A stretch of 64,000 nucleotides of DNA. It comes from Candidatus Binatia bacterium. GTDB lineage: Bacteria; Desulfobacterota; Binatia; Bin18. The notes beneath the pieces are model-generated. The model saw only the letters and a program-made list of their open reading frames with translations. It was not told the DNA's origin and did no database searches. Of the stretch, positions 1-64,000 are shown one piece after another. Both the position numbers and the translations under genes were made by a program. The DNA lies in assembly GCA_963664395.2 (NCBI GenBank), contig OY761159.2, positions 3,168,001 through 3,232,000 of the forward strand, read 5' to 3'. The stretch's first letter is position 1. Each line of letters opens with the position of its first letter.

Positions 1-489
1 AGCCCTGCGCGGGCCGCCCGTAACGCGGCGTGGCGTATCTCCATCCATGACAAGACCCGCGAGGGCGCACCAGCTCGCATCCTCACAGCCCGTTACAACC
101 GGCCACTGCCCACTGAGGCGATAGCCATCATGTTCCGGCACGGCCCGCCCGGCCGGTGCCGCCGAGAAGCCAAAGTTGCGATTCGGTTCGGCAAAGAGTT
201 TCGCCCGCTCGTCCTCAGCCAGCCAGCCGGCAGCCAGGCAGGCAGGTTGAGAATTGCCGATACACCAGCCCACGGCTGGGTCGGCGGCACTGACCGCTTC
301 AATAGCGGCGAACGCGACCGCCGGGGAGGCTTCCAGGCCACCGACTTCATGCGGGGCGAAGAGTCTAAAGAGCCCGGCCTGGCCGACCGCGGCGAACACT
401 TCGTTCACCAGTCTGGCTTCCTGCTCTCCTTTGCCAAGATACTTGCGGATTAGGGGTTGCAGTTCGAGTGCGGCAGTGACGAGGTTCAT
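1..489 (-). CDS. Acyl-CoA dehydrogenase-like flavin monooxygenase (HsaA-like), runs off the window edge
   Basis: Manual translation from ATG at 489 with a GGAG RBS: MNLVTAALELQPLIR...AGLFRLFAPHEVGGLE...DGYRLSGQWPVVTGCEDASW; frame stays open to base 1. Confidence 0.8.
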   Translation of the reverse strand, partial: MNLVTAALELQPLIRKYLGKGEQEARLVNEVFAAVGQAGLFRLFAPHEVGGLEASPAVAFAAIEAVSAADPAVGWCIGNSQPACLAAGWLAEDERAKLFAEPNRNFGFSAAPAGRAVPEHDGYRLSGQWPVVTGCEDASWCALAGLVMDGDTPRRVTGGPRRA

Positions 490-614
490 ACGTCCGCTCC
501 TTATGGGTTGCCTGGATGTTCTCTCTACTCCACGCTCTCACGGGAGCAAGCTCGACCTCTTGCCTCCCCGCTCCTGGCTGTTATGGGAGCAGTATAAAGC
601 TTTGGGAGGGCAAA

Positions 615-1835
615 ATGAATCAGCCGAAACATGTGCTTGATGGCTACAAGGTCTTGGACTTCTCACAAATTGTGGCAGGACCGACCTGCACGCTGATGCT
701 GGCCGAAATGGGGGCTGAGGTCATCAAGGTGGAACTGGCGCCTGCCGGCGACGGCGCACGCATGGGTCCGGTCGTGGTCAATGGCCGCAGCGGCTACTTT
801 GTCCAACACAACCGCGGCAAGAAGGACGTATGCCTCGACGCCAAAACTCCCGAGGGGCTCACTATCCTCAAGGGGCTGGTTGAGAAAGTCGATGTGCTGG
901 TGGAGAACTATGCCCCCGGAGTAATAGGGCGATTAGGACTCGGTTACGATGTTGTGAGCAAACTCAACCCCCGGCTGGTGATGTGCTCGATTTCTGCCTT
1001 TGGGCAGACCGGACCACTCGCGCATGAACCCGGCTTCGACTGGGTGGGAGCGGCATACTCCGGCGTCACATCGATGGGCGGCGAAAAGGACGGTCCGCCC
1101 ATATTTCCGATGGTGGCCTTGGGCGATGTCTCGACCGGCGCACATGCCATGGGGGCCGTCTGCGCCGCGTTGTTATACCGCGAGCGAACCGGGCGCGGAC
1201 AGCACCTGGACCTGGCACTGCTCGATACCTATGCGCATTACCATGAGGCCAGCTTTCAGATGTACAGCCTGAGCAAAGGAAAAATAAACCCGACCCGCTC
1301 GGGAGCGCATTCGTGGTACGCGGCCCCCGCCGGTGTGTTCAAGGGGCGTGAGCGCTATATGATTCTTATCGCCCCCCTGGAGCAGCACTGGACCAAGCTG
1401 TGCGAGGCAATGGGGCAGCCGGAGCTGGCACGGGACCCGCGCTTTACCGACAACGAATCGCGCATGAAGAACCTGGACGAATTGGTGGAGACCATTGAAG
1501 CCTGGCTTCGCTCTCAGCCGAGTGATGACGCGGCCATTGCGACCCTGAAAGAGCACCATGTGCCGATTGCCCCAATTCTGTCAGTCCCCGAGGCGCTCCA
1601 GCATCCGCATCTGCGCCAGCGCGGAACGGTCCGAACGGTCCACGACCGTATTCTCGGCGATATGGACGTACCGGGCTTCGCGCTCCGGTTTTCGGAATTT
1701 CCCCAGACTCTTGAGCTGCAAGCCCCGACGCTGGGCGAGCATAATAGGGAAATCCTGACCCAATGGCTCGGCTATACGCCAGACCAGGTGCAGGAGTTGG
1801 AACGCAAGCAGATTCTGCGCAGCGGCCCGGTGTGA
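615..1835 (+). CDS. CaiB/BaiF family III CoA transferase
   Basis: LDGYKVLDFSQIVAGP, GAEVIKVE, NRGKK, ENYAPG, APTLGEHN; start moved to ATG 615 after GGGAGG. Confidence 0.93.
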   Translation: MNQPKHVLDGYKVLDFSQIVAGPTCTLMLAEMGAEVIKVELAPAGDGARMGPVVVNGRSGYFVQHNRGKKDVCLDAKTPEGLTILKGLVEKVDVLVENYAPGVIGRLGLGYDVVSKLNPRLVMCSISAFGQTGPLAHEPGFDWVGAAYSGVTSMGGEKDGPPIFPMVALGDVSTGAHAMGAVCAALLYRERTGRGQHLDLALLDTYAHYHEASFQMYSLSKGKINPTRSGAHSWYAAPAGVFKGRERYMILIAPLEQHWTKLCEAMGQPELARDPRFTDNESRMKNLDELVETIEAWLRSQPSDDAAIATLKEHHVPIAPILSVPEALQHPHLRQRGTVRTVHDRILGDMDVPGFALRFSEFPQTLELQAPTLGEHNREILTQWLGYTPDQVQELERKQILRSGPV

Positions 1836-1896
1836 GAGGTGAAAGGTCCGGCCATTCTCAATCAGCCGTATATTCCAACGTTCGATATGAAAAAGA

Positions 1897-2664
1897 ATGA
1901 ACACCGATAAACGGCAGCTTATAGAATCATTGGTACGCTCAATCCCGGCGTTGACCGCTGGCCAACTCCACTGGATTCGGCGTGTGGTCTCTGTTTTCTC
2001 TGCCGATCACACATTCATATTGAATGGGAGTGATTTATTCGAGGAAACCACCCTGCAAAACTTTGGAGATGCCCTGCGGGTTCATCATAGTTTCTCGTCA
2101 GAACCCTTTAGTAAGGACAAGTTTGAGTATGTTCTCGTCCATGTCCTGAAGATGAGCGGCCATAAGGCTGAACTGGCCCCAAAAGGCAATCCGGGCCATG
2201 ACGCTACCGTTGATGGGGTGCAATTATCATTGAAGACGCAGGCAGATAAAAATATTAAGGAAGGCACCTTGTGGATCAGCAAATTCATGGAACTGGGGAG
2301 AGGAGATTGGGGTGATGACCCGAACGACCTTGAAGGATTGCGCGGCCAGTTTCTCAACCATCTGGAGCGCTATGAGAAGATACTGAGCCTCCGGGCTGTC
2401 AGAAAGGCACCACGCTGGAAATATGAACTTGTTGAAATCCCAATAGAGGTTCTCAAACTCGCCAAGGCTGGCGAGCTTGAAATGAAATTAGGCAGCAAAC
2501 AGTTCCCAAAGCCCGGCTACTGTTATGTCCGCAATGAGGACGGCCAGACTGTTTTCAGTCTATACTTTGACGGTGGCGGCGAGAGAAAATTGCAGATCAA
2601 GAACCTGAATAAATATTCCTGTCGAGTTCACGCACAGTGGGAATTTTTCATACCTCAGGAATGA
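1897..2664 (+). CDS. Type II restriction endonuclease, SmaI-like (CCCGGG predicted)
   Basis: NPGHD..VD...SLKT, SKFMELG.G.W, SKQFPKPGY, FSLYFDGGGERKLQIK match my recall of R.SmaI; convergent with an N4C methylase. Confidence 0.8.
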   Translation: MNTDKRQLIESLVRSIPALTAGQLHWIRRVVSVFSADHTFILNGSDLFEETTLQNFGDALRVHHSFSSEPFSKDKFEYVLVHVLKMSGHKAELAPKGNPGHDATVDGVQLSLKTQADKNIKEGTLWISKFMELGRGDWGDDPNDLEGLRGQFLNHLERYEKILSLRAVRKAPRWKYELVEIPIEVLKLAKAGELEMKLGSKQFPKPGYCYVRNEDGQTVFSLYFDGGGERKLQIKNLNKYSCRVHAQWEFFIPQE

Positions 2665-3535
2665 GGGCCGCTTGCACCATTGCCGCCCTCCGCTCTGCGA
2701 TGTCCAGATACTCACTATTCAGTTCTATACCGACACAGCGCCGCCCGAGTTCTTGTGTCACAATCCCAACCGTGCCGGCGCCATAAAAAGGGTCAAGGAT
2801 AATATCGTCTTTCCGGCTGCCAGCGACAATGCAGGGTCGAATCAAGGCTCTGGGAAAGACCGCAAAATGCGCCTCCGGACAGGGTTCCGTATTTATCGAC
2901 CAGACCGTTCGCCTGTTTTTCCGTCCGTTGCCCTGTGTCGTGTGCTCCTTAATTGCTTCTTGGTCAAAATAGTACCGCTCGGATTTTGAAAACATGAACA
3001 GATATTCGTGGGACACCGTAAACCTGTCTTTGACGCTTTCGGGCTGGCAATTGGGTTTGTGCCAGATAATGTCATTGCGCAGATACCAGCCGTCTTTTTG
3101 ACACTCCAGGGCTAATAACCAAGCGACTCCAATCAAATCCTTTTTCTTCAGTCCAGGCGGAGTTGGCGGGCGGTACGACATCGCTCGTCCCTTATTCTTA
3201 TCATCTGCATCTCTCCATTTTCTGCCACCGGACGAGTAGGTATTCCCGATATTGAGCCAGAACGTGCCATCCGACTTCAACACCCTACGAACCTCACGAA
3301 AGACGCCGACAAGGTGTTCAATGTATTGGGATAAATCCGGCTCGGCACCGATCTGATTTTCAATGCCATAGTCTCTGACACCCCAATACGGAGGCGAGGT
3401 GACGACGCATTGAAACGTATCATCCGGGAACTGTTGAATAAGGTCACGCGCATCCCCATGCAGCGTCACAACAGGATGCTGTCGAGTTGGTAGGGCTATG
3501 CTGGTCTCGGCGATTGTTTTAAGGACGGTCGTCAT
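2648..3535 (-). CDS. N4-cytosine DNA methyltransferase (beta class, M.SmaI/Cfr9I-like)
   Basis: Motif IV VTSPPYWG precedes motif I LDPFYGAGT; WHKPN.QPESVKDR, HFAVFP. Confidence 0.92.
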   Translation of the reverse strand: MTTVLKTIAETSIALPTRQHPVVTLHGDARDLIQQFPDDTFQCVVTSPPYWGVRDYGIENQIGAEPDLSQYIEHLVGVFREVRRVLKSDGTFWLNIGNTYSSGGRKWRDADDKNKGRAMSYRPPTPPGLKKKDLIGVAWLLALECQKDGWYLRNDIIWHKPNCQPESVKDRFTVSHEYLFMFSKSERYYFDQEAIKEHTTQGNGRKNRRTVWSINTEPCPEAHFAVFPRALIRPCIVAGSRKDDIILDPFYGAGTVGIVTQELGRRCVGIELNSEYLDIAERRAAMVQAALIPEV

Positions 3536-3565
3536 TTTTTGCAGTCTGAAATGCTTTCAGCGTAT

Positions 3566-3769
3566 TCACAAGTTCTGCTGCTGTTTTCTGGGCCGGCCCC
3601 GTTTCTTTTTTCCGTGTCTTGCAAACTCGGCCAGGGTGCTCTCCTTAATCATGTGATCTCTACCGTATTTTTCAGATTCGAGGCGTTCTTCAACGATATA
3701 CTGGCGAACTCTTGAAGGTGTAACACCAAGGTATTTCGCAGCATCGCCTGTTGTAAAATACTTTTTCAT
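3566..3769 (-). CDS. Small excisionase-like HTH (HTH_17) DNA-binding protein
   Basis: TTGDAAKYLGVTPSRVRQYI, C-terminal RGRPR AT-hook-like motif; co-oriented 30 nt upstream of the methylase. Confidence 0.8.
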   Translation of the reverse strand: MKKYFTTGDAAKYLGVTPSRVRQYIVEERLESEKYGRDHMIKESTLAEFARHGKKKRGRPRKQQQNL

Positions 3770-3840
3770 GCGTTAGGAGTAGTAGTCCATTTGTTTGTGT
3801 TTTTCAACCTATATATGTTCAGAAAAATTCCATATAAGCC

Positions 3841-4077
3841 ATGAAAAAGAAACAGACACAAGTCTCTTCCTTCGCGGTCTGCATCAGTAACGAGGCCTAC
3901 AAAGCGTCGTTGGAGGTAGGGAAATTATATCGAGTCATCCCAGATGAAGAAGCTGCCTCTCACGGATACATTCGCGTTGTTGACGAGAGTGGGGAAGATT
4001 ATGGTTATGCAGCAGACCGGTTTTTCCCACTCGAAATCCCCCAAGCCTTGGTAGACGCACTACGGATAGCTGGGTAG
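3841..4077 (+). CDS. Conserved small hypothetical protein
   Basis: FAVCI.N..Y.ASLEVGKLY...IRVVDESGEDY pattern of a widespread accessory small-protein family. Confidence 0.7.
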   Translation: MKKKQTQVSSFAVCISNEAYKASLEVGKLYRVIPDEEAASHGYIRVVDESGEDYGYAADRFFPLEIPQALVDALRIAG

Positions 4078-4201
4078 TGACGACGAAGCAGGCTGTAATG
4101 ACCTGTCCAGTATTGAAATGGCTAAATAATGCAAAGGCTACAAGATTTGGCCATTTTTAATCGGCCCTCTATTGTGACTTATATCCATGAAGGGATCGTG
4201 A

Positions 4202-5905
4202 ATGAGTAACTCCTTACAATCGGTTCATGTTAAGCGTTTCAAAGGGATCAAGGACGCGCCATTTGATGTATCCACCATAAATGCCTTTATTGGCGCAAAT
4301 AATTCTGGGAAGAGCACCTTGGCGCAGATAATTCACTTTGGAATCGGAATCTTTCAATCGATCGAACTAGCCGAACGATGGGGGAACCAGGGGTATGTCT
4401 CGTTGAGTTTGAGCCCTACACAGCTTCTCTACTCTCCGTGTGCGGACCTATACGCATTGGGTTTTGGTGGGAAACTGATTGAATCTCTTGATACTGCTAT
4501 AGAACTCAGGCTAGTCCTCTCGGATGGGGAACAGGTTTGCTTGATAATACGTAAGGGTAGGAATGGCAATATCCATGTTCATGTTGATAACGTCTCAGAG
4601 GCCCGTAAGTTGGCAAGCCTAGAGAAGCCGTTCACTATCTACTCGCCCGGTCTTGCTGGTATTGCGAGGAGCGAATCGTCAATTTCGACTGGCGTTCTTC
4701 TCCGCACAATCGCCAGAGGCGACGCGAACTTAGTTCTACGAAACATCCTTTTACGACTCTCAAAGGAGACCTCTCAGGATGCATGGCCGGAATTCCTAGA
4801 TGACCTGAAACAGCTTTTTGGGGATATAGACATAACCGTCCATTACGACGAAGACACGGATGAGCATATTATGATCTTTGTAGACACGGGTACCGGCCGT
4901 GTCCCGATAGAACTTGCTGGGACAGGCGTCCTGCAGGCTGTCCAAATCCTTGGATATGTTCACTACTTTCACCCTTCTGCGATCATTCTGGATGAGCCTG
5001 ATTCGCACCTGCATCCGAATAACCAAAGGTTACTCTGCAAACTCCTTCAAGGTGTCGCTGAAGAGCGGGATACTCAAGTGTTCCTCACTACTCATTCCCG
5101 ACATGTGGTCGACGCCCTTAGCGGTCAGGCCACATTCCTTTGGGTCCGCAATGGGACTGTGGAGAAAATGGATCAGGATCATGACTTGGCGATTTTGCTG
5201 GATATCGGTGCCCTTGATGTGAAGGAGATGTTATCTCAGTCCCACGCAAAATGCATTGTCCTTACTGAAGATGCGCTGAAACGAGGGCTCGAGGTGCTTC
5301 TTAGCTCATCTGGCATACCAATGGACGAAACACTAACTTTGGCCTACTACGGATGTACTTCACCTCACAATCTCCGCCCATTATTAGACCTTATTAGAGC
5401 CTCAAATCCCCAGGCCAAGATCGTTGTTCATAGAGATCGAGATTACCTGACGGACGAAGAGAGTACCAAGTGGGAGACCGAGATTCGGAGCATGGCGGCA
5501 GAGCCGTTTCTGACTCTTGGTGTGGACATTGAGTCTCACTTCCTTCATGCAAATCACCTAGCGGAGTTGAACGGAAAAACAGAAGCAGAGATGGATCGAC
5601 TGCTCAGACGAGCGACCGAGGAATGTCGCGAGTCGTCCATAGAGAAGTATGTAAACGGCAGAACTGATATCGCCAAGAAGGCGGGGACTTTTGGGGCCTT
5701 AAACCTAGGTCAAATGGCGACTAGGGCACCTCAATTGGTTGATGATAATGCTGAACGATACCGTCATGCGAAGACGGTTTTGAAAAAAGCGCGCCAATTA
5801 TATCAACAAGACTCTAGCACCAGTCTTAACGTTATTGCTCCATCGCCCCACATCACGGTAGAAGAATTATCAACCTTAGCGAGAAGGCTGAGAGGCGAGA
5901 GATAA
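4202..5905 (+). CDS. OLD-like ABC ATPase with C-terminal TOPRIM-like domain (putative defence nuclease)
   Basis: Walker A GANNSGKS, Walker B ILDEPDSHLHP, TTHS; then VLTED and HRDRD (E and DxD of TOPRIM). Confidence 0.8.
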   Translation: MSNSLQSVHVKRFKGIKDAPFDVSTINAFIGANNSGKSTLAQIIHFGIGIFQSIELAERWGNQGYVSLSLSPTQLLYSPCADLYALGFGGKLIESLDTAIELRLVLSDGEQVCLIIRKGRNGNIHVHVDNVSEARKLASLEKPFTIYSPGLAGIARSESSISTGVLLRTIARGDANLVLRNILLRLSKETSQDAWPEFLDDLKQLFGDIDITVHYDEDTDEHIMIFVDTGTGRVPIELAGTGVLQAVQILGYVHYFHPSAIILDEPDSHLHPNNQRLLCKLLQGVAEERDTQVFLTTHSRHVVDALSGQATFLWVRNGTVEKMDQDHDLAILLDIGALDVKEMLSQSHAKCIVLTEDALKRGLEVLLSSSGIPMDETLTLAYYGCTSPHNLRPLLDLIRASNPQAKIVVHRDRDYLTDEESTKWETEIRSMAAEPFLTLGVDIESHFLHANHLAELNGKTEAEMDRLLRRATEECRESSIEKYVNGRTDIAKKAGTFGALNLGQMATRAPQLVDDNAERYRHAKTVLKKARQLYQQDSSTSLNVIAPSPHITVEELSTLARRLRGER

Positions 5906-5983
5906 TTATCCAGTCTGGCCGAACGCCGAAGGCGACAGTTGGGTCTGGGCTATCCCGCCTTCGGTACTTCACCGAAAGTCGCC

Positions 5984-6010
5984 CACCTGTGGATAGCTCA
6001 TCCACAGGTG
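5984..6010. terminator. Perfect 11-bp hairpin between convergent genes
   Basis: CACCTGTGGAT-AGCTC-ATCCACAGGTG. Confidence 0.45.
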
Positions 6011-6039
6011 TCGTAGTCGACGCTCCGGTACTGAAGGTC

Positions 6040-7176
6040 CTAACTCAGGTTGTAGAATTGCATAGCGCCTCCAGCCAGCACCGCGCGCCGATGTTCTTCC
6101 GGCAGCTTTTCGGCAATCTGGGCCGGTGCCCCAGGAAAGAAGCCGTCCGGGTGGGGATAGTCGGTCGCCCATAGGACTTTGTGTGGGCCGATATAGTCCA
6201 CCGTATGGGTCAGGTTGCCTTCCACCGGTTCATACGAAATCCAACACTGGCGCTTGAAATACTCGCTGGGCGGCATGGTCAGCGAAGAATCGTTGAACAG
6301 CCCCTTATCTTCATAGTGACGGTCCATACGGTCCAGCCAGGGGGCCATCCACCCCCCGCCTGACTCCAGAAAACCAACCCGCACTTTAGGGAAGCGTTCG
6401 CACACGCCGTCCCAGATGATCGACAGCGCGGCCAGCATCATCTCCATGGTGTGCGACACCATATGCTTGGCCCCAAAGCTCCGAAAACGCTCCACCCCGA
6501 CGGCGGGCATGCCACCGGTTCCTTCGTGGATGCCAACCGAAAAGTCGAGGTCCTGGGCTTCGGCCCAAAACACGTCGTAGTCCCGGTGCCCGAGCATTTT
6601 GTCGTTATACGGGTTGGGCCGTAGAAAACCGGCCCGCATGCCGAGTTCGTTGCGCGCATAGCGCATCTCTTCCACCGCCAGCTCAATCGACTGCATGGGC
6701 AGCAGGGCCACGCCAAACAGCCGGTCCGGGTAGGGGGCGCAGTAATCGGCCAGCCAGCGGTTATAGGCCCGGCTGGCCGCGGCGGCGAGTTGGGGGTCCT
6801 CGATCGCGCCGGCAAAGAGGCCAAGGCTGGGATACAGAAAGGCAGCGTCAATGCCGTCCAGGTCCATGTCCGGAATCCGGGCGTGCGGATCAAAGCCACC
6901 CTTGCGCCCCTGGGTGTATTCCATGTGGATCTCCACTTTCGGCGCGTGGACCCATTTCCCGTTGACCTTTTCGCGCACGCCAATTGCCCCGAGCAACCCC
7001 AGGCCGGCGGGCGGACCAAGCAATTTCCCCTCTACCTGAAAACGCTCTTTCCCCGCTTTATCAACGATCAACTCGGGTGCCTGCTCGCGATAGGCCGGAT
7101 CAATATATTCCCGCCAGAAATTGCGCGGTTCCAGGACGTGGCCATCCGAATCGATCACATTATACGTGCGTCCCAT
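6040..7176 (-). CDS. Amidohydrolase_2 family metal-dependent hydrolase
   Basis: IDSDGHVLE, DMDLDGID, GIHEG, LESGGGW, WATDYPHPD; start at ATG 7176 after AGGAGG. Confidence 0.92.
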   Translation of the reverse strand: MGRTYNVIDSDGHVLEPRNFWREYIDPAYREQAPELIVDKAGKERFQVEGKLLGPPAGLGLLGAIGVREKVNGKWVHAPKVEIHMEYTQGRKGGFDPHARIPDMDLDGIDAAFLYPSLGLFAGAIEDPQLAAAASRAYNRWLADYCAPYPDRLFGVALLPMQSIELAVEEMRYARNELGMRAGFLRPNPYNDKMLGHRDYDVFWAEAQDLDFSVGIHEGTGGMPAVGVERFRSFGAKHMVSHTMEMMLAALSIIWDGVCERFPKVRVGFLESGGGWMAPWLDRMDRHYEDKGLFNDSSLTMPPSEYFKRQCWISYEPVEGNLTHTVDYIGPHKVLWATDYPHPDGFFPGAPAQIAEKLPEEHRRAVLAGGAMQFYNLS

Positions 7177-7490
7177 GTGTTCCCTCCTTTGCACCACGGA
7201 GGTGCGACATACAAGCATATTCAGAGCCGACTCTCAGCCTCTAGCACCAGAGGCCTCCTAATACAAGAAATCTTGAAAGCCCTCTGATAGTGATGGACAA
7301 ATTTCAGTTCGTGGCTATAAGCAAATGCGACCCGCCGCTCACCTTCGCCGTACGCCGCGGCAGCTACGGTCTCGCGTTTGGCCTGGTCCTCTGCGGTTGG
7401 GGCCGCAATCTTGTGGGGCGGGTAGAGATTGATACCAGACGGAAAGGAAGGTAACGTTTCTGAAACAGATTAAAAAAGAGGAGAAGTGTT

Positions 7491-7997
7491 ATGAATCGTT
7501 TTCTGGGTTTCGTTGTTGGCTGTATTGCTCTGTTTGGACTTATGCCTATTCCTGCGCACGCGTGTACCTGTCTCACACCGCCGTCGCCAAGCGGAGGAGC
7601 GGAAGCCGTGGACGTCGTCTTTGTGGGGAAGGTGGCGGATATTGAGCATATTGAAGCCGATGGCTGGCTGTACGGTTCTTGGAAATCCATGCTGGGTGCT
7701 GAACACCTATACGAATTTGAGACGCTCCGAGTCTCTATGGATGTCAGCACTGCCATTAAAGGTACGGACAAATCTCAACTAACCCTCGAAACAGCAGCCA
7801 CAACAGAACTGTGTGGGGTATTGTTCCAGGAAGGGGAAGAATATCTGGTCTATGCCTTCAATGGTGTCGGTGAGACAGTGACGACAGATATGTGCACGCG
7901 AACAGCGACCTCAAAAAAGGCGGCTTCTGACATTAAAGCCCTGGTGAATAATGAAATCACCCCAATCTGCGAAGGCTGGACGTGCATTGACGACTAG
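7491..7997 (+). CDS. Secreted TIMP/NTR-like domain protein
   Basis: Signal peptide ending AHA then CTC; DVVFVGKV, CG..F..GEEYLVYA, CTRT. Confidence 0.7.
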   Translation: MNRFLGFVVGCIALFGLMPIPAHACTCLTPPSPSGGAEAVDVVFVGKVADIEHIEADGWLYGSWKSMLGAEHLYEFETLRVSMDVSTAIKGTDKSQLTLETAATTELCGVLFQEGEEYLVYAFNGVGETVTTDMCTRTATSKKAASDIKALVNNEITPICEGWTCIDD

Positions 7998-8017
7998 GCT
8001 CAGGACGAATGAGAGGC

Positions 8018-8436
8018 ATGCAACTGCACTATCCTGACTCGATTGACGATATTGAGCTGTCGAACTGGGACTTCTGGCGCAAAAGTCCTGAAGAACGAGA
8101 GGGCGCTTTTGCGCTGCTGCGCAAAGAGCGCCCGATTGCTTTCTTCGAGGAAGGCGAGACCAGCGTTCCGGTGCAGGGAGCGGGCTGGCGGTCTTCGAGG
8201 ACCCGTATGGCTTTGATGTCACTCGGAGCCCGAATGAGCATCTCGGATTTGGCGCGGGCGCCCACTTCTGCTTAGGGGCAAACCTGGCCCGGCGGGAGAT
8301 GGAAGTCATGTTTCGGGAACTCTTTCAGCGCCTTCCGAACCTCGAAATCACCGGAGAACCCGAGCGGCTGACGAATGATTTTATTCACGGGATTAAGCAT
8401 CTGCCGTGTCGTTTCTCGCCAGGACCGCTCATCTGA
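8018..8436 (+). pseudogene. Cytochrome P450 remnant with a large internal deletion
   Basis: N-terminal ~57 aa joined out of frame near 8188 to AVFEDPYGFDVTRSPNEHLGFGAGAHFCLGANLARRE (heme Cys motif); TGA at 8434-8436. Confidence 0.85.
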
Positions 8437-8491
8437 TACGCCCTTTTCTGACACACCCTTTCAGGAAACAAACCGGAACAGGAGGAAACAT

Positions 8492-9253
8492 ATGGCAGGA
8501 CTGACCGAGGGAAAAGTTGCACTCGTGACCGGAGCCGGGTCCGGTATTGGTCGGGCCACGGCGCTCGTCTTTGCCCGAGAAGGTGCCAAAGTCGTGGTGT
8601 CAGATATTGTGGTGGAAGGTGGTCAGGAAACCGTGCAGCAGATTGAAGCCGCGGGTGGAGAAGCCATTTTTGTCAAAGCCGATGTGTCGCAGGCCGCAGA
8701 TGTGGAGACGCTGATCGCAAAGACAGTTGAGACATATGGCCGCCTCGACTGCGCGTTCAATAATGCGGGCATCGAGGGGGGTATGAAGCTAACAATTGAC
8801 TGCACCAAGGAAGAGTTTGACCGGACGATTGCGGTCAATCTGACTGGCGTCTGGCTGTGCATGAAATACGAGATCCAACAGATGCTCAGCCAGGGCAGTG
8901 GGGCGATTGTGAATACCGCATCGGCTGCCGGTCTTGTTGGCTTTCCCGGCCTGCCTGACTATGTGGCGAGTAAACATGGTGTGGTCGGTCTGACCAAGAC
9001 CGCAGCGCTGGAATATGCCAAATCCGGCATTCGGGTGAACGCCGTCTGTCCGGGAGTGATTCAAACCCCCATGGTCGAACGGGGAGCACAACTGTCTCCG
9101 GGATTCGATGAACTCGCCCTGTCCATGGAGCCGGTTGGCCGCTTCGGGCAGCCCTCGGAAATTGGCGAAGCCGTAGTCTGGCTGTGTTCGGATGCGGCCT
9201 CGTTTGTAACCGGTATTCCGATGCAGGTGGACGGTGGCCTGGTGGCGCAGTAA
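8492..9253 (+). CDS. Short-chain dehydrogenase/reductase
   Basis: TGAGSGIG, NNAG, YVASK, VDGG; RBS AGGAGG. Confidence 0.95.
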   Translation: MAGLTEGKVALVTGAGSGIGRATALVFAREGAKVVVSDIVVEGGQETVQQIEAAGGEAIFVKADVSQAADVETLIAKTVETYGRLDCAFNNAGIEGGMKLTIDCTKEEFDRTIAVNLTGVWLCMKYEIQQMLSQGSGAIVNTASAAGLVGFPGLPDYVASKHGVVGLTKTAALEYAKSGIRVNAVCPGVIQTPMVERGAQLSPGFDELALSMEPVGRFGQPSEIGEAVVWLCSDAASFVTGIPMQVDGGLVAQ

Positions 9254-9271
9254 CGTCTCTCGATTCCATGC

Positions 9272-9300
9272 AAAACGGGGCACTCTGGGGTGCCCCGTTT
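9272..9300. terminator. Likely bidirectional rho-independent terminator
   Basis: AAACGGGGCAC-loop-GTGCCCCGTTT between convergent genes. Confidence 0.65.
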
Positions 9301-9320
9301 CTCTCGGCCGCTCCGGTCGC

Positions 9321-9809
9321 TTAGCGTTCCTTGTCTTTCTTCGCACGCCACTCGGCGTGTTTCTCGGCTCGACGCGCCCGAAATTCCGCAATCAGGGTCG
9401 CCGCTTTCGCGCGTTGGGCCGGAGTCAGTTCGGCCCGGATGGCTAAGCCCATTGCCAGGGATTCTTCAGACAGAGTCGAGCGAAGCTGATTCAATTTGGC
9501 TTGCAGAGCGGTGAAGTCGCCGGCTTCAACATTCGACTCTCCCAGGAGTCGGTTCATGATCTCCTGACGGGTCTCCCGCAGATTCTTTTTGAGGCCGGTC
9601 AGGCTGTCCCGATGCTTCTTCTTGATCGCCTCGATACTGGCCTGCTGCGTTTCGGTCAGGTCCAAATTCTGCAACACGTGTGGGGGGAAGAAGCCAGGAC
9701 CACCCCGACCAAAACGCCCGTGTCCGGGGCGGGCGGACACGAGTGAGGCGAGCAGGAGTCCCGCGGCAACCACGCTGACACCGATGATGCTCCATTTTCT
9801 TTTTGTCAT
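9321..9809 (-). CDS. Spy/CpxP-family periplasmic protein
   Basis: Signal peptide, LDLTETQ and LTPAQR (LTxxQ) motifs. Confidence 0.8.
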   Translation of the reverse strand: MTKRKWSIIGVSVVAAGLLLASLVSARPGHGRFGRGGPGFFPPHVLQNLDLTETQQASIEAIKKKHRDSLTGLKKNLRETRQEIMNRLLGESNVEAGDFTALQAKLNQLRSTLSEESLAMGLAIRAELTPAQRAKAATLIAEFRARRAEKHAEWRAKKDKER

Positions 9810-9868
9810 ATATCGACCTCCTTGGTATGTGTATCTGTCTGATTAGACACGCGCGGACGGATTCCGGG

Positions 9869-10372
9869 CTACCGTGATTCGACCGGCGGGGGAGAGGATT
9901 GAAAGTCCTTATGCCGACCAAACCCACGTCGGCCACGCCCTGGTCTCTTGTTGAATTGTTCGAGCAACTTGGCGCGTTGTTCCGGGCTCAGAAGAGCACG
10001 GACGCGGAGCATGGTCTTTAATTGCTCTTTGCGGAGTTCCGTCCGCAGGCGACCAATACGATCGACTTGTTCCAGCAGGGCTGTTTCCCTGGGCGCTTCT
10101 TCCTCCAACATGCTGCGCATTTGCTCGTGCGCTTCACGCAATTGACGCCGCAGCGTCCGCTTCTTGGCGCGGGAGGTATCAATGATCGCGTCTACTCGTG
10201 CCAGTGTTCTTTCATCAAGCCCCAGCTCCTCGACAAGACGCTCAAGCCGCGACCCAGGCGGAGCATGACGGGCGGACGGCCCTGGGGGCTGCGCCCAGCC
10301 GCCAGCGGTCCAGCCGCTCCATTCACACAGAGTGAACACAGCCACGAGCAGAAATATGTTGGTCTTTCTCAT
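9869..10372 (-). CDS. Spy/CpxP-like periplasmic (heavy-metal sensor-like) protein
   Basis: Signal peptide from ATG 10372, helical coiled region, LLSPEQR. Confidence 0.75.
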   Translation of the reverse strand: MRKTNIFLLVAVFTLCEWSGWTAGGWAQPPGPSARHAPPGSRLERLVEELGLDERTLARVDAIIDTSRAKKRTLRRQLREAHEQMRSMLEEEAPRETALLEQVDRIGRLRTELRKEQLKTMLRVRALLSPEQRAKLLEQFNKRPGRGRRGFGRHKDFQSSPPPVESR

Positions 10373-10382
10373 AACAGCCTGT

Positions 10383-10814
10383 TCACAGCAGTTCAAAAGC
10401 ATCAGCCAGGGCAAGATATTCAGCAGGAAGAAAGTCAGTCTGCGCTTCCGATTGGTAATAGGCATACGCCAAAAGGCTGGCGTGAGAGGTTATGTCTTGC
10501 GTATTCGCCGTATCGGTATCCTGTGCGAGTGGTGTTGGGGCTGACAGTGGGGTGAGGTCTTTGAAGCTCGGACCGGAAACCTGTTGCGAGGGAAGCGCAA
10601 ACCACAGCAGCAGCGCCGCACACGTCGCTGCAAGCAGGCTGGCGGGCCGCAGGAAAGGAAGCCGGGACGAGTCCGCCAGCCGTTCTCTAAGCCTTCGGTC
10701 AAACGTCGCCTGCTGCGCCGCCGAGAGTGACTGTGGCGTATAGTGCTCGGCCACACGCTGAATAAAGCGCCGGTCGTCGGGCTTGATGTTGTGGTGCTCG
10801 TCTGAAGACGGCAT
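10383..10814 (-). CDS. Putative membrane-anchored anti-sigma factor
   Basis: Directly downstream of an ECF sigma; single TM segment. Confidence 0.6.
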   Translation of the reverse strand: MPSSDEHHNIKPDDRRFIQRVAEHYTPQSLSAAQQATFDRRLRERLADSSRLPFLRPASLLAATCAALLLWFALPSQQVSGPSFKDLTPLSAPTPLAQDTDTANTQDITSHASLLAYAYYQSEAQTDFLPAEYLALADAFELL

Positions 10815-10816
10815 GA

Positions 10817-11392
10817 CTACGCGCCTCCTGTCTGTGATGCATCTTCCGTTCTGTCATTCAGGTCGGCCAGTTCCGCGCGCAGTTTGACCAGGGCGCGATG
10901 GAGATGGCTCTTCACGGTTCCGCTCGGTTTTCCCAAAAAATCGGCGCACTCCTGAACCGTAAAGCCCTCAAGATGGACAAGTATGAAGGCTTCGCGCTGC
11001 CGACGTGAGAGTTGGTCCAGGGCGTGGGCGATGCGCCGCCGCAGCCCAGGGTCGCCTTGCACGGTTGATGTTGGATCAGGGAATTCTTCTTCGCTTTCAC
11101 GCTGCCAGAGTGTCCGCACCGCACGCCAGCGGCGATAGTTATGCGCCTGGCGGACGAGGATACGATAGAACCACGTTTCGAGACTCGCCTCCCCCCGAAA
11201 GCTGTCAAGCGCTTGATATGCCTTGACGAAAGCATCTTGGGTAACATCTTCGGCCGCAGCTTCATCGCCCCCGACCAAGCGCCAGGCCAGCCGTCTCGCC
11301 CGGTCACGCCGAAGGGCAACAAACGTGCTGAAACACTCCTCACGTTCAGCCGGCAGTGCTCCCATCTCAGCTATTCCAACTCCAACGAGCAT
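10817..11392 (-). CDS. ECF RNA polymerase sigma factor
   Basis: AEDVTQDAFVKAY, F.GEASLETW, GTVKSHLHRA. Confidence 0.92.
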   Translation of the reverse strand: MLVGVGIAEMGALPAEREECFSTFVALRRDRARRLAWRLVGGDEAAAEDVTQDAFVKAYQALDSFRGEASLETWFYRILVRQAHNYRRWRAVRTLWQRESEEEFPDPTSTVQGDPGLRRRIAHALDQLSRRQREAFILVHLEGFTVQECADFLGKPSGTVKSHLHRALVKLRAELADLNDRTEDASQTGGA

Positions 11393-11470
11393 GGACGCGG
11401 TCTTCCTCTATCTGTATGAGACACCTGAGTCAGCCATTTGGTTTACACACGGATTCGGAAGAGGAGACCC

Positions 11471-11962
11471 CTATGAGGGTTTTGACTCAGCCGCCAGTGC
11501 GTGCAGCGCTTGACCGCTGAGCCGGTAGGGCAGCCATTCCTGCATATGGCCCATGCCCAGACGATGGTAGAACTCGCGGGCGGGGTTCCAGTCCAAAACC
11601 TGAAACTCCAGGCGCTGATAGCCGCGTTCGACTGAAAGAGCAGCCAGTTTGGCCATGAGCGCCCGCCCGACTCCATATTTACGCGCCGATTCGATGACAA
11701 ACAGGTCTTCGAGATACAGGCTCGGCCGCCCCTCCCAGGTGGAGTAGGTCGCAAAGAACAGGGCAAAGCCGACCGGCTTGTCATTCCGCTCGGCAATCAG
11801 TACCTCGAATTGAGGCCGTTCGCCAAAGCCGTCGCGCAGCAGGTCTTCGGGCGTGGTCTTGACCGCGTCCGGCTCGTTCTCGAATCGGGCCAATTCCTTG
11901 ATGAACCCAAGGATGAGCGGCACGTCGTCCGCAGTGGAGAAACGGATGGTAATGCTCGGCAT
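11471..11962 (-). CDS. GNAT N-acetyltransferase (spermidine/spermine acetyltransferase-like)
   Basis: YSTWEG..LYLEDLFV, R.YGVG, VLDWN. Confidence 0.88.
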   Translation of the reverse strand: MPSITIRFSTADDVPLILGFIKELARFENEPDAVKTTPEDLLRDGFGERPQFEVLIAERNDKPVGFALFFATYSTWEGRPSLYLEDLFVIESARKYGVGRALMAKLAALSVERGYQRLEFQVLDWNPAREFYHRLGMGHMQEWLPYRLSGQALHALAAESKPS

Positions 11963-11980
11963 GAATCGCGCTTTCCCCCA

Positions 11981-13366
11981 CTACGGCTCGGTCTTCACCA
12001 GGCGAAAATCGCCTTTGGCGGCATTCCGGTATAAATTAATCTGCCCGATATGCCGGGCGCGGCCTTCCTCGTCCGTGACGCCCAGCCCTTCCTCCGGGGC
12101 GAGGCACAGCACGCCAATTTTTCCAATCTGCGTATTGTGGTGCACCCGATACGCCGCCTCACCGGTCTCGGCCAGGGGATAGGTCTCTGACAAGAGGGGA
12201 TGAATGGCGCGTTTGCAGACCAACCGATTCGCTTCCCAGGCTTCTCTGTAGTTGGCAAAGTGCGAGCCTATGATGCGCTTCTTGTTCATCCATAAATAGC
12301 GGTTGTCATACTCGTGATTATAGCCGCTGGTGGAAGCGCAGGTGACGATCTGACCTCCGGGCCGCGCGATAAAGACACTGGCCGCAAAGGTTTCATGGCC
12401 CGGATGCTCATACACCACATCCGGGTCTTCGCCGCCCGTCATGTCCCGAATCTGCTTGCCAAAGCGACGCAGTTCGCCCTGGTTTTGCGACCCGTCTTCA
12501 TTCCAGAACCGATAGCCCTCGGCATTCCGGTCAATCACCCAACGCGCGCCTATGGTTTCGCACAACCTGACCTTGTCCTGGGATGACACCACGCAGATGG
12601 GGAAGGCGCCCGTGTTCAATACATACTGCAACGCAAAGCCGCCCAGCCCGCCGACCGCGCCCCAGATCAGGACGATATCGCCCTGTTTGATATGGGTGCC
12701 GTTTTTGCTGACCAGCATGCGATACGAGGTGGAGTTGACCAGCGGCATGGAAGCCGACTCTTCCCAGGTGAGATGCGGCGGCTTGGGCATGAGCTGGTTG
12801 GCCCGGACAACGGCAATTTCAGCCAGCGCGCCAAAATTGGTTTCAAAGCCCCAGATACGCTGGTCCGGGTCGAGCATGGAATCGTCATGGCCGTCCGGGG
12901 CCTGCATGTCCACATAGTTGCAGTGAATGGTGACTTCGTCGCCCGGCTTGAACAGGTTCACCCCAGGCCCGACCTTCAATACCACGCCGGAGGCGTCGCT
13001 GCCCAAGATATGATACGGCAGATTATGCCGGCTATCCCACGGGCTTTTCTTGGCGTTTCGCTCCAAAAACAAAAACGTCGGCAGGGGCTCGAAGATGGCG
13101 CTCCAGACTGTATTAAAATTGATGCTGGAGGCCATGATCGCGACCAGAGCCTCATTCGGGCCGACCTCCGGGACAGGGACCTGGTCGAGATGGAGGCTTT
13201 TCTTGGGATCTTTTTCCCAGGACTCCAGCCCCTCGAACATAGTCACTTCGTCTTTATGGGTCGTAATCGCCAGCATCCATTCCGGGAGCGGAAGCCCCTC
13301 AAAGTCTTCGGTTTTGGCCTGGCCATCCATGATGGCTTCACGGATGTTCTTCATTTCGGTTGTCAT
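11981..13366 (-). CDS. ccr: Crotonyl-CoA carboxylase/reductase
   Basis: MASSINFNTVW, HILGSDASG, IWGFETNFG, NQLMPKP.HLTWEE, DNRYLWM, GSHFAN. Confidence 0.92.
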   Translation of the reverse strand: MTTEMKNIREAIMDGQAKTEDFEGLPLPEWMLAITTHKDEVTMFEGLESWEKDPKKSLHLDQVPVPEVGPNEALVAIMASSINFNTVWSAIFEPLPTFLFLERNAKKSPWDSRHNLPYHILGSDASGVVLKVGPGVNLFKPGDEVTIHCNYVDMQAPDGHDDSMLDPDQRIWGFETNFGALAEIAVVRANQLMPKPPHLTWEESASMPLVNSTSYRMLVSKNGTHIKQGDIVLIWGAVGGLGGFALQYVLNTGAFPICVVSSQDKVRLCETIGARWVIDRNAEGYRFWNEDGSQNQGELRRFGKQIRDMTGGEDPDVVYEHPGHETFAASVFIARPGGQIVTCASTSGYNHEYDNRYLWMNKKRIIGSHFANYREAWEANRLVCKRAIHPLLSETYPLAETGEAAYRVHHNTQIGKIGVLCLAPEEGLGVTDEEGRARHIGQINLYRNAAKGDFRLVKTEP

Positions 13367-13406
13367 GGTTATCTACTGCTTCTCCTCATATGATGCGTCG
13401 TTGGAA

Positions 13407-15023
13407 TCAGTGACGCGGATCGATTAACACGCCCGGATTCAGCAGGCCCTGCGGATCAAGGGCGGCTTTCGCAGCCTGAAGGGCGCTGGCAAAGAGGTCC
13501 GGGCGTTGCTTCTCATACTGCGGCCGGTGGGTCCGCCCGACGGAGTGGTGATGCGTCACCGTGCCGCCATAGCGCACGACCGCCTCCGATGCCGCGGTTT
13601 TGATTTCATGCCACTGCTCCAGCACGCTGCCCTTTTTGCCCATGCCGGTAAAAGTGAAATACGGCGCCGGGCCGTCCGGATAGACATGGGTAAAGCGGCA
13701 CGACAGGACGCCGCCGCCACACACCTCATCCAGCGCTTTTTGGACATCCCGCATCACCCCGGCGTGGAATGCGTGAAAGGTATTCCACGGAATTGAGCTC
13801 TCGGTGGTGTCGAATATCGCGCCCATGGCCGCCATGGTCGAAAAGGCGTAGGGCATGCGGATAAAGGCGTTGCGCCAGTCGCCGACCGAGCCGCCGCGGC
13901 CCGTGGTCTCTCCGCCGCCCTTAATCACCACCCCGTTGGGTGTCGTCCCGCCGAGGTCCGTACAGCACTCAAGCGCACGGTTGATCCAGGGTTCGAGCGG
14001 ATGGTCCGCGGATTCAAAGCCGAGCATGAGCAGGCTGCCGCCCGTGCCATTGCCGACATTATTGCGTTTGACCTCAGTTGGATCGAGAATACGACAATTG
14101 GTGGGATACAGGCCCGACTGGCTGAGCAAACGAATCGCCTCGACCCCATTCTCAAATTTTTCAAAATGCACCGCGGTTGAGGCCCGATAGACCGGACGAT
14201 GCTGCAAGCGCATCCAGGCTTCGGTGATGATGCCCAGAATCCCCTCCGAGCCAATAAACATACGGTCCGGGCTTGGGCCGGCGCCTGATCCCGGCAGGCG
14301 ACGCGAGGCGACAATGCCGTTTGGGGTGACGACTCGGGTGGATTCGACAAGGTCATCAATATGCGTGTACAGCGTGGCAAAATGTCCGCCCGAGCGGGTT
14401 GCGATCCAGCCGCCCAGCGTCGAGAACTCGAACGACTGGGGATAATGCCGCAGGGTATAGCCGTGCGGTTTGAGTTGGGCTTCCAAGGCAGGTCCGTATA
14501 CGCCGGCTTGAATGCGGGCCGCGCGTGAGGTCTCGTCAATTTCCAGCACTTTGTCGAGATGACGCAGGTCAATGGACACGCTACCGGGATAGGCGTCGCC
14601 CGGCGGAGGCTCGACGCCGCTTGTCACGCTCGATCCTCCCCCAAAGGGAATGGCTGCCGCACCAACCTCGTTGCACCAGTCCAATACTGAGACCACATCT
14701 TCTTCGGTCCTGGGAAAGGCCACGACATCGGGCGGATTCGGAAAGTCCAAATGGAAGGCTTTCACAATATCGGGCAGGGCTTTGCCATAGGAATGAGCCG
14801 CGCGGTCGTAGGTCTCAGTTGAGCAGATGCCGGAGAGAGACGGCGGCGGTGAGAGGCGCGGCGCGCGGAGCTGAATGTCTTCAACGCGCGGCTCCGGGTC
14901 CAGGCTAAAGTCGCCGGCCCCCACGCTCTCGGCAATTCCTTTGGCGATATTTTTTTTCTGTTCCGGGGTGGGCTGTTCGTCTTCAAATCCCCAGCCCCAA
15001 ATGGTGGTTCGACGGTGTGCCAT
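13407..15023 (-). CDS. FAD-binding oxidoreductase, alkyl-DHAP-synthase-like
   Basis: PFGGGSSV, HYPQSFEFSTLGGWIATRSGG, THHHSVG, LNPG. Confidence 0.88.
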   Translation of the reverse strand: MAHRRTTIWGWGFEDEQPTPEQKKNIAKGIAESVGAGDFSLDPEPRVEDIQLRAPRLSPPPSLSGICSTETYDRAAHSYGKALPDIVKAFHLDFPNPPDVVAFPRTEEDVVSVLDWCNEVGAAAIPFGGGSSVTSGVEPPPGDAYPGSVSIDLRHLDKVLEIDETSRAARIQAGVYGPALEAQLKPHGYTLRHYPQSFEFSTLGGWIATRSGGHFATLYTHIDDLVESTRVVTPNGIVASRRLPGSGAGPSPDRMFIGSEGILGIITEAWMRLQHRPVYRASTAVHFEKFENGVEAIRLLSQSGLYPTNCRILDPTEVKRNNVGNGTGGSLLMLGFESADHPLEPWINRALECCTDLGGTTPNGVVIKGGGETTGRGGSVGDWRNAFIRMPYAFSTMAAMGAIFDTTESSIPWNTFHAFHAGVMRDVQKALDEVCGGGVLSCRFTHVYPDGPAPYFTFTGMGKKGSVLEQWHEIKTAASEAVVRYGGTVTHHHSVGRTHRPQYEKQRPDLFASALQAAKAALDPQGLLNPGVLIDPRH

Positions 15024-15037
15024 GCTGCCTCCTTGCG

Positions 15038-16669
15038 CTAGTACTTCCCAAACGGGGGTTCCTGAATGGTCATTTGATATTCAATGAGATGCATCTCTCC
15101 GGAGGCAAGCGCCGTGTCCAAGGCTGCTTGTAATGCTGCCGGAGACTGGACGCGCGTTGCGCGGACGCCAAATGCCCCTGCGAAGGCCAGGAAGTCCGGA
15201 TTTGTCAGTTGGGCTTGATACGCCTCTTGATACGCGGTCCGCTGCAAATAGCCGATCACCCCAAAAGCATTATCGTTGACCACAATAAGTGGAAAGCCAA
15301 TGTTATGGCGCACGCACGTCGCCAATTCCTGGGCCGTGTAGAGAAAGCCACCGTCACCGATCAGGCCGACAACCGGCGTATCAGGCCGCGCCACCTTGAC
15401 GCCGATGGCTGCCGGAAAACTGAATCCGAGCAGACCGGAGCCTTTGGCCCCGATGATTCCGTTGGCTTGATAGGACGGATAAAAATACTCGGCCCAATAG
15501 CCAAGCTGGGTGTTATCGACCACCAGGGTGCTGTCTCGTGGCAGTACATCTCGAATAGCCTTGAGCGACTGAATTTCCGGACGCTCGTGGCTGAGTCGCT
15601 CGAGCTCTGCGTCAGCCTCACGCCGCCACGCCGCGGTCCGTTCCTGGCGCGGACCGGTGTAGGGTTCTCCTTCAAGTTGATTGCGCAGCGCTTGGGTAAT
15701 GGCTCCAATATCTCCGACCAGCGGCAGCGCGGCTGGATAATTTCTGCTGATCCAGCGCTCGTCCCAATCGACATGAATCAACTGTTCGGGTAATGCCAAG
15801 CCGCGTCGTTTGGCATCGACCTCACGCAGCCGGGAACCAATCACGACTGCCGCATCGCAGCCGGGTACGAGGTCTTTGACCACCAGTTTGCGCGCCGCAT
15901 TGCCGAACGCCAGGGGATGATCTTCCGGAACCACGCCTTTGCCTGGGGTGTTGGTGATGACGGGTGCACATAGAGCCTCGGCCAGGGCTTGGATGTCTCC
16001 GGCCAAGTCCCCGGAAGTACTCGCCCGTGCCGCGTCCGTACCAGCCAGAATGAGGGGCTGTTTTGCATTGCGCAGAATGGCGACCGCCTCGTCAAGCCGA
16101 GGAGGCAGCGGCGGGGGGGCTGGAGCGTTGTCCGACGAGATCGGAGTCGCCGCGGGTGCGTCTCCGGCCATCAGGTCGGTGGGGACTTCCAGACACACCG
16201 GGCCGGGCCGGCCGGCCTGAGCCAGGGCGATGGCGCGTTTTGCGGCTGCATACAGCTCATCGCCCGTCCGGGGAATAATCACCTCTTTGGTAATGGTCCG
16301 AAAGAGAGAGGTCTGTTCTTCCAGTTCGTGCAGGACGCCCAGACCCTGGCCGATTTTAGCGGCGTCGATATTGGTCGTGATCATCAGGACCGGCGAGCAA
16401 CTGCCCCAGGCTTCCTGCAGGGCCGAAACCGTAAAGCCCGCGCCCGGACCGGTTGAGGAGACAATAACCCCCAGTCCGCCGCTCGCCCGGGCATAGCCGT
16501 CCGCCATATGGGTGGCGCCAGCTTCGTGCCGACACCCAATATGTCGAATTGAGGGCTCGTGGCGCAGGGACTCGTACAGGCCGATATTATGGATGCTGGG
16601 GATACCAAAAATGGTCGAGACACCGGCCTCTTTCAGGGCCAGAACGATGCCATCGGCTCCTCGGGGCAT
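15038..16669 (-). CDS. Thiamine pyrophosphate-binding enzyme (acetolactate synthase-like family)
   Basis: RHEAGA.HMADGYAR, GRPGPV, GDGGF...NDN. Confidence 0.9.
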   Translation of the reverse strand: MPRGADGIVLALKEAGVSTIFGIPSIHNIGLYESLRHEPSIRHIGCRHEAGATHMADGYARASGGLGVIVSSTGPGAGFTVSALQEAWGSCSPVLMITTNIDAAKIGQGLGVLHELEEQTSLFRTITKEVIIPRTGDELYAAAKRAIALAQAGRPGPVCLEVPTDLMAGDAPAATPISSDNAPAPPPLPPRLDEAVAILRNAKQPLILAGTDAARASTSGDLAGDIQALAEALCAPVITNTPGKGVVPEDHPLAFGNAARKLVVKDLVPGCDAAVVIGSRLREVDAKRRGLALPEQLIHVDWDERWISRNYPAALPLVGDIGAITQALRNQLEGEPYTGPRQERTAAWRREADAELERLSHERPEIQSLKAIRDVLPRDSTLVVDNTQLGYWAEYFYPSYQANGIIGAKGSGLLGFSFPAAIGVKVARPDTPVVGLIGDGGFLYTAQELATCVRHNIGFPLIVVNDNAFGVIGYLQRTAYQEAYQAQLTNPDFLAFAGAFGVRATRVQSPAALQAALDTALASGEMHLIEYQMTIQEPPFGKY

Positions 16670-16687
16670 GCACCCTCCCTTCTGAAT

Positions 16688-17875
16688 CTACTTGATCACA
16701 CCCTTGTGTTTCAGTTGTTCCACCTCATCGCCGCTCACGCCCATCTCCTGCAATATCTCCCAGGTATGCTGACCCAGGGTCGGGGGGGCGAGGCGCACGG
16801 AGCCCGGTGTTTTCTTGAGCTTGGCCGGAATGCCGCCAACTTTGAGTGTGCCGACCCGCGCATGGTCCACCTCGACCGCCATATTGTTATGCCGGACTTG
16901 GGGGTCGGCAAAGGTTTCGTGAAAGGTGTTCACCGGCGCGGCCATCACGTCTGCCGCACTCAAACGCTGCATCATGTCATCTACGTCTCTTTTGGCAAAC
17001 TCGGCCTGCAACACCGCATTGAGGGCGGCTTCGTGTTGCAGGCGAAGCTCTCCGGTCTCAAAGCGTGGGTCCGCCATCAGGTCCTCGCGTTCGATCGCGC
17101 GGCAGATATTATGGAAGAACTTGTTATTGAACGAGGCAATCTGAATGTCCCGGCCATCCTTACACCTGAACGTTCCGTAGGGCGCATAAAACGGACTGGC
17201 ATTCCCGACGCGCGGCTGGATGTACTGACTGAGAAAGAATTGGCCGACCTGGGACGGCTGAACGTGGATCAGCCCGTCCATCAGACACAGCTCAATCTGC
17301 TGGCCAATGCCCTGTTGCTCGCGGGTCCACAGGCCGACCATGGCGGCAAAGGCGACCAGATTGGCACAGGTGGCGTCGGCGATGGCCGGACCGGCCTTCA
17401 GGGGCTTGCCGTCCCGCTCTCCGGTAACGCTCATAAAGCCGGTCAGCGCCTGGGCGAGGGGGTCAATGCCCGGCCGCCCGCCATACGGTCCGTCTTGGCC
17501 GAAGGCGCTGACGGAGATGCAGATAATTTTCTCGTTGTACTGACACGTTTCTTCGTACGTCACCCCCAGCTTGGCTTTGGCTTGGGGGCGGAGATTGTCG
17601 ACAATAATGTCGGCCGTTCGGACCAGCCGGAAATACAGGGCTTTGCCCTCCGGCTGGGTCAGGTCCAGCACCATGCCGCGTTTATTGCGGTTAATCCCGA
17701 CATAAAAGCCGCTATCATTCTCGACCTTGGGACCAATGGCACGGGACTCATCCCCATAGGGCGGCTCGACTTTAATCACGTCCGCGCCCATGTCGCCCAG
17801 CATGGTCGCTCCGTAGGGACCGGCTAACATGCTGGCGATATCCAGCACGCGAACCCCTTGCAGCGGCAGTGCCAT
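16688..17875 (-). CDS. CaiB/BaiF family III CoA transferase
   Basis: PLQGVRVLD, GADVIKVEP, NRNKR, PPTLGQHT. Confidence 0.93.
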   Translation of the reverse strand: MALPLQGVRVLDIASMLAGPYGATMLGDMGADVIKVEPPYGDESRAIGPKVENDSGFYVGINRNKRGMVLDLTQPEGKALYFRLVRTADIIVDNLRPQAKAKLGVTYEETCQYNEKIICISVSAFGQDGPYGGRPGIDPLAQALTGFMSVTGERDGKPLKAGPAIADATCANLVAFAAMVGLWTREQQGIGQQIELCLMDGLIHVQPSQVGQFFLSQYIQPRVGNASPFYAPYGTFRCKDGRDIQIASFNNKFFHNICRAIEREDLMADPRFETGELRLQHEAALNAVLQAEFAKRDVDDMMQRLSAADVMAAPVNTFHETFADPQVRHNNMAVEVDHARVGTLKVGGIPAKLKKTPGSVRLAPPTLGQHTWEILQEMGVSGDEVEQLKHKGVIK

Positions 17876-18050
17876 CGGTGCCTCCTTCCCGTATTGTCAA
17901 CGTTCCAGGCATAACGCCTTGGCGCAGACGCTAGCACACCGCACCCGGAATGCCAAAGGCATGGACACTGCCCAACGTGGTCAAGGGCTAGGCTGGATGC
18001 GGTTTTTTTGCTATGCCCGAGCAAATCTATCCCAGAAGGAGGAAAATCGT

Positions 18051-18347
18051 ATGCCGCTCTATTTAGATGAGATCTATTGGGAGCCAGCCCGGACCAAAGA
18101 AGTCCATAACATGTTTAAGGGGGTATTAAGCGGAGAGACCGGCTTTCCTGAGGGGGTGACGCTGAAGGCGGGGCCATGGGCCTCGAACGAAGAGGCGAAA
18201 ATGGTGCTGGTTCTGGATATCCAGGATCATGCCAAGACCTTCACCACCTTTTCGACCCTCGTTGCCCAGGGCCTGATTACCAAACGCCGCCTCACGCCTA
18301 TTGTCGAGTGGAGCGGCATGGACGGTGTGGTGAACAATCTCTCGTGA
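18051..18347 (+). CDS. Small hypothetical protein (DUF3303/GYD-like)
   Basis: Strong RBS AGGAGG before ATG 18051; family call tentative. Confidence 0.6.
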   Translation: MPLYLDEIYWEPARTKEVHNMFKGVLSGETGFPEGVTLKAGPWASNEEAKMVLVLDIQDHAKTFTTFSTLVAQGLITKRRLTPIVEWSGMDGVVNNLS

Positions 18348-18433
18348 GGCAGAAGCGGGGAGGGGGGGCTGACTCTCTGAGTGCATCAGACCTCCTTCCC
18401 GAGCCTACCCCATAACAGCTCGGTTACACAGCA

Positions 18434-19006
18434 ATGCCCGCCTCCCATCTCCCTGCTCGCCCGCGTGCTATCACCGTCTACTGCGCGTCAAGCAAACGCT
18501 GTCCGCAGGTGTATCTGGACGTAGCGGCTGAATTGGGCCAACTGCTGGCGCAGCGCGACTACACCTTAATCTATGGTGGCGGAAATACCGGCCTGATGGG
18601 AGCCGTATCCCAGTCCACGCTGGCCGCCGGCGGGCGGGTGGTCGGTGTTATCCTGACGCGCTTCCTCGAAGACGGCTACGGACAAGACGGGCATGAAATG
18701 CATACCGCCGATGATATGCGCAGCCGGAAGCAGGGGCTTGATGAACGCGGAGACGCCTTTATCACTCTTCCCGGCGGGTTTGGGACCTTTGAGGAAGTCC
18801 TTGAAGTGATCGCCCTGAAACAGCTGGGCTTCCACTCCAAGCCTATCGTGTTGGTGAATACGAACGGCTATTTCGACGGCTTGTTGCAGCAATTCGAGCG
18901 CGGCTTTGCCGAAGCGCTCATTAACGAAAAATTTCGCCACTTATACACGGCTGTCTCCACTCCTCAGCAAGCCCTTGCACATATTGAGCAGGAATTGGAC
19001 TGGTAG
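18434..19006 (+). CDS. LOG family (TIGR00730) nucleotide phosphoribohydrolase
   Basis: YGGG.TGLMG, PGGFGTFEE. Confidence 0.92.
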   Translation: MPASHLPARPRAITVYCASSKRCPQVYLDVAAELGQLLAQRDYTLIYGGGNTGLMGAVSQSTLAAGGRVVGVILTRFLEDGYGQDGHEMHTADDMRSRKQGLDERGDAFITLPGGFGTFEEVLEVIALKQLGFHSKPIVLVNTNGYFDGLLQQFERGFAEALINEKFRHLYTAVSTPQQALAHIEQELDW

Positions 19007-19063
19007 GAATGAAGAGCGTTACGAGTTGGGGGAGGGCGGTTGCTGTGATGTTACGGATTTTCA

Positions 19064-20086
19064 TTACCTCCCTTGAAACTCCGGCATCACTTCCTTGGCA
19101 AACAACTCCAACGAGCGCGTGGCCTTTTGGGGGTCGAGTCCTGGAAGCTGTGTGCCCATCACAAAATGGGTGCAGTGAAAGCGCTGACAGAACTTTTCCA
19201 TTTTACGGGCGACCTGGTCTGGGGTGCCGATCAGGGCGGCCCGGCCAAAGCCTGAGTCGCGGAGTTGGCTGGCGTGGGTGAACTGCCAGCCGTCTGCGTC
19301 GCCCGGCGCGTCGTTGGCTTCGGCCAGGATGATGCCGTAGTACTGCATGGAATAGTGCAGATGCTCCTGGACATCTTCCCAAGCCTGGTCTTCATTCTCG
19401 GCAACGTAGACCATCCGGATTTGTCCGATGTTGAAACCGGCGGGGTCATAGCCGTTTTCTCTCAGGGTCTGGATATAGAGCGGCGCGGGGTCCGGCCCGA
19501 TTGTCGCCATGAGATGGCAGCCCATTTTTGCAACGCGCTGAATCGCCTTGTCGGCCCGCGCGCCAATCCAAAGCGGAATATGCGGTTGCTGGACGGGCTT
19601 TGGAGAGAGTGTCAGGTCTTTGACTTGAGTGAAGCGGCCCTCAAACGTCACATTTTCTTCAGTCCATAAACGGCGAACCAATTCGACGCCTTCTGCCAAG
19701 CGAGCAGAACGTTCTTTGCGTGGGACATTCAAAGAATGAAACTCGGTGGCTGCATAACCTTGCCCGGCACCAAGATCAAAGCGCCCGTTTGACCAGATAT
19801 CGATGCAGGTCGTGTCTTCTGCCACACGGACCGGCTGCTGAAACGGCATCAGCAGAATATAGGTCCCGATCCGCATGCGGCTCGTGCGCGCGGCAATGGC
19901 CGCGGCTGTCGGCAGGCTGGACGGATTATAGCCATCTTCGGTGAAATGATGTTCCGCCAGCCAGACGTTGTCATAGCCGAACTCTTCAGCCCGGACGATC
20001 TGGTCAAGCAGGGCGTGATACAGCTCCGGATACGGTCGGCGCCATTGGGGTGGGTTCCGAAAGTCATGGATAATACCAAATTTCAT
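19064..20086 (-). CDS. LLM class flavin-dependent oxidoreductase
   Basis: WLAEHHF, P.RVAED, SNGRFDLG.G.G, PKPVQQPH. Confidence 0.9.
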   Translation of the reverse strand: MKFGIIHDFRNPPQWRRPYPELYHALLDQIVRAEEFGYDNVWLAEHHFTEDGYNPSSLPTAAAIAARTSRMRIGTYILLMPFQQPVRVAEDTTCIDIWSNGRFDLGAGQGYAATEFHSLNVPRKERSARLAEGVELVRRLWTEENVTFEGRFTQVKDLTLSPKPVQQPHIPLWIGARADKAIQRVAKMGCHLMATIGPDPAPLYIQTLRENGYDPAGFNIGQIRMVYVAENEDQAWEDVQEHLHYSMQYYGIILAEANDAPGDADGWQFTHASQLRDSGFGRAALIGTPDQVARKMEKFCQRFHCTHFVMGTQLPGLDPQKATRSLELFAKEVMPEFQGR

Positions 20087-20219
20087 ACGTGTGATCCTCT
20101 GTGGTGCCGTGTCGCACATTTGGGCCGGGCTGTCCAGTAAATAGGAATATCCAGAGAGAAAGGGCTTGTCGCCCGTCCGTTTTACTTGGTACGTTTTACA
20201 CATCTTGAGGAGGGACACG

Positions 20220-21497
20220 ATGTCAACAACACATTCTCACACAGCATCTCCACACAATGAATGGCGGACACAGACCCCCGGCCATACCGGCTGGGCACGG
20301 ACCGCGCACGCTGCTGATCCTCACAAATACTATATGGTTTCGGTCGATACGCACGGGATCGAACCTAATGATTATCTGGAAAAGCGTATTGAGAAGAAAT
20401 ACCTCGATCGTATTCCGCGCATGGAGATTGACGAGGACGGCGCGCAGTGGACGATCTGCGAGGGCATGAAACCCGTACTGGTCAAACCGGGCCGCAATTA
20501 TGAAAAACACCTGCCGGCGCTGGAGTCGTTCGAAGATATCGATATGTTTCAGCCCTACTCAAAGCGCTTTGAGGCCGAAGATGTGCGCCGCAACCATGCC
20601 GGCACCGACATCAAACGGCGTCTGGCCGACGCGGCTGCGGATGGCATTGATGCCGAGATTATTTTTCCGAACAAGGGCCTGTTGGCCTTTGGCACGCCTG
20701 ACCCGGTTTTCCAGGGCGCCATGTTCCGCGCCTGGAATCGCTGGGCGCTTGAGACCTTTGGCGATCATTGGACACGCTTCATGCCCATGGCCATGATTGC
20801 CAGCGGCGATCTTGCGGGGGCTATGGCGGAAGTGCAGTGGGCCGCGGAGCACGGCTTCAAGGGACTCACCCTGCCGAATAAACCCATCTTTGGCCCGCTC
20901 AAAGATGGCGAGCTGCAATACAACGACAAATCGTTCGAACCTCTCTGGTCGCTGATCGAAGAAGTGGACCTGCCCATGACCTTCCACGTCTCGACCGGAC
21001 GCGACCCGCGGGCGGTCGGGGGCAATGGCGGGGCGCTGATTAACTATGTTTCGCACTCGATGTCTACCGTCATGGACCCGCTCGTGCATCTGATTTCGTC
21101 CGGCGTGTTCGAGCGCCATCCCAGCCTCAAAGCCGGCTCTATCGAGGGCGGTATCGGCTGGGTACCCTGGATGGTCGAAACCCTCGACTACGCCCATAAG
21201 GCCCACCATATGTGGGTGCGTCCGGTCCTGCCCGAACCGCCCAGCTTCTATTATCGGCGCAACTGTTTCTCGGCTTTCATGAACGACCGCTCTACGCTGC
21301 TGCTGGCCGAGGAGCTGAACCTGGTCGAGAATTTTATGTGGTCGAACGACTATCCGCATCACGAAGGCAGTTGGCCGTACTCGGCTGCCAGCATCGAGCG
21401 CCAGATGGATACCTTGTCGGAAGAGAACCGCGAGAAGATTCTGGGCCTCAACGCCGCCCAGGTGTTCAAACTGGAGGCGCCGGAAACGGTAACGTAA
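20220..21497 (+). CDS. Amidohydrolase_2 family protein
   Basis: SVDTH, DGIDAEIIFP, TFH, EGGIGW, WSNDYPH.EG. Confidence 0.9.
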   Translation: MSTTHSHTASPHNEWRTQTPGHTGWARTAHAADPHKYYMVSVDTHGIEPNDYLEKRIEKKYLDRIPRMEIDEDGAQWTICEGMKPVLVKPGRNYEKHLPALESFEDIDMFQPYSKRFEAEDVRRNHAGTDIKRRLADAAADGIDAEIIFPNKGLLAFGTPDPVFQGAMFRAWNRWALETFGDHWTRFMPMAMIASGDLAGAMAEVQWAAEHGFKGLTLPNKPIFGPLKDGELQYNDKSFEPLWSLIEEVDLPMTFHVSTGRDPRAVGGNGGALINYVSHSMSTVMDPLVHLISSGVFERHPSLKAGSIEGGIGWVPWMVETLDYAHKAHHMWVRPVLPEPPSFYYRRNCFSAFMNDRSTLLLAEELNLVENFMWSNDYPHHEGSWPYSAASIERQMDTLSEENREKILGLNAAQVFKLEAPETVT

Positions 21498-21498
21498 T

Positions 21499-22677
21499 AT
21501 GAAACGAAACAGGCTCATTCACCGTCTCAGGCTCTCGAACCTGCTCTCATTCGGACCGGACGCCGAGGGGCTGGAGCTTCGCCCGCTGAATGTCTTGATA
21601 GGACCCAACGGGTCTGGCAAATCCAATCTGATAGAGGCGATCAGTCTGTTCAAGGCAGCGCCGCAGGACTTGGTAGAGCCGATTCGGGAAGGTGGTGGCA
21701 TCGGTGCCTGGATATGGAAGGGTGAAGCTGCTCCACAAACCGCACAAATTGAAGCGATCATTGAAAATCCCAAGGGAAACCAAGATCTGAGATACTCCTT
21801 GACCTTTACCCAGGTCGGCCAGCGTTTCGATCTGAGTGACGAGCGGATTGAAAATGAGCAGGCGCATCCAGATCGAGAAGGGCCTTATTTCTACTTTGCG
21901 TATCTGAATGGTCGCCCGTACCTGAATCCGAGCGGGACGGGGCAGCGGCAACTGTTGCGGGAAGATGTCAACCCCGAACAGTCGATTCTCTCTCAAAGAC
22001 GGGACCCCGACAGCTACCCGGAGATTACCTATCTGGGCGATGCGCTCAGGAAAATCCGCCTCTATCGGGAATGGTCATTCGGACGCTCCACGCCGCCCCG
22101 CTTGCCCCAACCGGCGGACCTGCCGAACGACTTTCTGGCTGAAGACGGACGCAATCTTGGTTTAGTGCTCAATCTCCTACGGACAAAACCGGGCGTCAAG
22201 AAAAAATTGCTGGAAGCTTTGCGAGAGCTGAATGAAGCTATCGACGACTTCGACACCCTCATACAAGGTGGGACCGTCCAACTGTTCATGCAGGAAGGAA
22301 ACATCAGCATTCCGGCAACCCGCCTGTCCGACGGTACGCTGCGTTATTTGTGCTTGCTGGCGATTATATGTCACCCGAACCCACCGCCGCTGGTGTGTAT
22401 CGAAGAACCGGAACTCGGGCTGCATCCCGACATCCTGCCGCCTCTGGCCAAGCTATTGCTCGAAGCGTCCGAGCGGTGCCAGTTGATTGTCACGACCCAT
22501 TCCGAGGTACTGGTCGATGCCCTGACCGATTCCCCGGAGAGCATCCTGGTGTGCGAAAAGCCCAAGGACCGAACCGAAATGCGTCGTCTCGAGCGGAAAG
22601 ACCTCGCCGCCTGGCTTGAACGCTACCGATTGGGTGAACTCTGGCGCTCAGGCGAACTCGGGGGCAATCGCTGGTGA
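21499..22677 (+). CDS. AAA_21/AAA_15 ABC-type ATPase
   Basis: GPNGSGKSN, LSDGTLR, IEEPELGLHP, TTHS. Confidence 0.9.
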   Translation: MKRNRLIHRLRLSNLLSFGPDAEGLELRPLNVLIGPNGSGKSNLIEAISLFKAAPQDLVEPIREGGGIGAWIWKGEAAPQTAQIEAIIENPKGNQDLRYSLTFTQVGQRFDLSDERIENEQAHPDREGPYFYFAYLNGRPYLNPSGTGQRQLLREDVNPEQSILSQRRDPDSYPEITYLGDALRKIRLYREWSFGRSTPPRLPQPADLPNDFLAEDGRNLGLVLNLLRTKPGVKKKLLEALRELNEAIDDFDTLIQGGTVQLFMQEGNISIPATRLSDGTLRYLCLLAIICHPNPPPLVCIEEPELGLHPDILPPLAKLLLEASERCQLIVTTHSEVLVDALTDSPESILVCEKPKDRTEMRRLERKDLAAWLERYRLGELWRSGELGGNRW

Positions 22678-23273
22678 GAGTGAAGATTTATGTCGAAGGC
22701 GGCCCAGGCAGGCTGGATCGGGAATGCCGCCGGAGCTTCGGAAAATTCCTGGAGCGCGCCGGCCTCAGAGGCAGGATGCCGAGCATTATAGCCTGTGGTG
22801 GTCGGGATGGGGCTTATGACAGATTCTGTACGGCTCAGAGAAATGTCCACGCCAACGAATTCATCATCTTGTTGGTGGACAGCGAAGAAGGCATTGAGGC
22901 GGGTGTAGGACCCTGGGGTTTCCTTAGAAACCGTGACGGATGGAACAAGCCGTCTGGGACCGGCGAGGACAACGCTCACCTGATGGTACAGTGTATGGAA
23001 GCCTGGTTTCTGGCCGATCGTGACACTCTGGCTCAGTTTTTTGGCGACGGCTTCAATGCCAACCCTCTGCCGAATCGGCCCGATGTGGAAAATATCCCCA
23101 AATCCGATCTGTATGATGCTCTCAGAGGAGCCACCCGGGATAGCCGTAAGGGAGAATATGGAAAAGGGCCGCACTCGTTCGACCTGCTCGCCCAACTGGA
23201 CCCACAGAAGGTAGTAGCCGCTTCGCCCTATGCAAAGCGGCTTGTCGATACTCTGCTCTCCAAGTCTCGCTAG
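22674..23273 (+). CDS. DUF4276-like TOPRIM-fold protein, ATPase partner
   Basis: IYVEG, LLVDSE, MEAWFLAD, Y.KG.H; GTGA overlap with the ATPase. Confidence 0.85.
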   Translation: MRVKIYVEGGPGRLDRECRRSFGKFLERAGLRGRMPSIIACGGRDGAYDRFCTAQRNVHANEFIILLVDSEEGIEAGVGPWGFLRNRDGWNKPSGTGEDNAHLMVQCMEAWFLADRDTLAQFFGDGFNANPLPNRPDVENIPKSDLYDALRGATRDSRKGEYGKGPHSFDLLAQLDPQKVVAASPYAKRLVDTLLSKSR

Positions 23274-23309
23274 CGTCGACCCTGACGATAGGACGAAAAC
23301 TGCATCGGG

Positions 23310-24194
23310 TTACGCTACTAAAAGTTTGGCCAGCAACTGAAACTCGTGTGCCCTGGGTGAGGTGGTCCGCCAGACGAGGCCGATGGTCCGGCTCGGTTCG
23401 GGCTTCCGAAAGGGCAGAATAACAATCTGTGAAAGCTGCGGCGCCTCCACCTCCAACGAAAGCCGGGGCAGGAGGGTAATCCCGAGTCCGCCCGCGACCA
23501 TTTGGACCAGGGTGTTCAGGCTGCTGGCGCGAAAGTCTCCAACCTCGCTGGCGCCACTGGTGTGACACACGGCCAGCGCCTGGTCCCGCAAACAGTGTCC
23601 GTCGTCTAATAACAGCACCTGTTCAGCGGCGATATCAGCCTCGGTCACGCGTTTCCGCTTGGCGAGTCGGTGCTGTGCCGGGACCGCAACCACAAAGGGG
23701 TCGGTTGCCAGCGCCAGGGTCGATACGTTGCCGAGGTCGGCTTCGAGCGCCACCAGGAGGAGGTCGAGCCGGCCGTGTGACAGCAGTTCCAGCAGCCGGT
23801 GGGTCAGGTCTTCGTGCAGCCGAACCTGGAGCTGTGGATAGCGCCGGCGCAGGGCCGGCAGCGTCTTTGGCAGGAGATAGGGGGCCACGGTTGGAATCAC
23901 TCCGAGCCGCAGGGTTCCCGACAGTGGCCGGGTCAGGCTGCGGGCCAGGTCAACGAATTCACCGCTTGCCGTCAGGATACCACGCGCGAGCGGCAACAGG
24001 GTCTCCCCGGCGGGGGTGAGGAGCACCGTGCGCTGGCTGCGCTCGAACAACTGGACGCCCAACATCCGTTCGAGGTCCTTGAGCTGGGCGCTCAGGCCGG
24101 GCTGGGTGACAAAACAGGCGTCGGCCGCTGCCCGGAAGCTCAACCGCTCGGCCACGGCCACAAAATATTCTAGTTGCCGGAAGGATACATTCAT
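23310..24194 (-). CDS. oxyR: Peroxide-sensing LysR regulator OxyR
   Basis: LysR HTH; DGHCLRDQALAVC two-Cys motif; divergent from catalase. Confidence 0.9.
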   Translation of the reverse strand: MNVSFRQLEYFVAVAERLSFRAAADACFVTQPGLSAQLKDLERMLGVQLFERSQRTVLLTPAGETLLPLARGILTASGEFVDLARSLTRPLSGTLRLGVIPTVAPYLLPKTLPALRRRYPQLQVRLHEDLTHRLLELLSHGRLDLLLVALEADLGNVSTLALATDPFVVAVPAQHRLAKRKRVTEADIAAEQVLLLDDGHCLRDQALAVCHTSGASEVGDFRASSLNTLVQMVAGGLGITLLPRLSLEVEAPQLSQIVILPFRKPEPSRTIGLVWRTTSPRAHEFQLLAKLLVA

Positions 24195-24229
24195 AGATAA
24201 AATTTATCATAATAGTAAAAATTATCAAT
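24193..24229. promoter_or_regulatory. OxyR binding site
   Basis: ATAG-N7-TTAT-N7-GTAA-N7-CAAT, close to the ATAG-N7-CTAT-N7-ATAG-N7-CTAT consensus. Confidence 0.7.
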
Positions 24230-24291
24230 TTTACTTATTAAGAGCCCTCCTTATACTGGAGCTCACATCACATTGAGGAGAGGAGAAAAAC

Positions 24292-25758
24292 ATGTCTGAG
24301 AAACGCTGTCCGGTCATGACAACGAGCGCCGGCGCGCCGGTGGCCGATAACCAGAACGCCCTGACCGCCGGTGAGCGCGGCCCGGTCCTGTTGCAGGACT
24401 ATCAACTACTCGAAAAGTTGGCCCACCAGAATCGGGAACGCATCCCCGAGCGGGTGGTCCACGCCAAGGGCTGGGGGGCGTATGGGACGTTCCGGGTCAC
24501 GCACGACATCTCTTCATACACCACGGCCAGCTGTCTTCAGCCGGGTGCGGAATGCGAGGTCATCACCCGGTTTTCTACGGTGGCCGGCGAGCTGGGGGCC
24601 GCGGATGCCGAGCGCGACGTGCGCGGGTTTGCGGTAAAATTCTACACCGAGGAAGGCAACTGGGACCTGGTCGGGAATAACACCCCGGTGTTCTTTATTC
24701 GCGATCCGTATAAATTCCCGGACTTTATCCGTACCCAGAAACGACATCCGCAAACCAACCTGCGCAGTCCGACCGCGATGTGGGATTTCTGGTCGCAATC
24801 GCCCGAGTCGCTGCACCAGGTCACTATTCTCATGTCCGACCGCGGCTGCCCGACGGCGCCCATGTTTATGAACGGCTACGGTTCGCACACGTTCAGCTTC
24901 ATCAATGCGGACAAGCAGCGTTTCTGGGTGAAGTTTCATTTCAAAACCCGACAGGGGCACCGCTACTATACCAACGCCCAGAGCGCCGAGGTGATCGGAC
25001 AGAGCCGGGAGTCCTACCAGGAAGCCCTCTTCGGCGCGATCGAACGGGGTGAGTATCCCAAGTGGGAGCTGAAGGTCCAGATCATGCCGGAAGAGGACGC
25101 CGAAAAAACGTCCTATAATCCCTTCGATCTGACCAAGGTGTGGCCGCACGCCGACTATCCGCTGATTGATGTCGGCGTGCTGGAACTCAACCGCAACCCG
25201 GATAACTACTTTGCCGAGATCGAGCAAGCCGCGTTCTCTCCATCCAATATCGTGCCGGGGATCGGATTTTCCCCGGATAAGGTGTTGCAGGCGCGCATCT
25301 TCGCCTATGCGGACGCCCACCGTTACCGCTTGGGTACGCATTATGAGGCGCTCCCGGTCAATGCGCCCAAATGCCCCGTGCATCACTACCATAAAGACGG
25401 GGCGATGCGCTTCTTTGAAACCAAGCATGGCAACACCGATGCGTACTACGAGCCCAACAGCTTTGGCGGGCCACAACAGGACGGCAGTCGGAGCGAGCCG
25501 CCGCTGAAGATTGCGGGCGACGCCGACCGCTATAATCACCGCGCGGGCAATGACGACTACACCCAGGCCGGGAACCTCTTCCGCTTGTTTGATGACGCCC
25601 AGAAACAGCGCCTCTTCAGCAATATCGCCCAGGCGATGCAGGGGGTTCCGCTAGCCATTATCGACAAGCAGCTCGCCCATTTCGACAAGGCCGACCCCGC
25701 CTACGGGAACGGGGTACGGAAGGCGCTTGGAGTCGGGTACCAGAAAAACGCCGCATAA
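24292..25758 (+). CDS. katA: Monofunctional heme catalase
   Basis: [36 protein letters not shown]. Confidence 0.96.
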
Positions 25759-25941
25759 CGCTCGCTCTGTGTCCTCGCTCCGTAAAGAAAAGAAGAAGGA
25801 GCGAGGACAGCCAACGCCAAGGGCGCGGGAAACTCTTTTGAGCCGCCTGGCGTTCAGGTCAAATGGGGACCGGGCGTGCGCGACCGAGACGGATGATATA
25901 AGAATGGCCTGCGTTATCGGCTGGAGAGAGGAGGGCCATCT

Positions 25942-26961
25942 ATGGATCGAAAATACTGGTCGTTTGTGATTCCGGCGCTTGAGCCGGATTTCGCAACCGC
26001 GGTCAAAAAGCTGGAAGACCGCGGCCTTGCCGGGGTTGCCGTTCCCCAGGTGTACGGCTCGCCGTTTGTACCGCTGGCAGCCGCGGCAGTCGTGACAACG
26101 CGGCTCGAACTCGCCACCGGCATTGCCATCGGTTTGACGCGCAGCCCGTTCGAGACCGCGGTGACCTCGCTTGATCTCGACCACCTGTCCAAAGGCCGCT
26201 TCATTCTGGGGCTGGGCACCGGACCCAAACACTGGACCAACGGCTATTTCGGGATGCCGTACGACAAGCCGGTGTCGCGGCTGCGTGAGGTCGTGCAGAT
26301 TCTGCGCCACGTTGAGGACGGCGCTCGCTCCGGAGAGATGCAGCCCTGGGAGGGACAGTTCTATCAGCTCAGGTTTGATTCCTATCAACCCACGCTGCCG
26401 CCGTATCGAGAACGGATTCCCGTCTGGATTGCCGCCCTGCGCCAGCGCATGTGCGAATTGACGGGCGAGGTGGCTGACGGTTTGATCGGGCATCCGGTCT
26501 GGTCGATCGAATGGGCCCTGGGTCAGGCCCAGGAATCCGTGGCCGTCGGCGCGGCGCGCACCGGACGCGACCCCGCCGCGATTCATTTCCAGCCCTGGGT
26601 GACCGCTTCTATTGATGCCGACGAAAAGACGGCCCTGCGCGACGCCAAGCCCTGGCTGGCTTTCTACTCGGGCTTCAGCCAGTACTACCCCTATTTCGAG
26701 GCGCACGGATTCGGGGCCGAGGCACGCAAAATCAATGAAGCCTCCAAGACGATGAACTGCGTGCAGGCCGCGCAATACGTGCCCGATGAGATGGTCCGGG
26801 CCTTTGGCGCGCACGGCACGCCGGACCAAGTCCGGGAGCGGATTGAGCCCTTGTGGCAACGCGCCGACTCGATGTGCATCGTGCCGCCCAACTGGGGAAT
26901 GACACCCGATAAATTAGCGAAAAAGGTCCAGGCGATTGCCGATACCTTCTGGCCGCAGTAG
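25942..26961 (+). CDS. LLM class (possibly F420-dependent) oxidoreductase
   Basis: LSKGRFILGLG.G, GEVADG.IGHP. Confidence 0.85.
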   Translation: MDRKYWSFVIPALEPDFATAVKKLEDRGLAGVAVPQVYGSPFVPLAAAAVVTTRLELATGIAIGLTRSPFETAVTSLDLDHLSKGRFILGLGTGPKHWTNGYFGMPYDKPVSRLREVVQILRHVEDGARSGEMQPWEGQFYQLRFDSYQPTLPPYRERIPVWIAALRQRMCELTGEVADGLIGHPVWSIEWALGQAQESVAVGAARTGRDPAAIHFQPWVTASIDADEKTALRDAKPWLAFYSGFSQYYPYFEAHGFGAEARKINEASKTMNCVQAAQYVPDEMVRAFGAHGTPDQVRERIEPLWQRADSMCIVPPNWGMTPDKLAKKVQAIADTFWPQ

Positions 26962-26994
26962 GCAGGCGCGCCAATCTTTCTTAGGAGGAAGCCC

Positions 26995-27792
26995 ATGGAT
27001 TTTCGTTATCTGCTGATTGAACACGATCACGGCATTTGCCGTATTACCTTGAATCGCCCCGAACGCCTGAATGCGATTAACATCCGAGTCGGCCTGGAAC
27101 TGCTCCAGGCGCTTGAGACGTACGATTATGATGACTCGGTCCGAGCCGTTATCCTGACCGGGGCGGGGCGGGCCTTCTGTGCCGGTGACGATCTCAAGGG
27201 CATGGCCGAACCCGACCAACCGGAACGGCGATTCGCAGATACGGTGAAGCACTACGTCCAGGGCGAAGGCCGCTGGCCCCTCGTTGTGGCCAAGATGCGC
27301 GCCCTGTCCAAGCCGGTCATTGGCATGATTAACGGGCACGCGCACGGGGCGGGCTTTAACCTTGCTCTGGGCTGTGACCTGCGGGTGATGGCCGATTCGG
27401 CAACCCTGTGCATTCCGTTCGTCAAGCGCGGTATTGCGACCGGCACCAGCCTGCTGCAACAGTTTGTTGGTATTGGCAAAGCAATGGAGTGGGCGTTGCT
27501 CGGACCCCAGCTCTCCGCTCGGGAAGCGGAACGCTGGGGCCTGGTCAATCGTGTGGTGCCCTTAGAAAAACTGGAAGAGGCTACGCTGGAACTCGCTGGC
27601 GCATTAGCCCAAGGACCGACGCAAACCTACGGCTTTACCAAGTCGGCTGTCATTCATGGTTGGGAGGCCCCACCCGAACGGGCGTACGAATACCAGGGTC
27701 AGGCTTTTCTGCTGTCACACCAGACAGAAGATTTTCAGGAAGGCCGGCAGGCCTTCCTCGAAAAACGTCCAGCGCGTTTTCAGGGGCGGTGA
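26995..27792 (+). CDS. Enoyl-CoA hydratase/isomerase family protein
   Basis: LNRPERLNA, AFCAGDD, GAGFNLALGCD, AFLEKR. Confidence 0.92.
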   Translation: MDFRYLLIEHDHGICRITLNRPERLNAINIRVGLELLQALETYDYDDSVRAVILTGAGRAFCAGDDLKGMAEPDQPERRFADTVKHYVQGEGRWPLVVAKMRALSKPVIGMINGHAHGAGFNLALGCDLRVMADSATLCIPFVKRGIATGTSLLQQFVGIGKAMEWALLGPQLSAREAERWGLVNRVVPLEKLEEATLELAGALAQGPTQTYGFTKSAVIHGWEAPPERAYEYQGQAFLLSHQTEDFQEGRQAFLEKRPARFQGR

Positions 27793-27829
27793 AGCTGTTC
27801 GTATGAGACTCGTCACGCCGAGCTTCGGT

Positions 27830-27898
27830 ACCCACCCCGGCGCTACGCGCCACCCCCTTCGACTGGGCTCAGGACAGGCCTCCAAGGAGGGGATGGGG
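27830..27898 (+). repeat. REP-like palindrome (family A) with a nested insert
   Basis: ACCCACCCCGGC..GCCACCCC[CTTCGACTGGGCTCAGGACAGGC]CTCCAAGGAGGGGA; related copies at 29020-29064 (-) and 35412-35474. Confidence 0.8.
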
Positions 27899-27915
27899 AA
27901 ATCCGTAACCCAAAG

Positions 27916-27960
27916 GACCCGACCCAACGACTCAATAGACTCCATGACTCAATCGACCCG
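27916..27960 (+). repeat. Degenerate 8-9 nt tandem repeats (GACYCAAY.)
   Basis: gacccaac gactcaata gactccat gactcaatc gacccg; inverted counterpart at 28976-29012. Confidence 0.65.
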
Positions 27961-27987
27961 AATCCGTTCTCACAACAGGAGCGTCAC

Positions 27988-28968
27988 ATGACGAAACAGA
28001 ACACCATCGTTTTTCTTCACTCCCGCGGGTTAGTACCGCCCGAGGTTATTCACATGGTCAATGAGCAGTTGCCGCCGGGCTTTCTCATCGACTTTTTGGA
28101 GCAAAACTCTCCAGCCGACACGCGATTGGAGAAAATATCGCACGCCGACTTTATGCTGGCGTATCCGGGCAATCCTTCTGCTGACGAACTGAACGGGGCA
28201 AAACAGCTCAAGCTGTTTCAGATGTTGAGTGCGGGCTATGAATGGATCGACCTGGATCTTTTTCAAAAACTTGGGGTGCCGGTTGCCAATAACGGCGGAG
28301 CCAACGCGCCAACCGTGGCCGAGCATGCCATTCTCTTAATCTTGGCTGTCTTCAAAAAACTTCCCCTCCACCACAACACCCTGCACGCGGGAAAATGGCT
28401 CGGCGCGCAGGAGACTCTACGCATGCGTGAGTTACGCGGCAAGACTGTGGGGATCGTTGGTTTCGGGCGTATCGGCCAAGAGCTGGCACGGATTGCCAAA
28501 GGGTTTCAGGCGAACATTATCTATTGTGACGCTGTCCGGGCTCCGACTTCTGTCGAGCAAGAGGTTGGTGCCGAGCGGCTGGCGCTTGACGACCTCTTGC
28601 GACAAGCGGATGTGGTTTCTGTTCATACGCCGCTGACGGCTGAGACAAAGGGACTCATAAACGCCCGGACGCTCGGCTTGATGAAACCCTCGGCGATTCT
28701 GGTCAATACCTCACGCGGACCGGTTATCGACGAACCCGCCCTCATCGAAGCGCTACGAAACAATCGCCTCGCTGGGGCCGGGCTGGACGTTTTTACTGCC
28801 GAGCCGCTGGAAACCGACAGCCCGCTGTTATCGCTGGACAATGTCGTGCTGACCTCGCATATCGCCGGAGTAACGCTGGACACCTGGAGTCGCCGGATCG
28901 CGTTCGGCTTTGCCAATATCGAACGGGTTGCTGCGGGCCAGCCGCCGGAATCGGTGATTACGGGGTAG
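27988..28968 (+). CDS. D-2-hydroxyacid dehydrogenase
   Basis: VAEH, GIVGFGRIG, NTSRG, LDVF..EP, SHIAG. Confidence 0.93.
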   Translation: MTKQNTIVFLHSRGLVPPEVIHMVNEQLPPGFLIDFLEQNSPADTRLEKISHADFMLAYPGNPSADELNGAKQLKLFQMLSAGYEWIDLDLFQKLGVPVANNGGANAPTVAEHAILLILAVFKKLPLHHNTLHAGKWLGAQETLRMRELRGKTVGIVGFGRIGQELARIAKGFQANIIYCDAVRAPTSVEQEVGAERLALDDLLRQADVVSVHTPLTAETKGLINARTLGLMKPSAILVNTSRGPVIDEPALIEALRNNRLAGAGLDVFTAEPLETDSPLLSLDNVVLTSHIAGVTLDTWSRRIAFGFANIERVAAGQPPESVITG

Positions 28969-28975
28969 GGAAGGC

Positions 28976-29064
28976 GTTGGGTCGGTTGGGTCTATTGAGT
29001 CGGTTGAGTCATGAAGCCTCCCCATCCCCTCCTTGGAGGGGTGGCCCGAAGGGCCGGGGTGGGT
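28976..29064 (-). repeat. REP family A copy without the insert, plus tandem GACYCAAY repeats
   Basis: Reverse complement ACCCACCCCGGCCCTTCGGGCCACCCCTCCAAGGAGGGGATGGGGA...GACTCAACCGACTCAATAGACCCAACCGACCCAAC. Confidence 0.8.
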
Positions 29065-29084
29065 CAATGGGGTATGGCGTATCA

Positions 29085-29780
29085 ATGTCGTGGTTGGGCT
29101 ATATATTTGCCATTCGCTTTATTGTTGGCTTCCTCTCAAGCCTTGGACTCGTTGTCTCTGCCAGCGTGACTGCTGCGCGCGCAGCCGACCTTGAACACCA
29201 CGTCCACAGACTGGTCAACGAGCACCGGACGGCGCAAGGATTGAGCCCCTTGGCCTTCAATCCGGAAGTTTCTGCCATTGCCCGCCGCCATAGTCAGGAT
29301 ATGGCAACCGGGCGGGTAGGGTTTAGTCACGGAGGATTTGAAAGTCGCAGGAAAAAGATAGCCGGATTCATTGCTCAACCCGGGGTTGGCGAGAATGTTG
29401 CCATGGTTCCAGTAGGATCATTCCATGTCGGAGCTGTCGCCGTCTCTAATTGGTTGGAAAGTCCAGGCCACCGGCGCAATATTGAAGGCGCGTATGAGCT
29501 GACGGGAGTTGGCATTGCTCAGGGGCCGACCGGAGCGTACTATTTTACTCAACTCTTTGTGAGGTCACCATCTTATCGTCCGGGAACCTCTGGAAGCGAT
29601 ACACCGTATACGCGGTCTGGACCCGCGCCGCGTGACAGAAAGAGCGAGCCGCGAGTCGTCGAAACCCGACGGCCGGATAGTTATACGCGTCCACAAAGAA
29701 AACCGCGCCGCGAAAAAGACCCGCGTAAGCGCCCAGGACGAAAAAGAACTGCGGATGGATGGGTCCAGACGCTGGATTAA
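29085..29780 (+). CDS. CAP/SCP domain protein with basic C-terminal tail (start uncertain)
   Basis: LVNEHR..GL.PL, ARRHS.DM, GENVA, W.ESPGHRRNI, YFTQ.F. Confidence 0.85.
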   Translation: MSWLGYIFAIRFIVGFLSSLGLVVSASVTAARAADLEHHVHRLVNEHRTAQGLSPLAFNPEVSAIARRHSQDMATGRVGFSHGGFESRRKKIAGFIAQPGVGENVAMVPVGSFHVGAVAVSNWLESPGHRRNIEGAYELTGVGIAQGPTGAYYFTQLFVRSPSYRPGTSGSDTPYTRSGPAPRDRKSEPRVVETRRPDSYTRPQRKPRREKDPRKRPGRKRTADGWVQTLD

Positions 29781-29832
29781 ACCGGGCCGGCGAATCCGGC
29801 GTCCGTCCGGTCCGCTTACTATTGCGTGAGGC

Positions 29833-30975
29833 TCAATAGTCCCGCAGCCGCGCCCAGCGGTCCCGATGCCAGGCGGCATCGCCAAAGGTCATCTCCGCGG
29901 CACGGGCGCGTTTCATATACAGGCCGGCATCGTGCTCGTCGGTCATGCCGGTGCCGCCGTGCATTTGGACCCCTTCGTTGGTCGCCAAGACAAAGGCGTT
30001 GGAGCAACGGGCTTTGGCCAGGGAGACCAGCAGGGCCAGATCACTCTCGCCGGCATCCGCGGCGTTTGCCGCGGCCATGACGACCGAGCGACACAGTTCA
30101 ATCTCCATAAAAACGTTTGCCGCTCGATGCTTGAGGGCCTGAAATGAGCCGATGACCACCCCGAATTGTTCACGCGTCTTGAGGTAGTCGAGCGTATCCT
30201 CGAAAATCTGACTCATCCCGCCCAGCATCTCGGCACATAGGCCGATCGTGGCGAGATCAACAATATACGAGAGCGTCTGAAAGCCTTGGCCGACTGTCCC
30301 GACAATGGACTCGGCACCACCTTTCACCCCATCAAGATTGACCAGCGCCGCGGCCCGACCGTCAACCCGGGTCTGGGGAATGAGCGCCACGCCGGGCGTG
30401 TCCGGTGCAATCAGAAAAAGGGTGATACCGTCCTGGTCGTTGTCTTCGCCGCTGGTGCGGGCCGAGACAATCAGCGCGTCCGCGTTCTGTCCGTCCAGGA
30501 CCTGAATTTTTTCGCCCGACAGTCTCCAGGCGTCTCCCTCGGCTGTCGCCCGCGTGGCAACGCGGTTCAGGGCGTAGCGGCTACGTGCCTCTTGATAGGC
30601 CAGCGCAAGAATCTTTTCGCCTGTTGCGATACCTGAGAGCCAGGCCTGTTTTTGCTCAGGGCTGCCGGCGTCCGCAAGCAATTGACCGCCGAGCAGGACG
30701 GTTGAAAGAAAAGGCTCCGGAGCAAGGTTGCGTCCCACGGCTTCCAGCACAACCGCGAGGTCGGCCAGCCCCAGGCCAGCGCCGCCATATTCCTCGGGAA
30801 TCAGAATGCCGGCCCAGCCGAGTTGGGCCATCTCTTGCCACAAGTCAGGCGAAAACCCCACACTGTCTTGCCCGTCACGCAGCGCGCGAAGCCGGCTGAG
30901 CGGAGAGTTCGTGCGGACGAAATCACGCGCAGTCTGCGCCAAAAGTTCCTGATCTTCGGTCAGCACAAGTGCCAC
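29833..30975 (-). CDS. Acyl-CoA dehydrogenase (heteromeric partner subunit)
   Basis: PEEYGG, REQFG..IGSFQALKH, QMHGG.G.T.E. Confidence 0.92.
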   Translation of the reverse strand: MALVLTEDQELLAQTARDFVRTNSPLSRLRALRDGQDSVGFSPDLWQEMAQLGWAGILIPEEYGGAGLGLADLAVVLEAVGRNLAPEPFLSTVLLGGQLLADAGSPEQKQAWLSGIATGEKILALAYQEARSRYALNRVATRATAEGDAWRLSGEKIQVLDGQNADALIVSARTSGEDNDQDGITLFLIAPDTPGVALIPQTRVDGRAAALVNLDGVKGGAESIVGTVGQGFQTLSYIVDLATIGLCAEMLGGMSQIFEDTLDYLKTREQFGVVIGSFQALKHRAANVFMEIELCRSVVMAAANAADAGESDLALLVSLAKARCSNAFVLATNEGVQMHGGTGMTDEHDAGLYMKRARAAEMTFGDAAWHRDRWARLRDY

Positions 30976-30986
30976 AATTGAGCTCC

Positions 30987-32177
30987 TTAATCGGGTAAAC
31001 CCAGCACGCGTTTGGCGATGATATTGAGTTGGATCTCGCTCGTTCCGCCCTCAATGGTATTGCCTCGGGAACGCAGCCAGTCGCGGGTGAGGGTGAGCTC
31101 AACGTCTTCGAAACCAGGTCCTTCCCAGCCCAGGGCGTGCGGACCGGCAATCGACACCAACAACTCAAGACGACGTTGGTTGAGCTCAGTCCCGTAGACC
31201 TTGAACATGGAGCTTTCCGGCCCTGGGGGCCGACCGGCCTTGGCCGCATCGCGGGCACGTTCCGTAGTGAGTCGGAAGGCGCGACTGTCCATTTCATACT
31301 GGGCCATACGATCCCTGATTGTGGAGTCCGCCACCCGCTCGCCGTCCAGTCCAAGATGCTCCTTGGCCCAGTCGCGCATGGTTCGGCCTTTGCCTGCCGT
31401 CGTGCCGAATGCCGAGGCAATCATATTGCGTTCATGATTCAGCAGGGCCTTTGCCACCGTCCAGCCTTTGTTCACTTCAAAGATGACATTCCTGGCAGGG
31501 GCCTGCACATCGGTCAAAAACGTCTCACAAAAAGGTGAGGCTCCGCTAATCAATTTAATGGGTCGGGTTTCAACCCCTGGGGACTCCATGTCTACCAATA
31601 GGAAGGTGATGCCTTCTTGTTTTTTGGCCTCCGGGTCAGTCCGAACGAGCATGAACATCCAGTCGGCCAGATTAGCAAACGAGGTCCATACCTTTTGGCC
31701 ATTAATAATATAGTGGTCGCCCTCAAGGATTGCCCGGGTTTTGAGTGACGCCAGGTCGCTGCCCGAGCCCGGTTCGGAATAACCCTGGCACCAGCGAATC
31801 TCGCCTTTGATGATCCCAGGCAGATGTTCGTGTTTTTGTTCTTCGGTACCATACTGCAAGAGGGTCGGACCAATCATGGTCAGACCGAAACCGATCAACG
31901 GCGCCGGCAAGCGCAGGGCGTTCATCTCTTGCTGCAACACCTTGGCTTCTTCTTTGGACAAACCCCCACCGCCGTACTGGGTTGGCCACTCGGGCGCAGT
32001 CCAGCCGCGCTCGGCCATGACATCCAGCCAGACCTTCATATCAGGATTCGGGTATTTCACCTTCCGTCCACCCCAATTCCCGTCGAGCAGGGTGCTCCCT
32101 ACGCCTCGAATCGAAGCCGGGGCGTTGGCGTCCAACCACTGGTGTGTCTCAGCACGAAACGTTTCGAGAGCGGCCAT
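30987..32177 (-). CDS. Acyl-CoA dehydrogenase
   Basis: WCQGYSEPGSGSDLASL, NGQKVWTS, TIEGGTSEIQ. Confidence 0.94.
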   Translation of the reverse strand: MAALETFRAETHQWLDANAPASIRGVGSTLLDGNWGGRKVKYPNPDMKVWLDVMAERGWTAPEWPTQYGGGGLSKEEAKVLQQEMNALRLPAPLIGFGLTMIGPTLLQYGTEEQKHEHLPGIIKGEIRWCQGYSEPGSGSDLASLKTRAILEGDHYIINGQKVWTSFANLADWMFMLVRTDPEAKKQEGITFLLVDMESPGVETRPIKLISGASPFCETFLTDVQAPARNVIFEVNKGWTVAKALLNHERNMIASAFGTTAGKGRTMRDWAKEHLGLDGERVADSTIRDRMAQYEMDSRAFRLTTERARDAAKAGRPPGPESSMFKVYGTELNQRRLELLVSIAGPHALGWEGPGFEDVELTLTRDWLRSRGNTIEGGTSEIQLNIIAKRVLGLPD

Positions 32178-32195
32178 GATTCCTCCTCAATATAG

Positions 32196-32219
32196 AAGGG
32201 CGACCAAACGGTCGCCCTT
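32196..32219. repeat. Short REP-like/terminator-like hairpin
   Basis: AAGGGCGACC-AAAC-GGTCGCCCTT. Confidence 0.45.
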
Positions 32220-32273
32220 ATTCGAGCAAGATTCCGCGCTTTGGACAAGCGCAGGGTGAATATCTCTGAGTGC

Positions 32274-33398
32274 TTACGCAGCCGCGGCAGCCGGAGCCGG
32301 CATGTTCAGCGGTTCCGGTTCTTGGAGCGGAGTCGTATCCCACTTCTTGAGTTCCGGCAGGACATGCTTGGCAAAGCACTTCATGCTGCCCTCGGCCTCG
32401 TCGTAGGGCATCCCGGCGTAGCTGAAGTTGCCCATAATGGCTTTCATGTCGATCGTGTCGCGGATGAATTCGAGTTTCCGCAGCACCTGGTCAGGCGTTC
32501 CCCACGGCATGAGTTTGACAAAGTCTCTGGCTGCTCCGTCCATGCCATGCTGCTCAATATATTTCCCGACGTTGCTGTAGAACTCATAGCCCTTGTTCTG
32601 ACCGAAATGTTTGGCCGTCATCTGATAGTGGTTCATGGCCGTGTGATAATAGGCCCCGATCCACTTGGTGGCATTCTCTTCGGCCCGCTTGGCATCTTCA
32701 TCCACATAGAAGAACCCGCCACAGAACGGCTGGGGCGGCTGTATTCCAGGATTCGTTTCCTGCCAGACCTTGTGATAAACCTCGAAGTCGCCTTTGACGA
32801 CATCCCACGGCTTTTGCGGAATGACCAGCAGGCCGACGCCGAGCCGGGCCATGATTGGCATGGACTCCGGTGAGACCGCAGCCGCATAGGTACGGCCCTT
32901 AAACGAGTAGGCCGGGTAGGGGCGGATATCGCGGCGGGGCTGCTGCGTCGCCAGACCGCCCTCGATATAGCCGTTCTCCAAGCCATTGATAATGAGTTCG
33001 GCGTATTCAACAAAGCGTTCGCGGCCTTCGTTCTGGTCGATCCGAAACCCGTCATACTCAACCCGGGCCAGACCCCGACCAAAGCCCAGAATCATCCGCC
33101 CGCCCGACACATGGTCAAGCAGCGAGATTTGCTCGGCAACCCGAATCGGGTCGTGCCAGGGAAGCACGATGACCATGGTTCCCAGCTTGGCCGTCTTGGT
33201 TCTGCCCGCCATATAGGACAGGAACTGAACCGCATCAGGACACATGGTGTAATCCGTAAAGTGATGTTCGATAGACCAAATTGAGTCAAACCCGAGGGGT
33301 TCGGCCATCTCCGCGATCCGAAGCTCCTCACGGTAGACTTCGGCATCGGAGCGAGCGTTTCCAGGGTTCTGAAATACCGGGGCGTAACCAACGTGCAT
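32274..33398 (-). CDS. LLM class flavin-dependent oxidoreductase
   Basis: WSIEHHF, WHDPIRVAEQ, GR.ILGFGRG. Confidence 0.9.
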   Translation of the reverse strand: MHVGYAPVFQNPGNARSDAEVYREELRIAEMAEPLGFDSIWSIEHHFTDYTMCPDAVQFLSYMAGRTKTAKLGTMVIVLPWHDPIRVAEQISLLDHVSGGRMILGFGRGLARVEYDGFRIDQNEGRERFVEYAELIINGLENGYIEGGLATQQPRRDIRPYPAYSFKGRTYAAAVSPESMPIMARLGVGLLVIPQKPWDVVKGDFEVYHKVWQETNPGIQPPQPFCGGFFYVDEDAKRAEENATKWIGAYYHTAMNHYQMTAKHFGQNKGYEFYSNVGKYIEQHGMDGAARDFVKLMPWGTPDQVLRKLEFIRDTIDMKAIMGNFSYAGMPYDEAEGSMKCFAKHVLPELKKWDTTPLQEPEPLNMPAPAAAAA

Positions 33399-33514
33399 AA
33401 TTCCTCCTTTGCTATTTTCAATATGAAATTATGAAGTCCATATTATATACAAGCCAGTTCAGCACGCATAGTCCCTTATGGCGGGAGAATTGCCCATCCC
33501 TTGCGTCGCTGTGT

Positions 33515-33551
33515 TCCCTCTCCCTGGAGGGAGAGGGCCAGGGTGAGGGGG
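33515..33551 (+). repeat. REP-like palindrome (family B)
   Basis: TCCCTCTCCC..GGGAGAGGGCCAGGGTGAG; second copy at 48477-48541. Confidence 0.75.
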
Positions 33552-33678
33552 CTAAAGCGTTTCACGATTCAGTATACACATGTCATTGACAGTAGAGCAT
33601 ACCGAGCGTAGAGCTATGGGCACTTTCAAAACTGAAGGAGAAATCAGAAGCCACTTTGCCTTTTTCCATATTGATCCA

Positions 33679-34221
33679 ATGGTCTCCAAGTCTCTTAGGT
33701 TCATACTGGCGTCTTTCTGTTTCCTTGGTCATTTAATGGGGCAAGGAGCTGTGTTAAATGGCACCATAAAGGAAGCACACGCCCACAATATATACTTCAA
33801 TAAAAGATTTAACCTCTTCACTCGATGCCAGCCCATGCATCTCCATGTAGAAGCACAGGACATGGTGGGTGATTCGGCATCTACATATCCATATAAACTT
33901 ATTCCCAGTGAGAAGTGGCAGAAAGCAATTCGTGAACTCGTTGAACGCCGATTGCGGACTGCTAGATTATATCAGGAAACCGCTCAAAACTATTTTTATG
34001 TCTCCGTCCAACTACAGCAGCCCTCTAAAAACTATAAACTCGCTTTCGATTTCAGGAAGATGCTATACGATCCATCAACAGATAGCTGGGACCATGCAAC
34101 TACGTATGGTGCGGATAACATAGATCTTTCCACTGAACATGATTTAATGAGTACGCTTTCTTTTTTTCTGGACAAATTTCTTGAGGATTATGTGGAAGAG
34201 AATAAGGCATTTTGTCGCTAG
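33679..34221 (+). CDS. Hypothetical exported protein, AT-rich (start uncertain)
   Basis: Long ORF with hydrophobic N-terminus and terminal Cys; no recognisable catalytic motif. Confidence 0.6.
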   Translation: MVSKSLRFILASFCFLGHLMGQGAVLNGTIKEAHAHNIYFNKRFNLFTRCQPMHLHVEAQDMVGDSASTYPYKLIPSEKWQKAIRELVERRLRTARLYQETAQNYFYVSVQLQQPSKNYKLAFDFRKMLYDPSTDSWDHATTYGADNIDLSTEHDLMSTLSFFLDKFLEDYVEENKAFCR

Positions 34222-34297
34222 CATACTTGTAGTGATAGAAGTTCCGGCCTTAGTTCCATAATGAAACCAGGGGAAGTCAATACACAGAAAACAACGT

Positions 34298-34840
34298 TTA
34301 GGACTTGGGAATTGGAATAGGTGTAAAATTATAAGGAAGAGAGTGTCTATCTACTTTAATACCCACATTCAGTAAAAACCCACACCAATAGTCTAAAATG
34401 GCATCGGTAAACCGCCACAATTCTAGTTTAGTGCCATCCTCAAGGGTCATGAAGAGATCAGGCCCTACCGTAGGTTCCTCTCTAATCTCTTCGCCATATA
34501 GGACAATATCTATAAATAGATTGTGTCCCTGTTTGACCTCCTTAGTCTCGGCTGGTTTCGTCAGATTAAAATGCTTGGCTGTATTAGCGATGTCATAAGC
34601 AGCGGCAATAAAGGGGTTTCTTTTCCATTTCTCTATGTATAAAGTACGCCGCTTATCTTTTTTATCCCCCATGCCCATACGCACAAAAAAGTAGTCCCGC
34701 ATGGCATTGGCGGTTATACAAAAATTATAGAAATGATCCGCTTTATCAAAGTCTCTTTTTGCATGACAAGCGCGATAAGCTTCACGTTTGAGCTTCTCAA
34801 AAAGATTTTCAATAGAGAGTAAAGTTGGAGCTAAAGACAT
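34298..34840 (-). CDS. Hypothetical protein, possible HEPN-like fold
   Basis: GGAGG RBS before ATG 34840; YNFCITA..M.DY and DIANTAKH motifs. Confidence 0.6.
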   Translation of the reverse strand: MSLAPTLLSIENLFEKLKREAYRACHAKRDFDKADHFYNFCITANAMRDYFFVRMGMGDKKDKRRTLYIEKWKRNPFIAAAYDIANTAKHFNLTKPAETKEVKQGHNLFIDIVLYGEEIREEPTVGPDLFMTLEDGTKLELWRFTDAILDYWCGFLLNVGIKVDRHSLPYNFTPIPIPKS

Positions 34841-34987
34841 AACCTCCATTCCTTTTCTTGATCTCATTCCCCATGCCGCCACCCGCCGCTTCATCCACCC
34901 TTTATCCGTCAGCGCCACCAGCGTTTCTTCCTACGTGCGAGTCTCTTTGGCTACATTATAGCTTTCACACAGCAGTTACAGACACAT

Positions 34988-35966
<979 letters not shown>

Positions 35967-36102
35967 AGGCTCCTCCTCCGTCACATCCGGCCCATATATC
36001 ACACATCTGTCCGGTTTGACTCACTCGGCGGTATTTCCTAAGGTATCCCGGCTATTTCGTATAAAAGAAACATTGTGCTACTCGAAGGAAGGAGAGGCAG
36101 AC

Positions 36103-37311
36103 ATGGATTTTGATTATTCCCCGAAAGTGCAGGACCTGAGAAAAAAGGTCTCTCAATTTATGGACGAGCACGTCCATCCGAATGAACAGACGTTTGAGGA
36201 CCAACTGAACTCCGGCCCGGACCGCTGGCAGATCCCGCCGATTATCGAAGAGATCAAAGAGAGGGCCAAGAGTGCCGGGCTCTGGAACCTGTTTCTGCCG
36301 GAGAGCGAGTACGGCTATGGCCTGACCAACCTCGAATATGCCCCCTTGTCGGAAATCATGGGACGGGTGCACTGGGGCTCGGAAGTCTTTAATTGCTCGG
36401 CGCCGGACACCGGTAATATGGAAGTGATCTCTCGCTATTGTACGCCCGAGCAGCAACAGGAATGGCTGGAACCGCTGCTCGAAGGCAAGATTCGTTCCTG
36501 CTTTGCCATGACCGAACCGGCAGTGGCCTCGTCCGATGCCACCAATATCGAATCCCGCATCGTGCGCGATGGAGATGAATACGTCATCAACGGCCGCAAG
36601 TGGTGGTCGTCGGGCATGGGCGACCCACGCTGCAAGATTCTCATCTTCATGGGCAAGACCGACCCTGATAATCCGAACCGCTATCTCCAGCAATCTCAAA
36701 TCCTGATCCCGCGTGACACGCCGGGCGTGAATATCCTGCGGATGCTGACCGTGTTCGGCTACGACGATGCCCCCCACGGTCATGCCGAGGTCGAGTTCAA
36801 AGACGTGCGGGTGCCGGCCGCGAATATGATTCTGGGTGAAGGCCGTGGGTTTGAGATTGCTCAAGGCCGTCTTGGCCCTGGGCGTATTCACCACTGTATG
36901 CGACTGATCGGGCAGGCCGAACGTGCGCTGGAAAAGATGTGCACACGCGCCAAGTCCCGGACGGCATTTGGCAAACTGATCTCCGAACGGACAGTGACGC
37001 TGGAGCGGATTGCCGAAGCTCGGATTCGGATTGAACAAGCCCGGCTGCTGACGCTCAAGGCCGCGCATATGATGGACACCGTCGGCAACAAAGCTGCCCG
37101 CGCCGAAATTGCCATGATTAAAGTGGCGGCGCCGAATATGGCGCTGCAAGTGATAGACTGGGCCATGCAGGCCCACGGCGGAGGTGGGGTGGCCGAAGAC
37201 TTCGGGCTGGCGCGCGCCTATGCCTCAGCGCGGACGCTGCGCTTCGCCGATGGACCGGACGAAGTCCACCGCAATCAGATTGGCCGCCTGGAACTGCGCA
37301 AATACGATTAA
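36103..37311 (+). CDS. Acyl-CoA dehydrogenase (ACAD10/11-like)
   Basis: [44 protein letters not shown]. Confidence 0.95.
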
Positions 37312-37315
37312 ACCT

Positions 37316-38371
37316 ATGAAATTCGGCCTCCATTTCCAACTGCCGTGTACGGCTACACAGTCGCCTGTTCAGCGCTACCGAGACACGCTCGATCAGGCGA
37401 TTCACGCCGAAACGCTGGGGTTTGAATCCGTGTGGCCGGTTGAGCAGCACTTTAACCCCGAGCTTTCAATTCTTCCGTCCCCGTTGCTGCTCCTGTCGGC
37501 CCTTGCCGAGCGGACCCGGACACTCCGACTCGGTATCGCCATTATCCTCTTACCCCTCTCTCATCCGATTCGCGTGGCCGAAGAGGTTGCGACCTTAGAC
37601 GTGCTGAGTAACGGCCGAGTGGAGTTTGGTATTGGGCGGGGCTCTCTGCCGAATCATTTTAGCGGGTTCGGGGTGGACCAGGCCGAAAGCCGGGAGCGGA
37701 TGCTTGAAGCGCTGGCCATGATTCGCCAGGCCTGGACCCAGGACCGGTTTTCATTCCAGGGCCAATTTTTCCAGGTTGAGAATATCTCGGTCGTCCCTCA
37801 ACCGGTCCAGCAGCCCCATCCCCCCATTCGGGTGGCTGCCAATAGTGCCGAGACGTTCGAGTTGATGGGTCGGTTGGGCTATCCCATCTTTGTTGCCTCG
37901 CAGGTCAACCCGTTTGCCAAAATGCGAGAGTATATCCCCCTCTATCGCGAAGCCCGGGCCGCGGCCGGGCATCCGGACGGTGGTGGTGAGGATATTACCC
38001 TGCTGGGTCCGCTGTACGTCGGCGCGAGCCATGCCCAAATCCGACAGGAGCTGGAACCCAGCATCCGTCGTTTTCTGGAGTCCGTGGCCGCCATTGCCAC
38101 AGCCCAAGGCGCGACCTTGGGCAAACAATCGCAGCGCGTCAAAGAAGTCTTCGATCGGGTGCGGCGTATGACCTATGAGAAGGTGGACGAGGTGATGGCA
38201 ATTTTCGATACGCCGGACGCGTGCGCAGAGCGACTCAAACAGCTTGAAGCGGAATTCGGCATGGGACGGTTCGTGTGTTGGTTCAATCCCGGTGGCATGG
38301 TGCCCCATGCCCAAGTCATGCGCAGCATGGAGTTGTTTGCAGCCAAGGTGATGCCGCATTTTGCGGAATAG
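37316..38371 (+). CDS. LLM class flavin-dependent oxidoreductase
   Basis: VEQHF, HPIRVAEE.ATLD.LS.GR.EFG.GRG. Confidence 0.9.
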   Translation: MKFGLHFQLPCTATQSPVQRYRDTLDQAIHAETLGFESVWPVEQHFNPELSILPSPLLLLSALAERTRTLRLGIAIILLPLSHPIRVAEEVATLDVLSNGRVEFGIGRGSLPNHFSGFGVDQAESRERMLEALAMIRQAWTQDRFSFQGQFFQVENISVVPQPVQQPHPPIRVAANSAETFELMGRLGYPIFVASQVNPFAKMREYIPLYREARAAAGHPDGGGEDITLLGPLYVGASHAQIRQELEPSIRRFLESVAAIATAQGATLGKQSQRVKEVFDRVRRMTYEKVDEVMAIFDTPDACAERLKQLEAEFGMGRFVCWFNPGGMVPHAQVMRSMELFAAKVMPHFAE

Positions 38372-38397
38372 ATTGACGGCTTGAGAGAGAAGGAAAA

Positions 38398-39117
38398 GTG
38401 GACTATAGACGTGAGTTTCTCAACTTCCTGCTCAAAAAGAACGCGCTCAAAATTGCCCGCGACCCAGACTCCTTCTTTCAATTAAAAAGTGGGCGCGTCA
38501 GCCCGAGCTTTGTTTCGCTCGGCGCACTGACCGATGGCGCAAGCCTCATCACGCTCAAAAAATGCTATAGCCGGGCGGCAATGGAAGGCGTAGAGAAAGG
38601 CGTCCTGCAGGACTTTCAGTATGTTTTTGGTCCGGCCTATAAAGGTATCACCCTGGGGGCGCTGCTGTGCGAAGGACTCCAGGAATACGGCGACAAATCT
38701 ACTTCCCTCCTCTACGACCGCAAAGAAGAGAAAGCCCACGGAGAGGTGACTCAAGGTAGTGCAGTTGGAAAGCTCATTGTCGGGGCTGAGAATTTTGTCC
38801 AAGCGAGCGCGATTCTGCTCGTTGATGATGTGATTACAACCGGCAAGGCAAAATATGAAGCGCTCGAAAAGATACGCTTGCTTGGAGCCCATACCATTGC
38901 CGGGATGGTGGTAGCGGTCGATAGGCAGGAAGTGCTGGGCGATGCGACCGGGCGGCTCAGTGCCATCCAAGCGCTCGAACAAGAGTTCGGTATTCGCACC
39001 TTTGCCATTCTCACCATGCAGGAGATTTTTACGCTGGTGAAAGATTCCTTGTCTGCCGATGTCCGGCAGGCGTGGATTGCGTACTATGAGCGCTACGGAG
39101 CCGTCCAACTCGGGTAG
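38398..39117 (+). CDS. pyrE: Orotate phosphoribosyltransferase
   Basis: LKSGR.SP, FGPAYKGI, RKEEK.HGE, LVDDVITTG, DRQE. Confidence 0.9.
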   Translation: MDYRREFLNFLLKKNALKIARDPDSFFQLKSGRVSPSFVSLGALTDGASLITLKKCYSRAAMEGVEKGVLQDFQYVFGPAYKGITLGALLCEGLQEYGDKSTSLLYDRKEEKAHGEVTQGSAVGKLIVGAENFVQASAILLVDDVITTGKAKYEALEKIRLLGAHTIAGMVVAVDRQEVLGDATGRLSAIQALEQEFGIRTFAILTMQEIFTLVKDSLSADVRQAWIAYYERYGAVQLG

Positions 39118-39154
39118 AGGCACTACGGAGCGTCTCTGGAGAGCCCCCTCTCAT

Positions 39155-39808
39155 TCATACGCTGAACCGCTCCTGCATCCGCTCCCACCACCTGGCTAAG
39201 GACGGAGCAGAATCAAATAAGGGCTCATCGCTCACGCGTGTGATCCATGTGAATGTGCCGAACAGGCTGAAATCGGCATAGGTCAAAACCTCAAACAAAT
39301 ATTCATGGCCTAACGCGACTGCCTCAAGGTCGGCGAGTACGGATTTGAGACGCGGGCGAAAGGCGTCGCGTCTGGCGGCGAGGTCTTCAAGCGTTGCGCC
39401 GAACCGAGCTTCGCGGTTTTCACGAAAGTAGGCGCGGTCTACCGGCTCAATCTTTTCAAAGATGTCGTATATCACGATTGGAGAGAGCGCCGGATGGAAC
39501 GTGTTATCGATATACAGATTAAAGAACCGACAAGCCTCTTTCATACCCGGACCGGGGAAGAGCTTGGCCTGCGGATACTGGTCTTCCAGGTATTCGGCAA
39601 TCTTCCACGAATCAGAGACAACCGTGCCGTTGTCCGTAATGACCGGCACCCGGTCCTGGTTGGAAAAGGTCAGTTTGTCTTTATCGCAGAAGCGAATCGG
39701 TACGGTCGTATAGTCCAAGCCCTTGTAGCGTAACGCGACCTTGGTGCGCGAGCAAAATGGGCTAAAGCGTATATTGTTGGCTCCGGTCAAGTCGTAGACT
39801 TCAATCAT
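39155..39808 (-). CDS. Glutathione S-transferase family protein (LigE/GSTFuA-like)
   Basis: FSPFC, VPVI.D, DSWKIAEYL, YFR..RE.RFG. Confidence 0.85.
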   Translation of the reverse strand: MIEVYDLTGANNIRFSPFCSRTKVALRYKGLDYTTVPIRFCDKDKLTFSNQDRVPVITDNGTVVSDSWKIAEYLEDQYPQAKLFPGPGMKEACRFFNLYIDNTFHPALSPIVIYDIFEKIEPVDRAYFRENREARFGATLEDLAARRDAFRPRLKSVLADLEAVALGHEYLFEVLTYADFSLFGTFTWITRVSDEPLFDSAPSLARWWERMQERFSV

Positions 39809-39955
39809 TGGTTTCTCCTCTCGGGTATGTCCAGCGTCTTTCGTCATTTCCAAAAATGCTGAAGAAGTCAAGGTAAAGGCCCGGTTGGCGGAACTGTTTG
39901 CCTGGGATAGGCTGGCTAAAATGTATGACGAGATCAGGAACAAAGGAGGAGATTC

Positions 39956-41131
39956 ATGCGAGAAGCCGTTGTTGTATCATCAGCCCGGAGCGGAATTGGC
40001 AAAGCCTTTCGGGGCAGCCTGAACAAAACCAGCGGCGCGACCTTGGGCGCGCATGTCATTAAAAGTGCGGTTGAGCGGGCAGGGGTGGACCCTGCGGAAG
40101 TTGAAGATGTGGTGTTTGGCTGCGGGCTGCCGGAAGGTTCAACCGGGCATAATGTTGCGCGGACCTCAGCCGTGAAGGCCGGCCTGCCCGTGACCACCTC
40201 TGGTATGACTATCAACCGCTACTGCTCCTCCGGCCTGCAAGCGATCAGTACGGCAGCCAACCGGATTATCGTCGATGGGGCCGATGTCATGGTGGCCGGT
40301 GGGGTGGAGTCGATCAGCCTGGTACAAAGCAATCTGAATACCAAGAATTTTGTTGACGGCTGGCTCATGGAGAACAAGCCCGAGATCTATTTCCCGATGT
40401 TGAAGACGGCCGAGATTGTCGCCCAGCGCTATCAGGTCTCGCGTGAGTCGCAGGATGAGTATGCCCTGGCCAGCCAGCAACGGACCGCGGCCGGCCAGGC
40501 GGCCGGCAAATTCGACGACGAGATCGTGCCCATCACCACAGTCATGGCTGTGACCAACAAGGAAACGGGCGAGGTCAGCCAGAAAGAGGTCACGCTCTCG
40601 CGCGATGAGGGTAATCGGCCGACTACCAATCTGGAAGGACTCTCCGCTCTCCCGTCTGTGACAGAGGGCTCGATTACTGCCGGCAATTCCAGTCAGTTGT
40701 CCGATGGTGCAGCCGCGGTTGTTTTGATGGAAGCCAAAGAGGCTGAGAAGCGTGGCCTGCAACCCCTGGGTCTCTATAAAGGGCTGGTCGCCGCCGGCTG
40801 TGAGCCGGATGAGATGGGTATTGGTCCGGTCTTCGCCATTCCCAAGCTGCTTGAGCGTCACGGCCTGAAGATGGACGATATTGATCTGTGGGAACTCAAC
40901 GAAGCCTTTGCCGTGCAGACGGTTTATTGCCGCAATCGCCTTGGCATTCCCATGGAGAACTACAATGTGAACGGCGGCGCTATCTCAATTGGCCATCCGT
41001 ACGGCATGACCGGCGCCCGTCAGGTCGGCCATATTTTGCGTGAGGGCAAACGGCGGGGTGCCAAAAATGTGGTGGTGACTATGTGTGTCGGTGGCGGGAT
41101 GGGCGTGGCCGGACTGTTTGAGGTGTTGTAG
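39956..41131 (+). CDS. Acetyl-CoA C-acyltransferase (thiolase)
   Basis: [29 protein letters not shown]. Confidence 0.95.
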
Positions 41132-41146
41132 AGCGTCGGGCCGATC

Positions 41147-41176
41147 AAAAAAGAGGGGCAGGCACGCCTGCCCCTC
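41147..41176 (-). terminator. Rho-independent terminator of tpx
   Basis: GAGGGGCAGG-CACG-CCTGCCCCTC with an A6 run (U tract on the - strand). Confidence 0.75.
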
Positions 41177-41191
41177 CGAAACATACAGGGT

Positions 41192-41707
41192 CTACGCGGC
41201 AGCGGCCTTGGCTGCATTCAGCGCCGCATCATAATCCGGCTCGTTGGCGATTTCCGATACGTATTCAACGTGCTTGAGCGTGCCGTCTTTTCCGACAACG
41301 AACACCGCGCGGGCGGTTACGCCAGCCAGCGGACCATCTGCGATCAACACGCCGTAGCCTTCGGCAAAGGCGTGGTCACGAAAATCCGACAGCGTTTTTA
41401 CCTGCTCCACGCCGGCCGCGCCGCACCAGCGCTTCTGAGCGAAGGGTAAATCCATACTCAAGGTCCAGATTTCAATCCCTTCGCCGAGCTTGGCGGCTTC
41501 TTCATTAAAGCGTCGTGTTTCCGTGTCACACACCGGCGTGTCAACCGAAGGGACAGAACTCAAAATTACGACTTTGCCCTGTGCCTCGCTGAGTTTGACG
41601 GACTGTAGATCGTTGTTCACTGCGGTGAAATCCGGGGCGGCCTGACCAACCGACACTTCTGATCCACCCAAGGTGAGAGGATTGCCGCGTAACGTAACTG
41701 ATGCCAT
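41192..41707 (-). CDS. tpx: Thiol peroxidase
   Basis: PSVDTPVC, SMDLPFAQKRWC, EPDY. Confidence 0.95.
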   Translation of the reverse strand: MASVTLRGNPLTLGGSEVSVGQAAPDFTAVNNDLQSVKLSEAQGKVVILSSVPSVDTPVCDTETRRFNEEAAKLGEGIEIWTLSMDLPFAQKRWCGAAGVEQVKTLSDFRDHAFAEGYGVLIADGPLAGVTARAVFVVGKDGTLKHVEYVSEIANEPDYDAALNAAKAAAA

Positions 41708-41870
41708 TTCGACCTCCTTGTCCTGCTCCAAAATAAAATTGTTGAATAACGAAAGCGGGCCGCATTCTATCCAGACACAGTTGAATTGCAAAGTGCCTGG
41801 GGATGACGCATGATCGGATCAAAGAGTTCCGGGGTTGGAGACTGTCCCCCTCAGCAAGGAGGTGCGTGCT

Positions 41871-42533
41871 ATGTGTGGCCGCTACAGCCTGACGGCAGAT
41901 GAAAAGCAGCTCAATGCTCGTTTTGTGGCGCGCTTCCTGCCCTCTACGCCGACCGCACGCTACAATATTGCGCCGACCCAGCCGGTATGGGCGCTGGTGC
42001 ATACGGAGGAACCCAGGATCGTGGCACTGCGTTGGGGGCTGATCCCGTCCTGGGCCAAGGACAAAGCCATTGGGAACCGGATGATTAACGCCCGCGCCGA
42101 AGGGATTGCAGAGAAGCCGAGTTTTCGCCGGGCGATTCGGAAGCGGCGCTGTCTGGTCCTGGCCGATGGTTTTTATGAGTGGCAAAAGACCGGGCCATCC
42201 AAACTGCCCTACTATATTCGACTGAAATCCGGTGAGCCGTTTGGGTTTGCCGGTTTATGGGAGCGCTGGTCCGCGCCGTCCGGCGAAACGATTCATTCGT
42301 GTACCATTATCACCACGACGCCCAACGAACTCATGGCCGACATCCATCACCGCATGCCGGTTATTGTCCCTCGTGAGGCCGAAGAGCGCTGGCTCGACCC
42401 AACAATAGAAGACCCGCAAAAAGTGCTGCCCCTCCTCCAGCCATACCCCGCCGGTGAGCTGGAAGCCTATGCGGTCTCAACTCTGGTGAATTCACCGCGC
42501 AATGATGTGGCCGCCTGTATTGAGCCAGGGTAG
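41871..42533 (+). CDS. SOS response-associated peptidase (SRAP/YedK)
   Basis: MCGRY start, INARAE, GFYEW, IH.RMP. Confidence 0.95.
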   Translation: MCGRYSLTADEKQLNARFVARFLPSTPTARYNIAPTQPVWALVHTEEPRIVALRWGLIPSWAKDKAIGNRMINARAEGIAEKPSFRRAIRKRRCLVLADGFYEWQKTGPSKLPYYIRLKSGEPFGFAGLWERWSAPSGETIHSCTIITTTPNELMADIHHRMPVIVPREAEERWLDPTIEDPQKVLPLLQPYPAGELEAYAVSTLVNSPRNDVAACIEPG

Positions 42534-42550
42534 CATACCCGAAACATGAA

Positions 42551-43096
42551 TTAGTCGCCCGTTTCCTTGGCGCCCGGCTCAAGATCAACTTGGGTCGCTG
42601 TGAGGAAACGGACAACCATATTATAGAACGCGGCATTCAAGCTGAGTTCGACGATCTGTTCCTCATTGAGAAAGGCGCGCAGCGCGTCAAAGGTCGTATC
42701 CGCAATCTGCACCTGCTCGGTCATCTCGGTTGCGTAGCGAATAACGGTGCGTTCGTGTTCGTTAAAAGCCGGGCTCGTCTCCCAGTCCGCAAGTTTTTCT
42801 ACTTGTTCAGGACTCACCCCAACTCGTTTGGCCAAGGCTTTATGGTGGGTATATTCATACTCGCAGTCGGTTAGCCTGCCGACCGTCATGATAGCGAGTT
42901 CCCGCAACCGAGGATCAAGCGTGGTCCGATTCCGCAGCCCATCGCTAAAGTACAGCATTCGACGCAGGAGCAACGGGCTGTGCGCCACGATCCGAAAGAT
43001 ATTGCCAATCGAGCCGCGTTGCTTGAGAAGATCATCAAAAATATCGCGCTCAAGCTCGGGCAGGTCATCTCGGTCCAGATAGGCTAAACGGGCCAT
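42551..43096 (-). CDS. Carboxymuconolactone decarboxylase/AhpD-like protein
   Basis: RLRELAI..V, CEYEYTHH. Confidence 0.85.
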   Translation of the reverse strand: MARLAYLDRDDLPELERDIFDDLLKQRGSIGNIFRIVAHSPLLLRRMLYFSDGLRNRTTLDPRLRELAIMTVGRLTDCEYEYTHHKALAKRVGVSPEQVEKLADWETSPAFNEHERTVIRYATEMTEQVQIADTTFDALRAFLNEEQIVELSLNAAFYNMVVRFLTATQVDLEPGAKETGD

Positions 43097-43118
43097 GCTG
43101 ACTTCCTTTCCAGTGTTA

Positions 43119-43928
43119 TTACTCTGAATTCTTCCCAGAGGTTTCTCCAAATTTGGGCGCACGCTTGTCCAGGAATGCCCGCATGCCTTCGCGGGCATCG
43201 TCGGACAAAAAGGCCGCTTTCTGAGCCCGGTACTCATAGGCCAGGGCTTGTTCGAGCGACGCGCTGGCCCCGAGATAGACGCCTTCTTTGATCCGAGCCA
43301 GAGTCTCTGCCGGACCCGTAGCCAGCGTCCGCGCAAAATTGAGCGTCTCTTCCCAAAAACTCTCAAGCGGATAGACCTGATTCAGCAGGCCCAAACGCAG
43401 AGCTTCTGCGGTTCTGATCCGGTCTCCGGTCATCATGAGTTCCATGGCCTTGGCCGTTCCAACCAGGCGGGACAAAAAGAAGAAGCCGCCCCAGTCGGGG
43501 ACCAGGCCAATCTTCACAAAGCTCTCGGAGAAGAGGGCCTTGTCCGAGCCAAGCCGAAAGTCGCAGCTTAATGCCAGGTTGGCGCCCGCGCCGGCCGCGG
43601 CGCCATTCACCGCCGCAATGATGGGCTGGGGCATACGCCGCAGCAACTGGACGACCTGACTGCCAAGGACCATGCGCTGTTCAATGACTTGGGTTGTACG
43701 GTCGTCCTGGAGCTTGGCCATACTGGCGATATCGCCTCCGGCGCAAAAGGCTCTCCCCGCACCAGTAATAATAACGCAGCGGACGCTCCGGTCGGTTGCA
43801 AACTGTTCGAGCTGCGCGAGGAGCTGACCGCGCATGGTGTCAGAGAAGGCGTTCATGACCTCGGGTCGATTCAGCGTCAGGATGCCAATATGATCGTTCA
43901 CTGTGGTGAGCACCTGGTTTTCGCTCAT
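43119..43928 (-). CDS. Enoyl-CoA hydratase/isomerase (PaaG-like)
   Basis: AFCAGGD, AAGAGANLAL.CD, IGLVPD.GG. Confidence 0.92.
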   Translation of the reverse strand: MSENQVLTTVNDHIGILTLNRPEVMNAFSDTMRGQLLAQLEQFATDRSVRCVIITGAGRAFCAGGDIASMAKLQDDRTTQVIEQRMVLGSQVVQLLRRMPQPIIAAVNGAAAGAGANLALSCDFRLGSDKALFSESFVKIGLVPDWGGFFFLSRLVGTAKAMELMMTGDRIRTAEALRLGLLNQVYPLESFWEETLNFARTLATGPAETLARIKEGVYLGASASLEQALAYEYRAQKAAFLSDDAREGMRAFLDKRAPKFGETSGKNSE

Positions 43929-43962
43929 GCTGTCCTCCGAGGTTTTCCGTTTACGCTCATCA

Positions 43963-45336
43963 TTAACTCAGCAGAGCCATGAGTTCGGTAATCTGCGCTG
44001 CTTCTAAGATTTCCAGACTATCAACAAGCTGAATACATCGCTGTGTTTGCTCTTCAGTCAGATGCATATTCAGGCAGTCTCGAATTTTGACCAGGTGTGC
44101 GTCTCGCTGTAGAAGCGGCAGGCCCCAAAATCCTTGCGGGCCAGTACACCGAGCAGTCAGGTGCCGGCCGTCTTGTAATTCTAGCGCAACATCGACCCAC
44201 ATTTTTTCCAAAACGCCAGGAATCGTCCGGTCCTGGGTCAGGCGAGTACGAGACATGAGACCTGCCAGGTCTGGCCGTGCGCAATAGTCATCCGAGAATG
44301 TCCGAATTGACACTGCGCCGTCGAGCAGGGCAGCGGCAACCGTATACTGAAAGCTGAATTTCCCGTCCAAACCGCTCTTACAAGCAGGCCGATCGACATA
44401 GGGCATGACTGGAGAGGTGATGTGGACGGCCTGAATTGAGTCGGGACTGTCAATCTGCTTATAGAGTTCCAGCGCAGCCAGGATGCCGAAATGCGTGCCG
44501 TACTGACACGGAAACATTTTCATCACAAAGCCTGGATCGACCATGCGATACGACTGAGCAGACCGAGCTAGGCTCAGCAATTCATCATAATTAAACTGCT
44601 CGCCAAAGAAGTGTTCGACATAGCCGTTCGGCGCTTCAAAAACCGTTGGGTTGCCGGTAAATCCGCGCGACGCCAATAAGGCCGCATCCAAACCGGATAA
44701 TGCGGCCCAGCCACAGTGGGTCGCCTTGGCCATGGTTCCGACATTGGCCATCAGCCCACCGGCACGAGATGCCGTAATACCAAGCGCATGTTGAAGCTGC
44801 TCTTGACTGAGTCCAAGCATATGCGCTGAGGCTACCGCCGCGCCCATGAGCCCGACGCTACTTGGTGGATGGACGGTAAACTCGCCAGGCACGTATTGAT
44901 GGGAGGCCAGCCGAATATGTCCCTGGAATTCACAGCCTTTGACAAAAGCTGTGATGATCTCTCGGCCCGTACTGTGTCGTTCTTCGGCCAAGGCTAAGAT
45001 GGCCGGCAGCGTTGGCGACGTTGCATGCGTGGGCGGACTCCACATAGGCTCATAGTCCAAGACATGCATGGAGATGCCGTTGGCATACGCCGCCAAAATA
45101 GGCGAAGTCCGAAAGCCATGGCCAATGACCGTTGCAATTTCTTTTCCGCCCTGACTGTTGACATGGGCGGCGGCAATGGTCGGCCCCGACTCTTTGGCCC
45201 CGGCCACTGCAACGGCAAGGCCGTCGAGGATGACGCGCTTTGCAACCGCAACAACCTCGTCCGAAAGCGACTCAAAGGTCATCCGGGTCAGGCTATGGCA
45301 CAAGGCTGCTGTTACTTGAGGAGGCGTCTTATCCAT
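43963..45336 (-). CDS. MmgE/PrpD family protein, cis-aconitate decarboxylase-like
   Basis: NG..MHVLDYE.MW.P.TH, HPPS.VG, MAN.GTMAK, K.FP, YVDRP, SFQY. Confidence 0.85.
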   Translation of the reverse strand: MDKTPPQVTAALCHSLTRMTFESLSDEVVAVAKRVILDGLAVAVAGAKESGPTIAAAHVNSQGGKEIATVIGHGFRTSPILAAYANGISMHVLDYEPMWSPPTHATSPTLPAILALAEERHSTGREIITAFVKGCEFQGHIRLASHQYVPGEFTVHPPSSVGLMGAAVASAHMLGLSQEQLQHALGITASRAGGLMANVGTMAKATHCGWAALSGLDAALLASRGFTGNPTVFEAPNGYVEHFFGEQFNYDELLSLARSAQSYRMVDPGFVMKMFPCQYGTHFGILAALELYKQIDSPDSIQAVHITSPVMPYVDRPACKSGLDGKFSFQYTVAAALLDGAVSIRTFSDDYCARPDLAGLMSRTRLTQDRTIPGVLEKMWVDVALELQDGRHLTARCTGPQGFWGLPLLQRDAHLVKIRDCLNMHLTEEQTQRCIQLVDSLEILEAAQITELMALLS

Positions 45337-45343
45337 GTTCCTG

Positions 45344-46303
45344 CTACTCAGATGGAAATTCTTTATCCGATTTGGGAATGGTCTCTTTCAGAACCGAATG
45401 TTTTCTCTCTTCGTCATGACCCTTCAGAAACTTTCGCTGCAAGGCTTGCACCTCAGCCAAGCCAATAATCTCTTCCCGTTCAGCAAAAGATGCCATGTCT
45501 TCTGCCATTGCTTCCGTATGTCCGTGTCTGCGGATTTCGGCTGCGGCGCGCTGCATGGCCCGCATAGCGGCGCGCTGCAGGTCTGACGGAACAATCATAA
45601 TGCGATATCCGAGTGCGGTGAGCTGCTCGGCTGGAACCAGGGGCGTTTTGCCACCCCAGAACATATTGATCAGAAGTGGAGCATGGACTTCCAGGGCTAT
45701 GCGTTCGATCTCTTCAAGCGATTGGGGCGCTTCCACAAAAATCACGTCCGCCCCTGCCTCGGCATAGGCGTTCCCCCGTTCAATCGCCGCATCCAACCCA
45801 AGCACGGCCCGGGCGTCTGTCCGGGCGATAATGACCAGATCGCCACCGGCCGCGGCCTGCGCGGCCTGAATTTTTTGGACCATCTCCGCGCTGCTGACCA
45901 CGTGTTTGCTTTCATAATGGCCGCAGCGTTTGGGTTCCATCTGGTCCTCAAGATGAAGCGCCGCCGCGCCAGAGCGCGCATACGCCCGAACCGTCCGCAT
46001 GACGTTAATGGCATTCCCATAGCCGGTGTCGGCGTCCACGATAAGCGGCAGAGTGGTGACAGCGCGAATCTCGTCCAGCCGCTTTTGCATTTCTGTGAAG
46101 GTGACCAAGCCAACGTCGGGATAACCCATGCTGCGCGCAATTGCGCCGCCGCTGATATACAAAGCGGCAACACCAGCGGCTTCAGCAATCTTGGCCGATA
46201 GCCCATCGTACACGCCCGGAGCCGTTAGCAGTTCCTCCTGGGCGAGCAGGGCTCTGAGCTCGGTCGGACCGGCTTGCAACACTGCGCTATTCTCCTCGTG
46301 CAT
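45344..46303 (-). CDS. Isocitrate lyase/PEP mutase family protein
   Basis: DADTGYG, LEDQ..PKRCGH, ARTDA. Confidence 0.92.
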   Translation of the reverse strand: MHEENSAVLQAGPTELRALLAQEELLTAPGVYDGLSAKIAEAAGVAALYISGGAIARSMGYPDVGLVTFTEMQKRLDEIRAVTTLPLIVDADTGYGNAINVMRTVRAYARSGAAALHLEDQMEPKRCGHYESKHVVSSAEMVQKIQAAQAAAGGDLVIIARTDARAVLGLDAAIERGNAYAEAGADVIFVEAPQSLEEIERIALEVHAPLLINMFWGGKTPLVPAEQLTALGYRIMIVPSDLQRAAMRAMQRAAAEIRRHGHTEAMAEDMASFAEREEIIGLAEVQALQRKFLKGHDEERKHSVLKETIPKSDKEFPSE

Positions 46304-47816
46304 ATCGCGCTGCGTGCGTACCGGCCAGCCGACCGAAGACCGCGCCGCGCATCAGCCCGGAGCCACCCGGATAGTTGAGATAGAAAAAGCCGCCGGTCAT
46401 TTCTCCGGTTGCGAACAGGCCGGGGATAGGCCGGTCTAAATGGTCGAGGACTGCCGCATCGGTATTAATCCGAATCCCACCAAAGGTGAAGGTGATGCCG
46501 AGAGAGACCGGATAGGCGTAAAAGGGCGGCTGATCGAGCCGGGTCGCCCAGTTGGTTTTTTCCGGTCGTAGACCCCGCGTGCGTTTGCCGTCTTTAATGT
46601 CAGGATTGAAAGATTCGTCCATCTTATCCTGGACGGCTGCGTTATAGGCTTCAAGCGTGGCCAGGAAAGCATCCCGGCGAAAATCCAGGGCCGCGTAGCG
46701 TTCCTCGATTTGATCCGCCAACTCGGTCAGACTGTCGGCGATGATGGGCGTGCCGGTATTATAGCGCGTCTCCAACAGCGAGACCGTCTGCTGGTCAAAG
46801 ACTTGAAAGATGGTTGCGCTGCGCTGCTGCAAAATGTCGCGACCCATTTTGGCGTAAGTGTACAAATTAAAATCCTCGCCCTCGTCAACAAACCGTTCGC
46901 CATCCAGGTTGACCATGACCGAGAACGGATAGGACAGCCGGTTGGTTTTGTCTGTAAGCCGCAGGTCGCCATAGGTCGGGGCGTCGGCATCAATCGGCGT
47001 TGCATGACAGCCCGCCCATTCGCCATAACTCTGGGCCCCAATCGACAGGGCCGCGCGCGTCATCTCGCCGGTGTTAAAACGGGTGCCTCTGACTTTGACC
47101 AAGCTCCAGCTCGGACCGAGATAGGCCGTGCGCATTTCCGGGTTCGCCTGGAATCCGCCGCTGGCCAGAACGAGTGCTTTGCAGTGGACTGTCCGGAGGC
47201 CGCTGGGATCACGTATGGCAATACCCGTCACGCGACCATCAGCCGCGGTGATAATGCGTTGGGCCTGGGTTTCGTACCAGACTGGAATGTCCGCTTCGGC
47301 CGCTAAGCGAAACAGAGTGCCGGACAGCAGGACGCCTTCGCCTTTGGAGCGGAGCGCACCCCCGCGGGCGAGTTTGATCTTCCGGGCCCCGGCAATGGTG
47401 ACGGGACCAACGGCCCGGTTAAACTCCCAGGCTACTCCCAGGTCGGCCATCCAGCGTACCGTGTCATACGAGCGCGTGATCAAGGTCTGAATCAGCGCGG
47501 GGTCGGCCCGTCCGCCGGTGACGCGGTCGATGTCCTGCTGAAAGTCCTCAGACGTATAGGGATCGACTGCCACATCACGCGGATCATCATTGTCTCGGAT
47601 AAGCGCAACCAAGTCGTCGATACCGTTATACGTGCAGCGGAACAGGCCGCCGGTAAAGCGTGTGTTGCCGCCGCGTAATTTTTGTGTTGCCTTTTCGAGA
47701 ACAACGACCCGGGCGCCCTCAGCCCGAGCGGCCAGAGCGGCCGTAAAGGCGGCGTTGCCCGCCCCGACAACGACCACATCAAACGTTTCTGGTGTCTGCT
47801 GAGCCGAATCTGCCAA
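46287..47816 (-). CDS. tcuA: FAD-dependent tricarballylate dehydrogenase TcuA-like
   Basis: GAGNAA, RGGNTRFT.G, VRGT.FNTG, GITFTFGG, NYPGGSGL..G.VFGR. Confidence 0.8.
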   Translation of the reverse strand: MADSAQQTPETFDVVVVGAGNAAFTAALAARAEGARVVVLEKATQKLRGGNTRFTGGLFRCTYNGIDDLVALIRDNDDPRDVAVDPYTSEDFQQDIDRVTGGRADPALIQTLITRSYDTVRWMADLGVAWEFNRAVGPVTIAGARKIKLARGGALRSKGEGVLLSGTLFRLAAEADIPVWYETQAQRIITAADGRVTGIAIRDPSGLRTVHCKALVLASGGFQANPEMRTAYLGPSWSLVKVRGTRFNTGEMTRAALSIGAQSYGEWAGCHATPIDADAPTYGDLRLTDKTNRLSYPFSVMVNLDGERFVDEGEDFNLYTYAKMGRDILQQRSATIFQVFDQQTVSLLETRYNTGTPIIADSLTELADQIEERYAALDFRRDAFLATLEAYNAAVQDKMDESFNPDIKDGKRTRGLRPEKTNWATRLDQPPFYAYPVSLGITFTFGGIRINTDAAVLDHLDRPIPGLFATGEMTGGFFYLNYPGGSGLMRGAVFGRLAGTHAARYARGE

Positions 47817-47975
47817 TGGCCTGTCCTCCCTATGGCAGCAATATAGCGTTTCTGTCCGTGGCGTGAATCCCCTTCGTTTTTGTCTCTTGACCGATGGAGT
47901 ACTCCTGACATAGACAGGAACAAAACAACCCGTGCTGTGCCGTTATTCGAGACACAGCCAAAGAGGAGGGATGGT

Positions 47976-48467
47976 ATGAACCCACGCGGAATGTCGCACG
48001 TTGCTCTATGCACCAAGGATTTCGATCGCTCCATGCATTTCTATCGGGATTTGCTTGGATTCCAGGTGGCCCAGGAGGGAACCACCGTTGAGGAGGGAGA
48101 GTATCAGCAGGGGATTTATAAGAAGAAAAACCAACAGGTGAAGTTTGCGATTCTGCGTCACGGCAAGAAGAAAGCCACACCGTACGGGCTGAATGAAGAT
48201 GCCCCGGTTATTGCCCTGCTCGCCCCGACGCAGAGCCAGCCGACTGGAAAGCCGATCCTGGTTGACCAGATTGGCATTTCCCACTTCGGGATATGGGTCA
48301 AGGGTTTGAACAAAGTTCACAAAGACTTAGTCAGCAAAGGCGTGGAATTTGCCGCTCCGCCGCACGTCTTGGCCAAGACCAAAGAAGGTACGATCCGCAG
48401 CGCCTTTGTCAAAGACCCGGATGGGATCATTATTCAGTTGGACGAAATGATCCCGGCCCGGAAGTAG
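47976..48467 (+). CDS. VOC/glyoxalase family protein
   Basis: SHVAL...D..RS..FY..LLG, SHFG..V, DPDG. Confidence 0.85.
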   Translation: MNPRGMSHVALCTKDFDRSMHFYRDLLGFQVAQEGTTVEEGEYQQGIYKKKNQQVKFAILRHGKKKATPYGLNEDAPVIALLAPTQSQPTGKPILVDQIGISHFGIWVKGLNKVHKDLVSKGVEFAAPPHVLAKTKEGTIRSAFVKDPDGIIIQLDEMIPARK

Positions 48468-48476
48468 ACTCTCGTC

Positions 48477-48541
48477 TCCCTCTCCCTTTGGGAGAGTCTA
48501 CTCCGGCTTCCCTCTCCCTCTGGGAGAGGGCCAGGGTGAGT
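48477..48541 (+). repeat. REP family B copy with a partial tandem duplicate
   Basis: TCCCTCTCCCTTTGGGAGAG...TCCCTCTCCCTCTGGGAGAGGGCCAGGGTGAG. Confidence 0.75.
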
Positions 48542-48544
48542 GTG

Positions 48545-49321
48545 CTAATGCCCAACCTCCGCCGGCCGTGGCTGGGCCTGTTTGGTTCGGATGTCCTGAG
48601 CCCTGGCCTGCATATCTCCAGCCTCATCCTTGCGGTGTAGCTTGTGTAGCAAATCGGCATATTTTTCGAGCAGGACGGCAACTGCCGGATGGTCCGTTCC
48701 GAGTTTCTCCTCACGGATCTCGAGCGCCCGTTGAAAGAGCGGCTCAGCATCGGCAGGCTTGCCTTGAGCAATGGCCAGCTCAGCCAATCCGCTCAGGCTG
48801 GTCGAGACAGCGGGATGAGTCGGTCCAAGTGCCTGCTGTCGTATTGTCAGCGACCGCTGAAAATAGGACTCCGCTTCAGCGTAGCGTTCCTGGCTCATAT
48901 AGACGGCGGCTAAGTTGTTCAGACAATTGGTAATTCTGTAATGAGTAGGACCCACGAAGGCTTCGGCGATTTTCAGCGCCCGCCGCAGGAAAGTCTCTGC
49001 TTCATCGTATCGGCCGAGTTCTCGATACAGAGAGGCCAAGTTGTTCAGACTCTGCGCCACCCACGGATGGTGGGGACCATAGTGCGCTTCTCGGATAGAC
49101 AATGCCCGCTCATAATACCCGGTGGCTTCAGATCGTTTGCCTTGATTATGGGATAAACTTCCCAAATTATTCAGGACAACGGCGACGCGTGAGTCCTGTG
49201 GGCCAAATTTTTCGGCCTCTTGGAGTGCCTTGCGGAACTGTTGCTCGGCTTCGACATAATGCCCTTTTTGATACAGCCGTGCGCCCGCTTCGTTTGCCGT
49301 CTCCCAGTTAGTGTCACTCAT
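48545..49321 (-). CDS. Tetratricopeptide repeat protein (42-aa kinesin-light-chain type)
   Basis: Repeated LNNLA..Y...G.Y.EAE....RAL.I.E...G..HP. Confidence 0.9.
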   Translation of the reverse strand: MSDTNWETANEAGARLYQKGHYVEAEQQFRKALQEAEKFGPQDSRVAVVLNNLGSLSHNQGKRSEATGYYERALSIREAHYGPHHPWVAQSLNNLASLYRELGRYDEAETFLRRALKIAEAFVGPTHYRITNCLNNLAAVYMSQERYAEAESYFQRSLTIRQQALGPTHPAVSTSLSGLAELAIAQGKPADAEPLFQRALEIREEKLGTDHPAVAVLLEKYADLLHKLHRKDEAGDMQARAQDIRTKQAQPRPAEVGH

Positions 49322-49409
49322 AGCACCCCCTTTTGCACAGCGGTCTGAACGCAACAACTGCCCATGTGTAGCAGCCCTTGTGAAAAACTGCGAGGCATTG
49401 AGGGGGAGC

Positions 49410-50744
49410 CTACGCCGCTTCCCGAATTACCGGCATGCCCTCGGATGGAGCGAACGTAATACTCCGCCGGACAACACGCACAGTATGTCCCGGCACTGGT
49501 CGGAGTGAGACCCGAGACAGTATCTGGGCGAGGACGATTTTCATCTCATATGTGGCAAAGGCTGCACCCAGACAGTGACGGACTCCTCCGCCAAAGGGGA
49601 AAAAGGTGTAGGGATCAATTCGTTTTCCAACAAACCGGTCGGGGTTAAACGTCTCAGGCTCGGGCCACAATTCCGGTCGCCTGTGGGTGAGGTAAATACA
49701 CGGCGCGGCCACACAATCCGCAGGTATTTCATACGCCCCGATCTGGGTTGGCTGTTCGAGATACCGAACCACGGCCGGGACGATGGGATTGAGCCGGGCC
49801 GTCTCTTTGATTGTCGCGTCAAGGTACTCAAGCTCAGAAACGTGCTCTGCCTGTATGGGGCCGTCACCGATCACGCGCTGTCGCTCGGCTCGGACTTTTT
49901 CGAGAACGGCCGGGTTTTGTAACAAGCGGTGAACAACCCAAGACAGCGAGGTTGCCGTGGTCTCGTGCCCGGCCAGCAGCATCGTGATCATCTCATCCCG
50001 CAGTTCTTGATCGCTCATGGGCCGGCCATCTTCGTCTCGGGCTTCGATGAGCATGGCCATGATATCGGTGCGCCCGTTTTGTGTGGCAGCTTTACGTTGG
50101 GCAATCTGTTCGTACAAGACTGTATCGATTTCACGGCTGAGTTTACCCATGCGTTGCCACGAGGTGAGTGGTCCCAGATTGACTTGCAGCCAACGGATTA
50201 AAAGGAGAGGGCTACTCCCGACGAGTCTGAGAAACTCAATCAGCAAGGATCGCAGTTTCTGGAGTAGCGAACCTTCGTCCACGCCAAAGACGGTCCGCAG
50301 AATGATATCTAGCGTGATAGCCTGCATGCGTTCGTGAATGGGGAAGGGCTGTTCAATCGGCCAGGTGTCAATCGACCGATCGGCAATCTCCCGCATGATG
50401 TCGCCATAGAGACGCATGCGTTCGCCATGAAACGGTGGCATGAGCAATTTGCGCTCCCGTTTGTGGCGCGCGCCATCAAGTAGCAACACTGAGTTCTCAC
50501 CCAAAATCGGTTTGAGAACCACATTCGCCCGACCCGCCAGGGCATGCTCAGGTGATGCGGTAAAGATCTGTTTAATGGCAGCCGGGTCGCTGAAAAACGC
50601 AATCGGCGGCGTATTGAGCCAACGCATGGTGAAACACTCACCATATTCCTGGGCATATTTCTGCATGATGGGAATGGGTCTGCGGACCCAATTAAGGGTT
50701 TGGAATAGCCGGGGGAGCTTCGGACCGGGAGGGAGGGAACTCAT
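49410..50744 (-). CDS. Cytochrome P450
   Basis: AGHETT, ETAR, PFGGGVRHCLG. Confidence 0.95.
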   Translation of the reverse strand: MSSLPPGPKLPRLFQTLNWVRRPIPIMQKYAQEYGECFTMRWLNTPPIAFFSDPAAIKQIFTASPEHALAGRANVVLKPILGENSVLLLDGARHKRERKLLMPPFHGERMRLYGDIMREIADRSIDTWPIEQPFPIHERMQAITLDIILRTVFGVDEGSLLQKLRSLLIEFLRLVGSSPLLLIRWLQVNLGPLTSWQRMGKLSREIDTVLYEQIAQRKAATQNGRTDIMAMLIEARDEDGRPMSDQELRDEMITMLLAGHETTATSLSWVVHRLLQNPAVLEKVRAERQRVIGDGPIQAEHVSELEYLDATIKETARLNPIVPAVVRYLEQPTQIGAYEIPADCVAAPCIYLTHRRPELWPEPETFNPDRFVGKRIDPYTFFPFGGGVRHCLGAAFATYEMKIVLAQILSRVSLRPVPGHTVRVVRRSITFAPSEGMPVIREAA

Positions 50745-50882
50745 AGAAAAAATCTACGAGACTCTGAGACGAAGGGCAAGGCGGGAACAAAGTGTTTCCT
50801 GGATGAGAAGACTTTTCCGTGTTGTGCCTCTCTACGTTTCACGCTTATAATACATCTGCAAATCCCTGGGAGTGAAGTCAAA

Positions 50883-51089
50883 GTGCAACTGCTCCGTACC
50901 GAAAAACAAAAAGATAATCTCGCAAAGTTCTTTTGGGATATGGCAAAAGTCTCTTTTGCCGTCCTCGTATTGACGCCCTTGGCCAAACCGGAGGCCGGAG
51001 AGGTGATTTCTTTTTCGATAGGAACTCTTTCTGGCGGGGTTCTCTTATCGGTTGGCTACCTTCTCGACGGAATGGAGGTTCAGACATGA
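50883..51089 (+). CDS. Small two-TM membrane protein (DUF6722-like)
   Basis: NLAKFFWDMAK followed by two hydrophobic helices. Confidence 0.6.
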   Translation: MQLLRTEKQKDNLAKFFWDMAKVSFAVLVLTPLAKPEAGEVISFSIGTLSGGVLLSVGYLLDGMEVQT

Positions 51090-51193
51090 GCCCGGCACAG
51101 GCACTCACCGCCGTCTTTTTAGTTTTCCTCGTAATGGGGCTGATCGGTTTGTTTATCGTTTTTACCGACAGAGGACTGAAGTGGAAGAAATAA
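51086..51193 (+). CDS. 35-aa single-TM protein
   Basis: GGAGG RBS, ATGA overlap; MSPAQALTAVFLVFLVMGLIGLFIVFTDRGLKWKK. Confidence 0.55.
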   Translation: MSPAQALTAVFLVFLVMGLIGLFIVFTDRGLKWKK

Positions 51194-51327
51194 GGTTCCT
51201 CTAGGAGAGGGCAATCTAACTCTGTTTGATTCTCCTTTGCACGTTTCTCCCAAATCCTCTTCGTACGAGCTATCAATACAATGTTTCTCTTGACGTTCCC
51301 TCCCTGATATTGTAATCCCTCCCTTCT

Positions 51328-51410
51328 GGGCTTGGACGGATAATATGTGAGCATGAGTTCGTGCTCGTACTTTGCGGAGATTAGACTCTTCCCCTATCCG
51401 ATCCAAGCCC
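51328..51410 (+). ncRNA. Candidate retron msr-msd ncRNA
   Basis: Terminal inverted repeats GGGCTTGGACGGATA (51328-51342) and TATCCGATCCAAGCCC (51395-51410, one bulge); internal hairpin 51349-51366; ends 27 nt before the RT ATG. Confidence 0.65.
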
Positions 51411-51437
51411 TTTCTTTGTCGCCTGGAGCAAAAAGGT

Positions 51438-52382
51438 ATGGTGACGATTCAATTTAGCGCAATAAGAAACATAGAAGATTTGGCAAAGAACCTCGGTACC
51501 TCTGTCGTTGGCATTAGACGTTTCACTGATACTGCCGATCAAGGTCAGTTTTATGAAAGAAAGATGATTCCCAAAAAAGGTAGAAAAAGGCGAGGTCAGT
51601 TCAGAACTGTCTACAAGGTACGGCAGGATTTGAGAGTCATCCAGAAAACTATCTTAACGGCAATAACCACACAGGTTACATTCCCTGAATATGTTCAAGG
51701 GTTCGTCCATAGACGCTCAATCATTACGAATGCCCGTCTACACCTATCCCAAAAGTTACTTTTACATGCAGATATAAAAGATTTTTTTGAATCAATAGAA
51801 ACCCCTCAAGTTGCCGAGTCGTTTGAATCTCTAGGATGCCAGAAGGAGATAGCATTTGTCTTCGCTAAGCTCTGTACTTTGAACGGATTCTTACTTCAAG
51901 GCTCCAGCGCTAGTCCGGCCCTTGCGAATCTAGTCTGTAAATACCTTGATATTGACCTCAAAACGCTCGCTGATACTCATAAATGCAGATTTAGTAGATA
52001 TGGGGATGACATCACCTTTTCAGGAGATTCTCTTCCGCCTTCGGAACGCGTTGAGGCTTTATTAAAAAGGTACGGTTATGAACTACGAGATGGAAAGTGC
52101 CGCATCCAAAGACGTGGCCGGAGTCAATATGTGACTGGCTTGACAACTTTTGACGACGAAAGGCCAAGAATTTCTCGCAGAATAAAGAAACGCCTGAGAT
52201 TAGAATTGTATTATGTTGAACGCTTTGGCCTTACTAATCATCTTGCACGAGTCCATTGGAGGAAGTCTCTCCGCGCAAAAATAAGACAAATGAATGGCTG
52301 GATTAGCTTCCTTTACTCCGTTGAACCGGATAAAGCGGCGGCGTTTGATCGACAATGGAAGAGGACCCTCTCAAAAGAGTGA
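51438..52382 (+). CDS. Retron-type reverse transcriptase
   Basis: Region X NARLH (NAxxH), DIKDFF, QGS..SP, RYGDD, region Y VTG; 314 aa with no maturase or endonuclease tail. Confidence 0.9.
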   Translation: MVTIQFSAIRNIEDLAKNLGTSVVGIRRFTDTADQGQFYERKMIPKKGRKRRGQFRTVYKVRQDLRVIQKTILTAITTQVTFPEYVQGFVHRRSIITNARLHLSQKLLLHADIKDFFESIETPQVAESFESLGCQKEIAFVFAKLCTLNGFLLQGSSASPALANLVCKYLDIDLKTLADTHKCRFSRYGDDITFSGDSLPPSERVEALLKRYGYELRDGKCRIQRRGRSQYVTGLTTFDDERPRISRRIKKRLRLELYYVERFGLTNHLARVHWRKSLRAKIRQMNGWISFLYSVEPDKAAAFDRQWKRTLSKE

Positions 52383-52391
52383 TGGTAGGGC

Positions 52392-52426
52392 AGCAAGGGA
52401 GGCTAAGTAGTTATTCTTCCCTTGCT
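52392..52426. terminator. Hairpin between the convergent RT and effector genes
   Basis: AGCAAGGGAGG...CTTCCCTTGCT. Confidence 0.5.
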
Positions 52427-52433
52427 AATTCCG

Positions 52434-53670
52434 TTAAGGAAGTGGATTCTCCCTTGTAAAGAATTCGTCTGTGGTGAAATTATGGACTACCCTTACCTTG
52501 TTCCGAATCTTTTCAAAATCTAGTCGTTCTGGAGTCCCCGCCGTTTCCAGATACTTTTGGACGATTACACAGGAATAATGAGCAACTGCCAGACCGTATT
52601 CAGGACCGTTTGTTAGCTCGACAGTCGGCTGCTCCTGAAACCCTCTGTTGTCAATGTTTGTAATGGCCTGGACGTGGGAATTAACAATTTCCTGTCTGTT
52701 TTCAATATGTGGCTGGTGAAGCTGACTCAGCCAGATATTTATACGCCGCGCCTTATTCGCTCTAAGCCTCTCGAACATGAGTCTCCCGAATAAGCACTCA
52801 TATGCATCTTGGCCTGTTTGTGAAGTAAAAGAGCCTTTCTCTGCATAGCAGACATATGCTTCAAAAATTAAGCTACTTAAAGTTTCGATAAATTTTACGC
52901 GGACGTTTGGGTCGTCTTGAGAATAATTGAACTCTCCTGTTTGTAACCTATTCACTAGGGATCAACCGGATGTATGGATCGTGTAGAAGGTCCTGCCGCA
53001 TTTCTTCTACTCTCTGCCTAATCAGCTCTGCGTCTTCAGCGACAACACATTCAACAAGAGCTAGGTTGTCTGGTTTCTCTCCATTAAAACCCGCCTCGCT
53101 GATGAATATATCAACGGATTCTTCCTTCTTTATTTGAGAAGGATTCGGCACTAATAGGTGCTTGACTGAAGAAGTATCCCCTCGCTGGAGTTGAGGTTGA
53201 TCTAGGGGCGCCTGATTGACTGGGGGATTTTTGAATGCTTTTTGAATATCTCTTGCGAGCTTGACAAAGAGGGCTTCCCGCTCCCCCTCTTTCATATCGA
53301 TAAGAGGCTTTGCTTCAGGGTTAGCCACTTGAAACTGATTGATAATTGGGGTTTCAAGGAAAGGTTTCACTATGACGGGAAGAGTGAATAGTCCCCTGTC
53401 TTCTGCGGCTTTAAGAAGAGGAGGGAGTTCGTCTGTCGCTATGAAATCAGAGGCGAGAAAATCAGCGCTAAGCAGGAGCACGGCTGCTTGAGACGATTCA
53501 ATCGCTTGTCTAATTTCTTCTCACCAGCGGTCTCCAGTCTTAATTCGCGTATCATCCCACAGGTCTATAGTTCCACCTCGTTCAAGCGGCTTGAGATGGA
53601 CAAGGAGCCGCTCAAGCCACTCCTTGTCTTCGTGGCTATAGCTAATGAATATTTTTGGTCGGGTTGCCAT
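52434..53670 (-). pseudogene. TIR + DUF3800-like fusion interrupted by an in-frame TGA and a frameshift
   Basis: ATG 53670 MATRPKIFISYSHEDKEWLE...LWDDTRIKTGDRW*(TGA 53523-53521)EEIRQAIESSQAAVLLLSADFLASDFIATDELP; frame change at about 52948-52955. Confidence 0.75.
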
Positions 53671-53767
53671 TATCAATCCGTTTCATTTGATATCCCTCCC
53701 TTGAAAGGTCTTTTCCTACGCTCCTAAAATAGGGCAGCTTAGGGCGGCGGAATGCGGCTCCTCAGGA

Positions 53768-54964
53768 TCAAATCACCCCATCCTCTTTGAGCGCCCGAAT
53801 CTCAGCCTCAGACAAGCCCAGTAACTTGCTATACACCAGTTCGTTATGCTCGCCCAGATTCGGACTCGGTGTGTCGTTGGGGGGCTGCTGGCCGTTGAAG
53901 CGCCAGGGGGCACCCAGAACGGTGACGTTGCCGGCGGTGGGATGGTTGATGTCTTTCAGAATGCCGCGTTCGCGTAGATGGGGGTCGTTGAGGACTTCTT
54001 CGACGCTCTGGACCGCACCACAGGTGATATCCGCCTCGCCACATAGCCGCATGATTTCGTGTTTCGGATGTTGTTTTGTCCAGGCGATGACAATCTCATC
54101 CACCTCATCTGCGTACTTGGCGCGGGCTCTGTTGGTAGCGAATCTTTCGTCCTGCGCGATATCTTCGCGCCCCATGAGCGTACACAACGCCTGCCAACGC
54201 TGATTGTCTGAGGTCAGGAGTAAGACATGGCCGTCACTGGCCGGATAACAATTATATGGAGAGAAGGCGCGGTTCGGAGCCCTGTTGCCTGCCCGTTCGT
54301 AGGTGCCGCCTTGGGCGCGGTAGGCCGAGATTTGGGCGGTCATAGGCCCAATGGCTGATTCAAACAGCGAGGTTTCTACTTCGAGCCCCTCTCCGGTGCG
54401 GTCGCGTTGATGCAGGGCAGCTAATATGCCCGCCGCAAAATGAATGCCTGCCATGATGTCCATAATCGGAGGCCCGGCCTTCATAGGCGGACCGGCCGGA
54501 TCGCCCGTTGTGCTCATGATGCCGGACAGGGCTTGGACAATAGAATCAAACGCGGGGTAGGCGCTGTATGGGCCGGTCTTGCCATAGCCCGAGCTTGACG
54601 CGTAGATAATGCGCGGATTGATGTGCTTTAAGTCCTGATAGCCCAGACCCAGCTTGTCCATGGTCCCGGCGGTAAAGTTCTCGACGACAATATCGGCCTC
54701 TGTCACAAACTGTTTGAACAGCTCTTTGCCGCGTTCGGATTTGAGATTCAGTGTAATGCCTTTTTTATTCGAGTTGAGCATCACAAAGGGATAGCTCTGC
54801 TTTTCGGCGTCCGGGATCGGAAAAATACTGCGCGCGCGTTCACCGTAGGGGAGCGGCTCGATTTTAATGACTTCAGCTCCGAGAAAGCCCAGCACTTGGG
54901 TCGCATAGGGACCGTTAAAGACGTGGGTGAGATCAAGAACGCGAATGTCATCTAATGCTCGCAT
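53768..54964 (-). CDS. CaiB/BaiF family III CoA transferase
   Basis: LDDIRVLDLTH..NGP, GAEVIKIEP, NSNKK, P.LGEHN. Confidence 0.93.
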   Translation of the reverse strand: MRALDDIRVLDLTHVFNGPYATQVLGFLGAEVIKIEPLPYGERARSIFPIPDAEKQSYPFVMLNSNKKGITLNLKSERGKELFKQFVTEADIVVENFTAGTMDKLGLGYQDLKHINPRIIYASSSGYGKTGPYSAYPAFDSIVQALSGIMSTTGDPAGPPMKAGPPIMDIMAGIHFAAGILAALHQRDRTGEGLEVETSLFESAIGPMTAQISAYRAQGGTYERAGNRAPNRAFSPYNCYPASDGHVLLLTSDNQRWQALCTLMGREDIAQDERFATNRARAKYADEVDEIVIAWTKQHPKHEIMRLCGEADITCGAVQSVEEVLNDPHLRERGILKDINHPTAGNVTVLGAPWRFNGQQPPNDTPSPNLGEHNELVYSKLLGLSEAEIRALKEDGVI

Positions 54965-55101
54965 GGACAGTTCCCTTTTAGCCGACCCTCAGCGGTCAGC
55001 TATCAGTCGATGCAGGGAAAGGCAAGGAAGCACAGGAAGCAAAGGGGATTTTCTGAGCAGAGAAGAAAGGAGTACAAAGAAGAAGGGAAAGGAGGCGCAC
55101 T

Positions 55102-56565
55102 ATGCTCGATCTCATCATCACCGGGGGAACCGTTGTGACGCCGCACACTGTTGCTGCGTTGGATGTTGGCATTGCCGGGGAGCACATCGTTGCCGTGGGC
55201 CAACCCGGAACCTTAAGTGCCGCTGCCGGACGGGTGATCGATGCAACGGGAAAGATCGTGTTGCCGGGCGGGATCGAGCCGCATGCGCATATTGGCATTC
55301 CCGTCCCGCCGGATTGGACCGGCCAGCCGGATGTGATGACCCAGCCACCTGAGGCCGCCAGTCGGGCAGCCGCGTTCGGTGGGGTGACAACCATTATTGA
55401 TTTTGCGGGTGATTTGTCTCGTAAGGCGCTGCGGGGAGAACGCCGTCGCCCGCTGCTCGATGTGCTTGAGCGGCGGCGGACTGTCTTTCGAGATCATTGC
55501 TACACGGATTTTGCCTTTCATTACATGCTTGCCGGGGAATGCGGCCATCAAGCCGCGGGCCAGATTGCCGAAGCAGTCCAAGAAGGCGTGGGCAGCTTCA
55601 AGATTTTTACCACCACGGAGATACGCATTCCGTATGGACATCTGTGGGAGATTTTCGCGGAAGTGGCCAAGCACGGTGGCATGATGGCCGTCCATGCCGA
55701 AGAAGATGAAATCGTGAATTATATGCTTGAAAAGCTCAAACGCGAGGGACGCGATCAAGCCTATAATATGCATCTGGTCCACAACAACCTGTCTGAAGAT
55801 CTGGCCTTTCGCACTATTATTCGTCTGGCCGAGCACACCGGCACCGGGGTGTATTTCGTGCATACCACGGCCAAGGAAGGCGTGCGCGCCATTGCCGAAG
55901 CGCGCCAAGCAGGACAGCCAGTGTACGGTGAGGCCCTGCATCACTATCTGCACTTCACCTGTGAAGATTACAAGAAGCCGGACGGCATGGCGATTCATAC
56001 CTATCCGGCGCTGAAGTTCGCCGACGACCGCGAGGCTCTGCTCGACGGCTTGCTCGATGGACAGCTGTGCACCGCGGCCACGGACGAGTATACGACCTAT
56101 AAAGGCCCCAAGCTGTTCAGCGATCGCATTGAGTCCATCTGTGGCGGACATAATGGGGTAGAGACGCGCGTGCCCGTTTCTTTCACTAAATGTGTGGTCG
56201 AACGTGGTATGTCGCTCCAGCGCTTTGCCGGGATTATTGCAACCAACGCCGCCAAGATTCTGGGCCTGTATCCGCAAAAGGGCGCCATTCAGCCGGGCAG
56301 CGACGCCGACATTGTCCTGCTTGATCCCAACCTGACAAAAACGATTGCCGTGGATGATCTGCACGCCGACTCTGACTACAGCATTTGGGAAGGATTTACG
56401 TGCAAAGGCTATCCGGTCATGACGCTCTTGCGTGGGAAGGTGATTGTCGAAAATGGCAAGCTGGTCGGGCATTCGACGGATGGTCGCTGGCTGAAGCGCA
56501 GGGTTGGGGGGATGTTTTGGTTCGGCCTGCACTGTGATCGTCTTGTTCGTCTGAGGCTGCCATGA
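55102..56565 (+). CDS. Dihydropyrimidinase/hydantoinase-like amidohydrolase
   Basis: PGGIEPHAH, GGVTT..DF, SFK, VHAE, G.DADIV. Confidence 0.88.
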   Translation: MLDLIITGGTVVTPHTVAALDVGIAGEHIVAVGQPGTLSAAAGRVIDATGKIVLPGGIEPHAHIGIPVPPDWTGQPDVMTQPPEAASRAAAFGGVTTIIDFAGDLSRKALRGERRRPLLDVLERRRTVFRDHCYTDFAFHYMLAGECGHQAAGQIAEAVQEGVGSFKIFTTTEIRIPYGHLWEIFAEVAKHGGMMAVHAEEDEIVNYMLEKLKREGRDQAYNMHLVHNNLSEDLAFRTIIRLAEHTGTGVYFVHTTAKEGVRAIAEARQAGQPVYGEALHHYLHFTCEDYKKPDGMAIHTYPALKFADDREALLDGLLDGQLCTAATDEYTTYKGPKLFSDRIESICGGHNGVETRVPVSFTKCVVERGMSLQRFAGIIATNAAKILGLYPQKGAIQPGSDADIVLLDPNLTKTIAVDDLHADSDYSIWEGFTCKGYPVMTLLRGKVIVENGKLVGHSTDGRWLKRRVGGMFWFGLHCDRLVRLRLP

Positions 56566-57353
56566 CTACGTGGGACCCGCAACAATACCAGCGCTTTCAA
56601 AAGGAACGCGCCCAGCCTTTCTTCGATTTATTGAGCCGTCTTCCAGATGGCGAGGTGACGACGGCTGCCGATCTGGGTTGCGGGCCGGGCACGCTCACGG
56701 CGACACTGACCGAACGCTGGCCACACGCAAGCGTGTGGGGGGTGGATAATTCGCCTCAGATGTTGGCCACGGCCAGGGCGCAGCCGGCTCAGACCCGGTT
56801 GCATTTTGTAGAAGCGAATATTGCCAAGTGGTCCCCGCCGCGGCGACTGGACCGCATCATATCGAACGCGGCTCTGCACTGGGTGCCCGAGCATCAGGCT
56901 GTTTTACAACGACTGGTCAGCTTGCTGACTCCATACGGCGTGCTGGCGGTGCAGATGCCGAACAATCATGCCGAGGCCGCCCACCGGATTTTGCGCGAGT
57001 CAGTGCAGCAAGAGCCGTGGGGGTCGCTGCTGGCCGGCTCGGAAGAGCGTTTTTTTATGCAGACCCCAGACTGGTACGCTCATACGCTCCACACTCTCGG
57101 GTGTACAGTCCAGGTATGGGAGACGATTTATTATCAGCTCTTGCCCGGTGAGAACGCGGTGTTGGAATGGATGAAAGGCACGGCCCTGAGACCGACGCTT
57201 GAGCGCTTGGGCCAACACCTCGGTCGGGACGGGCAGGCCGCATTTCTGGACATGTACGGCCAGCAACTCGCCCAGGCTTATCCGGTCGGCCCGAACGGGA
57301 CGCTGTTTCCTTTCCGTCGGCTGTTCTTTATTGCGCAGCGCGCTGAGCCCTGA
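56562..57353 (+). CDS. tam: Trans-aconitate 2-methyltransferase-like
   Basis: WDPQQY..F..ER..PF.DL, DLGCGPG, NAALHW, LAVQMP, FPFRRLF. Confidence 0.82.
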   Translation: MTTWDPQQYQRFQKERAQPFFDLLSRLPDGEVTTAADLGCGPGTLTATLTERWPHASVWGVDNSPQMLATARAQPAQTRLHFVEANIAKWSPPRRLDRIISNAALHWVPEHQAVLQRLVSLLTPYGVLAVQMPNNHAEAAHRILRESVQQEPWGSLLAGSEERFFMQTPDWYAHTLHTLGCTVQVWETIYYQLLPGENAVLEWMKGTALRPTLERLGQHLGRDGQAAFLDMYGQQLAQAYPVGPNGTLFPFRRLFFIAQRAEP

Positions 57354-57461
57354 TACCACTCCGGGCCACTTTGCCACTGAACTTGGTCATCTCGGAGTCG
57401 GCTGAGCCCAGCGTAAGCCGACGAGAGGGCAAATCGCCAGTGGCGGTGTTGAGAGGGTAGT

Positions 57462-58690
57462 GTGTCAGACAGCACGCACAAACCGCGATCTTCATTCTGG
57501 CCGGGGCGGTGTTTGCCACCATGCTGGGGAACGGCATGGTGATGCCCTTTATTCCCGTGTACGTCGGTCAGTTCGGGCTGGGCGGCCTGGGAGCGGGCTT
57601 GCTGTTCAGCGTCCATGCAGCAACCCGGACCGTGTTGCTGCCGTTCATCGGACGCGCGTCCGACCGCTGGGACCGACGTGGCTTTCTGCTGGTTGGGGTG
57701 CTGTTCTACGCCCTGGCGTCCGTGGCCTATCCCCTGGCCGATCGGGTCGCGGCCTTTGTCGGCATTATGGCCGTCCACGGCACGGGCACGGCCATCGTCC
57801 ATCTGGTTTCCATGGCCTATATCGGCGACCTTGCACCGCGGGGTGAGGAGGGCAGGTATAGCGGCTATATGAATACCGCCCTCTTGGGCGGGATTGCCGG
57901 CGGGCCCGTCTTGGGGGGAGTCATCCGCGACTTCTCTTCCATGTCGGTCAATTTTCTGACGATGACCGCCTTGAGCGGGGTATCCTTTTTCTTGCTGGCG
58001 GTCCTGCTGCCCTGCGTCGAATCAATCCAGACCGGACTGAAAAAACCCAAGCCAGCCTCCACCTCGCCCTGGCAATTACTCTCCTGCCGTCCGGTCGTGG
58101 GGGTGGCCAGCTTTCGGCTCGCCTACGCGTGTACGAATGCCTTGATCTGGATATTCCTGCCGATCCTGGCCGCCCGGCTGTGGACCTTATCCACGACGTA
58201 GATCGGGGTGTTAATCTCCGTCAATGTGATGGTCAGCACCGTGCTGCAAGCCCCCTGCGGCCGGCTGGCCGACCGGAAGAGGAAGGCGGTGCTGATTGCC
58301 CTGGGTGGGGTTGGCAGCGCGCTGGCCCTGGCGGCCTTTCCGTTTGCGACCATGTTCTGGCAGGTGCTGGCCCTCAATATCTGTATCGGTGCCTGCTACG
58401 GCCTGGCCTTCCCGGCCCATACGGCAGTCGGCATGGAGAACGCCGGTTCATACGGCATGGCCACCGTCATGAGCCTGCTCATGATGTCGCACGGCGTCGG
58501 CATGATGGTCGGGCCGCTGCTGTTCGGCGCAATTGCGGATCAACTCAGCCTCGCCTGGGCATTCTGGGCCGGGGGGCTGATCAACCTCGGCCTGATAATC
58601 GCCTGTTGGCTATTGCTGGTGGGAACGCCGACTGAACTGGAAGGGGAACCGCTCCGGCCCGTGAACACCGATCCTGTCGAGGCGGAGTGA
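57462..58690 (+). pseudogene. MFS transporter with an internal TAG and a probable 5' frameshift
   Basis: GRASDRWDRR and GRLADRKRK motifs in one frame; TAG at 58199-58201 in STT*IGVL; first TM helix lacks an in-frame start. Confidence 0.8.
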
Positions 58691-58795
58691 AGTCTTTCCA
58701 CAGGCGGCTTGCGCGCATCTTGTATGCGAGAAATCAGTAAAGCGCAGGGTCTAATATCGCGCGCGGGAAAGTATGAAAGTCAGGATGAAGGGCCA

Positions 58796-59377
58796 TTAGG
58801 GATTCCCGGTCAGTTCATTAAACTGTAATCTGCCTCCGTTGGTCCCGTTGAGCGTGAGCATATCCTCCGGCTTGTCATGCCGTGCGGATCCTTTCCCCAT
58901 CCGCGTCGGTTTTTTGCCTAAGCGAATGTTTTTAATACTTATGAAACGCTGCTCATAATCATTTTCTTTAAGGAAGTTCCTCTGATCCCAGAATGCCTGA
59001 CCAATAGCACGACAGTAAGAAACAAGGCATTTCGCTCCCTTCAGTTGTTGGACAATTTCGTTATGCAAGCCGTATTTACCGCCCTTCATTTCAATGTAGA
59101 TGATCCAGTTTCGTTTATCGGTCCTTGCAACGATGACATAATCAGCCCGCTTACATTCTCCTTTCTCACCTTTAAAAATTTCTCCTGGAGGCGGAAAACG
59201 ATCTGCTTTAATAGCGATAATGTCATCGGGCGCCCCGTGTATCTTTACGGTATACTGGGATTGTGGGCTGTTACTGATTTCTTTCAGGGTAATAACATTT
59301 TTGTTATTAGAAGACTCAATTAGGGCTAGCGCCTCATCCTTGATTAATTCGTGCAATATATCCACATCGTCCATCAT
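58796..59377 (-). CDS. Hypothetical PD-(D/E)xK-like nuclease, ATPase partner
   Basis: CKRADYVIV...IYIEMK...QQL; ATGA-coupled to the ATPase. Confidence 0.65.
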   Translation of the reverse strand: MMDDVDILHELIKDEALALIESSNNKNVITLKEISNSPQSQYTVKIHGAPDDIIAIKADRFPPPGEIFKGEKGECKRADYVIVARTDKRNWIIYIEMKGGKYGLHNEIVQQLKGAKCLVSYCRAIGQAFWDQRNFLKENDYEQRFISIKNIRLGKKPTRMGKGSARHDKPEDMLTLNGTNGGRLQFNELTGNP

Positions 59378-60783
59378 CCATCCTCTCCCCACACGATGGC
59401 TTCCTGAATCTCGTTCATTTTATTAATTGTTTTGTCGAAACTGCCCATTTCAATACCTAGTTCCGGGTCTATCTTTGCTTCCACAAGCGTTTGGCAGCGG
59501 CTCCTCCTTTTGTTGCCGTCTAAGAGAACAAAATCCTCTTCTGCTATGTACGCCTTGATTTTCTCGGGAGCGATAAATTCAGAACTTTTGTATCCTTCCT
59601 GTTGGGCGATACGTTTCAAGTACGGCTTGTCCTGGTTCAGCATGATGAGGGTGTTCAGTTCTTTTACGATGTAATCGCTGTGCGTGGTAATGAAGACCTT
59701 GATTCCGAGATTCGCTAGCCTCGCGAAGAGCCGTACTACGCGGCGCTGGTTCTCGGGATGTAGATTCAATTCCGGCTCGTCCACTATCAGCAAATCGCCG
59801 TGCTCAGCGGCATGGCGTAAATAGAAGTCAACATTGAGCAGGGATCGTACCCCGCTGGAGCTTTCATTCATGCTGAGTCTGATCTCTGTGTCCTTTGGTA
59901 TAAAATACAGCTCGCCGTTGCGAGTCACGCGGTATGATCCGCCGACGATTTCGGCGAATTGCATTAGTACATCGGGATACTTTTCCACGAGAAAACTGTC
60001 CGTTTTTGTAGTGCTCTCAAGCCAGTGCATGAAGTTCATGTTAAATTTGACGGGGAGCGAGTAGTCTCGATACGACCTAAGCAATAACTCTCGTGGATTG
60101 ATATCGTCATCCGCCCGGCTCATTTCTTCTAACAAATGGCCACGGGCGAAAATTAGTTCTGTGCGGAAAACAGCGGCCCCTGTCCGCTCGGTGCTGGAGA
60201 TAAAAGCGTCTGGGAAAAACTGTCCGAAAATACGTTCATTGATAGTTTCGGTTATCAAGCTCCTAATGCGTTCAGTAGGAATTTCGACTCTTTGTTTTTC
60301 TCCCAACAAGGAAACTTCTAATTCCGTACTACCCTCAGCTTTAGCGATGGAAAAAAATTGACGATTTCGAGCACCAGTCTTACTCTTAAACGATATTCGC
60401 TTTATTGCCTCGGACAACGCGCTTCTTTCCAAAGATATATTGAATTGACTATCTCGAAACCTTTTTCTGGGTGCGGCAAAAATGCTTGGTAAGCCCTCAG
60501 TATACCGCTCACATAGAGTGTTAAGGATGCTCTCCGCTCCTTTGCCGTATTCGATCAAATCAATTTGTGTAATACCGTTGTCGAGAAGATTATTGATTGC
60601 TCGCTGAGATATCCGCCCCTCGCCCAGCGAACCTATACGATGCCGCCATGTGGCCAGAAACCCATATAGGGCATAGGTTGCATACGTCTTACCGGTATTG
60701 TTGCTACCGCAGATAATAGTGAAATCACCCAGGCTGAATTCGGCCTGCTTCAACACGCCAAGATTTTTTACCTTCACTTTCAT
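59374..60783 (-). CDS. AAA_15/AAA_21 ABC-type ATPase
   Basis: GSNNTGKT, SSSG, IVDEPELNLHP.NQ, TTHS. Confidence 0.9.
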   Translation of the reverse strand: MKVKVKNLGVLKQAEFSLGDFTIICGSNNTGKTYATYALYGFLATWRHRIGSLGEGRISQRAINNLLDNGITQIDLIEYGKGAESILNTLCERYTEGLPSIFAAPRKRFRDSQFNISLERSALSEAIKRISFKSKTGARNRQFFSIAKAEGSTELEVSLLGEKQRVEIPTERIRSLITETINERIFGQFFPDAFISSTERTGAAVFRTELIFARGHLLEEMSRADDDINPRELLLRSYRDYSLPVKFNMNFMHWLESTTKTDSFLVEKYPDVLMQFAEIVGGSYRVTRNGELYFIPKDTEIRLSMNESSSGVRSLLNVDFYLRHAAEHGDLLIVDEPELNLHPENQRRVVRLFARLANLGIKVFITTHSDYIVKELNTLIMLNQDKPYLKRIAQQEGYKSSEFIAPEKIKAYIAEEDFVLLDGNKRRSRCQTLVEAKIDPELGIEMGSFDKTINKMNEIQEAIVWGEDG

Positions 60784-60894
60784 ACCGACACCTCCACAAT
60801 TGTTATGGTGTCATTACCGAATATGTCTCCTACCTTAAGGCAAGAAATAAGATGATTTTTTCTCGTGGTTACGTACTGCAACTTCCTAAAAGTC

Positions 60895-60981
60895 TCGTAC
60901 CAGATCTTCTTCTCCGCTTCTGTCATGCTTTTTCGGAGTTCTTTGGCGCAGGGTCCGAGAGCTTTGTTATACGGCAGGAAG
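60895..60981 (-). pseudogene. N-terminal relic of a DUF559 (Vsr-like) endonuclease
   Basis: FLPYNKAL...AKELRKSMTEAEKKIW, then unrelated sequence. Confidence 0.65.
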
Positions 60982-60982
60982 A

Positions 60983-61035
60983 AATCCCCCCGCCCTACGG
61001 GCTGCCCCCCTTGATAAGGGGGGTTAGGGGGGATT
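60983..61035. repeat. REP-like palindrome (family C)
   Basis: AATCCCCCC...CCCCCCTTGATAAGGGGGGTTAGGGGGGATT. Confidence 0.7.
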
Positions 61036-61071
61036 CCCTGCCTTCGGCTCATCGAATGACCTGGGGTCTGC

Positions 61072-62169
61072 CTAGAAGAACTTTATGACGCTCCGGGCCA
61101 CCCCGCTGCCCTCTTTCAATAGATCGTAGGCTTCATTGACCTGTTCGAGCGAAAACGTCTTGGAGACCAACTCGTCAATCTTGATCTTTTTATCCATATA
61201 CATGTCGAGCAGGCGGGGCATGTCGACGCGGGGGCGGGTCGAACCGTAGTACGAGCCCTGAATACGCTTTTCCATCAAACAAAAGATGTTCGGGTTGAGC
61301 GAGATGCGCGCGCCGTTGGGCGACACGCCGACTACCGTACATAACCCGCCCCGGCCTGTCATCTTAAAGGCAAGCTCGATCGTCTTGGCCGTACTGATAA
61401 CCTCAAAGGCGTAATCCGCGCCCCGTCCACCGGTCAGTTCCATAACGGTTTTGAACGGATCGTCCTGGCCGGGGTTGATGGTATGCGTGGCGCCGAAGGT
61501 CTTGGCAAACTCCAGTTTTGAGTCCAACAGATCGACCGCAATAACCTGCCGCGCCCCGGACAGGGCACAGCCCTGAATGACGTTGAGGCCCACCCCGCCA
61601 CAGCCGATGACAACCGTGGAAGAGCCGGGCTGAACATTGGCGGTGTTGATGGCCGCGCCAACCCCGGTCATGGTCCCGCAGCCCACAAAACACGCTCGGT
61701 CGAGCGGGATATCTTCTCGGATCTTTATGGCACAGCTCTCGTGGACAATGGCCTCCTCTGCGAATGAGGCCGTATACGCAAAGTGGAAAATTTCGTCATT
61801 GTTCTTGCGCAGGCGCGTTGTCCCGTCCAGGAGCGTGCCGAGTGCTTTGGGCCGGGTCTCACACAAATGAGGTTTGCCCTGGGTACAATAATAGCAGGTG
61901 CCACAGACCGGGTTGAAAGACAGCACGACATGATCGCCTTCTTTGACCGAGGTCACGCCTGCGCCAACCTCAGCCACCACCCCGGCACCCTCATGACCCA
62001 GAACCATGGGCAGCGGCATCCGCATATCGCCGGTCATCACGTGCAAATCACTATGACAGGCGCCGTTGGCCGCCACCTTGACCTTGACCTCTCCGGCTTT
62101 TGGCGGGTCGATGTGTAAATCTTCAATCACGAGTGGCGTGTTCGGCTCATATAACACAGCAGCTTTCAT
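61072..62169 (-). CDS. Zn-dependent alcohol dehydrogenase
   Basis: CHSD, GHEGAG, C..C..C.......C, G.GGVG. Confidence 0.95.
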   Translation of the reverse strand: MKAAVLYEPNTPLVIEDLHIDPPKAGEVKVKVAANGACHSDLHVMTGDMRMPLPMVLGHEGAGVVAEVGAGVTSVKEGDHVVLSFNPVCGTCYYCTQGKPHLCETRPKALGTLLDGTTRLRKNNDEIFHFAYTASFAEEAIVHESCAIKIREDIPLDRACFVGCGTMTGVGAAINTANVQPGSSTVVIGCGGVGLNVIQGCALSGARQVIAVDLLDSKLEFAKTFGATHTINPGQDDPFKTVMELTGGRGADYAFEVISTAKTIELAFKMTGRGGLCTVVGVSPNGARISLNPNIFCLMEKRIQGSYYGSTRPRVDMPRLLDMYMDKKIKIDELVSKTFSLEQVNEAYDLLKEGSGVARSVIKFF

Positions 62170-62340
62170 GGACCTTCCCTCCTGTTGATACAAAATACCC
62201 CATAGGAAACTGAAATGATAAACGGCTCGAAGAGCGCTGTCCAGAAAGCCTCACTCGGTCCGATGCCCTGTTCCCACAAGGACCAGTTAAGGAGGCGGGC
62301 GGGACTTCCATTCTCCCGAGAAAAAATGAATAACCCTGGT

Positions 62341-64000
62341 ATGAAATTCCATCGAAGTCGGCGTGAAGGGGTGCTGCCTTGGGTGGTGCTGCTGTGGGCC
62401 ATGCTGCTGCCGTCTCTCGTGCTCGCTCAGCCGCAGCATACGCTCGAAGATATTACCGTCACCGCTCGCAAGCAGGAGCAACGCGCGTTCGATGTGCCGC
62501 TGTCGCTGTCCGTGCTCCAGGGCGAGGGGCTCGACCGGCTGCGCTCGTCGGGCATGGATGTGCGCTTTCTGTCCAACCGCGTGCCCAGCCTGCAAGCCGA
62601 GTCGTCCTTTGGGCGCTTCTTTCCCCGATTCTACATACGCGGCTTGGGCAATACCGACTTTGATATGAATGCGTCCCAGCCGGTCTCGGTGATGTACGAC
62701 GGGATTGTGTTGGAAAACGCCCAACTCAAGAGTACCCCCGTTTTTGATGTCGAGCGTATCGAGGTGTTGCGCGGGCCGCAGGGTACGCTCTTCGGGCGGA
62801 ATACCACCGCCGGCGTCATCAAGATCGAGTCGGCCCGTCCGACCTGGGACTGGGAGGGCTATGGCCGGTTGTCCTACGGTCGCTTCAACAGCGTGAATTT
62901 TGAGGCGGCGCTGTCCGGGCCGCTGATCCCGTCCGTACTGGCGGCGCGGGCCTCAGTGCTGGTACAGCGTCGGGGCGACTGGATAGACAACACCTACACT
63001 GGTGAGGACGACGCCCTGGGCGGCTATCGTGATGTGGCCGGACGGCTTCAGTTTTTATTGACGCCGTCCGAGAATCTGTCCGGGCGGTTCAAGGTGCATA
63101 TTCGCGACTTCGACGGCACGCCCCGCCTCTTCCGGGCGAATGTGATTAAGCCGGGCCATGCCGACTTGGTTCCGGGCTTCCGACGCGACAAAATCGCCCA
63201 TGACGCTGACAGTGACGCAGGGGTGCGCGGCCACGGCTTCGCCTCCGAATTGCACTACACGCTTGGGCCTGTCCAGTTGATCTCGCTGACTGGTGGGGAA
63301 TGGCTCGACAGCTTCGCAAGCGGGGATATCGACGGTGGCTATGGTGCGGTCTGGAGTCCGCCCAGCGGGCCGGGCCTGATTCCGTTTCCAGCCGAGACCA
63401 AGGACGGGATACCGGCTCTGCGTCAATTAAGCCAGGAGTTTCGTCTGGAACACACGGCCTGGCAGCGCCTGGACTGGCGGGTGGGTGTCTTCTATTTCCA
63501 CGAGGAACTCGACATGTTCGGCCTCAACTACGACACCCTGGCCGGGAATGTGGTGAATGGCCGTATCCGCCATGAGCAACGTACAGAGGCGTGGGCCGTG
63601 TTTGCCGCGGCGACGCTGAGCGTCACCGACACTCTCGAAGTCGCCGCCGGTGTGCGCGTCTCTGAGGACGACAAGGAGTACCGTATTGAACGTCTGCGGT
63701 CGCCTATTGGTGCCGGCCCGCTTGGCCCGCTCCACCAGGCCCCCCGCGACCTGGTGCCGAGTTGGGACCTGAGCCTGCGCTACCGGCTGCGGCCCGGTGT
63801 CCAGCCCTATGTGCGCGTTGCCAGCAGCTTTCGCGCGCCCAGCATTCAGGGCCGGTTGCTGTTCAGCGACGAGGTGACGGTGGCCGACACGGAAGACATC
63901 ATCTCGGTCGAGGTCGGCCTGAAGCTGCGGCTGTGGCAGCAGCGGCTCCACCTTGATCTGGCGGCGTATCATTTCTGGATGCACGACCAACAACTCACCG
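62341..64000 (+). CDS. TonB-dependent receptor, runs off the window edge
   Basis: Signal peptide, LEDITVTARK TonB box, FYIRG.G, DVERIEVLRGPQGTLFGRNT.AG. Confidence 0.93.
   Translation, partial: MKFHRSRREGVLPWVVLLWAMLLPSLVLAQPQHTLEDITVTARKQEQRAFDVPLSLSVLQGEGLDRLRSSGMDVRFLSNRVPSLQAESSFGRFFPRFYIRGLGNTDFDMNASQPVSVMYDGIVLENAQLKSTPVFDVERIEVLRGPQGTLFGRNTTAGVIKIESARPTWDWEGYGRLSYGRFNSVNFEAALSGPLIPSVLAARASVLVQRRGDWIDNTYTGEDDALGGYRDVAGRLQFLLTPSENLSGRFKVHIRDFDGTPRLFRANVIKPGHADLVPGFRRDKIAHDADSDAGVRGHGFASELHYTLGPVQLISLTGGEWLDSFASGDIDGGYGAVWSPPSGPGLIPFPAETKDGIPALRQLSQEFRLEHTAWQRLDWRVGVFYFHEELDMFGLNYDTLAGNVVNGRIRHEQRTEAWAVFAAATLSVTDTLEVAAGVRVSEDDKEYRIERLRSPIGAGPLGPLHQAPRDLVPSWDLSLRYRLRPGVQPYVRVASSFRAPSIQGRLLFSDEVTVADTEDIISVEVGLKLRLWQQRLHLDLAAYHFWMHDQQLT

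Follow-up and report, generated by a model that had tools for sequence, protein, structure and literature searches.

What does a relative of animal cis-aconitate decarboxylase (CAD; ACOD1/IRG1) do in a bacterial operon that also encodes a TcuA-like flavoprotein and a C-C lyase, and is its product itaconate? The question is raised by a tight run of five minus-strand genes (positions 42551 to 47816) in the window, by which we mean the whole 64,000-nucleotide stretch analyzed, from an uncultured Binatia bacterium whose genome is 95.9% complete. An earlier note on this DNA had described such a run, and both the coordinates of the open reading frames (ORFs) and the family profile matches bear it out. 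We found no published description of this five-gene operon. The genes and the divergent region upstream of them are as follows.

46287 to 47816, minus strand: TcuA-family FAD flavoprotein, first gene of the operon (FAD_binding_2 and NF006130)
45344 to 46303, minus strand: PrpB-like C-C lyase of the PEP-mutase/isocitrate-lyase superfamily (PEP_mutase; KRCGH catalytic loop)
43963 to 45336, minus strand: MmgE/PrpD protein of the ACOD1 clade (P0001, 457 aa), 7 nt 3' of the lyase gene
43119 to 43928, minus strand: crotonase-fold enoyl-CoA hydratase/isomerase, 34 nt downstream of the ACOD1-like gene (ECH_1, 216 bits)
42551 to 43096, minus strand: CMD/AhpD-fold protein, 181 aa, 22 nt downstream of the crotonase gene (Pfam CMD, 58.9 bits)
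47817 to 47975: divergent intergenic region of 159 bp between the operon and the VOC gene
47976 to 48467, plus strand: VOC/glyoxalase-fold protein, 163 aa from the ATG at 47976, divergently transcribed (Pfam Glyoxalase)

The start of the lyase gene overlaps the end of the flavoprotein gene by 17 nt, and the gaps that follow are 7, 34, and 22 nt with the CMD start taken at 43096. The last minus-strand ORF extends from 42551 to 43366; its start is most likely the ATG at 43096 and not 43366, from which it would overlap the crotonase gene by 248 nt. RNA-library contigs from three studies span all four gene junctions and cover parts of all five genes. The flavoprotein gene starts with TTG and has a AGGGAGGA ribosome-binding site upstream. 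A sigma-70-like site in the intergenic region (minus strand, 47867 to 47840) is a candidate promoter and a lead only; a promoter scan of this region gave 4 sites versus 2.8 expected from shuffling, which is not above expectation. The ATG of the VOC gene is preceded by a AGAGGAGGG ribosome-binding site, and its product scores 56.3 bits against Pfam Glyoxalase, scored on the longer ORF. This gene adjoins the operon in 16/16 loci of the genus and in 2/16 of the Binatia loci that are more distant, and its membership in the system is uncertain.

P0001 contains both MmgE/PrpD domains (N domain, 200.5 bits; C domain, 80.9 bits; cut-off, 32.1 bits each). It is not PrpD, scoring 62.6 bits against a cut-off of 575 for NF006943 and 49.3 bits against a cut-off of 458 for TIGR02330; PrpD is a distant relative (E = 1.8e-10, 44 bits by sequence; 19% identity in the Foldseek comparison). 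In a HMMER search of the PDB, the best solved relative is mouse CAD (E = 1.1e-55, 192.6 bits), with human CAD at 2.5e-54, IDS epimerase as second-best solved relative (E = 2e-42, 149 bits), and B. subtilis "IRG1" at 5e-36. By these scores, the match to CAD is far beyond chance. The ranking is also specific: three other bacterial MmgE/PrpD paralogs, examined as controls, all put IDS epimerase first, whereas a TcuA-adjacent proteobacterial relative of P0001 puts CAD first (217 bits versus 167 bits for IDS epimerase). Foldseek places mouse and human CAD at the top (TM 0.76 to 0.81), with a P0001 model that is unreliable at residues 48 to 103, a stretch holding part of the active site. P0001 shares 36% identity with an amphioxus ACOD1-like protein, and in both trees it groups with animal ACOD1, amphioxus and octopus included. 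A 47-row clade joins P0001 and animal ACOD1 (SH-aLRT 99), and the IDS-epimerase-like paralogs fall outside it. At the 50% identity level, at least 150 clusters reach ~200 bits or more with P0001, which exceeds the 188 to 193 bits of mammalian CAD. Based on the PDB ranking with its paralog controls, the Foldseek comparison, and the trees with amphioxus and octopus ACOD1, we conclude that P0001 is, in sequence and modeled fold, specifically ACOD1-like. This agrees with the earlier note, which had drawn the resemblance by eye and had named PrpD and IDS epimerase as the groupings that would speak against it. The motif pairs quoted there are all present in the translation and in the HMMER alignment to human CAD: HVLDYEPMWSPPTH/HSMDFDDTWHPATH, HPPSSVG/HPPSVVG, MANVGTMAK/MANAATQTK, KMFP/KRFP, YVDRP/YVNRP, SFQY, and GFWGLP/GHWRKP.

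The resemblance leads to the reading that P0001 is a true CAD: the TcuA-like enzyme would oxidize tricarballylate to cis-aconitate, P0001 would decarboxylate this to itaconate or a close analogue, and the product would be either released or an intermediate towards pyruvate and acetyl-CoA. Our reference for the active site was the set of eight mutagenesis-validated human CAD residues given in the available text of Chen 2019 (PMC6789909). P0001 keeps six of them, Tyr318 included, as Asp94, His104, His156, Lys204, Lys273, and Tyr313 (human Asp93, His103, His159, Lys207, Lys272, and Tyr318), and replaces two, with Met98 for Thr97 and Gln278 for His277. Among 21 relatives of P0001, Met98 is invariant and Gln278 is at least 90% conserved. 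In an alignment of 127 relatives, P0001 has the signature HDMHHKKQY, and the full animal signature is limited to two rows, both animal. The Asp/His/His/Lys/Lys set is near-universal (123 to 127 of the 127 relatives), as the accessible part of Gonner 2025 (PMC12290011) likewise supports for the family, and therefore carries no information on decarboxylation. Thus, the Asp/His/His/Lys/Lys/Tyr residues that the earlier note saw as kept are indeed present, but the first five would be expected in most of the family and the equivalents of Thr97 and His277 are replaced. In human CAD, Thr97Met and His277Tyr are loss-of-function changes that abolish or strongly reduce activity, according to the same portion of PMC6789909. 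That source also describes fungal CAD as functional with four of the eight residues missing, and because of this the two replacements leave room for CAD activity in P0001. Such activity could even be ancestral if metazoan IRG1 came from prokaryotes, an origin argued for in the available text of a preprint (10.1101/2022.06.17.496652).

Characterized TcuA oxidizes tricarballylate to cis-aconitate, which would supply the substrate of a CAD. The operon flavoprotein (Pfam FAD_binding_2, 142 bits) scores 501.9 bits against NF006130 "TcuA," above the cut-off of 369, and 249.7 bits against TIGR02485, below the cut-off of 372.55. It is only 35% (blastp) or 34% (tblastn) identical to TcuA of Salmonella pHCM1 and is 44 to 47% identical to Deinococcus, Paracoccus, and Bradyrhizobium homologues. 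In the three annotated loci of these homologues that we inspected, tcuB is absent, and the neighbors vary among TctABC, sulfonate-type ABC transporters, ETF genes, and MmgE/PrpD genes. Among proteins of solved structure, the operon flavoprotein comes closest to flavocytochrome c3 fumarate reductase (122 bits), followed by urocanate reductase (106 bits). The absence of tcuB from the window extends to the whole genome, in which TIGR02484 has its best match at 25.5 bits (cut-off, 246.6) and Salmonella TcuB gives no tblastn match at an E value of 1e-3. With this identity to Salmonella TcuA, and with tcuB-less relatives in differing contexts, the activity of TcuA is not simply transferable to this protein.

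The lyase scores 187 bits against PEP_mutase and 302.4 bits against TIGR02317 prpB, short of the cut-off of 354.4; the genome holds four PrpB-like paralogs including this one, none of which reaches that cut-off. Its nearest PDB entry is 4iqd (213 bits), followed by methylisocitrate lyases (185 to 195 bits), petal death protein (184 bits), and 2,3-dimethylmalate lyase (175 bits), and its KRCGH motif is visible in the alignment to PDB relatives. Itaconate inhibits lyases of the ICL family. This inhibition and a co-operonic lyase that would have no substrate after itaconate both count against the CAD reading, as does the lack, by family profile searches, of a citramalyl-CoA lyase and of a CoA transferase or other enzyme for CoA activation of itaconate in the operon. 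Moreover, with cis-aconitate itself able to join the TCA cycle, one would have to explain why the cell should take a decarboxylating detour. The crotonase scores above the cut-off of no NCBIfam equivalog, and its nearest PDB entries are generic crotonases. The CMD protein scores 54.4 bits against TIGR01926 (cut-off, 81.8), has a single Cys (DCEYEYTHH) without a CxxC motif, and gives only weak PDB matches, to AhpD-like proteins.

To compare gene neighborhoods, loci were banded by identity of the ACOD1-like protein into genus-level loci (n = 16), loci at 60 to 70% identity (n = 16, 7 with full flanks), and loci below 55% (n = 43, 23 with full flanks), the last labeled Alpha- and Betaproteobacteria. 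The ACOD1-like gene has a TcuA-like gene no more than 6 kb away in 16/16, 9/16 (4/7 with full flanks), and 8/43 (5/23 with full flanks) loci, respectively, and the pairing is present in cultured Paraburkholderia. The PrpB-like gene lies between these two genes in 16/16 genus-level loci and in 5/16 of the Binatia loci farther away; it is not near the ACOD1-like gene in the other 11 of the 60 to 70% band (3/7 with full flanks) or in any of the 43 proteobacterial loci of the genome collection. Crotonase genes fall from 15/16 genus-level loci to 2/16 at 60 to 70%, which makes the crotonase a peripheral operon member, and a CMD gene accompanies the ACOD1-like gene in 12/16, 10/16, and 1/43 loci. 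Within the genus the ACOD1-like gene itself is accessory: it occurs in 17 of 24 other genomes and is missing from five that are 97 to 100% complete. The gene run is therefore conserved and its TcuA-like link recurs across phyla, which supports the earlier note's proposal in this respect.

This variability bears on whether the five genes form one pathway at all. They might have differing or unrelated functions and be neighbors through synteny inherited within Binatia, for example a flavoprotein oxidase producing H2O2 with an AhpD-like partner. The set does vary outside the genus, most proteobacterial loci lack crotonase, lyase, and CMD genes altogether, and the flanking genes differ between lineages. 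However, the five same-strand genes either overlap or are separated by 7 to 34 nt, the pairing with a TcuA-like gene reappears in three classes or phyla whose other neighbors differ, and lyase and ACOD1-like genes are together again in Paracoccus, so we regard this explanation as improbable. On plasmid pPAN3 of cultured Paracoccus pantotrophus, a PrpB-like-PrpF-ACOD1-like run adjoins an ABC transporter, the start of the ACOD1-like gene overlaps the PrpF stop, and the encoded protein has its best matches inside the P0001 clade. Related loci also carry TctC, TRAP, ABC, and MFS transporters, GntR/FCD regulators, and PrpF. PrpF, of the aconitate isomerase family, and TctC, a tricarboxylate receptor, would suit the CAD reading. 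TcuA-like genes directly adjoin IDS-epimerase-like paralogs too, so the pairing is not specific to a cis-aconitate step. Weighing the ACOD1 clade and the conserved run against the residue changes, the distant TcuA, and the mismatch with the lyase and CoA enzymes, we consider itaconate synthesis by this operon possible but doubtful, and not the best-fitting reading.

The pairing of TcuA-like genes with both CAD-like and IDS-epimerase-like paralogs would fit an epimerase or isomerase. P0001 would then epimerize a chiral 2-substituted succinate, or catalyze a 1,3-proton shift between itaconate and citraconate/mesaconate, and so ready the substrate for a stereospecific TcuA-like dehydrogenase. Methylsuccinate isomerase (Msi) offers a precedent for such a role. 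The second catalytic base is Tyr145 in IDS epimerase and Tyr148 in Msi. The tandem CAD-like duplicates seen in Proteobacteria would suit different stereoisomers. In the accessible part of Gonner 2025 (PMC12290011), Msi genes are described as always adjoining a dehydrogenase gene, for methylsuccinyl-CoA dehydrogenase, and C2 protonation and deprotonation via an enolate is argued to be common to the whole family. The Pseudomonas/Cupriavidus itaconate cluster, as far as the available text of Gonner 2025 and de Witt 2023 describes it, likewise couples an MmgE/PrpD gene to a flavin dehydrogenase acting on a substituted succinate, and Msi and P0001 have carboxylate-binding residues in common. In contrast, Msi is IDS-epimerase-like (de Witt 2023) and P0001 CAD-like, the cluster relies on an acyl-CoA dehydrogenase with a CoA-ester substrate rather than on a TcuA-family enzyme, and the operon lacks Ict, Ich, and Ccl genes. 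IDS epimerase (PDB 2HP0/2HP3) has the fold and the conserved His/Asp/His/His/Lys/Lys set in common with P0001, yet it scores lower than CAD, and IDS-epimerase-like paralogs lie outside the P0001 clade. In addition, tricarballylate is achiral, and a hydratase between dehydrogenase and lyase would still be lacking. We therefore judge an epimerase or isomerase role unlikely.

[quoted passage not shown] The reading that we favor, tentatively, is that the operon is a methylcitrate-cycle-like, CoA-independent catabolic module of dehydrogenase, hydro-lyase, and C-C lyase for a C2-substituted succinate or a tricarboxylate, of the tricarballylate, aconitate, or methylsuccinate/citraconate class. Like the lower half of the methylcitrate cycle, it would carry out its core reactions on free acids. 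By family, the flavoprotein would desaturate the acid to a cis-aconitate- or citraconate-type enedioate and pass the electrons to an acceptor. P0001 would hold the 1,4-dicarboxylate through Asp94, His104, His156, Lys204, and Lys273 and would be a hydro-lyase that uses enolate chemistry to convert the enedioate into a hydroxy acid of the 2-alkylmalate or isocitrate type and back. We propose this role because the lyase requires a hydroxy acid and the MmgE/PrpD protein is the sole candidate for making or using it in such a gene set. Human CAD binds the enedioate citraconate in its pocket, according to the available text of Runge 2026 (PMC13495696), and therefore a pocket of the ACOD1 clade can hold such a substrate. 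Judging from its family and KRCGH motif, the PrpB-like lyase would then split the hydroxy acid, giving a carboxylic acid together with a 2-oxo acid, which could be pyruvate, glyoxylate, or oxaloacetate. The crotonase and CMD protein are probable lineage-specific additions. The scheme does not account for the crotonase, a CoA-ester enzyme, or for the CMD protein, which counts against it.

Known systems resemble this module in part. PrpB, PrpD, and PrpF are three methylcitrate cycle families, as given in the available text of PMC5690661. The 2-methylcitrate cycle (PrpB, PrpD, PrpF/AcnD) has in common with the operon a KRCGH lyase and an MmgE/PrpD protein, with PrpF in Paracoccus and other proteobacterial loci, and, as proposed here, the sequence of enedioate, hydroxy acid, and C-C cleavage on free acids; the operon differs in lacking PrpC synthase, in having an MmgE/PrpD protein that is not PrpD and a lyase below the prpB cut-off, and in adding a TcuA-like flavoprotein. 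Salmonella TcuRABC has a flavoprotein of the same NCBIfam family (NF006130), which presumably desaturates a succinate-type acid in both systems, but the operon has no TcuB, TcuC, or TcuR. Animal ACOD1/IRG1 (PDB 6R6U, 6R6T, 7BR9, and 12UX/12VD) has the same two-domain fold, clade, and six validated residues as P0001 and differs at the Thr97 and His277 positions, where Met and Gln are conserved in the bacterial clade. It is a stand-alone immune-induced gene, whereas that of P0001 is operonic with a flavoprotein and a C-C lyase.

Several points weigh against the module. The nearest characterized relative of P0001 is a decarboxylase, PrpD itself is distant, and no family member on the ACOD1 or IDS-epimerase side is known to be a hydro-lyase. 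The lyase gene is also missing from the surroundings of the ACOD1-like gene in 11/16 Binatia loci of the 60 to 70% band and in all 43 proteobacterial loci of the genome collection. The proteobacterial neighbors of the ACOD1-like gene often include more MmgE/PrpD paralogs and YjgF-like proteins, which may point to other chemistry such as epimerization or imine intermediates. The transporters, regulators, and PrpF of related loci, on the other hand, look like a catabolic context, and we count them, together with the accessory distribution of the ACOD1-like gene within the genus, in favor of the module. Taken with its ACOD1-like character, the gene neighbors of P0001 suggest that it helps to degrade a branched organic acid rather than to synthesize itaconate.

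Five minus-strand ORFs fill positions 42551 to 47816 of the window in the ORF listing, in a host genome of 5.04 Mb with a completeness of 95.9%. In operon order, with the divergent neighbor last, the genes are:

First gene, minus strand: TcuA-like flavoprotein, 509 aa, FAD_binding_2
Second gene, minus strand: PrpB-like lyase of the PEP-mutase/ICL family, 319 aa
Third gene, 43963 to 45336, minus strand: P0001, MmgE/PrpD protein, 457 aa
Fourth gene, minus strand: crotonase, 269 aa
Fifth gene, minus strand, ATG at 43096 the more likely start: CMD-family protein, 181 aa
Divergent, 159 bp from the operon, true start ATG 47976 as read from the start region: VOC-fold gene

The CMD ORF as first listed reaches 248 nt into the crotonase gene; given the ATG at 43096, the gene spacing is a 17-nt overlap followed by gaps of 7, 34, and 22 nt. 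The TcuA-like gene has a TTG start with a AGGGAGGA site in front. Promoter and terminator scans of the operon region gave no excess over the shuffled expectation. The lyase scores 302.4 bits against the prpB model TIGR02317, below the cut-off of 354.4, and is thus not a PrpB member by this model. A K-(K/R)-C-G-H catalytic loop with its Cys marks the lyase branch of the PEP-mutase/ICL superfamily, and this loop is visible as KRCGH in the alignment to 4iqd. The mark of AhpD-type alkylhydroperoxidases in the CMD family is a CxxC redox motif; the CMD protein has a single Cys, in DCEYEYTHH, with no CxxC, and its 21 bits against TIGR00778 (cut-off, 27.8) do not make it AhpD-type. In a PDB search, the closest solved structures to the crotonase were generic crotonases. 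The operon is flanked by a SRAP-domain protein (41835 to 42533, plus strand) and a thiol peroxidase (Tpx; 41192 to 41791, minus strand; NF001808, 221.9 bits; cut-off, 123), which are syntenic in most genus-level loci.

[quoted passage not shown] It is not PrpD, with 62.6 bits against NF006943 (cut-off, 575), 49.3 against TIGR02330 (458), and 37.9 against NF042438 (950). When PDB sequences are ranked by HMMER, mouse cis-aconitate decarboxylase (CAD) comes first (192.6 bits; E, 1.1e-55), followed by human CAD (188 bits), iminodisuccinate (IDS) epimerase (149 bits), Bacillus subtilis "IRG1" (128 bits), and PrpD (≤44 bits). Every motif pair that the earlier note had matched by eye between P0001 and human CAD is found in the HMMER alignment and the translation. 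Control paralogs rank the other way: IDS epimerase exceeds CAD for the second copy in the same genome (141 versus 102 bits) and for two paralogs at the proteobacterial locus L059 (225 versus 158 bits and 116 versus 104 bits), while the L059 relative of P0001 that adjoins a TcuA-like gene prefers CAD (217 versus 167 bits). By these scores, CAD-likeness is specific to the P0001 branch and not general to bacterial MmgE/PrpD proteins. An AlphaFold2 model of P0001, built from 21 sequences (mean pLDDT, 77.6) and used for fold search alone, placed mouse and human CAD on top in Foldseek (E, 1.6e-23; TM, 0.76 to 0.81), with B. subtilis IRG1, IDS epimerase, and PrpD in the next places. A model-based pocket analysis was dropped because pLDDT is below 50 at residues 48 to 95 and 100 to 103, the region of the HVLDYEPMWSPPTH motif.

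P0001 was searched in full with HMMER against 1.84 billion cluster representatives, which yielded 15781 relatives at E ≤ 0.001, 1803 of them at E ≤ 1e-30. The top 150 of the 15781 range from 459.6 down to 199.8 bits and include two animal proteins, from Branchiostoma and Octopus, that are named cis-aconitate decarboxylase(-like). The Branchiostoma protein (P0277) matches mouse CAD with 448 bits and is 36% identical to P0001 (161/452; E, 1e-76). The FastTree phylogeny comprises 151 rows, with 124 full-length representatives next to P0001, 10 paralogs, 6 homologues from Binatia, 6 proteobacterial relatives, and 4 animal rows. A quick IQ-TREE run (LG+C20) covered 70 of these rows, consisting of a 42-row clade, 12 plus 8 randomly drawn representatives, and 8 paralogs, with 81 omitted. 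Amphioxus and octopus ACOD1 are the animal anchors of both trees, which are without human and mouse CAD, Aspergillus terreus CadA, IDS epimerase, methylsuccinate isomerase (Msi), and PrpD; paralogs with IDS epimerase as their best PDB match serve as its proxies. In FastTree, the window's 26-row clade (support, 99) is sister, with a joint support of 94, to a 10-row clade composed of the animals and six prokaryotic representatives. IQ-TREE groups P0001 with amphioxus and octopus ACOD1 in a clade of 47 rows (SH-aLRT, 99), outside of which lie the IDS-epimerase-like paralogs. Within it, the 43 bacterial rows together form the sister group of the animals (support, 94) and include the window's 25-row clade (99); the animal stem is long (1.14). 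Based on the PDB ranking and the trees, we assign P0001 to the ACOD1 branch of the family, beside the animal clade and not within it; the closest bacteria to the animals differ between the two trees. The placement with ACOD1, and not with PrpD or IDS epimerase, that the earlier note required is thus borne out, with the paralog controls in agreement. In the consulted passages of a preprint (10.1101/2022.06.17.496652), metazoan IRG1 is described as probably acquired from prokaryotes, its nearest clade has alphaproteobacterial sequences, the source clade is stated to be unknown, and no bacterial enzyme assay appears; this picture is compatible with our trees.

The earlier note also described the active-site Asp/His/His/Lys/Lys/Tyr as apparently retained and proposed that P0001 may be a decarboxylase. 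Alanine mutants of human CAD are inactive at Asp93, Thr97, His103, His159, Lys207, Lys272, His277, and Tyr318, according to the portions consulted of Chen 2019 (PMC6789909), in which the natural variants Thr97Met and His277Tyr are also described as having lost activity or having it strongly lowered, and fungal CAD as differing at four of these eight validated residues. The P0001 equivalents are Asp94, Met98, His104, His156, Lys204, Lys273, Gln278, and Tyr313, so that the six residues named are indeed kept, while Thr97 and His277 are replaced by Met98 and Gln278 and the full set of eight is not present. Among 21 relatives, Met98 is invariant and Gln278 is at least 90% conserved. The Asp/His/His/Lys/Lys core is found in 123 to 127 of 127 full-length rows (P0001 plus 126 representatives). 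Across these rows, position 98 is Met in 26, Thr in 25, and Val in 25, position 278 is Cys in 70, Gln in 22, and His in 6, and position 313 is Val in 21, Ile in 20, and Tyr in 17; only the two animal rows have the complete animal signature. Since the core is nearly universal in the family, the kept residues indicate an intact family active site and are not diagnostic of a decarboxylase. Gonner 2025 (PMC12290011), in the sections consulted, similarly describes the carboxylate-binding residues as conserved throughout the family, whose known activities (dehydratase, decarboxylase, IDS epimerase, and methylsuccinate isomerase) all proceed through C2 proton transfer, and assigns the B. subtilis "IRG1" structure to a different clade with no activity shown for it. 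The two replacements point to a pocket unlike that of CAD but are still consistent with CAD activity. The phylogeny is in favor of a decarboxylase, but the Met98 and Gln278 replacements, the presence of the PrpB-like lyase in the operon, and the lack of an itaconate-activating enzyme there all speak against it, and we consider a decarboxylase somewhat unlikely.

The TcuA-like protein exceeds the cut-off of the "TcuA" model NF006130 (501.9 bits; cut-off, 369) and falls short of that of TIGR02485 (249.7 bits; cut-off, 372.55). It is 35% (blastp) or 33.8% (tblastn) identical to TcuA of Salmonella pHCM1, where the operon order is tcuR-tcuA-tcuB-MFS. TcuB is the Fe-S/heme partner that reoxidizes the TcuA flavin. 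The TcuB profile TIGR02484 reached at best 25.5 bits in the window's own genome (cut-off, 246.6), the 14 of 14 control genomes also being below the cut-off, and Salmonella TcuB had zero tblastn matches in the own genome at E 1e-3. The absence of tcuB, which had been noted for the window, therefore extends to the whole genome by both searches. With 34 to 35% identity to Salmonella TcuA and no TcuB, the proposed production of cis-aconitate from tricarballylate is a lead and not a function that can be transferred. The protein is 44 to 47% identical to homologues at tcuB-less loci, three of which are annotated, all as "TcuA" by NCBI. The Deinococcus gene adjoins TctABC, with no tcuB. The Paracoccus versutus pTAV3 gene (L099) adjoins a phosphosulfolactate synthase and a sulfonate-type (SsuA-type) ABC transporter, with MmgE/PrpD and PrpF nearby, and the Bradyrhizobium guangxiense p53363 gene (L100) adjoins ETF genes, a CoA transferase, and a CoA-ester lyase. 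The neighbors of the latter two hint that part of this flavoprotein group acts on sulfonated or other non-tricarballylate acids. Chromate-transporter-like pairs and a putative sulfate exporter also occur around these two genes. The own genome has a second TcuA-like gene (L103, G000:C1:4343000-4360000, gene 7828 to 9243), whose neighbors are VOC, family III CoA-transferase, crotonase, sodium:dicarboxylate symporter, and 3-hydroxyisobutyrate-dehydrogenase-like genes; this locus is a second flavoprotein/VOC/crotonase set. Automatic names vary among the homologues of P0001 as well: of the 120 listed, 27 are called "aconitate decarboxylase" and 7 "2-methylcitrate dehydratase PrpD" by JGI. Together with the NCBI name "TcuA" at the three tcuB-less loci, these labels make the operon a warning against automatic names.

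We surveyed the neighborhoods of 75 relative-encoding loci from a species-representative genome collection, counting genes within 6 kb of the ACOD1-like gene. ORFs in high-GC comparison loci were chosen with a GC3 filter, since greedy picking gave spurious long ORFs.

Genes near the ACOD1-like gene, by identity to P0001: at least 78% (genus level); 60 to 70% (other Binatia-type MAGs); below 55% (mostly Alpha- and Betaproteobacteria labels)
TcuA-like: 16/16; 9/16 (4/7 with full flanks); 8/43 (5/23 with full flanks)
PrpB-like lyase: 16/16; 5/16; 0/43
CMD: 12/16; 10/16; 1/43
Crotonase: 15/16; 2/16; 0/43
VOC: 16/16; 2/16; 0/43

Of the 24 other genomes of the window's genus, 17 have the ACOD1-like gene, and five that lack it are 97 to 100% complete; the operon is therefore accessory in the genus. 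No transporter or regulator is common to the flanks of the other Binatia loci. Proteobacterial loci have additional MmgE/PrpD paralogs (CAD-like tandem copies as well as IDS-epimerase-like), a YjgF-like protein, PrpF (L058 and L084), and ABC, TRAP, TctC, or MFS transporters. Tandem CAD-like paralogs, each ~50% identical to P0001, occur at eight of these loci (L049, L059, L047, L051, L055, L069, L072, and L081), often with an IDS-epimerase-like paralog beside them, and a YjgF-like gene is present at both that were scanned with Pfam (L049 and L059). In the cultured Paraburkholderia sp. PREW-6R, a P0001 relative (43% identical) lies ~5 kb from a TcuA-like gene (45%) that abuts an IDS-like paralog. 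On plasmid pPAN3 of Paracoccus pantotrophus DSM 11072, the genes run PrpB-like, PrpF, ACOD1-like, with an ABC transporter adjoining; the ACOD1-like start overlaps the PrpF stop, and the best matches of its product are members of the window's clade. Within ~25 kb of this run, pPAN3 also encodes three TcuA-like proteins, a further MmgE/PrpD protein, a TRAP transporter, and a GntR regulator. That the operon genes form no single pathway is improbable in our judgment.

Metatranscriptome-assembled contigs from three studies, 95 to 99% alike, cover parts of all five genes and span every gene junction:

42953 to 43152, 43656 to 44107, 44795 to 45734, and 46181 to 46444: RNA-library contigs, record X16
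46235 to 46472: RNA-library contig, record X17
46235 to 46406: RNA-library contig, record X19

Depth in these assembled contigs does not rank the genes, uncovered parts are uninformative, and DNA carry-over is possible. The cover fits transcription of related strains in their natural setting and does not by itself prove a single transcript. One DNA sample holding the sequence is labelled sponge metagenome. An X16 contig has a 3-nt insertion behind position 45365, near the 3' end of the lyase gene, which is probably strain variation.

The minus-strand region 48545 to 50744, upstream of the divergent VOC gene, encodes a TPR protein and a cytochrome P450 (277 bits), both of which are syntenic in the genus. 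That the P450 and VOC neighbors recall the itaconate-derivative enzymes Cyp3/Rdo1 of Ustilago and RdoPA of Pseudomonas is only an idea, which was set aside; RdoPA has 127 aa (de Witt 2023), versus 163 aa for the VOC protein. Between the VOC and TPR genes, which are convergent, lie two GC-rich hairpins (48470 to 48540). For the second of them (48508 to 48540), contigs from two RNA libraries reach depths of 576 and 1968 and show many different flanks. Allowing ≤2 mismatches, the genome has 17 occurrences of its 23-nt core, and the hairpin resembles a REP-like repeated palindromic element. A reverse transcriptase (51372 to 52382, plus strand) lies in a low-GC stretch (~51000 to 53000; GC, 0.44 to 0.45 versus ~0.57). 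Its retron-type NCBIfam matches include the retron St85 family (167.7 bits; cut-off, 235), and it scores 170.4 bits as a TIR-domain anti-phage reverse transcriptase (cut-off, 600). This region may be a defense islet adjoining the conserved block.

CAD-like and IDS-like paralogs alike are paired with a TcuA-family gene, and the recurrence of this pairing argues that both proteins act on one substrate class. This class would be that of succinate-type 1,4-dicarboxylates with C2 substitution, known substrates of both families. We think it fairly likely that the operon serves the catabolism of a substituted succinate or tricarboxylate through joint action of the flavoprotein and the ACOD1-like enzyme. 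Our tentative reading of P0001 is that it may be a hydro-lyase, favored because this activity alone would supply the co-operonic PrpB-like lyase with a substrate, and the operon would then reproduce the established PrpB/PrpD/PrpF logic of the methylcitrate cycle. For example, tricarballylate or trans-aconitate could be converted via cis-aconitate to a citrate- or isocitrate-type acid that is then cleaved, or methylsuccinate or itaconate could be converted via citraconate and citramalate to pyruvate and acetate. The weakness of the hydro-lyase reading is that the ACOD1 branch is not known to include a hydro-lyase. An epimerase or isomerase, for which the pairing of Msi with a dehydrogenase is a precedent, would leave the hydratase still missing, and we regard it as unlikely. 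A small share of our confidence goes to chemistries other than these three. We rate the operon as kin to known methylcitrate-cycle-like and Tcu-like acid catabolism.

In the literature searched, with most subscription journals and supplements outside its scope, we found no description of this gene set or of an assayed bacterial ACOD1-branch member, and no work joining TcuA or tricarballylate with MmgE/PrpD or aconitate decarboxylase, or bacterial cis-aconitate decarboxylase with itaconate. Itaconate, aconitate, methylcitrate, and PrpD are not mentioned in the main text of the Binatota genome paper (PMC8262859).

Much work has gone into the immune enzyme ACOD1/IRG1, whose proposed prokaryotic origin is still uncharacterized. 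Its bacterial kin now gain a genomic context, in which TcuA-family flavoproteins recurrently adjoin them, with tcuB not adjacent in the examined loci, and in some lineages PrpB-like lyases and PrpF isomerases adjoin them as well. The cultured carriers P. pantotrophus DSM 11072 (pPAN3) and Paraburkholderia sp. PREW-6R are open to functional testing. It is a rather doubtful proposal that the bacterial clade of P0001 has cis-aconitate (or alkyl-aconitate) decarboxylase activity like ACOD1, that the operon is the first bacterial itaconate route, from tricarballylate via a TcuB-independent TcuA-type enzyme, and that it is a living model of the animals' prokaryotic source. Should P0001 be a decarboxylase, bacteria would have an undescribed way to produce itaconate. 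Should it instead be a hydro-lyase or an isomerase, this would be a new activity for the family and would define a CoA-independent pathway for branched di- or tricarboxylates, and CAD would look like an animal innovation.
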